A stretch of DNA of 64,000 bases, taken from contig NC_091285.1 in NCBI RefSeq assembly GCF_032444005.1, positions 13,020,001 through 13,084,000 on the forward strand, read 5' to 3'. The stretch is from Ranitomeya imitator (taxonomy: Eukaryota). The position numbers were made by a program, and so were the translations under genes. The notes beneath the pieces are model-generated. The model was not told the origin of the DNA, ran no database searches, and saw nothing but the letters and a program-made list of their open reading frames with translations. Shown here piece by piece: positions 1 through 64,000 of this stretch (its first letter is position 1; the number at the start of each line of letters is the position of its first letter).

Positions 1-286
1 CTGCATCTGTCAGTCCACTCATGGTCTGCTGCTTACATTGCCCCCGGCACCCAGGCTGTGTCCGGATGTGTTATGTCACCTCAGGTGTCCTCTCTCTCTG
101 AACTGTGAGGCACACTGGAAGACTCAGGAACGTACCGATGGGGAAGGGGCGTGGCCTAACAAAAGGGGGCGTGACAGCAGCTTCTCCTGTTCTGTCTGCA
201 GGACGCTCTGCGTCCCGTGCAGGACAGCCGGGACAAGCATGAAATCCGGGAAAGTCCCGCACAATGAGGGACGGTTGGGAGGTATG
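1..286. mobile_element. Right end of a hAT-like non-autonomous element extending past the window start
   Basis: Ends in gggacggttgggaggtatg (reverse complement CATACCTCCCAAC terminus); homology to the 55.5-kb duplicate begins just after it. Confidence 0.5.
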
Positions 287-430
287 GCGTATGCTATAAT
301 TGACAGACTGATCTGCAGATCTGGTTCTCACATTGTAATCACTCCGAGCAGGAGGTCACTGGGGAGAGGAATCGGGTTTCTGACTATTTTTAGGGTCATC
401 ATGGTAGAAGCTGGAAAAAAAACAAAATAA

Positions 431-580
431 GCGGGAAATTCAAATTCACTAACAGTTCTGTGCTTGGCCAATCAGCAGAGGAAGGGGCGGAGCTAACTAT
501 GCTATTTAATTTACATCCCTGCCAATGAAACGTGTCATCGCTGCAGTTCTCTTTCTGGTCCACTCACGGACTATATAAAT
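431..580 (+). promoter_or_regulatory. H4 promoter: E2F/CDE+CHR-like GCGGGAAATTCAAA, CCAAT, GC box, H4 site II-like TTTCTGGTCC, TATA
   Basis: Motifs in this order upstream of all three H4 copies (also ~10271-10420 and ~55667-55817). Confidence 0.8.
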
Positions 581-617
581 GAGGACTGAGCACTCATTAG
601 TCATAGCTTTCTGCTGA

Positions 618-929
<312 letters not shown>

Positions 930-954
930 GGTCTCTGTTCTGCTAAAACACAAA

Positions 955-995
955 GGCTCTTCTAAGAGCCCCCCACATCTTCTGAGGAGAAGCTA
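955..995 (+). terminator. Histone 3' stem-loop and HDE-like purine tract of the H4 pseudogene
   Basis: GGCTCT-TCTA-AGAGCC at 955-970 followed by GAGGAGAAGCT. Confidence 0.9.
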
Positions 996-1748
996 CAGCT
1001 GCCGGGGCGGAGGGGAAGGGGCTGCTGATAGCACTGTGCTGGGATGACTGCAGCTGGGAACATTGCAGGCTCTAATGGGTTAACACTGAGGGTCTTGGGG
1101 GTTAAGGAATCTGGTGCTGTGTGGGGGTGGATCCATAGTACTATTTGGTGTTCATGTGTTGTATACTGCAATATTTGGGGAAGAACAGAATATCAGGAAT
1201 ATACAGCGCTATATGGAGGGTATACAGCACAGTGTGGAAAGCGTATAGGCATCAATAGCACAATTTGTGTATCCGGCACTAGATGAACGGGATTGTGAAG
1301 GAAACCATTTTGTAATCCACCTTGTTCCCTGAATTAACCATGTACATGGACTTTACTCCAAGCATCTCCCAACCTTGAAGAACAAGTTCTGGACTCTGTA
1401 TGACGGCAGGCCATATCCATTGTGCTTGTCAGGATCACCCTGAACACTTACAATTAATTTGCATACTTGTCTATATAATCCTGGGTGAGTCTAAATAAGC
1501 AGAAATTTACATTATGCGCAAAATAATAGAAAAAAGCTGAATCCTCACAATAGCCTTTATTTCCATATATACAGAGGCGCTGGGAGCTGCACACTCAATT
1601 CCAAATGAAAACCTAGATAGATAAACATATCTATAGATAGATATATCTATGTATAGATAGATATCTCTATAGATATAGATCTATCTATATCCATCTGTCA
1701 ATTGAATCTATATCTAAATCTATCTATCGATAGAAAAAATCTGCTTTA

Positions 1749-1932
1749 GGCCGAGGTCACAATTTACGAGAAACTTGCACACGTCTCGCACCTCAATACC
1801 CGGTACTTGGACAGGAGCGTCCAGCTGCATAGAAATACATGGAGCCGCACAGTCCGGTGCAGAGTGCCAGTTGCAGTGTTGGGTATTGAGGCGAGAGACT
1901 CGTGCAAGTGTCTCGCAAGTGTGACCCCGGCC
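1749..1932. mobile_element. PIF/Harbinger-type hairpin MITE
   Basis: GGCCG(A/G)GGTCACA inverted termini, TTA/TGA flanks; paralogues at ~12008-12180 and ~56997-57180. Confidence 0.65.
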
Positions 1933-2340
1933 TGAAACACCATATCTTTTTAATTTTTAAAAAAAATTTGCGTGGGCTCCTGTGCAATTTTCAAGTCCTG
2001 AGTGGGAAAGCCAGCGACTGGGGGTCGATGTTTATAGCCTAGGAAGCAGGTAATACTCATGGCCTCCTCCCAGGCTATGAATATCAGCCCAAAACTGATG
2101 TGGGGTCCCCCTATATTTTATAGCCAGAAAGGCTACTCATACAGCTGCGGGCTGATATTCATAGCCTAGAGAGGAGTCATGGATATTGCCCCCCCTGCTG
2201 CAAATACCAGCCCACAACCGCTCCAGAAATGGCGCATCTATAAGATGCGCCAATTCTGGCACTTAGCTCCTCTCTTCCCACTGCCCTGTAACAGTGGGAT
2301 ATGGTGTAATAAGGGGTTAATGTCACCTTTGTATTGTAAG

Positions 2341-3123
2341 TAGTGTTGAGCGATACCGTCCGATATTTGAAAGTATCGGTATCGGCCGATATCCGAAAAA
2401 TATCAGATATCGCCGATATCCGATACCAATACAAGTCAATGGGACACAAATATCGGAAGGTATCCTCTATGGCAGAGGTCCCCAACTCCAGTCCTCAAGG
2501 CCCACCAACAGGTCATGTTTTCAGGATTTCCTTTGCATTGCACAGGTGATGCAATTATTACCTGGGCAAGACTAAGGAAATCCTGAAAACATGACATGTT
2601 GGTGGGCCTTGAGGACTGGAGTTGGGGACCCCTGCTCTATGGTTCCCAGGGTCTGAAGGAGAGGAAACTCTCCTTCAGGCCCTGGGATCCATATTCATGT
2701 GTAAAAGAATACAAAATATTGATATACTTACCCTCGGACGCGCCCTGGTTGTAACCGCTGCAACCGCCATGATTCCCTTCCTAAGAATGAGCGCGTAAAG
2801 GACCTTCGATGACGTCGCGGCTTGTGATTGGTCGCGTGACCGCTCATGTGACATCTCACGCGACCAATCACAAGCCGCAACGTCATCGAAGGTCCTTCAC
2901 ACGCTCATTCTTAGGAACAGAAGCATGGCGGTTGCAGCGGTTACAACCAGGGCGCATCCGAGGGTGAGTATATCAATATTTTTTATTCTTTATTTTACAC
3001 ATCAATCTTCATCCCGATACCGATTCCCGATATCGCAAAAATATCGGAACTCGGTATCGGAATTCCGATACCGCAAATATCGGCCGATACCCGATACTTG
3101 CGGTATCGGAATGCTCAACACTA
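2341..3123. mobile_element. Non-autonomous hAT (TAGTGTTGAGC termini)
   Basis: TIRs, perfect 8-bp TSD ATTGTAAG, CCGATAC subterminal repeats; empty paralogous site at 13196-13203. Confidence 0.93.
2473..2634. mobile_element. 162-bp hAT-type MITE nested in the previous element
   Basis: CAG(A/G)GGTCCCCAACTCCAGTCCTCAAGG TIRs, 8-bp TSD CTCTATGG; absent from the relative at 15519. Confidence 0.9.
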
Positions 3124-4234
3124 ATTGTAAGGTGACATTAAGCCCGGTTAATAATGGAGAGGCGTCAATAAGAAACCTATACATTACTAATCCTATAGTA
3201 GTGAAAGAGTTTTAAAAAAAAGACACAGCCAGAAAAAAGTATTTTAATATTCGTAATTTCACCATACTTACCATACTCGATTGCCCGTAAAAAATAAAAA
3301 TAATAAACCAACTGTATACTCCCTGTCTGACGCCGTCCAATTAATAATGAGTGTCCCATGACGATGTCCCCTATAGAACAATGACATCGGGTGATGTCAC
3401 TGCTCTATAGGCCTCCAGTGACACACGACAGGAGACAATGGCTCCTGCAGTGCATCACTGAAGAGGTTACTTTAGTTCATTGCTCTCATTTTATGGCAAT
3501 GCTGTGTGGGAATTTTCCCATGCAGCAGTGCCGAAAGTGACAGTATGATGAACAACACTGTACTCACAGCGGCGGAGGGATACAGTGCAGAAGGATACCT
3601 TCAGTCATTGTATCCCGGATACCCTGGAGAGTGGTCGCATCTGCCGATGTGACAGATCTCCACGGGAGATCATCGTGGGACACTCGTTATTAAAAGGATT
3701 ACTGCAGATCAGGGAGTATATTGTTGGTTTATTATTTTAATATTTTTTGCAGGTAATCGATGGCTTCTCTGGGACAAGGTGATTGATGAGTATGTACTCT
3801 ATGTTGTATGTTCTGTATGTGTTTTGCTTTTTTTTTTACACTTGAACACAGGAGCCTGATGATGGGACTATACTGTCCCATTATCCGGCTACCTGTCACT
3901 GTAGCAGGCATAGCCGGATGGGACAAGTGGTAGTAGTCCCATCGGTTGATGCCTGCCTACATACAGCCTCACACAAACACAGCACTGCACACACAGCCCC
4001 GCGATCCCCGCGCAGTCACGCACACACACAGCTCCGTGATCCCCGCACAGCCCTGCAGACCCCCGCACAGTCACACACACAGCCCCGGAGACCACCGCAG
4101 GCACCCACAAACACCCGCACACAGACACACACATCTTCACCGCACACACACAGTCTCCGCCCACACACTCTTCCCCCTCCCGATCTGCAGCAGTTCTCGC
4201 ACCCAACTCCCCAGCATAAATATGTGATTCTTAA

Positions 4235-5430
4235 CCCCTTACCGGCATTGGACGTACTATACCGTCCGATGCTGGCTCCCCTGCTTTGATGCAGGGCTCC
4301 GCGGTGAGCCCGCATCAAAGCCGGGACATGTCAGCTGTTTTGAACAGCTGACATGTGCCCGTAATAGGCGCGGGCAGAATCGCGATCTGCCCGCACCTAT
4401 TAACTAGTTAAATGCCGCTGTCAAACGCAGACAGCGGCATTTAACCACCGCTTCCGGCCGGGCGGCCGGAAATGACGTCATCGCCGACCCCCGTCACATG
4501 ATCGGGGTCGGCGATGCTTGTATATTGTAACCATAGAGGTCCTAGAGACCTCTATGGTTACTGATGACCGGTGGCTGTGAGCGCCACCCTGTGGTCGGCG
4601 CTCACAGCACACCTGCAATTCTGCTACATAGCAGCGATCAGCAGATCGCTGCTATGTAGCAGAGCCGATCGTGCTGTGCCTGCTTCTAGCCTCTCATGGA
4701 GGCTATTGAAGCATGGCAAAACTTAAATCAATAAAAAAAATCAAATCTATGCATATTTGGTATCGCCGCGCTCCGAATCGCCCGATCAATTAAAAAAAAG
4801 TATTAACCTGATCGCTAAACAGCGTAGCGGGAAAAAAATTCGAAACGCCAGAATTATGTTTTTTTTTTGTCGCCGCGACATTGCATTAAATTGCAATAAC
4901 GGGCGATCAAAAGAAAGTATCTGCACCGAAATGCTATCATTAAAAACGTCATCTCGGCATGCAAAAAATAAGCCCTCAATCGACCCCAGATCATGAAAAA
5001 TGGAGACGCTACGAGTATCGGAAAATGGCGCACTTTTTTTTTTTTTTTTTAGCAAAGTTTGGAATTTTTTTTCACCAGTTAGATAAAAAATAACCTAGTC
5101 ATGTTAGGTGTCTATGAACTCGTACTGACCTGGAGAATCATAATGACAGGTCATTTTTAGCATTTAGTGAACCTAGCAAAAAAGCCAAACAAAAAAAACA
5201 GTGTGGGATTGCACTTTTTTTGCAATTTCACCGCACTTGGAATTTTTTTCCCGTTTTCTAGTACACGACATGCTAAAACCAATGATATCGTTCAAAAGTA
5301 CAACTCGTCCCGCAAAAAATAAGTCCTCACATGGCCAAATTGACGGAAAAATAAAAAAGTTATGGCTCTGGGAAGGAGGGGAGCGAAAAACGAACACGGA
5401 AAAACGAAAAAATCCCTGGTCATGAAGGGG
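4235..5430. mobile_element. Non-autonomous piggyBac-type element
   Basis: TTAA|CCCCTT...AAGGGG|TTAA; empty site near 14221; longer copy at 59549-60825. Confidence 0.85.
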
Positions 5431-5450
5431 TTAAGAAATTCTTTATGTCT

Positions 5451-5491
5451 TTGCCTGATGAAGAGACCTGTGTAGTCTGGAAAGTTTGCAA
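5451..5491 (+). ncRNA. Degenerate minimal type I hammerhead ribozyme motif (Penelope-like fragment)
   Basis: TTGC-CTGATGA-A-GAGAC..GTCTG-GAAA-GTT-T-GCAA; mismatches in stems II and III. Confidence 0.5.
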
Positions 5492-5771
5492 TTTGTTACC
5501 CTCTTTTCAGTTAGCCTCTGCCTCCAGTGTTCTGCTGGTTGTAGCCAGAGATTGGCTGTTAATTTTCAGCAGAGTCTGCTGGTTCTGATTGGAGCTCTCT
5601 GCAATTTCTTGCTTATATTCCCCTGATATTACGCACCCTTCACCCCCCAGAGCGGTGGAGGCTCCTGATCAATGATGAATTAAAGACTGATCTATTTCTA
5701 GGTCTGAATCTCACATTGTCATTAATGGAGAAAGCGATCAACAACATGGAGATACATGAACAAAGCACAGT

Positions 5772-6325
5772 ATGGAGAGTATATAGCACTATATGGGGGT
5801 ATACAGAGGATATGGAGGGTATATAACACTATATGGGGGTATACAGCAGGATATGGAGGGTATATAACACTATATGGGGGTATATAGCACTATATGGGGG
5901 TATACAGCAGGATATGGAGGGTATATAACACTATATGGGGGTATACAGCAGGATATGGAGGGTAAATAGCACTATATGGGGGTATACAGCAGGATATGGA
6001 GGGTATATAACACTATATGGGGGTATACAGCAGGATATGGAGGGTATATAGCACTATATGGGGGTATACAGCAGGATATAGAGGGTATATAGCACTATAT
6101 GGGGGTATAGAGCAGGATATGGAGGGTATATAGCACTATATGAGGGTATACTGCAGGATATGGAGGGTATATAGCACTATATGGGGGTATAGAGCAGGAT
6201 ATGGAGGGTATATAGCACTATATGGGGGTATACAGAAGATATAGAGGGTATATAATAACACTATATGGGGGGTATATAGCAGGATATGGAATGTATATAA
6301 TAGCACTATATGGGGGGTATACAGA
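5772..6325 (+). repeat. 41-bp minisatellite (dimer of ~20-21-bp subunits) GCACTATATGGGGGTATACAGCAGGATATGGAGGGTATATA
   Basis: ACACT recurs at 5826 and 5867 (41-bp period). Confidence 0.92.
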
Positions 6326-6333
6326 GACTATAA

Positions 6334-6730
6334 CCCTTTTCTCCCCTGACCAGTGATGAGGACAGGACTCAGGTCTGTGATTAGATGTAACGTCCTCGCG
6401 ATAAAAGCGGGAAAATGACAGGAAAAAGTGCGGGAAATTCAAAATCCCCAACAGTTCTGTGCTCCGCCCACATGTGAGGAGAAGCCGCGGCTCCTTCTGC
6501 TGGGGGAGGGGCTGGTGATCGCCCGGTGCCCGGATGGCTGCAGTCTGCTCTGCGGGAGCTGGAAACATCGGGCACTAAAGGGTTAACACCAAGTGTCTGC
6601 GGGGAAGTGAGCCTGTGGGTGGAGCCATAGCCCTACTGAGTGCTGATTGGCTGAGCGCTGAATATGAAATTCCCGCCCAACGGCTGATAGTTTCTCCCGC
6701 TCTTTGTTCTCCTCAGTAACACGTGGTGTC
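6334..6730 (+). other. H4-ghost element 1: fused H4 5' and 3' flanks plus GC-box/CCAAT/E2F/E-box module
   Basis: AACAGTTCTGTGCT (H4 upstream) joined through CCG to CCCACAT..GAGGAGAAGC..GGGTTAACAC (H4 downstream). Confidence 0.75.
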
Positions 6731-8092
6731 ATGGCGGCGGCTCCTGACAGACTGAGGGGATCTGGTAGATTTCATGTGAATGTATATTATACTTTTTGAT
6801 GAAAGATCATCCTATGGCCGTATATACGGCTTTATATGGGGTTATGTAGCGCTATATGTTGTGTGATACTATAGAATACGTGTATTGAGGACATAATGCA
6901 ATTATACTGTGTACCAGGCAATTAAGCTCTATATATCCTCAATAGACCTCTGTATACTGCCATATGGTGCTTTATATCCCCCTCCATATTCTGTATACCC
7001 CTATATCGTGTTATAGACTGATGTATATGGCAAAGTAGGTATTAATGTCTGTATACTGCCACATTGTGCTATATGCCCATATATTGCTGAATACCTTATT
7101 ATTTATATAGCATCGTTGATTCCATGGTGCTGTACACGAGAAGGGGTTACATACAAATTACAGATATCACTAACAGTAAGCAAACTAACAATGACTGACT
7201 GATACAGAGGGGCGAGGACCCTGCGGGCTTACATTCTACATATGTTGTGCTATATAGTGTATATATCTCTATAGAACAGTATTCCTCCATAGTCACATAT
7301 ATGGCACCATTTATTCCATGGCGCTTTACACGTGAAAAGGGGCAAATATAGATAAGTACAATAAATATGCCTCATACACAATGCTATATTGATATGTACA
7401 GCCCATAATGATAATATATAGCACTATAGATAAGATATTGAGAACTATTTAGCACAATATGGCAGTATGCAGCACTAAATAGGAGTATTTGGTACTATAT
7501 GGGGAGAATACAGCACTATTTTGCCATATACAACGGTTTAACTATATGGGGGGTTTACAGAACAATATGGATTAATACAGCACTTAGTGATGTATGGTAT
7601 ACCACAGCATATTGCACTATACAGAGGGTATAAAGCACTATATAGGGGTACATGACATTATAGCAGTGAGATTATTGGGTTACATGACATTTTAGCCTAA
7701 TAATGGAATGTTGTGCTTCCTATGCCCCCTGATGTTCACACTGCCCCCCATATCCTGCACACACTGGATATATACATAGAGCGGCAGCTCTGGCCGCCCT
7801 GGAGGCTCCGACTCCGGAGGATAAGATGTAGAGAAGAACAGCCGCATGCAGCCATCAATCCTCCGGATCCTTCAAGCTAAACAAGGCTCTTATCCTTGTT
7901 TTATGTGGAGTGATGCTGTAATACAATATTACATGTATGAAACGTCACAATGATGGAAGTTACACGATAATCCCCACTGTGCCAAGCAATTATGGAGACA
8001 GGATTAACTGCAGCTATATCCCCCAATGCTACGCAAAATCTGTGCCATGTAACACATCCATACAGAACATCACAGCAGAGATCAGCGGTGTC

Positions 8093-8132
8093 AGCTCTTG
8101 TGATGACGGTGTGGGTGGCTCTGAGAAGAGCC
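8093..8132 (-). terminator. H2A stem-loop and HDE
   Basis: Reverse complement GGCTCT-TCTC-AGAGCC (8117-8132) followed by CAAGAGCTG. Confidence 0.9.
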
Positions 8133-8167
8133 TTTGGGTTGTGTGGATGATACGGGGTCAGTGTCGC

Positions 8168-8820
<653 letters not shown>

Positions 8821-8863
8821 GGCCGCTCTGGGAAGAGCAGGATCATTATTTCTTTTCCAGTGA

Positions 8864-9265
<402 letters not shown>

Positions 9266-10336
9266 TCTGCTCCGTGCTCTGCACCCACAACCCAAAGGCT
9301 CTTCTAAGAGCCACCCACCCCATCTACATCAGAGCTGTGGCTGCTTTTGTTCTACTCTTTTCAATGGGGAACATGTCGCTGCACTGACCGGCATCTCATT
9401 TGTTCAGAGGCTCAGACGAGGGTCTGTTTCTATCCTTAGAGCACAAGTTGGAGGGAGATTAGAGGAAGGTGATATAAAGATGGGGAGAATGATGATGTTG
9501 ATAGTGGTCTATAGAGCGGATGTGGAATGCTGGGAATGGTCTGGCCATAAAGGGGCAGATGCCGGCCACCATTAATGCCCTATTGCACTTCACTGGATCC
9601 TGTTCTCCCAGAGTGCGGAGTCCTAGTTCTCTGGTTACGTTGTTCTGCTGACAATAGGTGGAGATGGGCTGTGTAAGGGCTTTCAGTGTTAGTGATGTTT
9701 CCAGCAGTTTCTATTAAATCTCATTGGAGCTCTGTGTGTTCTCGCTGATATTCCTGATATTACACACCCTCTGCTCTGCAAACAGCTGAAGGCACAGGGT
9801 CAATAAGCTCCTAAAGGATGATCTATTTGTAGGTCTGAATCTCACATTAATGGAGCAGTAGTGTCTTGACACAGGCGCTGCTGCTACGTGAGCAGAGCAC
9901 AATACGGAGGGTATAAAGCACTTTGAGGGTTTATAGCACTACATGGAGGAATACAGTAGTATATAATAATTTACATAGCGCCAACATATTCCGCAGCGCT
10001 TTACAGTTTAACAGTTTCAAACACAATTTCAAACACAACAGTCATAAATAACAACGTTAACAAGAATACAATAATTGGAGCAAAATAAAAAATGGAGGTT
10101 AAACACCACTATGTAGATGGTGAGAATACAGCACTAAAATTGACAGACTGATCTCCAGATCTGGTTCTCACATTGTAATCACTCGGAGCAGGAGGTCACT
10201 GGGGAGAGGAATCGGGTTTCTGACTATTTTTAGGGTCATCCTGGTAGAAGCTGGAAAAAAAACAAAATAAGCGGGAAATTCAAATTCACTAACAGTTCTG
10301 TGCTTGGCCAATCAGCAGAGGAAGGGGCGGAGCTGA

Positions 10337-10780
<444 letters not shown>

Positions 10781-12612
10781 GATCTCTGTTCTGCTGAAAC
10801 ACAAAGGCTCTTCTAAGAGCCCCCCACATCTTCTGAGGAGAAGCTACAGCTGCTGGGGAGGAGGGGAAGGGGCTGCAGATAGTACTGTGCTGGGATGACT
10901 GCAGCTGGGAACATTGCAGGCACTAATGGGTTAACACTGAGGGTCTTGGGGGGGTTAAGGAATCTGGTGCTGTGTGGGGTGGATCCATAGTACTATTTGG
11001 TGTTCATGTCAGGAATATACAGGCTATATGGAGGGTATACAGCACAGTGTGGAAAGCGTATAGGCATCAATAGCACAATTTGTGTATACGGCACTAGATG
11101 AACGGGATTGTGAAGGAAACCATTTTATCATCCACCTTGTTCCCTGAATTAACCATGTTCATGTACTTTACTCCAAGCATCCCCCAACCTTGAAGAACAA
11201 GTTCTGGACTTTGTATGAGGGCAGGCCATATCCATTGTGCTTGTCAGGATCACCCTGAACACTTACAATTAATTTGCATACTTGTCTATATAATCCTGGC
11301 TGAGTCTAAATAAGCAGAAATTTACATTATGCGCAAAATAATAGAAGAAATCTGAATCCTCACAATAGCCTTTATTTCCATATATACAGAGGCGCTGGGA
11401 GCTGCACACTCTATTACAGATGAAAACATGAACAAAATATCAGTTCTTAAGCTGAAAATGAAGAAGGAATAATCGGATGCTCAACAAAAAATACCAGTGT
11501 GTGCAATTTCATTTACAAACTTGAATATTTACAGCATAAACTGAAACTTGATTTACAGGGTCTGTGCACACGTTGCAGATTTGCCTGTGGAATTTTCTGT
11601 GCAGATTCTTCCCTCTCTTGCCAGAAAATGCAGGTGTGGATTTGCTGCTTTTTTGCTGTTTTTTTTTTATGCGTTTTTTTCTTCATGCAGATTTGTATTC
11701 GTTTTTGAAATCTAAATACAGATCTATTATTGAACAAAAAAAAAAAAAGTGATTTCTGGTCCAACCTCCCCTTTAACATTTGTCCAACCCACACTCCATT
11801 ACACACACAGATAGACAAGATAGATAAATAGAAGGAATGAGATAGACATATATATCTATAGATACAGTAGATATCTCTATAGATATATATATATATATAT
11901 CTATAGATCTATCTCTATCTAAATCTATCTACAGTATAAATCTTTCTATCGATACATCTATCCATCTATAGATCTGTCTATCTATAGATAGAAAAAAACT
12001 GCTTTAGGCCGGGGTCACAATTTACGAGAATCTCGCACCTCAATACCCAACACTGCCTCGGACAGGAGCGTTCAGCTGCATAGAAATACATGGAGCCGCA
12101 CACTCCGGTCCAGAATGCCACTTGCAGTGTCGGGTATTAAGGCGAGAGACTCGTGCAACTTTCTAGTAAGTGTGACCTCAACCATAAACGCAATATGTTT
12201 AATAAAAAAAAAAAAAATTGTGTGGGCTCCCGCGCAATTTTCAAGTCCAGAGTGGGAAAGCCAGCGACTGGGGGTCGGTGCTGATAGCCTAGGAAGCAGG
12301 TAATACCCACGGCCCCCTCCCAGGCTATGAATATCAGCCCACAGCTGTCTGCGCGGCCTTTACTGGCTATTAAAATAGGGGGACCCCAAAAAAATGATGT
12401 GGGGTCCCCCTCTATTTTATAGCCAAAAAGGCTATGCAGACAGCTGCGGCCTGATATTCATAGCCTAGAGAGGAGCCATGGATATTGCCCCCCCCCAGCT
12501 TCAAATACCAGCCGACAACCGCCTCAGAAATGGCGCATCTGTAAGGCGCGCCAATTCTGGAACTTAGCCCCTCTCTTCCCACTGCCCTGTAGCGGTGGGA
12601 TATGGGGTAAGA

Positions 12613-13179
12613 AGGGCAACTGTCACCCCCCTCCAGCCGTTATAAACTAAAAGAGCCACCTTGTGCAGCAGGTGATGCTGCATTCTAACAAGGTGGCTCT
12701 TTTAGTTTTTGTTTCTGCTATTCCCACAATAAATGTATTTATAATTCTGCTGAAATACCTGTCTTTGTCCATGGAGGCGGGTCTGAAGCCTCCTCTTAGA
12801 ATCGCCCAACTGCCGTCAGTCATCTCTTGTGTAGATTTTCGCCGCCCCCTCAGCGCTGTTATTGTGTGAATTCCGGCGCCTGCGCTCTGCTCTTCTGCCT
12901 TGTGCAGGCGCTTAGAGCATTTGCCGTCCTAGCGCTGGTGCCGGGTTCCGTTCTGCGCCTGTGCGGCCACCCTGTTACTGAATCCCCGCCCCGCACTGTG
13001 TTATGCATTATGCACAGTGCGGGGCTGGGATTCCTGGGCATGCGCACTGCGCTTCTCAGACGCTCCCCAGGTCCCCCGCCTTTCAGCGTTGCCGGAATAT
13101 ACAGGTATCCTTGCCGGCGTCTGGAACAGCCGCACAGAACAACGCTGGAAGGCGGGGGACCTGTGGTGACAGTGGCCCT
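12613..13179. mobile_element. Kolobok/T2-type MITE
   Basis: AGGGC(A/C)ACTGTCAC inverted termini, TTAA on the right; absent at the paralogous GGGGTTAATGTCACC site (~2313). Confidence 0.75.
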
Positions 13180-14240
13180 TTAATGTCACCTTTGAATTGT
13201 AAGGTGGCATTAAGCCCGGTTAATAATGGAGAGGCGTCAATAAGGTACCTATATATTACTAATCCTATAGTAGCGAAAGAGTTTAAAAAAAAAAAAAAAA
13301 AAAGACAGCCAGAAAAAAGTATTTTAATATTCTTAATTTCACCATACTTACCATACTCAATCGCCTGCAAAAAATAAAAATAATAAACGAACCGTATACT
13401 CCCTGTGTGACGCAGTCCAATTAATAACGAGTGTCCGACAACGATCTCCCCTATAGAACAGTGACATCGGGTGATATCACTGCTCCATAGGCCTCCAGTG
13501 ACGCACGACAGGAGACAATGGCTCCTGCAGTGCATCACTGAAGAGGTTACTTTAGTTCATTGCTCTCACTTTATGGCAATGCTGTGTGGGAAATTTTCCA
13601 CGCAGCAGTGCCGAAAGTGACAGTATGAACAACAATACTCACAGCGGCGGAGGGATGCCTTCAGTCATTGAATCCCGGATCAATGGAGAGTGGTCGCATC
13701 TACAGATGTGACAGATCTCCACGGGATATCATCATGGGACACTCGTTATTAAAAGGATTACTGCGGATCAGGGAGTATATTGTTGTTTTATTATTTTAAT
13801 ATTTTTTGCAGGTAATCAATGGCTTCTGGGACAAGGTGATTGGTGAGTATGTACTCTATGTTGTATGTTCTGTATATGTGTGTATGTGTTTTGGTTTTTT
13901 TTTACACTTGAACACAGTAGCCTGATGATGGGACTATACTGTCCCATTATCCGGCTACCTGTCACTGTAGCAGGCATTGCCGGATAGGACTAGCAGTCCC
14001 ATCGGTTGATGCCTGCCTACATACATCCTCGCACACACGCAGCTCTGCACACAACGCCCCGTGATCCCCGCACAAGCCTACGATTCCCGCACAGCCCCGT
14101 GATCCCCGCACAGCCACACACACAAACACCCGCACCCAGACAGTCTCTGCCCACACACTCTTCCCCCTCCCGATCTGCATCGTTTCTCGCACCCAACTCC
14201 GCATCAAAAATAAGTGATTCTTCAGAATTACTTTTACTCT

Positions 14241-14281
14241 TTGCCTGATGAAGAGACCTGTGTAGTCTCGAAATCTTGCAA
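14241..14281 (+). ncRNA. Minimal type I hammerhead ribozyme motif (Penelope-like fragment)
   Basis: TTGC-CTGATGA-A-GAGAC-CTGTGTA-GTCTC-GAAA-TCT-T-GCAA; perfect stems I and II. Confidence 0.6.
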
Positions 14282-14399
14282 TTTGTTACCATCTTTTCAG
14301 TTAGCCATTAAAAGGTATCAACTATTGAGGACACTCAATTCTAAATATTTTTCTATCTACTGGCTAACATGGTACCAAGATATATATCTTTCCGATGTC

Positions 14400-14835
14400 A
14401 CTTCACAAATTCTCAATCTGATTGAGGTCTGATGAATGGGCGGCCACTTCAAAATATCGTTGATCTGCTCTGTTTGAGGTTGTTGTCCTGCCGAAACAGC
14501 CATTTCAAGAGCATTTCTCCTTCAGCATAAGACAACAGGACCTCTTCCAGTATTTTGATATATTCAAACTGGTCCATAATTATGTGATAAATGGGCCCAA
14601 CTCCGCAGTATGAGAAACATCCCCAAACCATTCTGCTTGCACCTCCATGTTCTACAGTCTTCAGTGTACTTTGGCTTGAATTTTGTGTTTGTGTCGTCTC
14701 ACAAACTGTCTGTGGCTTTTAGACCCAGTACAAAACAATCTTGCTCTCATCTGTCCATAGAATGTTGCACCACTTTTCTTTAGGCCAGTCGATGTGTTCT
14801 TTGGCAAACTGTAACCTCTTCAAAATGTGTTTTTG
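14400..14835 (-). pseudogene. Tc1/mariner transposase remnant
   Basis: Fragments NILWTDE, MVWGCFSYCGVGP and FRQDN in broken frames. Confidence 0.75.
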
Positions 14836-15518
14836 TTTTTAAGCAGCAATGTAGGGCCGGCTCCAGGTTTTCGTGGGCCCTAGGCAGAAAAGTCTCAGTG
14901 GGCCCTTTCTCCCGCTCTTTGTTCTCCTCTGTGTAACAGGTGGTGCACACTGCTATATAGAGGGACAAAACATTATATGGCCGTATATGGGGCTATATGG
15001 AGGGTGTATGGTGCTATTTGGGCATAGACCGCATCATAGGGAGGAATACAGCACGATATGCAGTGTATGAGACATTAATACAGCACCATATGGGGTGTGA
15101 CACTCTATGGCGATATATAGCAGGATACATAGAAGGTATTCAGCACTATACAGTAATATATAACTTAAGTGTAAGGACATATACAGCACTATTTGGAGGG
15201 TATATAGCACTATATAGGGATATTTGGCACTATATGTGGAAAAAACACTATGTTCGTATACACATCAGTTAATAGCTATATGGAGGGATTTCAGCCTTAT
15301 ATGGATGTATACAGTGCAGCACTCCCCTACATCTCCCTCAATTCTGTTTATCAGCCTACCCGCTTGTTTCACTCTGCAAGTGACTTTTGACTCATATCCG
15401 TACTAATCCGTACCTCCCACTCCCAACTTCTCATGAGTTGCACTAATTTTCTGGAATGCTCTACCCCAAGAAATCAGGGATGATCACAAGTTATAGAGTT
15501 TAGACAATCCCTCGCGAC

Positions 15519-16963
15519 TAGTGTTGAGCGATACCGTCCGATACTTGAAAGTATCGGTATTGGATAGTATCGGCCGATACCCGAAAAGTATCGGATATCG
15601 CCGATACCGATACCCGATACCAATACAAGTCAATGGGACACCAAGTATCGGAAGGTATCCTGATGGTTCCCAGGGTCTGAAGGAGAGGAAACTCTCCTTC
15701 AGGCCCTGGGATCCATATTAATGTGTAAAATAAAGAATTAAAATAAAAAATATTGACATATTCACTTCTCCGGAGGCCCCTGGACATCACCGCGTTTAGG
15801 ACGTGAGAATGACGTCGCGGCTTGATTGGTCGCGTGCCGCTCATGTGACCGCCACGCGACCAATCAGAAGCCACGACATCATTCTCAGGTCCTAAATTCC
15901 TAGAATGAGGAGTTTAGGGCCTGAGAATGACGTCGCGGCTTGTGATTGGTCGCGTGGCGGTCACATGAGCGGCACGCGACCAATCAGAAGCCGTGACTGT
16001 GATGGGGTGTACGGCAGAGCAAGAAGGGACAACAGGCCGAGGGATGATTCAACAGATTTATTATCAAGAACGCTGGAACAACACATGCAGGTAGATCTTC
16101 AGAGTCCACAATTAGTCCAACGGAACATATTCGGGGGCACCTCCCGATAATCCTTGTGCCAGGTAACAAAGCAATAGTCCACAATTAGTCCAAGGGATCC
16201 CAAAACAATCTCACGAACGACGAGATATGTCCTCAGCTCAAGTCTCGCCCCGTTTGCTTCCGCAGTCCCAGATGGACGTGGGGTCTTGCCTCAGCTAAGA
16301 ATCCCCACTCCTTCTCCTTCAATGATCAACTCACATCTGATCTCAAAATAAGAATGGATTGTCTGAGCTCCTGGGATCCGCCCATGAAGGGGGGTAGGGG
16401 TCACACTTTCTATTCAATGGTTGGGTCCACCAGAAGATTCTAGACTGGTGGGCTCCACATAGTCTATGTAGTATGTACATTTGACTAGCCACCTGCTGTG
16501 AGGAAGAATGGCTATTCTTTCACTAGTGGTATTGACAAAGCTTAATCACATTATAGCTTAGGGCTGCAAGTATTGGGGAAGGAGACATACTGTTCCAGGT
16601 GAACTCCCAGCCCAAGAAAATACATAAATTACAGCTAATAGACACCAGAGAACAGTTACATACATCAAATGGCGTATTATTCAAATACAGGACAGGGCAA
16701 AAGTACAGATCATGACAGTGACGTCATGGAACTCCCTAAACGCGCTCATTTTAAACAAAGAAGGCTGCCGGTTACAAGCGGTGATGTCCAGGGGCCTCCG
16801 GAGAGGTGAATATATCAATATTTTTTATTTTAATTCTTTATTTTACACATTAATATGGATCCGATACCGATTTCCGATACCACAAAAGTATCGGAACTCG
16901 GTACCGGAATTCCGATACCGCAAGTATCGGCCGATACTTGCGGTATCGGAATGCTCAACACTA
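15519..16963. mobile_element. Non-autonomous hAT (TAGTGTTGAGC family)
   Basis: TIRs and perfect 8-bp TSD CTCGCGAC. Confidence 0.93.
15998..16717 (-). mobile_element. Solo LTR (720 bp) nested in the hAT
   Basis: TG...CA ends, 5-bp TSD GTGAC, AATAAA on the minus strand near 16058. Confidence 0.8.
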
Positions 16964-17974
16964 CTCGCGACCTATCACGTTCCCTAATCAAAGTTCTTTT
17001 TATACTTATATAGTCCATTCTCTACCTCTGATAACTAGTAAACTCCACAGCTCAAGCATCCTTTATCCCCATTCCCTCAAGATGGCTGGACCATCATTGT
17101 AAATAAGCCCCTGTACTTTATCTCCCCACCACCTCATTGTTGATTGTAAGCTCTCATGTGCAGGATCGTCATTATTTAGCTTTAATTATTGTATTATTTT
17201 TCACATTGTTACTTACGACTGTCGTATATGAGCTATTACATTGTAACGTGTTGCAGAATATGTTGGCGCTATATAACTAAACATTATATGGCACAATTTG
17301 GAGGTTATGAAGCACTACGCTGATTTATACCGAACTATATTTTGGTATATAGCACAATATTGGGGTACACAGCACTATATGGGAGTACATGACATGGCAG
17401 TGAGATTGTTGGTTATATGACATTTTAGCTTAATGATGGAAGGTTGTGATTCCTGTGACCCCTAATGTGGACATTGCCCCCCACACTCTGCACACACTGG
17501 ATCTATCTATCTATATATATCTATCTATAAATCTATCTATATATATATCTATTATTATTTATTGTTATAGCGCCATTTATTCCATGGCGTTTTACATGTG
17601 AGGAGGGGTATACATGATAAAAACAAGTACAATAATCTTAAACAATACAAGTCATAACTGGTACAGAAGGAGAGAGGACCCTGCCCGCGAGGGCTCACAA
17701 TCTACAAGGGATGGGTGAGGATACAGTAGGTGAGTATCTATATCTATCTCTCCATCTCTATCTATATCTATCTATATCTCTATCTGTACATAAATAATAA
17801 ATAAATCACCTATTTTTTCTATTAGAGTGCTGCCTTCATTTTTCTGGACAATAGCATGAGGTTTGGTATATACCTGGAAGGGCTCACAATCTACAAGGGA
17901 CGGGTGAGGATACTGTAGGTAAGTATCTATATCTATATATAGCTATCTATCTATATATAGCTATCTCTATCTCT

Positions 17975-18025
17975 CTGCCCTGTCCTTCCACAAAGGCTCT
18001 TTGCAGAGTCACCACCCTACAGAAC
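17975..18025 (+). other. Orphan histone-type 3' UTR and stem-loop
   Basis: CACAAA-GGCTCT-TTGC-AGAGTC-ACCA (17995-18010) with no coding sequence upstream. Confidence 0.65.
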
Positions 18026-18714
18026 AATGAATGTAAAATTCCCATATTAAAGCTGATAGTTTCTCCTCAGTGTAATAAGTGGTGCACAGCGCTAAATGAA
18101 GGGAAACAACATCTTATAGAGCTATATGACCGTATTCAGCACTATATAGGAGGTACATCGCAATCGCACTACATGGTGGCATAACACAATATGGGGTGTG
18201 TATATATTTGGATATCCCCCCCCCCATACACCACAATTAATGCACAGTCCTCACATCACATGTGGCAGCACATAGGGTCATACTGCAGTGCACTAGTGCT
18301 GCCACCAGGAGCAGCATCTGCCCACAATACTCATCTAATGCACAGTGCCCATCACAGGTCATAACTATGAACGTGTTACCTTACTGCATGTTTATTACTC
18401 ACACCTTAGACTACAGGACCTGGAGGTTGGGGGAGAGGAGGGTGTAAGACCTGATACCAGACCAGTAAGTGCCAGTTCACAGCAGATTATAAACCATCAT
18501 CAGTCCCACTGTGCCAACCCAATAGTGACAGGATTATACCCACTGCATCTACACTACAGCTCTTGTATACTGATGTTATACAGAGAATCAGCCACATAAC
18601 AGATCTGTATGCACAGAACATCACAGCAGAGATCAGCGGCTTCAGCTCTTGTGACGGTGTGGGTGGCTCTTAGAAGAGCCTTTGGGTTGTGTAGATAGAA
18701 GGGATCAGTGTCGC

Positions 18715-19188
<474 letters not shown>

Positions 19189-19381
19189 TTATAACCTACT
19201 ACTGCCCCGCCTCCTCTCCTGCCATTGGCTGAATCTTAAGTCACTAATGCAAACAAGGCTTGTCGAAACACCAATGAGCTGCAGTGGGCGAACATCATAA
19301 CGCTTACATTGGTCACATGACTTTCTCATCCAATAGAACAGCGATCTGACAGCATTGCTCATTTGCATGGCCGGTCTATAA

Positions 19382-19831
<450 letters not shown>

Positions 19832-19949
19832 TCTGCTCCGTGCTCTGCACCCACAACCCAAAGGCTCTTCTAAGAGCCACCCACCCTGTCTACATCAGAG
19901 CTGTGGCTGCACTGGCTGGGTCTGTGTCCTGCTGCACTGACCGGCATTG

Positions 19950-20580
19950 AAAGGGATGATTTGCAAAATATGTTTTAGAAAGTAATTTAATTACCGACCA
20001 CCAGTATGGAATCCTGAAAAATGTCTCAACCCAAATGTTGGGTGTCTAGAAGGTAAGTGCCAATCTGGATATTTGTAATGCGGCCAATGTGATATGTGGA
20101 TTGATTATACTAAACCACACAACAGCCTTATACCGACGCTCCAGAACCTGGGAATATAGAATATATACACTATATGCAGATGGGAGAACTGGCTAAAAAA
20201 CAGGGAACTGGTGTAAATAGTTTTTTTTTTTATAACAAACAATGGCCTTGTGGATGGGACTGAGTAAAGTGTCAGCCTTTGCTATTGACACCACTATGCA
20301 GGATAATAAACTGACCTCGATATTACAATGCCATTACAAGCCTACAGCCTGCAGTGATCCTCAACCTACTGAACGGCCGCACAGCCAGCTCTTCCCTCTC
20401 CTAGTGTATCCTCACCCACCCCCTGCAGACTGTGAGCCCTCGCGGGCAGGGTCCTCCCTCCTCATGTACTCGTGTGCCTTGTTATCTGCTCATGTTTAAT
20501 GTATTTGTCTATATTTGCCCCGTATTCACATGTAAAGCGCCATGGAATAAATGGCGCTATAAAAATGTATAATAATAAAA
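19950..20580 (+). mobile_element. CR1 remnant followed by an L2-type 3' end
   Basis: Paralogous to 29620-29760; 20430-20580 is nearly identical to 33045-33200 (GCGCTAT...AATAATAA tail). Confidence 0.55.
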
Positions 20581-21445
20581 TAATTATTATACATTTCTAT
20601 AGCCGCATTTATTCCATGGCGCTTTACATGTGAAAGGGGCGAATATAGACAAATACAATAGACCTGAGTAACACAAGGCGCACAGGAGCACAGAGGGAGG
20701 GAGGACCCGGCCTTATTTATAGAGGGGAAACATCTACAATACGGAATCCAGTTTGCGGCACATTATAAAAATCAAATAAAAAAAAAAAAGCGGCAACACC
20801 TCCCGCTGTCACCTTCCACTGATCCCAGAGCGCTGGGCCCTAGTGCCGCCAGACTCCAGTGGTCTCCTGGTAATAGGCGCAGATGAGCTGTTAACTCTTT
20901 CAGCGCTTAGCGATATTTTCAGCAGTTTCTCATTGTTCTGTTCAAAATGTTCTAATGAAATAACGCAGCGGTCACTCCCCGGACCACAGGCTCCTGATCA
21001 ATGATGAGCTCACAATCACTGATCTATGTCTGGGTCTGAATCCCACTGGTTTATCGCAGCCGGAGCTACAAGAGCAAAGCACAGTACGGAGGGTGTATAG
21101 CGCTATACAGGGGTATAATATGGATTTATACAGCACTATATGGGGGTATATAGCACTATATGGAGTATACAGCAGGATATGGGGGTATAAAGGAGGAGAT
21201 GCAGCACAATAGAAGGGTATACAGCAAGATATGGAGGTTATACGGCAATATATGGGGTATAAAGGAGGATATGAAGGGTACATAGCATTATATTATGAAG
21301 TATACAGCAGGATATGGAGGGTATAAAGGAGGCTATGGAGGAGATACAGCACAATATAGCGGTATACAACAAGATATGGAGGTTATACGGCAATATATTG
21401 GGGTATACAGTAGGATATGGGGTATACACATATAGTTCTGTATCT

Positions 21446-21862
21446 GTGATTTCTCGGTCTCACGCCGCCATTGTTCCGAGCAGGAGGTCACCGGGGAGGA
21501 CTCAGGTCTGTGACTAGATGTAACGTCCTCGCGATAAAAGCGGGAAAATGACAGGAAAAAGTGCGGGAAATTCAAAATCCCCAACAGTTCTGTGCTCCGC
21601 CCACATGTGAGGAGAAGCCGCGGCTCCTGCTGCTGGGGGAGGGGCTGGTGATCGCCCGGTGCCCGGATGGCTGCAGTCTGCTCTGCGGGAGCTGGAAACA
21701 TCGGATACTAAAGGGTTAACACCAAGCGTCTGCGGGGAAGTGACCCTGTGGGCGGAGCCATAGCCCTACTGAGTGCTGATTGGCTGAGCGCTGAATATGA
21801 AATTCCCGCCCAACGGCTGATAGTTTCTCCCGCTCTTTGTTCTCCTCAGTAACACGTGGTGC
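21446..21862 (+). other. H4-ghost element 2
   Basis: Includes CCGAGCAGGAGGTCAC shared with H4 upstream; same junction (~21596). Confidence 0.78.
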
Positions 21863-22749
21863 AGAGCGCTGTATGGAGGGAGGGAAATGATATATGGCCG
21901 TATACAGCACTATATGGAGGGTGTATGGTACTATTTGGGCATAGACCGCGTCACATGGAGGAATACAGCACGATATGCAGTGTATGAGGCATTATATCCT
22001 GGCACACAGCACTATATGGGGTGTGACACTATCTGGCGATATATAGCACCATAGATGAGGTATTCAGCACTATATGGCCATATACAGCACAATATTAATG
22101 CTGAGGGCGGACACAGCGCTATTTCCAGGGTATATAGGGATATTCTTCACTATATGTGGACATAGTCATAGAGAAGGGGGAATGGGAGAGAGTCCGCTCA
22201 CCCCAGTGGCAGCACGGAGAAGCCTGGAACCAGCAGAGGCAAAACAGAGGAACGAAAATCCAGTGAGGCCGGAGGTACAGTATGTACAATAAAATCCACA
22301 TGTATGATAGAAAGATGAATGAGAAGTGCCCGACAGATCCAGTGTGACCGAGTCCTGCGCCTTCCAGCTCTTCGGGGCCTCAGTCAGGTCACTTATCTTG
22401 GGTCTCAGTCACACTGGATCTGTCGGGCACTTTTAATACAATTTTCTACAATAAATTTGGATGTTATCGTACATAGCTGCTGCCTCGATGGTTTTTCGTT
22501 CTATATGTGGGAAAAACACTATTTTGATGTACACATCAGTATATGGAGGGTTTCAGCACTATACGTATGTATACGGCACAATGTGGAGAGTATAAAACAC
22601 TACACGGACGTATACAGAACTATATGTTGGTATATAGCCCAATACTGAGGTTCAGAGCAGTATACGAGCTGATAGAGCACTATATGGAGATATGTGCAGT
22701 ATATGATCTATAGCTAGACCACTATATGGAGCTGTGATACAGACAAGGA

Positions 22750-22840
22750 GCCTCACCTAAGAAATAAGCAGCAGCTGCCCCGTCCTTCTCCCACAAAGGC
22801 TTTATTTCATAGCCACCACCTTGTCCCGGCAGAGCTGTGT
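22750..22840 (+). pseudogene. Orphan histone 3' end (PKK-stop, 3' UTR, degenerate stem-loop, HDE); possible H1 remnant
   Basis: CCTAAGAAATAA..CACAAA-GGCTTTATTTCATAGCC-ACCA..CAGAGCTGT; 3' UTR matches 17975-18015. Confidence 0.5.
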
Positions 22841-23659
22841 GATCAGTGTCCGAGTCCCCCCACCGATCCCATCAGCACCATTGTAGTTTTTATAATAATA
22901 ATATTTTTTATTTATATAGCGCCAACATATTCCGCAGCACTTTACAATAAGCGGGGACATGTACAGACAATAAATTCAGTATAAGTTAAGACAATTTAAA
23001 CCAGTGCCATTAGGGGTGAGGTCCCTGCTCGCAAGCTGACAATCTACAAGGAAATGGGGGGACACAATAGGTGAAAAGTGCTCGTTATTTCAGATCTGGC
23101 AATTATAATAAACAGGGATTTTCATATAAAGCTGCATGATCCGGTCATCAGCCCGTGTGTTTAAGTGCAGTAGTCAAGTATCAAGTGCAGTTATGTGCAT
23201 GGAGGGTGTGGAGACAGATGAATAGTAGGGGGCAGATTATAGGTTTTTACTGTAAACGATAACTATAACTCTGTACGTAACCCCCTTTCTCATGTACAGC
23301 ACCATGGAATTATTGGTGCTATATAAATAAATAATAATATTAGGGCAGAGCATTCGTGTTACTGACAGGTGAGCATTTCCCTGTCACATCCTATGTCTAG
23401 ATGTGGGGCGCTATGTGAGGATTGGGGGGATCTAGGGTGATGATGAGGGGGCTCCACTATACAGCGCAGTGTACGGGGATATGGAAGTACAGCGCCATCA
23501 GAGGCCGCTGCTGCAGAAGCCTCGTGTAGACATGATGTGACCCTTCCTGCATTATCGCAGCCTGTGACCAGTGTGGGAACCGTGGAGACCCAGCAGCACT
23601 TCATGGAGGAGGGAACAAGGAGATTTCTGGGAGTTCTGCTGACTGAGCTTCTCCTGCAT

Positions 23660-24211
<552 letters not shown>

Positions 24212-24544
24212 ATCTGTCCCGGGCACCAAAGACAACACAACGGCTCTTCTCAGAGCCACCAAATCCTCCCACTAAGGAGCCAATTCCTAAACTTTCCAGA
24301 TCTTTTATTTTCTTTTGTTTGCGAGATTCACTGCTGGTAATCAAATTTTAGTTTATAATTTATCATATGCCTAAAGAGCAAAAAGGGTTAATGTAACATG
24401 AATATAAAGTGCAGAGATGCAATTATCTTATGAAATCTTTCTAGATGCAGTTACCCAGGGACTTGTTATTTAGCGCTCCTCACTTTGTCCTGACGCCTCA
24501 TGGCACATGAATAAAGGGGTTACTGCTTAACTCTAATCTGACAC

Positions 24545-24655
24545 TGCCTGTGGGCGGAGCCATGGTGCTGATTGGCTGAGCACTGAATTTGAAATTCCCA
24601 CACTATGGCTGATAGTTTCTCCCTCTTTGTTCTCAGTGTAACACATGGCGGCTCT
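24545..24655. promoter_or_regulatory. Stand-alone GC-box/CCAAT/CHR-E2F module downstream of H3
   Basis: CCTGTGGGCGGAGCCAT..GCTGATTGGCTGAGC..TTTGAAATTCCC..CTCTTTGTTCTC, matching the ghost 3' module. Confidence 0.6.
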
Positions 24656-25057
24656 CGGGCTGTAAGTGAATATGTAATATATTCAGCACTAAAGCACGGT
24701 GCACTACACTATTTGGGGGCTAAACTGCATCATATTGCTGTAGAGATCTATATGGAGGTATATAGTAATAGAGTAATTAGCATAGAAAGTTTTATACGGG
24801 GGTATAACACAAATTGTATTTATATAGCACTAACATATTTAGCAGCACTTTACAGAGTAAAAGTTCCAGGCGTGCAGTCCTGCTCACAATCTATAAGGAA
24901 ATAGGATACAATAAGTAGAACGTGCTCATCATGTGCAGTCCGGCCATCATAATAAATTGGGTTTTTCATATAAAGCTGCATGATCCGGTAATCAATCAGT
25001 ATCTGCAACTACAGTTACCAAGTGCTATTGGGTATATGGAGACCAATAAGAGGGACT

Positions 25058-25966
25058 TGTGGCACCCCAGGAGTTCGGGTACCACAGTATTGTTGCCTTC
25101 CTCTCGGGTAGTGTAGTGCTTTGCCTGGAGACAAGAGGGATCCTTTTGGCAGGTAATCTCACACACAGCACCTTCTGAATCCAGGCCAGGAGGGGGAGCT
25201 CAAAACCCGCTTTTAGGGCAGCTTCCCTGAATAAAGAGTCAGTTCAGTCTGGAGCAAACAGGAAAGGAGCAGAGGAGAGATTGAGGGCTCAAGGAGGCCC
25301 CTAAGAGAGCGCAGAAACCAGGCATCGGGAGCCCAAGGTTGTGGATAGCCGTAAGGTCCACAGCAGACCCGGAGGCCATAGGACTATAAGTATACTTCCC
25401 CTACCATACCTGAGGCAAAGCAGCAGACAGCCTGGAGTCACCGTGTCAGAGACCCCCAAGAGTACAGCTCAAGCTGCCTGCCGTGCAGGTTCTGTCCCAG
25501 GACAGGAGAAAGAAAGGAGGTTTGCCAGCAAACCACAGGTAGCAAGGTACTAGAAACCCAGCATAGAGGAAGGCTCCCAACCTGACCTGCTAAGGGGACC
25601 CCTTCTGTACCTGTTGCCGGTACCCTAGACTGAGGCCTACTACAACTCCAGTAAACCAGGTAAAGACTGCAACCCACCATCCCTGCCATACACCTTGGGA
25701 GCCCTGGGGACCCCACTTCACCTATGGGAAGCGTCACCATCTTGCTGCAACACCACCCCTTTAAAAGAACCCCTTTAAGCAGCGTTGGTCCCCTCTGACC
25801 GAAAGCCAAAGGTGGCTTCACAAATAGACTTTATTAAACCCTTTAAAGACTTTCCCCTTTTTGTTGAGTCCCAGGGCCACGGATCGGGTCACAGACACTG
25901 TGACATCCCCTTTAAGAGCAACTGGACCTGGTACCGAGTATCCCCATTGCCCTGGTGGGCGACTCA
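25058..25966. mobile_element. Solo LTR (909 bp), probably Gypsy-type
   Basis: TGTGGCACCC...GGGCGACTCA ends with 4-bp TSD GACT. Confidence 0.8.
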
Positions 25967-26625
25967 GACTAAGGAAAAATTAGAAAAGGGAGGGCAGAGT
26001 TAGATTAATTAAATATTATGCCTGTATAAAGAGATATTGGCAAATCACATAATTCTGAGTAGTGCATTCCAGGAAACTGGCACAGCACAAGAGAAGTCCT
26101 GGATAACAGTGGGAGATTCGGATTATGGAGGATATTAACATTAAAACAGAGCAGGAGTAGGGTGAAAAGGTAGACAGCTTTATATGGAGGGGTAGAGGGC
26201 ACTATATCAGGTGTTCCACACTCTGATTTTATTCACAATGGATTGCATCAGGTCAGTCAGTGAAAAATATGATTAAGAAGGAGAGAACATCAGGTTAGAA
26301 ACGTACAATATTCCTCCTCCTCAGATCATATTCTCACTCATGAACAAGGTTTAATCCACTTTGAATAAACAATTTTGAATCTCAGTACTTCTCAGATTGC
26401 TGGAACATTAATCTGTGGGTCGCTTCTGTTTCTCCCGTGGCTGCTGATGGCAAATGTGAGGTGAACTGATTTTTTTTCTACCACTAGATTATTGTTGTGT
26501 ACTCACCATAGAAGAAGAATGTATAAAACCATATGGGCATATATAGCACTACAAGATGGAGGCTCGATTCTATCGCATCGGGAGGGCTGTAGTGTCACGA
26601 TGAGGGCAGGCATGCGGCGCTATTG

Positions 26626-26829
26626 TTACCTAATGGCATCTTGTGATGATAATCTAATGACTTTTGCATCAGGGGACTCATGTGCTTGGCATCTATGCTT
26701 ATATGCATTGTTTTTGTCCCATTGATGCTCTTGCACTTCAAGAGTCTCATTTGCCCTTTGTTGTCTTCGACGTTGTGCCTTTGCTGCTTTCCTTTCATTG
26801 TCATTGGCGCACTTTTTAGGAGGAGCCAT
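26626..26829 (-). pseudogene. Possible Helitron N-terminal fragment
   Basis: MAPPKK..ERKAAKAQRRRQQRANET charged leader resembles Helitron Rep N-termini; no catalytic motif visible. Confidence 0.35.
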
Positions 26830-26854
26830 GTTGCCGTTGGTATTTGCTTTTCAA

Positions 26855-27177
26855 AGGGGTTTTCCAACTAACAAAAGTTCATTTGAAAAATTGTGTCTGA
26901 CTGTGTACTGAACATACCACAGCTCCTGGGCAGGGGAGGAAGCAAAAGACAATACTGACATTACAGCAGGAGATCGCCGGGGATACATTTTGTGAGGTAA
27001 AATATTTTTTAAAAAGTCAGTGAAATATTTTACCTCACAAAATGAATCCTCTGTGATCCCCTGCTGTAATGTCAGTATTGTCGTTTGCTTCCTCCCCTGC
27101 CCAGGAGATGTGTTATGCTCCGTACACGGTCAGACAGACAATTTTTAAAATTAACTTTAGTTCGTGGGAAAACTCCT
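26855..27177. mobile_element. Kolobok/T2-type MITE
   Basis: AGGGGTTTTCC / GGAAAACTCCT termini, TCAA/TTAA flanks, internal palindrome. Confidence 0.75.
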
Positions 27178-27319
27178 TTAATGTGACCGGCTTCCTCTGC
27201 CTGTAGACACGTCGCGCATCTGCTGCCGGTATCAGCAGAATGATTCGCATAATTCGCGCAGGTGCAGTAAATCAGACCGCTGCCATCTTTGTGCAAACAG
27301 ATAGTGGCGGTCACATTAA

Positions 27320-27574
27320 GGCTATGTGCACACGTTCAGGATTTTTTTGCAGAAAGTTCTGCAAGAAATCCGCATGTTTTTTTGTGGATTTTCCAATGCA
27401 ATAATATAGTGGGAAATCCGCAAAATTAATGAACATGCTGCGTTTTTTTCACGGAAAAAAATGCATCATTTGCACAAAAATTGCAGAATGCATTCTAAAT
27501 GATGAGATGCATAATGTATGCGTTTTTATAGCGAAAAAACGCAAAAAAAAAATCTGCTACGTGTGCACACAGCC
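27320..27574. mobile_element. PIF/Harbinger-type MITE
   Basis: GGCT(A/G)TGTGCACACGT TIRs, TAA TSD on both sides. Confidence 0.85.
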
Positions 27575-28378
27575 TAAATTTGCGCATGCGCTCCTCCTGT
27601 ACAAAGATGGCAGCAGTCAGTGAATCATTTGGTAGATCCTGGCGGTGGCATGTTTGCAACGGTGTTCCGCTGGTGGTACCATGCAACTGGCTGCGTGAGT
27701 GTGTGGTGCGACAGTTTTCCACTGGTGGTATCAGGCAATAGGTTGGTACCAGCAGCAGTTTACCTATTGAGGCACAGGAACATCATGGGGATCGTCCCTG
27801 GAAACATTTCTGACTCCAAGGTCACAGCTGCGCATTGTGAATAATTTTCCTACGGCTGTCCTGCGGGCAGGGGTCCTAGTGGCATAGGGAGGTCTGGCGA
27901 TGACCCGCTGGTGGTACTGCGCAAGGGCCTGGTACTACCAGTGGGTGCCATATTGGAATAGTACCCATCACTTGGCTATTCCAATATGGCGGTCGGCGTG
28001 GTGGATTGTGGGATTTCTCCAGACAGAAGTGGATGACAATTTAAGGTAATTATATAGATAGATATGGGACGTATTCAACAAAATGTATGGACAGATGATA
28101 TACAGTACTATATGGGGGATATTCCTTAGAATATTGATGGTATACAGCAGTATTTTGTAGTTTACAGCTTTTCATGGGCAGAGGGTGCAAGCTTTAAGCA
28201 CAATATGGAATGTTTACTTAAAAAAATCCCATCGCTATCTGTTGGCATCATCTACATTAGTATTTGTAAAAAAAAAAAAAATCACAGCAGAGATCAGCAG
28301 CGTCAGCTCTAGTGGTGACGGTGTGGGTGGCTCTTAGAAGAGCCTTTGTGTTGTGTGGATAGATGGGATCAGTGTCGC

Positions 28379-28777
<399 letters not shown>

Positions 28778-29073
28778 TTATCAGCAGATAGAGAACTCTA
28801 TTGTGTGGTGAGTATGCCGCCTCCTGCGCCTTTTATAACCTGCTGCTGCCCCGCCTCCTCTCCTGCCATTGGCTGAATGTGAAGCCACTAATGCAAACAA
28901 GACTTGTGGAAACACCAATGAGCTGCAGAGGGCGGAGATCATGACGCTTACATTGGTCACATGACATTCTCATCCAATAGAACAGTGATCTGACAGCATT
29001 GCTCATTTGCATGGCCGGTCTATAAATACGGCCGCTCTGGGAGGAGCAGGATCATTATTTTCTTTTCCAGTGA

Positions 29074-29475
<402 letters not shown>

Positions 29476-29619
29476 TCTGCTCCGTGCTCTGCACCCACAA
29501 CCCAAAGGCTCTTCTAAGAGCCACCCACCCCGTCTACATCAGAGCTGTGGCTGCGTGCCTGTGTCCTGCTGGCACTGACCGGCATTTTAAGGGATGACCT
29601 GTAAAATATATTGTAGAAA

Positions 29620-30040
29620 TTGACTACCAGCATGTTGGATTTCTATGTGAAGGTAAGTGCTATTCTAGATGTTGGTCATGGGGCTTATGTGATTTAGCTG
29701 GACTTTGCAAAGGCATCCGATACTGAACCACACAACAGCCTTGTACAGAAGCAGGGACTAGGAACATTGCAGATGGAAGTAGAACTGGTTGTAAATGGTG
29801 CATCCTCTAAATATGATCTGTACCAGGAGCACTGGGGATTGCAAGGATCTGGAAGGACCAATTCTCATTACTCTTTCCCATCCAGAAGGTCATTAAGAGA
29901 TTAAAGCTTAAGCCAACAGAACAGGAGAAGGACTTGGGTGTTCCAGTTACAAGTAATGTGAACTGCAGTACTTGGTGTCAGGCAGCAGCTGCAGAAGGAA
30001 ACAAGATTTTAAGTTTGAGGTTCCATATTATAAAAATATT
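29620..30040 (+). mobile_element. CR1 LINE reverse-transcriptase remnant
   Basis: Degenerate LDFAKAFD- and EKDLGV-like coding stretches. Confidence 0.65.
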
Positions 30041-31373
30041 AGGATGTTAAAGGCGACAAGCCGATTAACGTGATGGAGGCTTTAGATCAGTCCTCTCTCA
30101 CTGAGCCCATTTTCTCATGAAACGGTCCTGGTGCCCCCTGCCTGGACTGTTCTGCTGGTAATGGATGAGCTGTTAACTTTCAGTGCTCAGCTGCATTTTC
30201 AGTAGTTTCTCATCCTTTTGTGATCAGCGCTCTCTGTACGTCCTGATATTACTCACCTTTCTCTCCCCAGACCGGTGGAGGCTCCTGATCTATGATGAAC
30301 TAAAGATTGATCTATTTCTAGGTCTGAACCTCACATTGTCATTAATGGAGAAAGCGATCACTTGTTTATCGCAGCAGGAGCTACATGAGCAAAGAACCGT
30401 ATGGCTCTATACAGCAATATATGGGTGTCTTGCACTATATGGAGGAATACAGTAGTATAGAACAGTATATGGGGGTATAAGGCTCAATATAAAGGGGGTA
30501 CATCACTATTTTGTGGTATTCAGGAGGGTATATAACAGGGATATACAGTAGGATATGGAAGGTATACATCACTATGGGGTATATTGAATGATATGGTGGG
30601 TATATAGCACTATATGGAGGTATATATATATATATATAGTATATTTCACCTTATAGTATAATCTGGAGGTATGCAGCAGGATATGGAGGGTAAATACTTG
30701 TAAATGGGGAGCATTATTATTACTTTATTGGGGTATACAGTACTACTTGGTTTATACAGCACTGTATTGGGAGTATACAACAATATATGGAGTTAACAGA
30801 ACAAGCGTTTAGGGGTAAAGAGCACTATATGGGGGTTATATGGAGAGTATTTGGCACTCTGAAAATATACAGCACTATATGGGTAGTATACAGCATAAGG
30901 GTATGTTTCCACGGTCAGTGGACGCTGCGTCCAAATGTTACAGCATAGTGGATGGAATTTTATGAAATCCCATCTCCGCTATGCGTGCAGGGACACCCGG
31001 TGCTCAGTCTCCGCAAGATAAATATCACCATCCAATGTATAAGGATGCGGTGATTACACATGGTTCATTGAACACATGCTGAATCGCCGTATGTACAAAA
31101 GCCGGCAGCGCTTTGGATGGAGCTGCATCCAAAGCGCTGGCAATACTGACCGTGGAAACACCTTTACAAGGAGGGGAATAAACATCACTGTGAAAGGTAG
31201 TCATTACTATGGGGATATTAAGCACTAAATAGAAATGTATACTATGGTATATAGCAGTATATTATGAGGATTTACAGATGTATATAGCAGTTTATGGAGT
31301 ATATAGAAACATCTGTAGGGTATACATCAGTAAGGTAATGCAGCGCTATATGGTGAGGATTTACAGATGTATA

Positions 31374-32933
31374 CAGGTCCTTCTCAAAAAATTAGCATAT
31401 AGTGTTAAATTTCATTATTTACCATAATGTAATGATTACAATTAAACTTTCATATATTATAGATTCATTATCCACCAACTGAAATTTGTCAGGTCTTTTA
31501 TTGTTTTAATACTGATGATTTTGGCATACAACTCCTGATAACCCCAAAAACCTGTCTCAATAAATTAGCATATCAAGAAAAGGTTCTCTAAACGACCTAT
31601 TACCCTAATCTTCTGAATCAACTAATTAACTCTAAACACATGCAAAAGATACCTGAGGCTTATATAAACTCCCTGCCGGGTTCATTACTCAAAACCCCCA
31701 TCATGGGTAAGACTAGCGACCTGACAGATGTCAAGAAGGCCATCATTGACACCCTCAAGCAAGAGGGTAAGACCCAGAAAGAAATTTCTCAACAAATAGG
31801 CTGTTCCCAGAGTGCTGTATCAAGGCACCTCAATGGTAAGTCTGTTGGAAGGAAACAATGTGGCAGAAAACGCTGTACAACGAGAAGAGGAGACCGGACC
31901 CTGAGGAAGATTGTGGAGAAGGACCGATTCCAGACCTTGGGGAACCTGAGGAAGCAGTGGACTGAGTCTGGTGTGGAAACATCCAGAGCCACCGTGCACA
32001 GGCGTGTGCAGGAAATGGGCTACAGGTGCCGCATTCCCCAGGTAAAGCCACTATTGAACCATAAACAGCGGCAGAGGCGCCTGACCTGGGCTACAGAGAA
32101 GCAGCACTGGACTGTTGCTAAGTGGTCCCAAGTACTTTTTTCTGATGAAAGCAAATTTTGCATGTCATTCGGAAATCAAGGTGCCAGAGTCTGGAGGAAG
32201 ACTGGGGAGAAGGAAATGCCAAAATGCCTGAAGTCCAGTGTCAAGTACCCACAGTCAGTGATGGTGTGGGGTGCCATGTCAGCTGCTGGTGTTGGTCCAC
32301 TGTGTTTCATCAAGGGCAGGGTCAATGCTTTATGGTGATGAAGATTTCATTTTTTCAGCACGACCTGGCACCTGCTCACAGTGCCAAAACCACTGGTAAA
32401 TGGTTTACTGACCATGGTATTACTGTGCTCAATTGGCCTGCCAACTCTCCTGACCTGAACCCCATAGAGAATCTGTGGGATATTGTGAAGAGAAAGTTGA
32501 GAGACGCAAGACCCAACACTCTGGATGAGCTTAAGGCCGCTATTGAAGCATCCTGGGCCTCTATAACATCTCAGCAGTGTCACAGGCTGATTGCCTCCAT
32601 GCCACGCCGCATTGAAGCAGTCATTTCTGCCAAAGGATTCCCGACCAAGTATTGAGTGCATAACTGAACATTATTATTTGATGGTTTTTTTGTTTGTTAT
32701 TAAAAAACACTTTTATTTGATTGGATGGGTGAAATATGCTAATTTATTGAGACAGGTTTTTTGGGTTATCAGGAGTTGTATGCCAAAATCATCAGTATTA
32801 AAACAATAAAAGACCTGACAAATTTCAGTTGGTGGATAATGAATCTATAATATATGAAAGTTTAATTATAATCATTACATTATGGTAAATAATGAAATTT
32901 AACACTATATGCTAATTTTTTGAGAAGGACCTG
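31374..32933 (+). mobile_element. Full-length Tc1-family transposon (1560 bp)
   Basis: ~200-bp near-perfect TIRs starting CAGGTCCTTCTC, TA TSD on both sides. Confidence 0.95.
31703..32655 (+). pseudogene. Tc1 DD34E transposase, disrupted
   Basis: HTH region, FSDES, QHD-x34-E (SPDLNPIEN); internal deletion near 32329 and an extra T at 32350-32355. Confidence 0.92.
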
Positions 32934-33389
32934 TATGTTGGTGTACAGAAGTATGAGGGGCATATACACCACTATATGAGGGTATATAGCATTATATGGG
33001 GGGGATACACAGGGTATAAAGTACTATATTGTTGTATACTCTAGACTGTGAGCCCTCGCGGGCAGGGTCCTCCCTCCTTATGTACTCGTGTGCCTTGTTA
33101 TCTGCTCATGTTTAATGTATTTGTCTATATTTGCCCTGTATTCACATGTAAAGCGCCATGGAATAAATGGCGCTATAAAAATGTATAATAATAATAATAA
33201 TAAAATATGGAGGTTATTTAGCACTATATGGGGTATATATGGGGTCAGAAGGATAAGGATGGTACATAGCACTATATGATGGTATACAGCAGGATATGGA
33301 GAGTATGTAGTACGATATATAGTCTGCAGCGTGCATCATAGAAGTGTGAGCTATGAATTAATCCAGAATTTAATATGATGTATACGGTC

Positions 33390-34790
33390 TGTTCCCTGCC
33401 ATCATTCCACTCTAATCAGTGTGTCCATTTATCTATTCCTTCTACAGGTATGTGACCTATCTTTCCACACTGACTTTTCCTACCTCTGCTACTTGCAACC
33501 ACTTGGTACGTGACCCAACTTGCTATGCTTTTCAACTAACCCCTGCCATACCCTCAATATTATTTATGACCTTGTTTACTGTGCCATGATCATCCTGCAT
33601 CAGGCTCACTCTTAATTATCTGACCAAGATGAGCACAGACCTCTCCCCTCTGTTTCACACCTGAATGCACTTTCTACCAAATATATTGCAAACAATATGT
33701 CTGCCCAGTGCACCATACGTGTGGAGCTATGAATTAATCCAGAATTGAACTAGAAAGGAACTGAAGGCAACTGGATACATAGTCATTGTAAACAATGTTT
33801 TTCTTTTCACTCTCACCCTTACCCCTATAATCCTTCACTTTCTACTAACCCCCTAATCCCTACATCTAGTAAGGAACTAGTCAGCTCTCCATTCATTCTC
33901 CCTATCCATCTCACCAGTTCCTCAACATACAATCCTCTGTCTCCAAACACAGCCCTCTCCTGCTCACTGCCGGTGATATTTCTCCAAATCCTGGTCCTTG
34001 TCACCACAACCCCACAGTCACCTCCCTAACCTTATACTCTTCAACTTAAAGTAAATGGCTGCTCACTCTCCCCAGTCCCACAAGCTCGCTGCTTCAGGGT
34101 AATCCTTAACTTTGATCTCTCCTTCAAACCACATATCCAAGCCCTTTCCACTTCCTGCCGACTTCAACTCAAAAATATTTCCCAGATCTGTACATACCTC
34201 AATCAAGAATCTGCAAAAACCCTAGTCCATGCCCCCATCATCTCCCGCCTTGGCTACTGCAACCTCTTACTTTGTGTTCTCCCTTCAAACACTCTCCTGC
34301 CCCTTCAATCTATTCTAAACTCTCTTGCCTGACTAATCCACTTATACCCCCGCTATTCCTTGGCCTCTCCCCTCTGTCAATCCCTTCACTGGCCCCCCCA
34401 TTACCCAGAGACTCCATTTCAAAACCCTAACCATAGCATACAAAGCCATCCACAACCTGTCTCCTTGTCTCCCAGTACTTACCTGCATGCAACCTCAGAT
34501 CCTCACAAGATCTCCTTCTCTACTCCCCTGTTCCAACAATCGTATACAAGATTTCTCCACGCATCCCCCTTACTCGGGTATTCTCTACTCCAACATATCA
34601 GATTCTTGCCTACCGTGGAAACATTCAAAAGGAACTTGAATATTACCTCTTCCCACAAGCCTGCAACCTGCAGTAACCACCGATCCACTACATGACCAGC
34701 TCTGCCCTCACCTATCCCTTTGTAGATTGTGGGCCCTCGCTCCTCCTGTACCAGTCGTGACGTTTATTAAGATTATTGTACTTTTTATTA
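33390..34790 (+). mobile_element. L2 LINE remnant
   Basis: Degenerate RT C-terminus (LSFKPHIQALSTSCRLQLKNIS, KTLVHA, IISRL.YCN) and 3' UTR. Confidence 0.75.
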
Positions 34791-34984
34791 TCCATACCCC
34801 TTTGCTCCCCTGACCAGTGATTTCTCTGTCTCACAGTCATTAATAGTGTTGAGCATTCCGATACCGCAAGTATCGGGTATCGGCCGATATTTGCGGTATC
34901 GGAATTCCGATACTGAATTCCGATACTTCCCGCGTATCGGATACCGGAATCGGAAGTTCCCAGAATTCAAATTGAACGCAGCAG

Positions 34985-35114
34985 CCAATGAGGAATGAAT
35001 GAAAGTGTGGGCACATCCTGTTTAGCATGGTGGGCATGTAAGTACTGGCAAGGCTGGGATTGGCTGCTGAAATGATGTCACTCTGCACTATAAAAAAGCG
35101 CTGCCGCCATTTTG
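34985..35114 (+). promoter_or_regulatory. Candidate Pol II promoter in the hAT left end
   Basis: CCAAT 34985, ATTGG 35059, TATAAAA 35089, YY1-like GCCGCCATTTTG 35103. Confidence 0.5.
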
Positions 35115-35329
35115 CGCTCACTCTGCTGTGATTTCAGTTAGGGACAGGACGCTGTGTTCTAACTGAGGGCCAGTCGAGCTAGCTAATTGCTTTATTTTCC
35201 TTTCCAAAGGCTAATTTAGCAAAACGCTGTGTGTTCTTCACTGTTCACCTTGCTCTTGCCTTGCAGCGCTGTTTTAACAGCGTTCTGCAAGGTCTCTGTG
35301 TGTGTGTGTGTGTGTGTGCAGCTCACTCT

Positions 35330-36610
35330 GTAGTCTGTGTGCAGCCATATACCCGGTTGTATTCAGCTCAGGGGGGGTTCACACTGCCTCACACAGTTGT
35401 TCTTTTTTGCTCTTAGTGCAGCCTGCTGCACATTTTTTCTCAAATTTCCTATTAGTGTTTTTCCACCAGTCTCCAGCTCTATTGTGGAAAAACACTACAT
35501 AGGATAACCTAGAGGGGGGTTTTTGGGCCTTGCAGCGCCGTTTACGGCTGTCTGCACGGTCTCCGTGTGAGCCCAGCTCGCCCTGTAGTCTGTGTGCAGC
35601 CATAGCCGGTTGGATTCAGCTCAGGGTTCGTTACTGGCTCATACCTTGAGAAAAATTTTCCTTTTTTTCAAATAGTGCAGCCTGTTTAAAATTTGAAAAA
35701 AAAAATTCCTATTAGTGTCTTTCCACTCGTATCCAGCTAAATAGTGGAAAAACACTATATAGGATAACCTAGAGGAGGGTTTTTTGGCCTTGCAGCGCCG
35801 TTTACGGCTGTCTGCACGGTCTCCGTGTGAGCCCAGCTCGCCCTGTAGTCTGTGTGCAGCCATAGCCGGTTGGATTCAGCTCAGGGTTCGTTACTGGCTC
35901 ATACCTTGAGAAAAATTTTCCTTTTTTTCAAATAGTGCAGCCTGTTTAAAATCTGAAAAAAAAAATTCCTATTAGTGTCTTTCCACTCGTATCCAGCTAA
36001 ATAGTGGAAAAACACTATATAGGATAACCGAGAGGAGGGTTTTTTGGCCTTGCAGCGCCGTTTACGGCTGTCTGCACGGTCTCCGTGTGAGCCCAGCTCG
36101 CCCTGTAGTCTGTGTGCAGCCATAGCCGGTTGGATTCAGCTCAGGGTTCGTTACTGGCTCATACCTTGAGAAAAATTTTCCTTTTTTTCAAATAGTGCAG
36201 CCTGTTTAAAATTTGAAAAAAAAAATTCCTATTAGTGTCTTTCCACTCGTATCCAGCTAAATAGTGGAAAAACACTATATAGGATAACCTAGAGGAGGGT
36301 TTTTTGGCCTTGCAGCGCCGTTTACGGCTGTCTGCACGGTCTCTGTGTGAGCGCAGCTCGCCCTGTAGTCTGTGTGCAGCCATAGCCGGTTGGATTCAGC
36401 TCAGGGTGCGTTACTGCCTCATACCTTGAAAAACAATTTCCTTTTTTTCAAATAGTGCAGCCAGTTTAAAATTTGAAAAAAAAAATTCCTATTAGTGTCT
36501 TTCCACTCGTATCCAGCTAAATAGTGGAAAAACACTATATAGGATAACCGAGAGGAGGGTTTCTTGGCCTTGCAGCGCCGTTTACGGCTGTCTGCACGGT
36601 CTCCGTGTGA
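35330..36610. repeat. 260-bp tandem array (about 5 units) upstream of the transposase
   Basis: AGGATAACC at 35501, 35761, 36021, 36281, 36541. Confidence 0.95.
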
Positions 36611-36822
36611 TTTAAACTAGCTCTGTAGCCCGATCTGCACCAAAAAAAAGGTTAAGTTCACCAAACACAACTTACACTTGTGTAGGCCACATTTGAAAAA
36701 TAATAAAGTTTAGTCCACAATTTACAACATTAGTGTTTCTTACACCTGTTAGGAGGAGCATTACAGGAATAAGCACACTAAGGCCTTAGTACTTTTCTGC
36801 TTATCTTTATCTGTCAACCAAG

Positions 36823-39800
36823 ATGAAGAGGGCAGGGAGTAAGGCACGTGGGCGTGGGCGCGGAGCAGGGAGAGGAGCAGGGAGAGGACGTGGTGATTCT
36901 GTGCCTGCTGCGGGCGCCGGTGACTCGTCGTCACTCAGTTTCAGCAGGGAACAGTCCTTCATGCGCAGCTTTGTCGGAGAGCGCCGTGCACCGCTGCTGC
37001 GTGAAGACCAAATTGAAGCCGTTGTCGGGTGGATGGCAGCTAACGCCTCGGCATCGACTTCAGTTAGTGCCACATCCTCTCAGGCACAGAGCACTGGAGA
37101 GCAGCCATCTGTCTCTTCACCACCTGCCAAATTGGCCAGGCAGTCAGAGAGCCCAGGACAGGAGCCGTCTCTACTTCTGTTCTCTGAATCTCTTGGCTTG
37201 GAAACAGGGGGCCAGCCAAGCAGCATTGGAGAAATGGAAGAAGAGGCAGTGTGCAGTGATGCCCAACACCTTTTTCTCTCTGACTCTGAAGAGGCAGGTG
37301 GGCCAGTGCCTCCGGTGACCACAGCGCAGTACGCATCTGATGATGAAACTCAGGTGCCGCTTTCTCGTGCGTACTGTGCTGCTGAGACTACCCAGGAGGA
37401 GCAGTTGGTGGCAGAGGGTAGTGGAGATGATGAGGTCCTTGACCCATCGTGGCGTGAGGAACAGGAAGGTGGTGGGAGCAGCTCAGAGGAAGAGCTTCCT
37501 CTTACGGGCCAAAGAGGGAGAGGGAGGGGGAAGACTGCGGAGCCTGTAGCCTCCACTTTGGCACCCGTTAGGAGCCTGTCTCTTTCCAAAGCCAAAAAGG
37601 GCGCTCCCAAGACTTGCAGTGCCTGGTCCTTTTTTGACACAGTTGCAGATGACATTTGTTTTGTCAAATGCAAGCTGTGTCATCATAAAGTAAAAAGAGG
37701 GAAAAATGTCAGCAACCTCAATACCACAAATATGTGGAAACATGTGCGGACCAGGCACGCGGTGGAGTTACAGAAACACACTGAAGATGTAGGCCAACCA
37801 ACAGCGGCAGCTACCACCTCTTCAGCTCGTGTTGCCTCTTCCTCCAGCTCACGCACAGCTGGTTTGGCTTCCTCCCAGAGACCTTGTGTAATTCCACCCA
37901 CAGCACCACCTTCCCAGTCATCCTCACACTCCCAGTCTACTCTACAGCCATCGGTAGTACAGGCATGGGAGAAAAGGCGGGCATTCTCGGCCAACCACCC
38001 CCGAGCACAGGCTCTGAATGCAGGCATTGCCAAACTGTTGTCCCTGGAAATGCTCTCGTTCAGGCTGGTGGAGACTGACAGCTTCCGTGACTTGATGGCA
38101 TTGGCAGTCCCACAGTACAAGGTGCCCAGCCGCTTTTACTTCAGCAGGCAGGCTGTCCCTGCCCTGCACAGGCATGTTGAGGCAAACATAAAACATGCGC
38201 TACTGAACGCCGTCAGTAGCAAGGTCCACCTCACCACCGATGCGTGGACCAGTCAGCATGGACAGGGGCGATATGTTTCCCTCACTGCCCATTGGGTTAA
38301 TGTTGTTGAGCCAGGTACAGATCGTGCGAGTGGCGCAGGACGTGTCCTGCCCACTCCAAGGATTGCAGGAATCCAGTCTGTACGCATCGACTCCTCCTCT
38401 TACACCAGTTCCTCTGATTCCTCTCTGCAGGATCCGTCACAGTCCACCCCCACATGGACCCGTGAACGTTTACCTATGACCGACATGAGCACAGCCGTGG
38501 CCAAACGTCAGCAGGCCGTCTTGAAACTAGTTTCATTGGGGCATCGAAGCCACACAGCGCAGGAGCTCTGGAATGCTATAAAGCAGGAGAGCGATGTGTG
38601 GTTACTGCCAGCGAATCTCCAGCCAGGCATGGTAGTGTGTGACAATGGCCGAAATCTGGTGGCAGCTTTGGCCCTTGGCAACCTCACTCACATCCCATGT
38701 CTGGCACATGTGCTCAATTTGGTTGTGCAGAGTTTTCTGAGGGACTATCCGGATCTTGATGCCCTGCTGCACAAGGTCCGCCTAGAGTGTGCTCACTTGC
38801 GGCGTTCCAGCTTGGCCAGATCCCGCATTGCTGCTCTGCAGCGCCGATTCCGCCTTCCGGAACACCGCATCATATGTGACCTACCTACCCGGTGGAATTC
38901 CACGTTACATATGTTGGAGCGGTTGTGTGAGCAGCAGCAAGCAGTTATGGAGTACCAGCTGCATCAGGCGCAAAGAAGTCGCAGTCAGCGCCGATCAGAC
39001 TTCACAACCACAGAGTGGGCCACTATGAAGGACGTCTGCCAGGTTTTGCGTCCTTTTGATTATTCCACGCGGATGGCAAGTGCAGATGATGCACTAGTCA
39101 GCATGACTGTCCCCCTTATCTGCCTGCTTCAGCAAACTTTGCAAGGGTTAAGGGATGATGTGGTGGAAGAGGTGGAGGATGAGGAGTCACCTTTTCCATC
39201 AGCTTCTGGAGAGTCAGCGCCACGTGGTTCCTCACAAAGGGGTACGCAGGGGCCAATTTGTGAGGAGGATGAGGAGGAGTCAATGGAGGAGGAAGAGCTC
39301 CGTCCAAAGGAGGGAGCGACACAATTGTCCAGTGGTCAGTGTGTACAGCGAGGGTGGGGTGATGACGAGCGGGCAGAGATCATGTCTCAAGCAGGGGACA
39401 GCGTTTCTGGGCCGGTTGGCACTCTGCAGCACATGGTGGATTTCATGCTGCAGTGCCTGAGAAACGACCGCCGCATCGACCACATTCTCAACATGCCTGA
39501 TTATTGGGTGTTCACCCTCCTCGATCCTCGCTACCGGGACAACGTCCAAAACCTCATCCCTGCGTTGACCCGGGAGCGTAAATTGCGGGAGTACCACGAC
39601 ACACTGGTGAATTCCATCATCTTCTCCTGTCCAACTGAGAGGAGTGCTGCTAGTGCTTTACAAAGCAGCTCAGTGCGTCGAGGCAGTGGGGGAGGCTCTG
39701 CCCAAAGAGGGAGCAGAAGCAGTGCCTCTGCCCAAGGCAAGCCCAGTATGGCACAACTCTGGCACACTTTTGTGTGCCCGCCCCAAATGTCTACACCATC

Positions 39801-40131
39801 ACCGGCGGCTCCAGTCAGCAGGAGGCAACGGTTCCGTCAGATGGTGACAGACTACATGGCTTGCCCTCTTACTGTACTCCCAGACGGCTCTTCCCCGTTC
39901 AAGTTTTGGGTCTCTAAGCTGGATACATGGCCAGAGCTAAGCCAGTATGCATTGGAGGTGCTGGCTTGCCCTGCGGCTAGTGTCTTATCGGAACGTGTCT
40001 TTAGTGCCGCAGGTGGTGTACTAACAGACCGTCGCATGCGACTATCCTCCGATAACGTTGACCGGCTTACTTTCCTGAAAATGAACCAGGCCTGGATCTC
40101 GCAGGAATTTGCCACTCCTCTGCCTGATTAA
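36823..40131 (+). CDS. hAT transposase (ZBED-like), 1102 aa, intact
   Basis: BED finger W..CKLC..HVRTRH; TTDAW (D), CDNG (D), CLAH, TRWNS, SERVFS (E) in hATC domain; no stops. Confidence 0.95.
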   Translation: MKRAGSKARGRGRGAGRGAGRGRGDSVPAAGAGDSSSLSFSREQSFMRSFVGERRAPLLREDQIEAVVGWMAANASASTSVSATSSQAQSTGEQPSVSSPPAKLARQSESPGQEPSLLLFSESLGLETGGQPSSIGEMEEEAVCSDAQHLFLSDSEEAGGPVPPVTTAQYASDDETQVPLSRAYCAAETTQEEQLVAEGSGDDEVLDPSWREEQEGGGSSSEEELPLTGQRGRGRGKTAEPVASTLAPVRSLSLSKAKKGAPKTCSAWSFFDTVADDICFVKCKLCHHKVKRGKNVSNLNTTNMWKHVRTRHAVELQKHTEDVGQPTAAATTSSARVASSSSSRTAGLASSQRPCVIPPTAPPSQSSSHSQSTLQPSVVQAWEKRRAFSANHPRAQALNAGIAKLLSLEMLSFRLVETDSFRDLMALAVPQYKVPSRFYFSRQAVPALHRHVEANIKHALLNAVSSKVHLTTDAWTSQHGQGRYVSLTAHWVNVVEPGTDRASGAGRVLPTPRIAGIQSVRIDSSSYTSSSDSSLQDPSQSTPTWTRERLPMTDMSTAVAKRQQAVLKLVSLGHRSHTAQELWNAIKQESDVWLLPANLQPGMVVCDNGRNLVAALALGNLTHIPCLAHVLNLVVQSFLRDYPDLDALLHKVRLECAHLRRSSLARSRIAALQRRFRLPEHRIICDLPTRWNSTLHMLERLCEQQQAVMEYQLHQAQRSRSQRRSDFTTTEWATMKDVCQVLRPFDYSTRMASADDALVSMTVPLICLLQQTLQGLRDDVVEEVEDEESPFPSASGESAPRGSSQRGTQGPICEEDEEESMEEEELRPKEGATQLSSGQCVQRGWGDDERAEIMSQAGDSVSGPVGTLQHMVDFMLQCLRNDRRIDHILNMPDYWVFTLLDPRYRDNVQNLIPALTRERKLREYHDTLVNSIIFSCPTERSAASALQSSSVRRGSGGGSAQRGSRSSASAQGKPSMAQLWHTFVCPPQMSTPSPAAPVSRRQRFRQMVTDYMACPLTVLPDGSSPFKFWVSKLDTWPELSQYALEVLACPAASVLSERVFSAAGGVLTDRRMRLSSDNVDRLTFLKMNQAWISQEFATPLPD

Positions 40132-40352
40132 GTAATTGGGTGTCATCCAGGTCTCCTGCTGTGTTCATCTTTCTACCACCTGAACTGCTATTCCTGGGCT
40201 CCAACACCGCCAGTTGCGGCTCAGAAGTGCAGGCTGCACAGTAAAAACATACGACCCAGTGTTATTGGGTTTCAGTAACGTCAGCTGATCCCCAGCTGTG
40301 TAGCCGGCAATGTGTCCTGCGACCGCCACGCTGGCACAACAACCTAAATGTA

Positions 40353-41366
40353 AGGGAACCTGTCCCCCCCCCCCCCCGTCGTTTGTTACTGAAAGAGCCA
40401 TCTTGTGCAGCAGTAATGCTGCACAAGGAAAAGGTAGCTCTTTTTTTTTAGCTCTTTGCACACGCAGAACTTAACACTTATAAAATGTGTTCACTGATAC
40501 CGTTATACCGTCCCGGAGCTGGGACTTTCCTTCGTAATGTGACGCAGCACAGCCGTCATTCCTACCCCCTTGGTGCCATGCGCTGCCTCCTCAGCGTTGT
40601 TTTAAGCTGTCACGGAGCCTGCGCTGTTCTGTTATCCCTTGGGCATGCCCTATTTGCGCTGCCTGTCTTCTGACATAATTTGGTGTCAGGCTGGCTGCGC
40701 CTGTGCGGCCGCGGTGCCCGAGATCCCGCCTCGCAGTGTCTTCTGATTGAGTCACACTGCGGGCCTGGGATCCATGGGCATGCGCAGTGCATATCTTCCC
40801 CTCGGGCTCTCGCTCATTTCCCTCCGCCTTCTTTAGACTGTGCGCCGTCAGCTGATCCCTAGCATGCCACGGCCGTGACACCGCACAGTCTGAAGAAGAG
40901 GGAAGGAGGGGAGTGAGAGTCGAGGTTATGCACTGTGCATGCCCATGGTTCCAAGGCCCGCAGTGGGATTACGTTAGATGAGACTGCGAGGTGGGATCTG
41001 GAGCAGCGTGGACGCACAGGCACTGACAGCCTGACACCAAATTATGTCAGAAGACAGGCAGCGCTAATTGGGCATGGCCAAGGGCTAACAGAACAGCGCA
41101 GGCTCCGTGGCAGCTTAAAACAACGCTGAGGAGGCAGCGCACGGCATCAAGGGGATAGGAATGACAGCTGTGCTGTGTCCCATTACGAAGGAAATTCGCA
41201 CCTCCGGAACGGTTTAACGGTATAAAGGGACACATTTTTAGTGTTTACTTCGGTGTTTGCAAGGAGCATAATTAAAAGAGCAACCTTTTCCTTTTGCATC
41301 CTTAGTGCTGCACAACATGGCTCTTTCAGCTACAAACGTCTTGGGGGGGGGGGTTAAAGGTTTCCT
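40353..41366. mobile_element. ~1-kb palindromic Kolobok/T2-like MITE inside the hAT (copy 1 of 7)
   Basis: AGGGAACCTGTCCCCC...GGGGTTAAAGGTTTCCT; arms of ~480 bp around ~40860; left end resembles 12613. Confidence 0.75.
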
Positions 41367-41399
41367 TTCAACTTGCTCCAATCAGGCTTCGGCCTACAC

Positions 41400-41830
41400 T
41401 CTGTTCCTCTGCTCCTCCTGCTGTCCCTGGGCTCTAACACCGCCAGTTGGTGCCTGGAAGTGCTGTGTGCACAGTCAACAGTCGCTCCTCTGTTATTGGG
41501 GTTCAGTAACGTCAGCTGATCCCCAGCTGTGTGTGCGGCAATACCTCCAATCTGCTCCTCCTGCTGTCCCTGGGCTCTAACACCGCCAGTTGGTGCCTGG
41601 AAGTGCTGTGTGCACAGTCAACAGTCGCTCCTCTGTTATTGGGGTTCAGTAACGTCAGCTGATCCCCAGCTGTGTGTGCGGCAATACCTCCAATCTGCTC
41701 CTCCTGCTGTCCCTGGGCTCTAACACCGCCAGTTGGTGCCTGGAAGTGCTGTGTGCACAGTCAACAGTCGCTCCTCTGTTATTGGGGTTCAGTAACGTCA
41801 GCTGATCCCCAGCTGTGTATCCGGCAACGT
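41400..41830. repeat. 143-bp tandem repeat x3
   Basis: GCTCCTCCTG at 41411, 41554, 41697. Confidence 0.95.
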
Positions 41831-41866
41831 GTCATGCGACCGCCACGCTGGCACAACTAAAATGTA

Positions 41867-44800
41867 AGGGGACCTGTCCCCCCCCCCCCTAGGCGTTTGT
41901 TACTGAAAGAGCCACCATGTGCAGCACTAATACTGCACAAGGGAGAGGTCGCTCTTGAAATTATGCTCCTTGCAAACGCTGAACTACACACTCATGTAAT
42001 GTGTCCCCTCACACCGTCCAACCGTCCTGGAGGTGGGACTTTCCTTTGTAATGTGACGCAGCACAGCCGTCATTGCTACCCCCTTGGCACCGTGCGCTGC
42101 CTCCTTAGCGTTGTTTGATTCCGTCATGGACCCTGCGCTGTTATGTTATCCCTTGGCCATGCACAGTTTGCGCTGCCCGTCCTCTGACATCATTTGTTGT
42201 CGTCCTGGCTGCGCCTGTGCGTCCACGCTGCCCGAAATCACACCTCGCAGTGTCGTCTAATGTGATCCCACAGTGGGCCTGGTATCCATGGCCATGCGCA
42301 GTGCATATACTAGCCTCTCACTCCCCTTCTTCACGCTTCTTCAGACTAGGCGGCGTCAGCTGATCCCTAATAGCATGCCACGGCCGTGACGCCGCACAGT
42401 CTGAAGAAGCAGGAAGGAGGTGAGTGAGAGGCGATGATATGCACTGCGCATGCCCATGGATCCCTGGCCCGCAGTGGGACTACATTAGATGACACTGCAA
42501 GGTTGGATCTCGGGCAGCTTGGACGCACAGGCACTGCCAGCCTGACACCTACATGATGTCAGAAGACGGGCACCGCTAACTGTGCATGGCCAAGGGATAA
42601 CATTACAGTGCGGGCTCCGTGACAGAACCAAACAACGTTGAGGAGGTGGTGCCCGGCACCAAGGGGGTTGGAATGACGGCTGTGCTGTGTCACATTACAA
42701 AGGAAAGTCCCACTTCCGGGATGGTTTGACGGTGTGAGGGGACACATTATATGAGTGTGTACTTCAGCGTTTGCAAGGAGCATAATTTTCGGAGCCACCA
42801 TTTTCCATGTGCAGTATTACTGCTGTACAAGATGGCTCTTTCAGCAACAAATGCCTGGGGGGGGGGGTTAAAGGTTCCCTTTCAACTTGCTCCACTGCAG
42901 GCTTCGGCCTACACTCTGCTCCTCTTTGATTCCCTGGGTTTCAACACTGTCAGTTGCCACCTGGAAGTGTTGTCTACACAGAAAAAAACACTAGGTGATG
43001 TGTCAGTGGGGTTCAGCACCGCCAGCTGTTCCCCTGCTGTGTAGTCGGCAACGTGTCCAGCACAAGCCACGCTGGCACAACAGAACAAAAGCTGCCACCA
43101 GTGCAGGCTTCGGCCTACACTCTGCTCCTCTCCTCCTCCTGCTGACCCTGGGCTCAAACACCGCTAGTTTTTGCCCGGAAGTGCTAGCTGCACAGAGAAA
43201 AACACCAGCCAATGTGTTAGTGGGGTTCAGCAACGCCAGCTGTTCCCCTGCTGTGTAGCCGGCAACGTGACCTGCAAACGCCATGCAGGCACAGGAACTG
43301 AAATTAAAAGGGAACCTGGCCCCACCCCCCCAGGTGTTTCTATGTATAACAGCCACCTAGTACAGCAGTACTGCTGCATTTGTACAAGGTGGCTGACTTT
43401 TTCTCCTTGCCCACGTGGAACTCAACACGTACAAAATGTGTCTCATTGAGACCATTCCACTGTCCCTGAGGTGTGACTTTCCTTTGTAATGATACGCAGC
43501 ACCCCCCTTGGTAGCGTTTCCCGTCTTTTGTCATCATGGTTAGCTGGCTGCGCCTGTGCATCCGCCCTGCTAGAAACAACGCCCCTCGTTGTCATATTTA
43601 TTTTGTCAGCGAGGGTGTGGTTTATGGGCACGAGCAGTGCATATGTTCGCCTGTCTTAACTCATCTCCTTCCGCCTTCTTCAGACTGTGCGGCCTCCTGG
43701 CCGTGGTAGGCGATAAGGGATCAGCTGAGGCCGCCCAGTCTGGAGCAGGTGTAAGGACATGTGTAAGCGGCAAACATATTTACTGCACAAGGCCACGAAT
43801 CCCAGCCACGCAGTGTGATTTTTTGAAAACACACTGTGGGTCTGGGATTCATGTCCATCGCTAACCGCAACGGCCGACATGAAATGAGGTCAGAAGACAG
43901 GAAGCGCTCACAGCGCATGGCCAAGGGATCACAATAGCGCAGACTCCTGTACAGCAAATAACAACGCTCAGGAATCTGCGCCCAGTACCTAGGTGCAAAT
44001 TTTGACACCTGTGCTGCGTCTCGTTAAAAAGACAAGTCACGCCTCCACAACTGTTTGACAGTATAATGGGCTAAATAGTGTACGTGTTTTAGTCAGCGTG
44101 TGCAAGGAGCAAAACAAATAGAGCAACCTTTTACTTGTGCAGCATTAATGCTGCACAAGGTGTGGCTCTTGTACCTTGCAACACCTGAGGGGGGGGTTAA
44201 AGGTAACCTTTGAAATTGGTTCAACTAGGCTTCGGCCTACACTCTGCTCCTCTACTCCTCCTGCTGACCCTGGGCTCAAACACCGCTAGTTTTTGCCCGG
44301 AAATGCTAGCTGCACAGAGAAAAACACCAGCCAATGTGTTAGTGGGGTTCAGCACCGCCAGCTGTTCCCCTGCTGTGTAGTCGGCAACGTGTCCAGCACA
44401 AGCCACGCTGGCACAACCGACCAAAAGCTGCCACCAGTGCAGGCTTCGGCCTACACTTTGCTCCTCTCCTCCTCCTCCTGCTGACCCTGGGCTCTAACAC
44501 CGCTAGTTTTTGCCCGGACATGCAATCTGCACAGAGAAAAACACCAGTCAATGTGTCAGTGGGGTTCAGCAACGCCAGCTGTTCCCCTGCTGTGTAGCTT
44601 GCAACGTGACCTGCAAACGCCACGCAGGCACATGAACTGAAATTGAAGGGAGCCTGCCCCCCACCCCCCCAGGTGTTTCTATGTATAACAGCCACCTTGT
44701 ACAGCAGTACTGCTGCATTTGTACGAGGTGGCTGACTTTTTCTCCTTGCCCACGTGGAACTCAACACGTACAAAATGTGTCTCATTAGAGACCATTACAA

Positions 44801-47800
44801 TGTCCCTGAGGTGTGACTTTCCTTTGTAATGACACGCAGCACCACCCTTGTTAGCGCTGCCCGTCTTTTGACATCATTGGTTAGCTGGCTGCGCCTGTGC
44901 ATCTCCCCTGCTCGAAACAACGGCCCTCGGTGTCTTATTTTTTTGGACAGCGAGGGTGTGATTGATGGGCATGTGCAGTGCATATGTTTGCCTGTGTTCA
45001 CTCATCTCCTTCCGCCTTCTTCAGACTGGGTGTCCTCATGGCCGCGGCAGGCGATAAGGGATCAGATGAGGCCGCCCAGTCTGAAGCAGGTGTAAGGACA
45101 TGTGTGAGCGGCAAACATATTTAGTGCACCAGGGCACGAATCCCAGCACCGCAGTGTGATTTTTTAAAAACACACTGTGGGTCTGGGATTCATGTCCATC
45201 GCTAACCGCAACGGCCGACATGAAATGAGGTCAGAAGACAGGAAGCGCTCACAGCGCATGGCCAAGGGATCACAATAGCGCAGACTCCTGTACAGCAAAT
45301 AACAACGCTCAGGAATCTGCGCCCAGTACCTAGGTGCAAATTTTGACACCTGTGCTGCGTCTCGTTAAAAAGACAAGTCACGCCTCCACAACTGTTTGAC
45401 AGTATAATGGGCTAAATAGTGTACGTGTTTTAGTCAGCGTGTGCAAGGAGCAAAACAAATAGAGCAACCTTTTACTTGTGCAGCATTAATGCTGCACAAG
45501 GTGTGGCTCTTGTACCTTGCAACACCTGAGGGGGGGGTTAAAGGTAACCTTTGAAATTGGTTCAACTAGGCTTCGGCCTACACTCTGCTCCTCTACTCCT
45601 CCTGCTGACCCTGGGCTCAAACACCGCTAGTTTTTGCCCGGAAATGCTAGCTGCACAGAGAAAAACACCAGCCAATGTGTTAGTGGGGTTCAGCACCGCC
45701 AGCTGTTCCCCTGCTGTGTAGTCGGCAACGTGTCCAGCACAAGCCACGCTGGCACAACCGACCAAAAGCTGCCACCAGTGCAGGCTTCGGCCTACACTTT
45801 GCTCCTCTCCTCCTCCTGCTGACCCTGGGCTCAAACAACGCCAGTTTCTGCCCGGACATGCTAGCTGCACAGAGAAAAACACCAGCCAATGTGTTAGTGG
45901 GGTTCAGCACCGCCTGCTGTTCCCCCGCTGTGTAGCCGGCATCGTGTCCAGCACAAGCCACGCTGGCACAACCGACCAAAAGCTGCCACCAGTGCAGGCT
46001 TCGGCCTACACTTTGCTCCTCTCCTCCTCCTGCTGACCCTGGGCTCAAACAACGCCAGTTTCTGCCCGGACATGCTAGCTGCACAGAGAAAAACACCAGC
46101 CAATGTGTTAGTGGGGTTCAGCAACGCCAGCTGTTCCCCTGCTGTGTAGCTTGCAACGTGACCTGCAAACGCCACGCAGGCACATGAACTGAAATTGAAG
46201 GGAGCCTGCCCCCCACCCACAGGTGTTTCTATGTATATCAGCCACCTTGTACAGCAGTACTGCTGCATTTGTACGAGGTGGCTGACTTTTTCTCCTTGCC
46301 CACGTGGAACTCAACACGTACAAAATGTGTCTCATTAGAGACCATTACAATGTCCCTGAGGTGTGACTTTCCTTTGTAATGACACGCAGCACCCCCATTG
46401 TTAGCGCTGCCCGTCTCCTGACATCATTGGTTGGCTGGCTGTGCCTGTGCGTCCCCCCTGCCCGACACAACGCCCCCCGTTGTCTCATATATTTTGACTG
46501 CGAGGGTGTGATTGATGGGCACGAGCAGTGCATATGTTCCCCTGTTTTCACTCCCCTCCTTCCGCCTTCTTCTGACTGTGCGGCCTCATGGCCGCGGCAT
46601 GCGATAAGGGATCAGCTGAGGCCGCCCAGTCTGAAGCAGGTGTAAGGACATGTGTGAGCGGCGAACATATTTACTGCACAAGGCCACGAATCCCAGCACC
46701 GCAGTGTGACTTTAGGAAAAGCCACTGTGGGTCTGGGATTTATGGCCATCGTTAACCGCACCGGCCAACATGAAATGAGGTCATGAGACGGCCTGCACTA
46801 ACAGGGTATTGCCAAGGGATAACACAAGAGCGCAGACTCCTGTACAGCAAATAACAACGCTCAGGAATCTGCGCCCAGTACCTAGGTGCAAATTTTGACA
46901 CCTGTGCTGCGTCTCGTTAAAAAGACAAGTCACGCCTCCACAACTGTTTGACAGTATAATGGGCTAAATAGTGTACGTGTTTAATTCAGCGTGTGCAAGG
47001 AGCAAAATTAAATAGAGCAACCTTTGACTTGTGCATCATTAATGCTGTTCAAGGTGTGGCTCTTGTACCTTGCAACACCTGAGGGGGGGGTTAAAGGTAA
47101 CCTTTGAAATTGGTTCAACTAGGCTTCGGCCTACACTCTGCTCCTCTACTCCTCCTGCTGACCCTGGGCTCAAACACCGCTAGTTTTTGCCCGGAAATGC
47201 TAGCTGCACAGAGAAAAACACCAGCCAATGTGTTAGTGGGGTTCAGCACCGCCAGCTGTTCCCCTGCTGTGTAGTCGGCAACGTGTCCAGCACAAGCCAC
47301 GCTGGCACAACAGAACAAAAGCTGCCACCAGTGCAGGCTTCGGCCTACACTTTGCTCCTCTCCTCCTCCTGCTGACCCTGGGCTCAAACAACGCCAGTTT
47401 CTGCCCGGACATGCTAGCTGCACAGAGAAAAACACCAGCCAATGTGTTAGTGTGGTTCAGCACCGCCAGCTGTTCCCCCGCTGTGTAGCCGGCATCGTGT
47501 CCAGCACAAGCCACGCTGGCACAACCGACCAAAAGCTGCCACCAGTGCAGGCTTCGGCCTACACTTTGCTCCTCTCCTCCTCCTCCTGCTGACCCTGGGC
47601 TCTAACACCGCTAGTTTTTGCCCGGACATGCAATCTGCACAGAGAAAAACACCAGTCAATGTGTCAGTGGGGTTCAGCAACGCCAGCTGTTCCCCTGCTG
47701 TGTAGCTTGCAACGTGACCTGCAAACGCCACGCAGGCACATGAACTGAAATTGAAGGGAGCCTGCCACCCACCCCCCCAGGTGTTTCTATGTATAACAGC

Positions 47801-49998
47801 CACCTTGTACAGCAGTACTGCTGCATTTGTACAAGGTGGCTGACTTTTTCTCCTTGCACACGTGGAACTCAACAAGTACAAAATGTGTCTCATTACAGAC
47901 CATTACAATGTCCCTGAGGTGTGACTTTCCTTTTTAATGACACGCAGCACCCCCATTGTTAGCGCTGCCCGTCTCCTGACATCATTGGTTGGCTGGCTGT
48001 GCCTGTGCGTCCCCCCTGCCCGACACAACGCCCCCCGTTGTCTCATATATTTTGACTGCGAGGGTGTGATTGATGGGCACGAGCAGTGCATATGTTCCCC
48101 TGTTTTCACTCCCCTCCTTCCGCCTTCTTCTGACTGTGCGGCCTCATGGCCGCGGCATGCGATAAGGGATCAGCTGAGGCCGCCCAGTCTGAAGCAGGTG
48201 TAAGGACATGTGTGAGCGGCGAACATATTTACTGCACAAGGCCACGAATCCCAGCACCGCAGTGTGACTTTAGGAAAAGCCACTGTGGGTCTGGGATTTA
48301 TGGCCATCGTTAACCGCACCGGCCAACATGAAATGAGGTCATGAGACGGCCTGCACTAACAGGGTATTGCCAAGGGATAACACAAGAGCGCAGTTTCCTG
48401 TACTGCAAATAACAACGGTAAGGAATCTGCGCACAGCACCTAGGTGTAAATTTGTACACCTGTGCTGCGTCTCCTTAAAAAGACTAGTAGTCACGCCTCC
48501 ACTACTGTTTGACAGTATAATGGGCTAAATAGTGTACGTGTTTAATTCAGCGTGTGCAAGGAGCAAAATTAAATAGAGCAACCTTTGACTTGTGCATCAA
48601 TAATGCTGTTCAAGGTGTGGCTCTTGTACCTTGCAACACCTGAGGGGGGGGTTAAAGGTAACCTTTGAAATTGGTTCAACTAGGCTTTGGCCAACACTCT
48701 GCTCCTCTACTCCTCCTGCTGACCCTGGGCTCAAACACCGCTAGTTTTTGCCCGGAAATGCTAGCTGCACAGAGAAAAACACCAGCCAATGTGTTAGTGG
48801 GGTTCAGCACCGCCAGCTGTTCCCCTGCTGTGTAGTCGGCAACGTGTCCAGCACAAGCCACGCTGGCACAACAGAACAAAAGCTGCCACCAGTGCAGGCT
48901 TCGGCCTACACTTTGCTCCTCTCCTCCTCCTGCTGACCCTGGGCTCAAACAACGCCAGTTTCTGCCCGGACATGCTAGCTGCACAGAGAAAAACACCAGC
49001 CAATGTGTTAGTGGGGTTCAGCACCGCCAGCTGTTCCCCTGCTGTGCAGCTTGCAACGTGACCTGCAAACGCCACGCAGGCACATGAACTGAAATTGAAG
49101 GGAGCCTGCCCCCCACCCACAGGTGTTTCTATGTATATCAGCCACCTTGTACAGCAGTACTGCTGCATTTGTACGAGGTGGCTGACTTTTTCTCCTTGCC
49201 CACGTGGAACTCAACACGTACAAAATGTGTCTCATTAGAGACCATTACAATGTCCCTGAGGTGTGACTTTCCTTTGTAATGACACGCAGCACCCCCATTG
49301 TTAGCGCTGCCCGTCTCCTGACATCATTGGTTGGCTGGCTGTGCCTGTGCGTCCCCCCTGCCCGACACAACGCCCCCCGTTGTCTCATATATTTTGACTG
49401 CGAGGGTGTGATTGATGGGCACGAGCAGTGCATATGTTCCCCTGTTTTCACTCCCCTCCTTCCGCCTTCTTCTGACTGTGCGGCCTCATGGCCGCGGCAT
49501 GCGATAAGGGATCAGCTGAGGCCGCCCAGTCTGAAGCAGGTGTAAGGACATGTGTGAGCGGCGAACATATTTACTGCACAAGGCCACGAATCCCAGCACC
49601 GCAGTGTGACTTTAGGAAAAGCCACTGTGGGTCTGGGATTTATGGCCATCGTTAACCGCACCGGCCAACATGAAATGAGGTCATGAGACGGCCTGCACTA
49701 ACAGGGTATTGCCAAGGGATAACACAAGAGCGCAGACTCCTGTACAGCAAATAACAACGCTCAGGAATCTGCGCCCAGTACCTAGGTGCAAATTTTGACA
49801 CCTGTGCTGCGTCTCGTTAAAAAGACAAGTCACGCCTCCACAACTGTTTGACAGTATAATGGGCTAAATAGTGTACGTGTTTAATTCAGCGTGTGCAAGG
49901 AGCAAAATTAAATAGAGCAACCTTTGACTTGTGCATCATTAATGCTGTTCAAGGTGTGGCTCTTGTACCTTGCAACACCTGAGGGGGGGGTTAAAGGT
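41867..49998. repeat. Higher-order array: palindromic MITE copies 2-7 separated by 2-3 copies of a ~180-bp subrepeat
   Basis: MITEs at 41867-42880, 43309-44209, 44647-45550, 46199-47103, 47755-48664, 49099-gap; periods ~1330-1560 bp. Confidence 0.9.
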
Positions 49999-50098
49999 NN
50001 NNNNNNNNNNNNNNNNNNNNNNNNNNNNNNNNNNNNNNNNNNNNNNNNNNNNNNNNNNNNNNNNNNNNNNNNNNNNNNNNNNNNNNNNNNNNNNNNNN
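49999..50098. other. Assembly gap (100 N)
   Basis: Run of exactly 100 N, typical of an unknown-size join. Confidence 0.99.
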
Positions 50099-50379
50099 TA
50101 TAGCGGTATACAGCACTGAGGGTTTACTGCAGTATATGGAGATAAAGCAGCACAATATGATAAGGATTTCCAGACGTATATAGCACTATATGGGGGTATA
50201 AAACAAGATATGGAGAGTATATAGAACTACATGTCGGTATACAGCAGGATATAGAGTATATAGCACTATGGGGTTATACAGCAGGATATGGAGAGTATAT
50301 AGCACTATATGAGGGTGTACGGCAGGATATGGAGGATATATAATAGCACTATATGGGGGTATACAGCAGGATATAATCC

Positions 50380-50800
50380 TTTGCTCCCCTGACCAGTGAT
50401 GATCTCAGTGATTTCTCTCGGTCTCACGCCGCCATTGTTCCGAGCAGGTCGTCACCGGGGAGGACTCAGGTCTGTGACTAGATGTAACGTCCTCGCGATA
50501 AAATGACAGGAAAAAGTGCGGGAAATTCAAAATCCCCAACAGTTCTGTGCTCCGCCCACATGTGAGGAGAAGCCGCGGCTCCTGCTGCTGGGGGAGGGGC
50601 TGGTGATCGCCCGGTGCCCGGATGGCTGCAGTCTGCTCTGCGGGAGCTGGAAACATCGGAATCTAAAGGGTTAACACCAAGTGTCTGCGGGGAAGTGACC
50701 CAGTGGGCGGAGCCATAGCCCTACTGAGTGCTGATTGGCTGAGCGCTGAATATGAAATTCCCGCCCAACGCTCTTTGTTCTCCTCAGTAACACGTGGTGT
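50380..50800 (+). other. H4-ghost element 3
   Basis: Same sequence and junction (~50551), preceded by 41-bp repeats. Confidence 0.78.
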
Positions 50801-51017
50801 GATGGCGGCGGCTCCTGACAGACTGAGTGGATCTTGTAGATAACTCACTATGCGACAGTGTGTACAGCATATGGCGGTATATACCGCGCTATATGGGGGT
50901 TATATCCCAATATATTTTACTCCCTCATCTAGTGCTATCAATTCCTCAGCGTTAGAGACGTTTTCATCAATGTGCACATTAGGGATCACACTAGTCCTCA
51001 GCATTAGAGCTTTGTGT

Positions 51018-51102
51018 GAGAAAAACCAGGTAATGATGGGAGAACATACAAACTCCTTGCAGATGTTCTTGGTGGGATTTGCTCCCCGGACCCCAGCACT
51101 GT
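51018..51102 (-). mobile_element. tRNA-derived V-SINE-like fragment
   Basis: Minus strand GCTGGGGTCC..AAATCCCACCAAG..ATCTGCAAGGAGTTTGTATGTTCTCCC; family call from memory. Confidence 0.5.
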
Positions 51103-51328
51103 ATGAAGACTACACAGCACAGAACAGGGATATTTAACCCCTGCACAAAGTGGCTGGATAACACTAACATAATAGGGATCTACCCAGTGTATACCCCTCA
51201 TACATAGCCAACCGTACAACATATGTACACATCACACCAGAGATCAGCGGCATCAGCTCTTGTGGTGACGGTGTGGGTGGCTCTTAGAAGAGCCTTTGGG
51301 TTGTGTGGATAGATGGGATCAGTGTTGC

Positions 51329-51769
<441 letters not shown>

Positions 51770-51770
51770 C

Positions 51771-52938
51771 TAGTGATGTGACGTTCATGAACGAGCCGAC
51801 TCAAAGAGCCGGCTCTTCACTGTGAACGATATGAGCCGGCACCTATCAGTGAGCCGCTTGTTATCTAGTGGCTCTCTGCTCTCCTTCCCTTCCCTGTGCT
51901 GCTGGTGGTGGAGGGGGAGGAGAGGAGCCAGGAGAGACTGTGCTGGAGGGGGAGAGAGGAAAGCTGCTGCTGAAAGTCCTGTAGGTGAGGAGTCGGCAGC
52001 AGCGCACAGTGTTATCTCATTCACCGGCCAATACAGAAGCAGGATGTAAATGAAGGCAGAACATGTGACCACAGAGCAGCCAGTCACAGCTCAAGTTTCA
52101 CTTGTCCTCATGCACTGTCTTCTTACATCTTTGGCTACTTTCACACTAGCGTTAACTGCAATCCATCACAATGCGTCATTTTGCAGAAAAAACGCATCCT
52201 GCAAAAGTGTTTGCAGGATGCGTTTTTTCTGCATTGACTAACATTACGCAACGGATTGCCACACGTCGCAACTGTCGCGCGACGGTTGCGCCGTGTTGTG
52301 GCAGACCGTCGGCCGCAAAAAACGTTCCATGTAACGTTTTTTGCAGCCGACGGATCGTCTTTCCGACCGCGCATGCGCGGCCAGAACTCCGCCCCCACCT
52401 CCCTGCACCTCACAATGGGGCAGCGGATGCGCTGAAAAGCAGCATCCGCTGCACCCGTTGTGCGGCGGAGACAACGCTAGCGTCGGTAACCTCGGCCTGA
52501 CGCACTGCGATGGGCCGAGCCCGACGCTAGTGTGAAAGATGCCTTTATTGGCATCCTGCCCTGTGTTCAGTAGCAACATCAGTCCCTTCAGAGAGAATTT
52601 TCTCCAAAACAGGGCAGATAATCACAGAGAGAAGAAACCGGATCAGCCCGTCCAAACTGAGGCACTTAGTGTTTCTTAATGCCAATTTGTCCTAATGACC
52701 TTCTAAAAATGTTTCACTGTTAAGTTATACGGCTGTTTTGCACATTTTTTGCATTTGTTTGATGTTCTTATAATGAAAAATAATATAAACAATGTTAATC
52801 TGTTAACTAGAAGGTTTTGTGTCATTGTTTTGGTGAGATTACTGAAGAGCCGATTCAAGAGCCGAAAGAGCCGACTCTTCTTGCTGAGGCGAGCCGAAAG
52901 AGCCGATTCCCAAAAAAAACCCCGAAGTCCCATCACTA
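51771..52938. mobile_element. Non-autonomous hAT (TAGTGATG termini) between the H2A leader and its TATA
   Basis: TIR TAGTGATG/CATCACTA, TSD GTGAGCAC/GTGAGCGC, GAGCCG subterminal repeats. Confidence 0.9.
52133..52543. mobile_element. Harbinger-type MITE nested in the hAT
   Basis: GGC..CTTTCACACTAGCGT TIRs, TTT on both flanks. Confidence 0.8.
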
Positions 52939-53209
52939 GTGAGCGCTGCCTCCTGTGCCTTTTATAACCTACTGCTGCCCCGCCTCCTCTCCTGCCACTG
53001 GCTAAATCTGAAGTCACTAATGCAAAAAAAGACTTGTGGAAGCACCAATGAGCTGCAGTGGGTGGAGATAATTATATGAACATTGGTCACATGACTTTCT
53101 CACCCAATAGAACAGTGATCTGACAGCATTGCTCATTTGCATGGCCGCTCTATAAATACGGCCGCTCTGGGAGGAGCAGGATCATTATTTTCTTTTCCAG
53201 TGAACTTGA

Positions 53210-53611
<402 letters not shown>

Positions 53612-53924
53612 TCTGCTCTGTGCTCTGCACCCACAACCCAAAGGCTCTTCTAAGAGCCACCCACCCCGTCTACATCAGAGCTGTGGCTGCTCTTGTTCTT
53701 TTCAATGGGGAACATGTGGCTGCACTGACCGACATCTCATGTGTTCAGAGGCTCAGACGAGGGTCTGTTTCTGTCCTGGCACAAGTTGGGAGGGAGATTA
53801 GAGGAAGGTGATATAAAGATGGGGAGAATGATGATGTTGATAGTGGGCTATAGAGCGGATGTGGAATGCTGGGAATGGTCTGGCCATAAAGGGGCAGATG
53901 CCGGCCACCATTGATGCCCTATTA

Positions 53925-54629
53925 GGCTTCTTTCACACTAGCGTCGGAATCTCAGATTCCGACGTTAGCGTTTGCTGCATTGCACAATGGATGCAGCGGA
54001 TGCATTTTTCCGGCGCATCTGCTGCCCCATTGTAAGGTGCGGGGAGGTGGGGGCGGAGTTCCGGCCGCGCAATGCGCGGTCGGAAAAAGCGGTCAGTCGG
54101 GAGAAAAAAAGTTACATGCATGTTTTTTTTCTCCTGACGGTCTGCCAAAGCACGACGCATCCGTCCCAAGACGGATGCGAAGTGTGCCAATCCGTCGCAA
54201 ATGCGTCGTCAATAGAAGTCTATGGGGGAAAAAAACGCATGCTGCAAGCACTTTTGCAGAATGCGTTTTTTCTGCAAAATGACGCATTGTGACGGATTTA
54301 AAAAAACGCTAGTGTGAAAGTACCCTTAGGGTATGTGTCCACGTTCGGGCTTGCTTCAGGCTTTGGTCAGTATTTTATGCAGGTAAAATCCTGACCAAAA
54401 CTGCATGTGAGGTCACTGGCAGGTCACCTGCGGTGTTCTGGCGTTTTTTGCTCATTGTAGCAACATGCTGCGTTCAGAAAAAATGCGACGCATGTGCGTT
54501 TTCGCGGCAAAAACGCATGCGTTTTTTCCTGCATAGTGGAGACAGGATTTCATTAAATCCCCTCCACTATGCTGTAACATCTGGACGCTGCGGAAAAACG
54601 CAGCGTTTCCTGAACGTGGAAACATACCC
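53925..54629. mobile_element. Two abutting Harbinger-type MITEs (53925-54325, 54329-54629)
   Basis: TTA-MITE-TTA-MITE-TTA; empty paralogous site near 9581. Confidence 0.85.
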
Positions 54630-55053
54630 TTACACTTCAGTCACTGGATCCTGTTCTCCCAGAGTGCGGAGTCCTAGTTCTCTGGTTACGTTGTTCTGCT
54701 GACAATAGGTGGAGATGGGCGGTTTAAGGGCTTTCAGTGTTCGTGATGTTTCCAGCAGTTTCTATTAAATCTCATTGGAGCTCTGTGTTCTCGCTGATAT
54801 TCCTGATATTACACACCCTCTGCTCTGCAAACAGCTGAAGGCACAGGGTCAATAAGCTCCCAAAGAATGATCTATTTGTAGGTCTGAATCTCACATTAAT
54901 GGAGCAGTAGTGTCTTGACACAGGCGCTGCTGCTACGTGAGCAGAGCACAATACGGAGGGTATAAAGCACTGCATGGAGGAATATATAATTTACATGGAG
55001 GACGTATATAATTTACGTAGCGCCAACATATTCCGCAGCGCTTTACAGTTTAA

Positions 55054-55408
55054 GGGTATGTGCACACGTCAGGATTTCTTGCAGAAATTTTCCTGACAAA
55101 AACCGGACATTTCTGCCAGAAATCCGCATGCGTTTTTACCGCGTTTTTGACGCGTTTTTGGTGCGTTTTTTTGTGCGATTTTTCCAAAATGCATAGAATT
55201 GCGGGAAAAACGCAGAAAATCCGCAAAAATAATGAACATGCTCATTTTTTACCGCGATGCGTTTGATGGAAAAAAACGCATCCATGTGCACATAACATGC
55301 AGAATGCATTCTAAATGATAGAATGCATAATGTATGCGTTTTTAATGAGTTTTTATAGCGTTTTTACCGCAAAAAAACGCGGAAAAACCTGAACGTGTGC
55401 ACATAGCC
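55054..55408. mobile_element. Harbinger-type MITE (27320 family)
   Basis: GG(G/C)TATGTGCACACGT TIRs; empty site near 10004-10018; right TSD not visible. Confidence 0.8.
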
Positions 55409-55733
55409 CAGTTTCAAACACAATTTCAAACACACCAGTCATAAGTAACAACGTTAATAAGAATACAATAATTGGAGCAAAATAAAAAATGGAGGTTATA
55501 CACTACTATGTGGATGGTGAGAATACAGCACTATAGTTGACAGACTGATCTGCAGATCTGGTTCTCACATTGTAATCACTCGGAGCAGGAGGTCACTGGG
55601 GAGAGGAATCGGGTTTCTGACTATTTTTAGGGTCATCATGGTGGAAGCTGGAAAAAAAACAAAATAAGCGGGAAATTCAAATTCACTAACAGTTCTGTTC
55701 TTGGCCAATCAGCAGAGGAAGGGGCGGAGCTAA

Positions 55734-56177
<444 letters not shown>

Positions 56178-57644
56178 GGTCTCTGTTCTGCTAAAACAAC
56201 ACAAAGGCTCTTCTAAGAGCCCCCCACATCTTCTGAGGAGAAGCTACAGCTGCCGAGGAGGGGAAGGGGCTGCTGATAGTACTGTGCTGGGATGACTGCA
56301 GCTGGAAACATTGCAGGCTCTAATGGGTTAACACTGAGGGTCTTGGGGGTTAAGGAATCTGGTGATGTGTGGGGGTGGAGCCATAGTACTATTTGGTGTT
56401 CATGTGTTGTATACTGCAATATTTGAGGAAGAACAGAATATCAGGAATATACAGCGCTATATGGAGGGTGTACAGTACAGTGTGGAAAGCGTATAGGCAG
56501 CAATAGCACAATTTGTGTATACGGCACTAGATGAACAGGATTGTGAAGGAAGCCATTTTGTCATCCACCTTCTTCCCTGAATTTATCATGTACATGGACT
56601 TTACTCCAAGCATCCCCCATCCTTGAAGAACAAGTTCTGGACTCTGTATGAGGGCAGGCCATATCCATTGTGCTTGTCAGGATCACCCTGAATACTTACA
56701 ATTAATTTGCATACTTGTCTATATAATCCTGTGTGAGTCTAAATAACCAGAAATTTACATTATGCGCAAAATAATAGAAAAAAGCTGAATCCTCACAATA
56801 GCCTTTATTTCCATATATACAGAGGCGCTGGGAGCTGCACACTCTATTCCAAATGAAAACCTAGATAGATAAACATATCTATAGATAGATATATCTATGT
56901 ATAGATAGATATCTCTATAGATATAGATCTATCTATATCGATCTGTCAATTGAATCTATATCTAAATCTATCTATCGATAGAAAAAATCTGCTTTAGGCC
57001 GAGGTCACAATTTACGAGAAACTTGCACACGTCTCGCACCTCAATACCCGGTACTTGGACAGGAGCGTCCAGCTGCATAGAAATACATGGAGCCGCACAG
57101 TCCGGTGCAGAGTGCCAGTTGCAGTGTTGGGTATTGAGGCGAGAGACTCGTGCAAGTGTCTCGCAAGTGTGACCCCGGCCTGAAACACCATATCTTTTTA
57201 ATTTTTTAAAAAAATTTGCGTGGGCTCCTGTGCAATTTTCAAGTCCTGAGTGGGAAAGCCAGCGACTGGGGGTCGATGTTTATAGCCTAGGAAGCAGGTA
57301 ATACTCATGGCCTCCTCCCAGGCTATGAATATCAGCCCAAAACTGTCTGCGTGGCCTTTACTGGCTATTAAAATAGGGGGACCCCCCCCCAAAAAAAAAT
57401 GATGTGGGGTCCCCCTATATTTTATAGCCAGAAAGGCTACTCATACAGCTGCGGGCTGATATTCATAGCCTAGAGAGGAGTCATGGATATTGCCCCCCCT
57501 GCTGCAAATACCAGCCCACAACCGCTCCAGAAATGGCGCATCTATAAGATGCGCCAATTCTGGCACTTAGCTCCTCTCTTCCCACTGCCCTGTAACAGTG
57601 GGATATGGTGTAATAAGGGGTTAATGTCACCTTTGTATTGTAAG

Positions 57645-58437
57645 TAGTGTTGAGCGATACCGTCCGATATTTGAAAGTATCGGTATCGGATGGTATCGGC
57701 CGATATCCGAAAAATATCAGATATCGCCGATATCCGATACCAATACAAGTCAATGGGACACAAATATCGGAAGGTATCCTCTATGGCAGAGGTCCCCAAC
57801 TCCAGTCCTCAAGGCCCACCAACAGGTCATGTTTTCAGGATTTCCTTTGCATTGCACAGGTGATGCAATTATTACCTGGGCAAGACTAAGGAAATCCTGA
57901 AAACATGACATGTTGGTGGGCCTTGAGGACTGGAGTTGGGGACCCCTGCTCTATGGTTCCCAGGGTCTGAAGGAGAGGAAACTCTCCTTCAGGCCCTGGG
58001 ATCCATATTCATGTGTAAAAGAATACAAAATATTGATATACTTACCCTCGGACGCGCCCTGGTTGTAACCGCTGCAACCGCCATGATTCCCTTCCTAAGA
58101 ATGAGCGCGTAAAGGACCTTCGATGACGTCGCGGCTTGTGATTGGTCGCGTGACCGCTCATGTGACATCTCACGCGACCAATCACAAGCCGCAACGTCAT
58201 CGAAGGTCCTTCACACGCTCATTCTTAGGAACAGAAGCATGGCGGTTGCAGCGGTTACAACCAGGGCGCATCCGAGGGTGAGTATATCAATATTTTTTAT
58301 TCTTTATTTTACACATCAATCTTCATCCCGATACCGATTCCCGATATCGCAAAAATATCGGAACTCGGTATCGGAATTCCGATACCGCAAATATCGGCCG
58401 ATACCCGATACTTGCGGTATCGGAATGCTCAACACTA
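57645..58437. mobile_element. Non-autonomous hAT with nested MITE (57787-57948), duplicate of 2341-3123
   Basis: Same TIRs and TSDs ATTGTAAG and CTCTATGG. Confidence 0.93.
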
Positions 58438-59548
58438 ATTGTAAGGTGACATTAAGCCCGGTTAATAATGGAGAGGCGTCAATAAGAAACCTATACATTA
58501 CTAATCCTATAGTAGTGAAAGAGTTTTAAAAAAAAGACACAGCCAGAAAAAAGTATTTTAATATTCGTAATTTCACCATACTTACCATACTCGATTGCCC
58601 GTAAAAAATAAAAATAATAAACCAACTGTATACTCCCTGTCTGACGCCGTCCAATTAATAATGAGTGTCCCATGACGATGTCCCCTATAGAACAATGACA
58701 TCGGGTGATGTCACTGCTCTATAGGCCTCCAGTGACACACGACAGGAGACAATGGCTCCTGCAGTGCATCACTGAAGAGGTTACTTTAGTTCATTGCTCT
58801 CATTTTATGGCAATGCTGTGTGGGAATTTTCCCACGCAGCAGTGCCGAAAGTGACAGTATGATGAACAACACTGTACTCACAGCGGCGGAGGGATACAGT
58901 GCAGAAGGATACCTTCAGTCATTGTATCCCGGATACCCTGGAGAGTGGTCGCATCTGCCGATGTGACAGATCTCCACGGGAGATCATCGTGGGACACTCG
59001 TTATTAAAAGGATTACTGCAGATCAGGGAGTATATTGTTGGTTTATTATTTTAATATTTTTTGCAGGTAATCGATGGCTTCTCTGGGACAAGGTGATTGA
59101 TGAGTATGTACTCTATGTTGTATGTTCTGTATGTGTTTTGCTTTTTTTTTTACACTTGAACACAGGAGCCTGATGATGGGACTATACTGTCCCATTATCC
59201 GGCTACCTGTCACTGTAGCAGGCATAGCCGGATGGGACAAGTGGTAGTAGTCCCATCGGTTGATGCCTGCCTACATGCAGCCTCACACAAACACAGCACT
59301 GCACACACAGCCCCGCGATCCCCGCGCAGTCACGCACACACACAGCTCCGTGATCCCCGCACAGCCCTGCAGACCCCCGCACAGTCACACACACAGCCCC
59401 GGAGACCACCGCAGGCACCCACAAACACCCGCACACAGACACACACATCTTCACCGCACACACACAGTCTCCGCCCACACACTCTTCCCCCTCCCGATCT
59501 GCAGCAGTTCTCGCACCCAACTCCCCAGCATAAATATGTGATTCTTAA

Positions 59549-60825
59549 CCCCTTACCGGCATTGGACGTACTATACCGTCCGATGCTGGCTCCCCTGCTT
59601 TGATGCAGGGCTCCGCGGTGAGCCCGCATCAAAGCCGGGACATGTCAGCTGTTTTGAACAGCTGACATGTGCCCGTAATAGGCGCGGGCAGAATCGCGAT
59701 CTGCCCGCACCTATTAACTAGTTAAATGCCGCTGTCAAACGCAGACAGCGGCATTTAACCACCGCTTCCGGCCGGGCGGCCGGAAATGACGTCATCGCCG
59801 ACCCCCGTCACATGATCGGGGGTCGGCGATGCTTGTATATTGTAACCATAGAGGTCCTAGAGACCTCTATGGTTACTGATGACCGGTGGCTGTGAGCGCC
59901 ACCCTGTGGTCGGCGCTCACAGCACACCTGCAATTCTGCTACATAGCAGCGATCAGCAGATCGCTGCTATGTAGCAGAGCCGATCGTGCTGTGCCTGCTT
60001 CTAGCCTCTCATGGAGGCTATTGAAGCATGGCAAAACTTAAAAAAAAAGTTTAAAAAAATGTGAAAAAAGAAAAAAAAACATAAAAGTTTAAATCACCCC
60101 CCTTTCGCCCCAATCAAAATAAATCAATAAAAAAAATCAAATCTACGCATATTTGGTATCGCCGCGCTCCGAATCGCCCGATCAATTAAAAAAAAGTATT
60201 AACCTGATCGCTAAACAGCGTAGCGGGAAAAAAATTCGAAACGCCAGAATTATGTTTTTTTTTTGTCGCCGCGACATTGCATTAAAATGCAATAACGGGC
60301 GATCAAAAGAAAGTATCTGCACCGAAATGCTATCATTAAAAACGTCATCTCGGCATGCAAAAAATAAGCCCTCAATCGACCCCAGATCATGAAAAATGGA
60401 GACGCTACGAGTATCGGAAAATGGCGCACTTTTTTTTTTTTTTTTAGCAAAGTTTGGAATTTTTTTTCACCAGTTAGATAAAAAATAACCTAGTCATGTT
60501 AGGTGTCTATGAACTCGTACTGACCTGGAGAATCATAATGACAGGTCATTTTTAGCATTTAGTGAACCTAGCAAAAAAGCCAAACAAAAAAAACAGTGTG
60601 GGATTGCACTTTTTTTGCAATTTCACCGCACTTGGAATTTTTTTCCCGTTTTCTAGTACACGACATGCTAAAACCAATGATATCGTTCAAAAGTACAACT
60701 CGTCCCGCAAAAAATAAGTCCTCACATGGCCAAATTGACGGAAAAATAAAAAAGTTATGGCTCTGGGAAGGAGGGGAGCGAAAAACGAACACGGAAAAAC
60801 GAAAAATCCCCTGGTCATGAAGGGG
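59549..60825. mobile_element. Non-autonomous piggyBac-type element, duplicate of 4235-5430
   Basis: TTAA TSDs; retains ~80 bp missing from the first copy. Confidence 0.85.
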
Positions 60826-60845
60826 TTAAGAAATTCTTTATGTCT

Positions 60846-60886
60846 TTGCCTGATGAAGAGACCTGTGTAGTCTGGAAAGTTTGCAA
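60846..60886 (+). ncRNA. Degenerate minimal hammerhead motif, duplicate of 5451-5491
   Basis: Same sequence as 5451-5491. Confidence 0.5.
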
Positions 60887-61164
60887 TTTGTTACCCTCTT
60901 TTCAGTTAGCCTCTGCCTCCAGTGTTCTGCTGGTTGTAGCCAGAGATTGGCTGTTAATTTTCAGCAGTGTCTGCTGGTTCTGATTGGAGCTCTCTGCAAT
61001 TTCTTGCTTATATTCCCCTGATATTACGCACCCTTCACCCCTCAGAGCGGTGGAGGCTCCTGATCAATGATGAATTAAAGACTGATCTATTTCTAGGTCT
61101 GAATCTCACATTGTCATTAATGGAGAAAGCGATCAACAACATGGAGATACATGAACAAAGCACA

Positions 61165-61785
61165 GTATGGAGAGTATATAGCACTATATGGGGGTATACA
61201 GAGGATATGGAGGGTATATAACACTATATGGGGGTATACAGCAGGATATGGAGGGTATATAACACTATATGGGGGTATACAGCAGGATATGGAGGGTATA
61301 TAACACTATATGGGGGTATACAGCAGGATATGGAGGGTAAATAGCACTATATGGGGGTATACAGCAGGATATGGAGGGTATATAACACTATATGGGGGTA
61401 TACAGCAGGATATGGAGGGTATATAGCACTATATGGGGGTATACAGCAGGATATAGAGGGTATATAGCACTATATGGGGGTATAGAGCAGGATATGGAGG
61501 GTATATAGCACTATATGAGGGTATACTGCAGGATATGGAGGGTATATAGCACTATATGGGGGTATACAGCAGGATATAGAGGGTATATAGCACTATATGG
61601 GGGTATAGAGCAGGATATGGAGGGTAGATAGCACTATATGAGGGTATACTGCAGGCTATGGAGGGTATATAGCACTATATGGGGGTATACAGAAGATATA
61701 GAGGGTATATAATAACACTATATGGGGGGTATATAGCAGGATATGGAATGTATATAATAGCACTATATGGGGGGTATACAGAGAC
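61165..61785 (+). repeat. 41-bp minisatellite array
   Basis: Same unit as 5772-6325, longer array. Confidence 0.92.
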
Positions 61786-61794
61786 TATAACCCT

Positions 61795-62185
61795 TTTCTC
61801 CCCTGACCAGTGATGAGGACAGGACTCAGGTCTGTGATTAGATGTAACGTCCTCGCGATAAAAGCGGGAAAATGACAGGAAAAAGTGCGGGAAATTCAAA
61901 ATCCCCAACAGTTCTGTGCTCCGCCCACATGTGAGGAGAAGCCGCGGCTCCTGCTGCTGGGGGAGGGGCTGGTGATCGCCCGGTGCCCGGATGGCTGCAG
62001 TCTGCTCTGCGGGAGCTGGAAACATCGGGCACTAAAGGGTTAACACCAAGTGTCTGCGGGGAGTGACCCTGTGGGCGGAGCCATAGCCCTACTGAGTGCT
62101 GATTGGCTGAGCGCTGAATATAAAATTCCCGCCCAACGGCTGATAGTTTCTCTCGCTCTTTGTTCTCCTCAGTAACACGTGGTGT
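61795..62185 (+). other. H4-ghost element 4
   Basis: Duplicate of 6334-6730; junction at 61920/61921. Confidence 0.75.
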
Positions 62186-63623
62186 CATGGCGGCGGCTCC
62201 TGACAGACTGAGGGGATATTGTAGATTCCATGTGACTGTATATTATACTTTTTGATGAAAGATCATCCTATGGCCGTATATACGGCTTTATATGGGGTTA
62301 TGTAGCGCTATATGTTGTGTGATACTATAGAATACGTGTATTGAGGACATAATGCAATTATACTGTGTACCAGGCAATTAAGCTCTATATATCCTCAATA
62401 GACCTCTGTATACTGCCATATGGTGCTTTATATCCCCCTCCATATTCTGTATACCCCTATATCGTGTTATAGACTGATGTATATGGCAAAGTAGGTATTA
62501 ATGTCTGTATACTGCCACATTGTGCTATATGCCCATATATTGCTGAATACCTTATTATTTATATAGCATCGTTGATTCCATGGTGCTGTACACGAGAAGG
62601 GGTTACATACAAATTACAGATATCACTAACAGTAAGCAAACTAACAATGACTGACTGATACAGAGGGGCGAGGACCCTGCGGGCTTACATTCTACATATG
62701 TTGTGCTATATAGTGTATATATCTCTATAGAACAGTATTCCTCCATAGTCACATATATGGCACCATTTATTCCATGGCGCTTTACACGTGAAAAGGGGCA
62801 AATATAGATAAGTACAATAAATATGCCTCATACACAATGCTATATTGATATGTACAGCCCATAATGATAATATATAGCACTATAGATAAGATATTGAGAA
62901 CTATTTAGCACAATATGGCAGTATGCAGCACTAAATAGGAGTATTTGGTACTATATGGGGAGAATACAGCACTATTTTGCCATATACAACGGTTTAACTA
63001 TATGGGGGGTTTACAGAACAATATGGATTAATACAGCACTTAGTGATGTATGGTATACCACAGCATATTGCACTATACAGAGGGTATAAAGCACTATATA
63101 GGGGTACATGACATTATAGCAGTGAGATTATTGGGTTACATGACATTTTAGCCTAATAATGGAATGTTGTGCTTCCTATGCCCCCTGATGTTCACACTGC
63201 CCCCCATATCCTGCACACACTGGATATATACATAGAGCGGCAGCTCTGGCCGCCCTGAAGGCTCCGACTCCGGAGGATAAGATGTAGAGAAGAACAGCCG
63301 CATGCAGCCATCAATCCTCCGGATCCTTCAAGCTAAACAAGGCTCTTATCCTTGTTTTATGTGGAGTGATGCTGTAATACAATATTACATGTATGAAACG
63401 TCACAATGATGGAAGTTACACGATAATCCCCACTGTGCCAAGCAATTATGGAGACAGGATTAACTGCAGCTATATCCCCCAATGCTACGCAAAATCTGTG
63501 CCATGTAACACATCCATACAGAACATCACAGCAGAGATCAGCGGTGTCAGCTCTTGTGGTGACGGTGTGGGTGGCTCTTAGAAGAGCCTTTGGGTTGTGT
63601 GGATGATACGGGGTCAGTGTCGC

Positions 63624-64000
<377 letters not shown>

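What the first reader, a model, noticed from the sequence alone, without database searches (positions are those of the whole stretch)
6334..6600. 'H4 ghosts': conserved elements made of H4 flanks with the gene cleanly missing
Four copies (6334, 21446, 50380, 61795) plus a stump (34797-34843) align to H4 upstream DNA (CCGAGCAGGAGGTCAC..GCGGGAAATTCAAA..AACAGTTCTGTGCT). They then jump to H4 downstream DNA (CCCACAT..GAGGAGAAGC..CTGCAG..GGAAACAT..GGGTTAACAC). The ~518 bp carrying core promoter, CDS and stem-loop (10305-10822) is replaced by CCG, which creates a GC box (CTCCGCCC). Ghosts follow the same spacer motif (GATCTAT.T.TAGGTCTGAATC) that precedes real H4 genes, so they occupy the H4 slot. 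They are near-identical to each other but clearly diverged from H4 flanks, and here they outnumber H4 genes. Inference: an old deletion product retained as a gene-less cell-cycle enhancer or ncRNA promoter, or an ancestral element into which H4 inserted.
Basis: partly seen in the sequence, partly recalled or inferred. Interest (0 to 1): 0.8.

Follow-up and report, generated by a model that had tools for sequence, protein, structure and literature searches.

The report
Gene-less histone H4 units in frog
In a frog histone gene cluster, several H4 positions hold only the H4 flanking DNA because one old 515-bp deletion removed the gene; the leftovers stay near-identical mainly by copying from one another, and a regulatory role is possible but unproven.

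Summary
Four ~400-bp elements (g1 6334-6770, g2 21446-21861, g3 50380-50841, g4 61795-62226) match H4 upstream DNA and then switch, flush, to H4 downstream DNA. The missing piece is H4b 10305-10819 (515 bp: CCAAT box, TATA, coding sequence, most of the 3' stem-loop). The "CCG filler" is one mismatch in continuing homology.

New points:
- g1 and g4 are the same slot in two copies of a 55-kb higher-order repeat.
- Two stumps cut by transposons exist (34797-34843, 14906-14945).
- The right third of each ghost is an inverted copy of the H4 distal promoter that still has its CCAAT box. This shows the gene was deleted, not inserted.

Cores are 97.6-98.8% alike, while spacer 600 bp upstream is only 76-87% alike. 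However, the two higher-order-repeat partners differ more in the core (1.7%) than in unique spacer (0-0.5%). That points to non-allelic gene conversion rather than simple purifying selection.

Ghosts are richer in GC and CpG than the homologous H4 flanks. They carry E2F-like, CCAAT and GC-box motifs in a palindromic layout. Contigs of putative RNA runs from several organisms contain them.

Verdict: the deletion relic is certain and conversion is likely; function is open (about 30%).

The parts
6334..6770 (+). Ghost g1, whole element. 6334-6363 is a 5' remnant shared with g3 and the stump; the core is 6364-6770.
6364..6463 (+). g1 left arm, homologue of the H4 distal promoter (H4b ~10200-10304). 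It has E2F-like TTTCCCGC on the minus strand at 6407-6414 and 6430-6437. A TTCAAA abuts the second site. The arm ends in AACAGTTCTGTGCT.
6463..6464 (+). Deletion junction, equal to H4b 10304|10820. The GC box CTCCGCCC lies at 6462-6469. The same junction is at 21596|21597, 50551|50552 and 61920|61921.
   Evidence: crossed unchanged by contigs of 4 runs
6464..6613 (+). g1 central part, homologue of the H4 3' flank (H4b 10820-~10965). It includes the purine-rich block GAGGAGAAGC (6476-6485) at the expected place of the histone downstream element, and GGGTTAACAC (6580-6589).
6614..6704 (-). g1 right arm, an inverted copy of the H4 distal promoter. It has a GC box (6617-6626, mutated in g1 and intact in g2-g4), a CCAAT box (ATTGG at 6646-6650), an E2F-like/TTCAAA-like block (6660-6677) and a second E2F-like block (6691-6700).
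6705..6770 (+). g1 tail. It has a CACGTG E-box (6720-6725). 6729-6770 is an extension shared by g1, g3 and g4 but not by g2.
21446..21861 (+). Ghost g2, the most complete copy. It has the full H4 upstream homology including GAGCAGGAGGTCAC.
50380..50841 (+). Ghost g3. It has 9-nt and 17-nt deletions that remove both outer E2F-like blocks.
61795..62226 (+). Ghost g4, the higher-order-repeat partner of g1.
34797..34843 (+). 5' stump of a further ghost. It is cut off where the giant hAT element noted by the scan starts.
14906..14945 (+). 3' stump of a further ghost (90% to the g2 end). What looks like a Tc1/mariner fragment precedes it.
10305..10819 (+). The segment of H4 unit H4b that is missing from ghosts. 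It holds the CCAAT box, GC box, GGTCC/TATA core promoter, coding sequence 10469-10780, and stem-loop bases 10806-10819.
24545..24660 (-). Diverged copy (80%) of the right arm, about 300 bp 3' of the H3 gene. Its CCAAT and GC boxes are intact and its E2F-like CpGs have decayed.
5689..5710 (+). Spacer motif that marks the slot. It also occurs at 9820, 21021, 30309, 54869 and 61084.

Best explanation
Each ghost is a histone H4 gene unit that lost its gene.

**Origin (shown).** One old, blunt 515-bp deletion removed everything from just upstream of the CCAAT box to inside the 3' stem-loop. It joined the H4 distal promoter directly to the H4 3' flank.

**Ancestral layout (shown by alignment).** The ancestral H4 unit already carried an inverted copy of its own distal promoter downstream of the 3' flank. 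That copy is intact in ghosts and decayed in present H4 units.

**Spread (shown by slot homology).** The deleted unit was then multiplied along with the cluster's repeat unit.

**Near-identity (inferred).** The copies are kept about 98% alike by non-allelic gene conversion among ghosts. This is inferred from identity that does not depend on the age of the duplication. The conversion is GC-biased, so ghosts drifted to higher GC and CpG than the H4 flanks.

**Function (inferred).** On this reading the ghosts are relics that need no function of their own. Their dense E2F-like, NF-Y and Sp1-type sites may still bind factors and keep them open.
For: **Deletion.**
- Two-part flush homology.
- The stem-loop is found by Rfam in H4b (31.7 bits) and is absent in the ghost even at E<=10.
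- Polarity comes from the inverted paralogue. The reverse complement of the right arm scores 45 against the H4 promoter, versus 25 +/- 5 for shuffles (3 of 1000 reach it). The forward control is not significant. The reverse complement against the ghost's own left arm scores 47 versus 20 +/- 4 (0 of 1000).

**Slot homology.**

**Gene conversion.**
- Cores are 97.6-98.8% alike in every pairing.
- Pre-slot spacer of the same units is 76-87% alike.
- The two copies of the 55-kb repeat differ by 0-0.5% in unique spacer, by 1.7% (7 of 406) in the ghost, and by 2.3-4.5% in the H4 unit.
- Variants are shared with contigs of other runs.

**GC bias.** There are 41 sites with G/C in the ghost and A/T in the H4 flank, against 12 the other way (p=8e-5). 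GC-biased conversion in multi-copy DNA is documented (PMC8981503; general theory in PMC3924837).

**Tolerance of damage.**
- g3 lost both outer E2F-like blocks, and g1 has a GC-box mutation.
- g1 and g4 lost about 58 bp at the 5' side.
- Transposons truncated two further copies.
- H4 genes here are decaying in other ways too: an 11-bp frameshift in H4a and R3L in H4b.
Against: - H4 flanks also undergo conversion, yet they are CpG-poor: 3 CpG against 21-22 in the homologous ghost part, and none in the 181-bp 3' flank. Biased conversion alone does not explain this contrast.
- Only 7 of 20 ghost-specific CpGs face TG or CA in H4.
- The ghost core is as uniform as the coding sequences and more uniform than the H2A-H2B promoter (92.5-94.7%).
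- Runs labelled as probable RNA from coded organisms A, B and C hold the ghost but not the H4 3' spacer of the same cluster.
- Three exact 14-mers are shared with the H4 upstream region despite about 25% divergence. The chance that shuffled match/mismatch states give a second-longest exact run of at least 14 is 0.035.
Confidence: 0.55

Rival explanations
1. The ghosts began as deletion relics but are now functional. They would be a ~365-bp CpG-island-like, palindromic cluster of E2F-like, CCAAT (NF-Y) and GC-box (Sp1/KLF) sites. This cluster would act as a TATA-less promoter of a non-coding transcript. Alternatively it would act as an S-phase enhancer or factor-recruiting element for neighbouring histone genes.
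For: - The core meets the formal CpG-island criteria: GC 0.56-0.57 and CpG observed/expected 0.67-0.74 over ~400 bp. The homologous H4 flanks score 0-0.47.
- TTTSSCGC motifs are enriched in the window (20 against 4.8 expected) and sit in ghosts and H4 upstream regions.
- Three motif pairs are nested in mirror order around ~6550.
- Core boundaries are sharp, and cores are ten-fold more alike than spacer 600 bp away.
- Contigs in 14 probable-RNA runs of at least 3 coded organisms cover the core at 93-97% identity. The H4 3' spacer is missing from those organisms' runs.
- Few differences between runs fall in 6430-6473 or 6634-6717.
Against: - The higher-order-repeat partners differ more in the ghost than in neutral spacer.
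- Individual motifs are deleted or mutated in single copies, and a 22-nt deletion in a run X15 contig removes the first E2F-like site.
- No core promoter is recognisable.
- The putative exon and splice donor after the element are not conserved in g2.
- Library types are guesses, and contigs have no strand or ends. The tool itself says transcription is not shown.
- A CpG ratio of 0.7 is not extreme here: the window median is 0.54.
- There is no constant partner gene. g1, g3 and g4 precede H2A, and g2 precedes H3.
Confidence: 0.3
2. The ghost is the original empty site, and the H4 gene with its core promoter inserted into it.
For: The two states differ by one clean block of 515 bp.
Against: - The inverted paralogue in the right arm, and its copy 3' of H3, have the upstream block contiguous with the CCAAT box as in filled units.
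- No target-site duplication or terminal repeats flank the block.
- The 3' break lies inside the stem-loop, so the ghost keeps its last two bases and the downstream processing block. Those make sense only next to a histone gene.
Confidence: 0.02
3. The ghost is a mobile element (MITE-like) that happens to share sequence with the H4 flanks.
For: - Boundaries are sharp, copies are near-identical, and internal inverted repeats are present.
- The folding z-score is about -2.3 on both strands.
Against: - The inverted repeats are internal and nested, not terminal. No target-site duplications are present.
- Every copy sits in the same slot behind the same spacer motif and 41-bp array.
- Homology to the H4 flanks is collinear over the whole length.
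- No Rfam or tRNA-like hit was found.
Confidence: 0.03

Closest known systems
Histone pseudogenes within clusters (birth-and-death evolution of histone genes)
   Same: A histone gene copy inside a cluster that has lost its function. Such pseudogenes are described in vertebrate clusters (review PMC13525598). The same window shows other routes of H4 decay: a frameshift and a missense change.
   Different: Usual pseudogenes keep a damaged coding sequence. Here the whole transcribed part and the core promoter are gone, only the flanks remain, and the empty unit has itself become a homogenised multi-copy family.
Concerted evolution by non-allelic, GC-biased gene conversion (e.g. arms of sex-chromosome palindromes, PMC8981503; theory PMC3924837)
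   Same: Identity among copies is independent of duplication age. There is a sharp drop of identity at the edge of the homologous tract, and a G/C gain relative to the non-converting relative.
   Different: The converting unit is a ~400-bp non-coding relic rather than a gene or a long palindrome arm. The conversion events themselves were not observed, only inferred.
Spacer promoters and enhancer repeats in the Xenopus ribosomal DNA intergenic spacer (from general knowledge)
   Same: Copies of promoter sequence without a gene, repeated in the spacer of a tandem gene cluster. This shows such copies can be functional.
   Different: Ghosts keep only the distal H4 promoter, in both orientations, and lack the core promoter. 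No initiation or enhancer activity has been shown.
Orphan CpG islands / non-methylated islands of vertebrates (from general knowledge)
   Same: A short GC- and CpG-rich patch with Sp1, NF-Y and E2F-type motifs that is not attached to an annotated gene.
   Different: The methylation state is unknown. CpG enrichment is moderate for this window. Enrichment could come from biased conversion.
Solo LTRs (analogy only)
   Same: The flanking parts of a unit persist after the internal part is lost.
   Different: Solo LTRs arise by recombination between direct repeats. Here the junction is blunt with no repeat, so the mechanism differs (end joining or similar).

Membership tests
Replication-dependent histone H4 gene unit | H4 coding sequence | tested here: not met
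   No H4 coding sequence lies between the flanks. The central part has no H4 relic on either strand.
Replication-dependent histone H4 gene unit | Core promoter (CCAAT, GGTCC element, TATA) upstream of the gene | tested here: not met
   H4b 10305-10468 is absent from the left arm. A CCAAT box exists only in the inverted right arm.
Replication-dependent histone H4 gene unit | 3' stem-loop | tested here: not met
   Rfam RF00032 scores 31.7 bits in H4b. The ghost has no hit at E<=10. Only the last 2 bases of the stem-loop remain.
Replication-dependent histone H4 gene unit | Homologous 5' and 3' flanks in the H4 slot of the repeat unit | tested here: met
Processed (retro)pseudogene | Transcribed region present, promoter and flanks absent | tested here: not met
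   The reverse pattern holds: flanks are present and the transcribed region is absent.
Histone orphon | Solitary histone gene outside the cluster | tested here: not met
   There is no gene, and the elements lie inside the cluster between H2A-H2B pairs.
Multi-copy family under concerted evolution (gene conversion) | Identity among copies independent of the age of the duplication, with recent duplicates more diverged in the family member than in unique flanks | tested here: met
   Cores are 97.6-98.8% alike in all pairs. Pre-slot spacer is 76-87% alike. The higher-order-repeat partners differ 1.7% in the core against 0-0.5% in the flanks.
CpG island (Gardiner-Garden and Frommer criteria) | At least 200 bp, GC at least 0.5, CpG observed/expected at least 0.6 | tested here: met
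   About 400 bp, GC 0.56-0.57, observed/expected 0.67-0.74. About thirty other stretches of the window also pass.
CpG island (functional sense) | Unmethylated in the germline | not testable with these tools
   No methylation data were available.
E2F / CDE-CHR cell-cycle promoter | E2F consensus TTTSSCGC | tested here: met
   Two exact sites per complete ghost and one per H4 upstream region.
E2F / CDE-CHR cell-cycle promoter | Canonical CDE, 4-nt spacer, CHR (TTYGAA) in that order near a start site | tested here: not met
   By inspection TTTGAA directly abuts TTTCCCGC with the CHR-like hexamer first. No start site is known.
E2F / CDE-CHR cell-cycle promoter | Binding of E2F or DREAM and cell-cycle dependent activity | not testable with these tools
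   This needs ChIP or reporter data.
TIR transposon / MITE | Terminal inverted repeats at the element ends plus target-site duplication, and dispersed insertion sites | tested here: not met
   Inverted repeats are internal and nested, with no duplication at the ends. All copies lie in one slot type.
Structured non-coding RNA gene | Match to a known family or strong, strand-specific structure | tested here: not met
   There are no Rfam or tRNA hits. The folding z-score is about -2.2 to -2.3 on both strands, which reflects the DNA palindrome.

The most novel reading that the evidence does not exclude
The gene-less H4 units are exapted. They would be a palindromic, unmethylated E2F/NF-Y/Sp1 platform made of two facing H4 distal promoters. 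This platform would be kept in several copies per repeat and would act as a gene-less S-phase enhancer. Alternatively it would be a nucleation site for the histone locus body, or the promoter of a non-coding RNA for the surrounding H2A-H2B and H3 genes. It would be conserved across related poison-frog-like species.
Probability: 0.25. Interest if true: 0.7.

Novelty: new variant of a known kind. Interest (0 to 1): 0.38.

Why it matters
Tandem histone clusters are a textbook case for how multigene families evolve. Here a unit that lost its gene did not fade away. It became a separate, homogenised, GC-enriched family that outnumbers the genes it came from.

This gives a clean natural test of how much uniformity, GC gain and CpG retention gene conversion alone can produce in DNA that codes for nothing.

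If the ghosts instead prove to be bound, unmethylated or transcribed, they would be gene-less promoter halves recycled as cluster-level regulatory elements. That bears on how histone loci are co-regulated in S phase.

Tried and rejected
- **Protein-coding reading.** The 116-aa minus-strand ORF across the core has no relative among 5.8 billion proteins. The ATG-GCG-GCG "exon" and splice donor after the element are not conserved in g2.
- **Known RNA.** No Rfam family, tRNA or strand-specific fold was found.
- **Transposon.** No terminal repeats or target duplications were found.
- **Relic of a second, convergent H4 gene.** The central 140 bp shows no similarity to the H4 gene on either strand.
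- **Simple CpG decay in the H4 flanks as the whole reason for the CpG contrast.** Only 7 of 20 ghost-specific CpGs face TG or CA.
- **CpG richness as proof of an island.** The window median observed/expected is 0.54 and many stretches pass the criteria.
- **Fetching ghosts from other frogs.**
  - The exact H2B protein led to the Ranitomeya imitator assembly and GCA_051348905.1, but their DNA could not be served.
  - The one locus served was L001. It has no ghost-like sequence.
  - A metagenome scan for the junction found nothing.
- **Conserved-block test.** A single exact 14-mer is not unusual at this divergence. Three of them is mildly so.
- **Earlier scan notes.** A look-up by sequence gave nothing.

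Full report
**Setting.** The window is part of a frog-type tandem histone cluster.
- It holds H2A(-)/H2B(+) pairs at about 8.1-9.3, 18.6-19.9, 28.3-29.6, 51.2-53.6 and 63.5+ kb.
- H3 lies at 23801-24211.
- Three H4 genes are present: H4a at about 620-950, H4b at 10469-10780 and H4c at 55866-56177.
- Window 294-8544 and 55531-64000 are two copies of one higher-order repeat with a period of about 55.2 kb. Ghost g1 and ghost g4, and likewise H4a and H4c, are therefore the same slot seen twice.
- The exact H2B protein of the window is also encoded in the Ranitomeya imitator assembly GCA_958301615.1, in GCA_051348905.1 and in GCA_933207985.1. This supports an anuran origin but does not name the species.

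All quoted motifs occur at the four stated places and at the three H4 units.
- g3 50439-50551 aligns to H4b 10183-10304 at 78% identity. The score is 68, against 17 +/- 2 for shuffles.
- The very next base, 50552, carries on at H4b 10820 at 77% identity. The score is 47, against 18 +/- 2.3.
- BLAST finds the same two pieces against all three H4 units.
- The missing block is therefore H4b 10305-10819, 515 bp. It holds the CCAAT box, GC box, GGTCC/TATA core promoter, 5' UTR, coding sequence and all but the last two bases of the stem-loop. Rfam places the stem-loop at 10801-10845 (31.7 bits) and finds nothing like it in the ghost.
Ghost CCGCCCACA faces H4 CCCCCCACA with one mismatch.
- I see no microhomology at the junction.
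- Contigs of four public runs cross the junction with no change, so the junction is not an assembly error.

**Slot homology.** The spacer motif occurs six times against none expected. About 170 bp around it align between ghost slots and H4 slots. A 41-bp tandem array lies between the motif and each ghost. Two further ghosts are reduced to stumps next to transposon sequence: 34797-34843 (5' end) and 14906-14945 (3' end). g1 and g4 carry a second deletion of about 58 bp at the 5' side, so only g2 is complete.

**A new structural point.**
- Their right arm (g1 6614-6704) contains a GC box, an inverted CCAAT box and two E2F-like blocks.
- These form three nested inverted pairs with the left arm. 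The pairs are 6403-6415 with 6692-6704, 6430-6446 with 6660-6676, and 6461-6472 with 6614-6625, the last a perfect 12-mer in g2 and g3.
- The reverse complement of the right arm aligns to the H4 promoter (score 45 against 25 +/- 5; 3 of 1000 shuffles reach it; the forward control is not significant). It also aligns to the ghost's own left arm (47 against 20 +/- 4; 0 of 1000).
- The right arm is thus an inverted paralogue of the H4 distal promoter.
- A more diverged copy lies about 300 bp 3' of H3, at 24545-24660. Present H4 units keep only a decayed beginning of it.
- In both inverted copies the TTCxGxGCT block runs straight into GCCAATCAGCA, as in real H4 genes. This gives the polarity: the ghost's left arm lost its CCAAT box. 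The H4 gene was deleted, not inserted.

**Why the ghosts are so alike.**
- Core identity is 97.6-98.8% in every pairing.
- That is as uniform as the histone coding sequences (97.7-99.5%). It is more uniform than the H2A-H2B promoter (92.5-94.7%) or the H2A 3' flank (89-93%).
- The homologous pre-slot spacer only about 600 bp upstream is 76-87% alike among ghost slots. The ghost slots are therefore old duplicates and the core is kept uniform.
- The two copies of the higher-order repeat give a direct test. Unique spacer differs by 0-0.5% per 400-bp bin. The ghost core differs by 1.7% (7 of 406), and the H4 unit by 2.3-4.5%.
- Purifying selection would make the core at most as diverged as its neutral surroundings. 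Exchange with other, slightly different family members makes it more diverged.
- Some variants are shared with contigs from other runs. For example, 6697 T is in both g4 and run X1.
- I conclude that non-allelic gene conversion is the main homogenising force. The ghost family and the H4-flank family (75-78% alike, about 0.28 substitutions per site) are now too different to convert each other.

**What remains unusual.**
- Ghosts have 21-23 CpGs (observed/expected 0.67-0.74, GC 0.56-0.57). The homologous H4 flanks have 3 CpGs, and the 181-bp H4 3' flank has none at similar GC (Fisher p=0.049 with GpC as control).
- Ghost-versus-H4 differences are strongly G/C-biased towards the ghost (41:12, p=8e-5).
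- GC-biased conversion is a known cause of such shifts (PMC8981503). But H4 flanks convert too, and only 7 of 20 ghost-specific CpGs face TG or CA. Long-term lack of methylation is therefore a live alternative.
- The contrast is tempered by the window's high median CpG ratio of 0.54.
- E2F consensus sites are enriched in the window and concentrated in ghosts and H4 upstream regions. These sites are homologous copies, not independent occurrences.

**Evidence from public runs.**
- Fourteen runs guessed to be RNA, from at least three coded organisms plus an unlabelled 2025 study, hold 6-25% of the ghost's 31-mers. Six runs of unknown type, from organism D, hold 23-35%.
- Laid on 6325-8060, their contigs cover just the core (6364 to 6717-6771) at 93-97% identity. 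They do not cover the unique flanks. A high-copy repeat at 7096-7369 dominates the depth.
- A control search with the H4 3' spacer (10822-11427) found the unlabelled study, organism D weakly, and organism F. It found none of the organism A, B or C runs.
- So the ghost is either transcribed or better conserved than the H4 spacer in those organisms. The library types are guesses and the contigs carry no strand. The tool itself warns that transcription is not shown.

**Signs of tolerance to damage.**
- g3 has lost both outer E2F-like blocks, and g1 has a mutated GC box.
- A contig of run X15 lacks 22 nt including the first E2F-like site.
- Transposons truncate two copies.

**Verdict.** The deletion origin is essentially certain. 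Homogenisation by gene conversion is well supported. Whether the relic has acquired a regulatory role stays open. I put that at about 30%, against about 55% for a functionless but conversion-maintained relic. I found nothing in the searched literature that describes gene-less histone units forming their own family; the review PMC13525598 mentions only ordinary pseudogenes. It is still a variant of known processes: gene loss within a cluster plus concerted evolution.

Noticed in passing
window 294-8544 vs 55531-64000: Two copies of a ~55.2-kb higher-order repeat of the histone cluster. They differ by 0.86% in substitutions overall. Members of multi-copy families (the H4 unit and the ghost) are several-fold more diverged than unique spacer.
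   Followed up: yes
window ~620-950 (H4a), 10469-10780 (H4b), 55866-56177 (H4c): Only H4c encodes canonical H4. H4a has an 11-bp deletion early in the coding sequence (frameshift) and a Gly-to-Val change. H4b has Arg3 replaced by Leu (CGC to CTC), and Arg3 is a known methylation site.
   Followed up: partly
window 24545-24660: An inverted H4-type distal promoter (GC box, CCAAT, decayed E2F-like site) sits about 300 bp downstream of the H3 gene. It is followed by ATGGCGGC and a good splice-donor-like GTAAGT. Its origin and meaning are unexplained.
   Followed up: partly
window 7096-7369: A short repeat with summed contig depth hundreds-fold above that of the ghost in three of the four laid runs (35-65-fold in run X6). 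It is likely a very abundant transposon fragment inserted between g1 and H2A.
   Followed up: no
window 5764-6324, 50176-50374, 61166-61781 and related arrays near 21118-21428: A 41-bp tandem array with no CpG at all always precedes the ghosts. Related TATATGGAGGG-type repeats fill much of the spacer, and one degenerate unit precedes real H4 genes.
   Followed up: partly
window 51765-52945: In one H2A-H2B pair the shared divergent promoter is split by about 1.2 kb of extra DNA, so H2A ends at 51733 and H2B starts at 53231.
   Followed up: no
window 8168-8566, 18715-19131, 28379-28768, 51329-51733: The H2A copies differ in their C-terminal tails (…SSKKSK, …[12 protein letters not shown], …ECSKSGKSK). 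Only two of the many histone 3' stem-loops reach the Rfam gathering score.
   Followed up: no
g3: window 50480-50490 and 50760-50770: The two deletions in g3 (9 nt and 17 nt) remove the two partners of the outermost inverted pair. This may be coincidence, structure-driven deletion or coupled loss.
   Followed up: no
locus L001 (GCA_933207985.1, OW240916.1): This distant anuran has a compact quintet H1(+), H3(+), H2A(-), H2B(+), H4(-). H4 is in the opposite orientation relative to H2B compared with the window, and there is no ghost-like sequence.
   Followed up: partly

What the first reader, a model, noticed from the sequence alone, without database searches (positions are those of the whole stretch)
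40353..49998. A captured Kolobok/T2-like palindromic MITE amplified into a higher-order satellite inside the hAT
Seven 0.9-1.0-kb units begin AGGG(A/G)(A/G)CCTG and end GGTT/AACCT, with TTAA-like flanks. Their left ends match the free T2 MITE at 12613 (AAAGAGCCA.CTTGTGCAGCAG). Copies 1-2 are strong palindromes; copies 3-7 are decayed but nearly identical to each other and mosaic. Between them are 2-3 copies of a 143-180-bp subrepeat homologous to DNA just after the transposase stop (40185-40345). This records MITE capture followed by two levels of tandem amplification. MITE-derived tandem repeats are known in Xenopus (Xmix/Xstir), but I do not recall this nested cargo architecture. The palindromes could form cruciforms or dsRNA from read-through transcripts, giving built-in silencing.
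Basis: partly seen in the sequence, partly recalled or inferred. Interest (0 to 1): 0.75.

Follow-up and report, generated by a model that had tools for sequence, protein, structure and literature searches.

The report
Foldback MITE array inside frog hAT
Behind the intact transposase gene of a giant poison-frog-type hAT jumping gene lies a tandem array of at least 9.8 kb, built from one captured 1-kb hairpin mini-transposon of another type plus the hAT's own short repeats; this is a clear example of a known route from transposon to satellite-like DNA, not a new kind of system.

Summary
Seven units start AGGG(A/G)(A/G)CCTG at 40353, 41867, 43309, 44647, 46199, 47755 and 49099. They are separated by 2-3 copies of a short repeat, S, which also stands just after the transposase stop. 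Units 1-2 are 1-kb palindromes (arms 84-85% alike). Units 3-7 are decayed palindromes, 90-100% alike (U5 = U7, 900/900).

The flanks of each unit rebuild an S-S linker, so one element landed in the S field and the S+unit block was then multiplied. The ends are T2-type (AGGRR). A 566-bp relative at 12617-13182 is a real insertion at a TTAA site, absent from paralogous DNA.

The hAT left end (34844) and its transposase are sound. The right end and the end of the array lie in the assembly gap at 49999, so "inside the hAT" is not proven in this window.

Other samples and coded organisms hold the same junctions, plus variants that lack whole units. One possibly-RNA run shows a cluster of A>G changes on unit 1, a weak hint of edited hairpin RNA.

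This scan has already met the same family elsewhere in this genome. The mechanism is known (Xstir, miDNA4, Tetris); the cross-superfamily cargo is the twist. Interest is moderate.

The parts
34836..34843 (.). 8 bp next to the hAT left end (GTCATTAA), the presumed target-site copy
   Evidence: the matching right copy is not in the window
34844..34953 (+). hAT left end: TIR TAGTGTTGAGC plus subterminal CCGATAC/GTATCGG motifs
   Evidence: The same 110 bp (83-90% identical) ends three short derivatives that have perfect 8-bp TSDs
35258..36628 (+). 260-bp tandem repeat (about 5 copies) upstream of the transposase gene
   Evidence: self-BLAST
36823..40131 (+). Uninterrupted 1102-aa hAT transposase ORF (BED zinc finger, hAT dimerisation domain)
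   Evidence: Pfam. 85% identity over 98% of its length to a Ranitomeya variabilis protein. It keeps every column that is invariant among six relatives, including D473, D607, C626/H629 and E1057
40185..40348 (+). S0: first copy of the S subrepeat, 54 bp after the stop codon
   Evidence: 77-78% identical to later S copies. Contigs of three other runs bridge stop to S0 with 0 differences (records 12, 21, 28)
40353..41366 (.). U1: 1-kb foldback (palindromic) T2-like unit
   Evidence: hairpin MFE -781 (+ strand) and -747 (- strand) kcal/mol
41367..41866 (+). Spacer with three S copies (143-bp period, 99% alike)
41867..42880 (.). U2: 1-kb foldback unit
42881..43308 (+). Spacer with two S copies (B1a, B1b)
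43309..44209 (.). U3: decayed foldback unit, B type
44210..44646 (+). Spacer with two 214-bp S copies (types a, c1)
44647..45550 (.). U4: B-type unit (95% identical to U3)
45551..46198 (+). Spacer with three S copies (a, b, c2)
46199..47103 (.). U5: B-type unit, identical to U7 over 900 bp
47104..47754 (+). Spacer with three S copies (a, b, c1)
47755..48664 (.). U6: B-type unit (98% identical to U5)
48665..49098 (+). Spacer with two S copies (a, c2)
49099..49998 (.). U7: B-type unit, cut a few bases before its end by the assembly gap
49999..50098 (.). Assembly gap (100 N). It hides the rest of the array, the hAT right end and probably more. It was not filled
   Evidence: The post-gap DNA at 50378-50436 is paralogous to the hAT's left flank at 34798-34843
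12617..13182 (+). Free-standing T2-like MITE, a distant relative of the units
   Evidence: Homology. Absent from paralogous DNA at 2315 and 57619, where one TTAA stands

Best explanation
An autonomous hAT transposon starts at 34844 with the TIR TAGTGTTGAGC and has an intact 1102-aa BED/hAT transposase gene. Behind that gene it carries a field of its own short repeats, S.

A roughly 1-kb foldback non-autonomous element with T2-MITE-type ends (AGGRR, TTAA-like flanks; the type ascribed to Kolobok) inserted once into an S-S linker.

Soon afterwards the S+foldback block was duplicated, giving three lineages: U1, U2 and the ancestor of U3-U7. These then diverged for a long time, 0.1-0.25 changes per site.

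Much later the third lineage was multiplied to at least five copies by unequal exchange or replication slippage between units. S copy number changed separately, for example the 143-bp triplet that is 99% alike.

The array is non-coding cargo that travels with the hAT. The hAT thereby spreads satellite-like, hairpin-forming DNA through the genome.

Shown: the anatomy, the single insertion site, the order of duplications, the homology to a mobile T2-like MITE, and the presence of the same junctions in other samples. Inferred: the mechanism of amplification, that the array lies between the hAT's two ends in this copy, and Kolobok as the mobilising enzyme of the ancestor.
For: - Units and spacers: seven units with conserved ends, and the spacers between them.
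- Single insertion site: the joined flanks of U1/U2 match an uninterrupted S-S linker at 49/55 and 49/57, score 46-49 against a shuffle maximum of 15. For U3/U5 the match is 42/52 and 43/53 (and by eye).
- Order of events: in the arm tree the four arms of U1/U2 are star-like. The left arms and the right arms of U3-U7 each form a clade on stems of 0.20-0.22, supported 100/100 and 94/99.
- T2 ends: AGGGA/AGGGG at all seven left ends and AGGAA/AGGGA at the right ends of U1/U2. The definition (TTAA target plus terminal AGGRR) is from PMC6004289.
- Free relative: 12617-13182 is present here and absent in paralogues, at a TTAA.
- hAT family: three short derivatives have perfect 8-bp TSDs; transposase domains and conservation.
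- Other samples: contigs bridge stop-S0, U1-S and S-U3 in other runs, including organisms B and D. Joints that skip one unit length (1513, 1518, 1333, 1441) show copy-number variants. Word depth of U1/U2 is about equal to that of the transposase, and U3-type and S are several-fold higher, as expected if they sit mostly in hAT copies.
- No coding or known RNA: no Pfam hit for array ORFs, no Rfam hit.
Against: - The hAT right TIR and the second TSD copy are not in the window. The array ends in an assembly gap, and the DNA beyond the gap is a paralogue of the left flank. Containment in this copy is therefore unproven, and a scaffold error cannot be excluded.
- No unit has an intact TTAA on both sides, and present-day uninterrupted S-S linkers hold no TTAA.
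- The right ends of U3-U7 read AGGTT, not AGGRR.
- The free relative is only about 75% alike over about 200 bp and belongs to another subfamily. No free copy of the 1-kb unit itself was found, and contig depth gives no sign of one at 90% likeness or more.
- Depth from contigs is not a copy number.
Confidence: 0.75

Rival explanations
1. The array is not cargo. The hAT is truncated or ends just after its transposase gene, and the S+foldback array is an independent satellite that happens to adjoin it, or was joined to it by misassembly.
For: The right TIR is absent from the window. There is a gap at 49999, and the post-gap DNA is paralogous to the left flank rather than continuing it.
Against: The stop-S0 junction is reproduced with 0 differences in contigs of three other runs and two other coded organisms. 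U1/U2 word depth tracks transposase depth. No hAT TIR stands between 40131 and 40185. Unchecked notes of this scan report complete 21.6-25 kb copies with the array between transposase and right end.
Confidence: 0.1
2. The palindromes arose in place by inverted duplication of local DNA (a replication fork-stalling or template-switch type event) and were never a transposon.
For: There is no intact TTAA pair around any unit, and no free 1-kb copy was found.
Against: The terminal 100 bp and a central 98 bp are homologous to a separate element that shows presence/absence at a TTAA site. The ends are AGGRR. The unit interrupts an S-S linker cleanly.
Confidence: 0.05
3. The foldback array is kept because it works for the element. 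Read-through transcripts from the transposase gene fold into roughly 500-bp hairpins that feed RNA editing or small-RNA pathways and damp the hAT's own activity (self-regulation). This adds to the cargo reading rather than replacing it.
For: U1 folds into an almost unbroken hairpin on either strand (-781 and -747 kcal/mol). The array has stayed with an intact transposase through 0.1-0.25 changes per site. Run X15, guessed to be RNA, holds contigs of the transposase, S and U. One of these contigs has 7 A>G changes in 54 bp that are absent from the DNA run X1. X15 shows A>G at 29 places against 5, 8 and 2 in the other runs. Six of the 8 sites pair with U in the hairpin, and none has a 5' G.
Against: This rests on one contig in one run whose RNA nature is a guess and which comes from a different individual. 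The neighbour preference is not significant for 8 sites. Palindrome arms decay at about the same rate as the units diverge from each other, with no excess of compensating or wobble-preserving changes. U3-U7 have largely lost the hairpin yet are the ones amplified.
Confidence: 0.1

Closest known systems
Xenopus T2-MITE Xmix and its tandem-repeat derivative Xstir (Hikosaka & Kawahara 2004, as described in PMC6004289 and PMC12628747)
   Same: It is an amphibian T2-type MITE (TTAA target, AGGRR ends) that gave rise to tandem repeats. MITE, array and composite forms exist side by side.
   Different: In Xstir an internal segment of the MITE is amplified, and the arrays are free in the genome. Here the whole foldback element plus its flanking host repeat is the repeating block, and the array rides inside an autonomous element of another superfamily.
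Tetris foldback transposon and TIR-220 satellite of Drosophila virilis (PMC4079207)
   Same: A foldback-type non-autonomous DNA transposon is linked to kb-size satellite-like arrays.
   Different: In Tetris the tandem repeats lie inside the long TIRs and expand from there. TRF found no tandem repeats inside the arms here. The element itself is the monomer, and it is nested in a hAT.
miDNA4, a Tc1/mariner MITE of Xenopus tropicalis carrying a variable internal satellite (Scalvenzi & Pollet 2014, as described in PMC12054243 and PMC12628747); also Helentron-borne satellite-like arrays of oyster (PMC7492417)
   Same: A mobile DNA element carries a tandem array whose copy number varies between copies, and transposition disperses the array.
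   Different: In those cases the carrier is non-autonomous and the array monomers are not transposons of another superfamily. Here the carrier encodes an apparently working transposase.
Nested TE insertions in general
   Same: One DNA transposon is inserted in another.
   Different: Ordinary nesting inactivates or merely interrupts the host element. Here the guest was multiplied at least seven-fold, and the host element's gene stayed intact.

Membership tests
T2-MITE family (non-autonomous, ascribed to Kolobok) | Terminal AGGRR motif in the TIR (PMC6004289) | tested here: met
   Left ends are AGGGA or AGGGG in all 7 units. Right ends are AGGAA/AGGGA in U1/U2 but AGGTT in U3-U6.
T2-MITE family (non-autonomous, ascribed to Kolobok) | TTAA target-site duplication | tested here: inconclusive
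   Unit flanks are TGTA/TTCA, TAAA/TTGA and TTGA/TTGA, each one change from TTAA and never TTAA on both sides. The free relative has TTAA on its right side and one TTAA at the empty paralogous site; its left copy is lost.
T2-MITE family (non-autonomous, ascribed to Kolobok) | Short, non-coding, inverted-repeat structure | tested here: met
   Units are 0.9-1.0 kb and the whole element is a foldback. The ORFs have no Pfam hit. This is at the large end for a MITE.
T2-MITE family (non-autonomous, ascribed to Kolobok) | Many dispersed free copies; mobilised by a Kolobok transposase | not testable with these tools
   No search of this genome was possible. There is one distant free relative in 64 kb. 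Contig depth gives no sign of free copies at 90% likeness or more.
hAT superfamily (carrier element) | Transposase with hAT dimerisation domain, BED finger and conserved catalytic residues | tested here: met
   Pfam PF05699 at 1.9e-14 and PF02892 at 1.6e-7. Invariant D473, D607 and E1057 are kept.
hAT superfamily (carrier element) | Short TIRs and 8-bp target-site duplication | tested here: inconclusive
   Met for three short derivatives with the same TIR (TSDs ATTGTAAG, CTCGCGAC). For the large element only the left TIR is in the window; the right end lies in or beyond the gap.
Satellite DNA / higher-order repeat | Head-to-tail array of many monomers, with a higher-order period | tested here: met
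   Seven or more blocks of 1.34-1.56 kb. S types are ordered a-(b)-c, with c1/c2 alternating, and U5 = U7 at a spacing of 2900 bp. The pattern is mosaic rather than a clean higher-order repeat.
Satellite DNA / higher-order repeat | Long (tens of kb to Mb) arrays free of the transposon, usually in heterochromatin | not tested
   Only this 9.8-kb array, cut by a gap, was seen.
Foldback elements of the FB/Tetris type | Long TIRs built of internal tandem subrepeats | tested here: not met
   TRF reports tandem repeats only in the spacers, none within the arms.

The most novel reading that the evidence does not exclude
The foldback array is a self-regulating module of the hAT. It would be co-transcribed with the transposase gene and fold into long double-stranded RNA. 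That RNA would be hyper-edited (A-to-I) or diced, tuning the element's own activity and allowing a giant autonomous hAT lineage to persist and stay abundant in a very large frog genome.
Probability: 0.1. Interest if true: 0.7.

Novelty: new variant of a known kind. Interest (0 to 1): 0.38.

Why it matters
The locus records, step by step, how a DNA transposon can breed and carry satellite-like DNA. The steps are one nested insertion, an early duplication, a long quiet period and a recent burst, all inside an element whose transposase still looks functional. In frogs with multi-gigabase genomes, such giant array-filled hATs may add bulk and seed tandem repeats and hairpin-forming sites that break assemblies; the array here ends in a gap. 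If the hairpins are transcribed and edited, the family would also be a natural case of a transposon carrying its own double-stranded-RNA source.

Tried and rejected
No other genomic copy could therefore be read, and the right end could not be checked.
- The hAT right TIR was searched for in the window. The only + strand hits other than 34844 belong to three short derivatives.
- The empty-site test for the big hAT failed as a containment test. The post-gap DNA is a paralogue of the left flank, not its continuation.
- Target-site reading for the units gave no exact TTAA pair, and present S-S linkers lack TTAA.
- Rfam scan of 34000-51000: nothing.
- Pfam on four array ORFs: nothing.
- Strand bias of hairpin stability or of wobble-type arm mismatches, as a sign of selection on an RNA: none of note. 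Energies were -781 against -747 kcal/mol; G:T against A:C mismatches were 18:12 and 26:13.
- ADAR neighbour preference at the 8 A>G sites is compatible with editing but not significant.
They are a separate old lineage.
Full report

- A self-comparison of 36-52 kb shows a block structure from 40185 to 49998 that stops at a run of 100 N (49999-50098).
- The motif AGGG(A/G)(A/G)CCTG marks seven unit starts at 40353, 41867, 43309, 44647, 46199, 47755 and 49099.
- All units end ...GGGGTTAAAGGT(TT/TC/AA)CCT. Unit boundaries are good to 1-2 bases.
- U1 and U2 are about 1014 bp. Aligned to their own reverse complement they are 84-85% identical over about 1000 bp, with alignment scores of +1114 and +1173 against about -550 for shuffles.
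- U3-U6 are about 901-910 bp with a much weaker but real palindrome (score -63 to -138 against about -500).
- As RNA, U1 forms a nearly unbroken roughly 500-bp hairpin on either strand (-781 and -747 kcal/mol). U5 still folds far better than shuffles (z = -17).
- U1-U2 are 83% alike. U1/U2 against U3-U7 are 67-70% alike. U3-U7 are 90-100% alike among themselves, and U5 and U7 are identical over 900 bp.

**2. Spacers.**

- Between units lie 2-3 copies of a subrepeat S. Three 143-bp copies at 41408-41827 are 99% alike, and 214-bp copies follow from 43105 on.
- A first copy, S0 (40185-40345), stands 54 bp after the transposase stop and is 77-78% like the others.
- In the later part, S falls into position-specific types: a after a unit, b in the middle, c before a unit, with two c subtypes. 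These combine as a-c1, a-b-c2, a-b-c1, a-c2.

**3. One insertion, then amplification.**

- When the two flanks of a unit are joined, they rebuild an uninterrupted S-S linker. The match is 49/55 and 49/57 identical for U1 and U2 (score 46-49, shuffle maximum 15), and 42/52 and 43/53 for U3 and U5 (sequences).
- All seven units therefore sit at the same place in S. This means one insertion followed by duplication of the S+unit block.
- A maximum-likelihood tree of the 14 arms, with right arms reverse-complemented, shows the four arms of U1/U2 in a star-like group. The left arms of U3-U7 form one clade and their right arms another, each on a stem of 0.20-0.22 changes per site (support 100/100 and 94/99).
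- The resulting history has four steps. First, a near-perfect foldback is inserted. Second, early duplications give U1, U2 and a third copy. Third, a long period of divergence follows. Fourth, the third copy is recently multiplied to at least five copies, the latest events leaving 98-100% identity.
- The 143-bp triplet (99% alike) is a separate recent event.
- U3-U7 are thus not decayed copies of U1/U2 but an old sister lineage.

**4. What the unit is.**

- Its ends fit the published definition of the amphibian T2-MITE family, a TTAA target and terminal AGGRR, features shared with Kolobok transposons (PMC6004289).
- All seven left ends meet AGGRR, as do the right ends of U1/U2. The right ends of U3-U6 read AGGTT.
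- The four bases outside the units are one change from TTAA (TGTA/TTCA, TAAA/TTGA, TTGA/TTGA), so the target-site test is inconclusive.
Unit positions 4-101 match at E = 3e-11 and positions 347-442 at E = 7.5e-13. The subterminal 22-mer occurs only in it and in the units, 7 hits against 0 expected.
- It is a true insertion. 12617-13182 is missing from paralogous histone-cluster DNA at 2315 and 57619, where a single TTAA stands (GGGGTTAATGTC). The filled site keeps TTAA on the right; the left copy is not preserved.
- It is a distant subfamily (about 75% identity, long branch), and no free copy of the 1-kb unit itself was seen.
- The array has no Pfam-recognisable ORF and no Rfam family.

**5. 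The carrier.**

- ORF 36823-40131 (1102 aa) has a BED finger and the hAT dimerisation domain.
- It is 85% identical over 98% of its length to a Ranitomeya variabilis protein.
- It keeps every column that is invariant among six relatives, including D473, D607, C626/H629 and E1057.
- The element's left end at 34844 (TAGTGTTGAGC...) is confirmed by three short derivatives in the same window that share its first 110 bp and have perfect 8-bp duplications: 2341-3123 and 57645-58437 with ATTGTAAG, and 15519-16963 with CTCGCGAC.
- The right end is not in the window.
- The DNA after the gap (41-bp repeats, then CCTTTGCTCCCCTGACC... at 50378) is a paralogue of the hAT's left flank (34798-34843), not its continuation.
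- The gap therefore hides the end of the array, the hAT's right end and probably more, or the scaffold join is imperfect. 'Inside the hAT' is thus not proven for this copy.

**6. Other samples.**

- Twenty public runs from nine studies hold much of 38500-44400.
- Contigs of four runs were laid on it. Runs X3 (organism B), X15 (organism A) and X20 (organism D) have pieces with 0 differences that bridge the stop codon and S0 (records 28, 12, 21).
- Other pieces bridge U1 to S (record 14) and S to U3 (records 15, 24).
- The deep DNA run X1 shows joints that skip one block length (1513, 1518, 1441, 1333 bp) or skip U1-U2 altogether (2748/2756 bp). These are copies with fewer units, as unequal exchange predicts.
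- Word depth over U1/U2 is about that of the transposase, and depth over S and U3-type is several-fold higher. This fits units that sit mainly in hAT copies, but the tool warns that contig depth is no copy number.

**7. A hint on RNA.**

- Run X15, only guessed to be RNA, has one contig (41167-41423, right arm of U1) with seven A>G changes within 54 bp. None of them appears in DNA run X1.
- X15 shows A>G at 29 places against 5, 8 and 2 in the other runs.
- Six of the eight listed sites pair with U in the predicted hairpin, and none follows a G.
- This is what A-to-I hyper-editing of a hairpin transcript would look like. It is, however, one contig in one run from another animal, and the reads tool could be used only once.
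- Arm mismatches show no clear bias that would point to selection on an RNA.

**8. Comparison and novelty.**

- MITEs that turn into tandem repeats are published for frogs (Xmix/Xstir, miDNA4). A foldback element feeding a satellite is published for Drosophila (Tetris). Mobile carriers of satellite-like arrays are published for oysters (PMC7492417).
- What differs here is the combination. The whole foldback element of one superfamily, together with a piece of its host's repeat, became the monomer. The array also rides in an apparently autonomous element of another superfamily.
- I found no paper on this family. The two poison-frog genome papers looked at list hAT only as a class.
- Unchecked notes of this same scan describe the same family at several other places of this genome, as 21.6-25 kb elements with eight such units. 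The find is therefore not new to the scan, and those notes support containment, but I could not test them.

**9. Verdict.** The capture-and-amplification reading is well supported. Containment in this copy, Kolobok mobilisation and self-silencing remain open. It is a new variant of a known kind, of moderate interest.

Noticed in passing
window 2341-3123, 57645-58437, 15519-16963: Three short non-autonomous derivatives of the same hAT family (TIR TAGTGTTGAGC) with perfect 8-bp target duplications (ATTGTAAG twice, in the near-identical 8.3-kb duplicates; CTCGCGAC). The unfilled site of the first stands at about 13200 (GAATTGTAAGGTGG).
   Followed up: yes
window 12617-13182: A T2-like MITE is present here but absent from paralogous histone-cluster DNA at 2315 and 57619, where a single TTAA stands. 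This is evidence that this MITE type has moved since the cluster units duplicated.
   Followed up: yes
window 41167-41423 (run X15): One contig of a possibly-RNA run carries 7 A>G changes in 54 bp on the right arm of U1 that are absent from the DNA run. It looks like A-to-I hyper-editing of hairpin RNA, but rests on one contig.
   Followed up: partly
window 34798-34843 and 50378-50436: The hAT's left flank is paralogous to DNA after the assembly gap, so the two sides of the gap are not the two sides of one insertion site. The gap is likely much larger than 100 bases, or the join is imperfect.
   Followed up: partly
window 33319-34797: About 1.5 kb of AT-rich, CpG-poor (o/e 0.30) filler lies between a fragment of the 41-bp repeat array and the unit sequence that normally follows it. 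It is probably an older retroelement-like insertion. A 25-bp direct repeat (GAGCTATGAATTAATCCAGAATT) occurs at about 33345 and 33722.
   Followed up: no
window 31371-31573 and 32734-32936: A 203-bp inverted repeat at 99% identity bounds a roughly 1.57-kb segment. It is probably another young TIR element.
   Followed up: no
window 12299-12489: A roughly 190-bp palindrome (78% self-complementary) lies just upstream of the T2-like MITE. It is also present in the paralogues at about 2100-2190 and 57297-57494.
   Followed up: no
window 35258-36628: A second array of the hAT, about five copies of a 260-bp repeat (76-97% alike), lies between the left end and the transposase start. It is unrelated to S.
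   Followed up: partly
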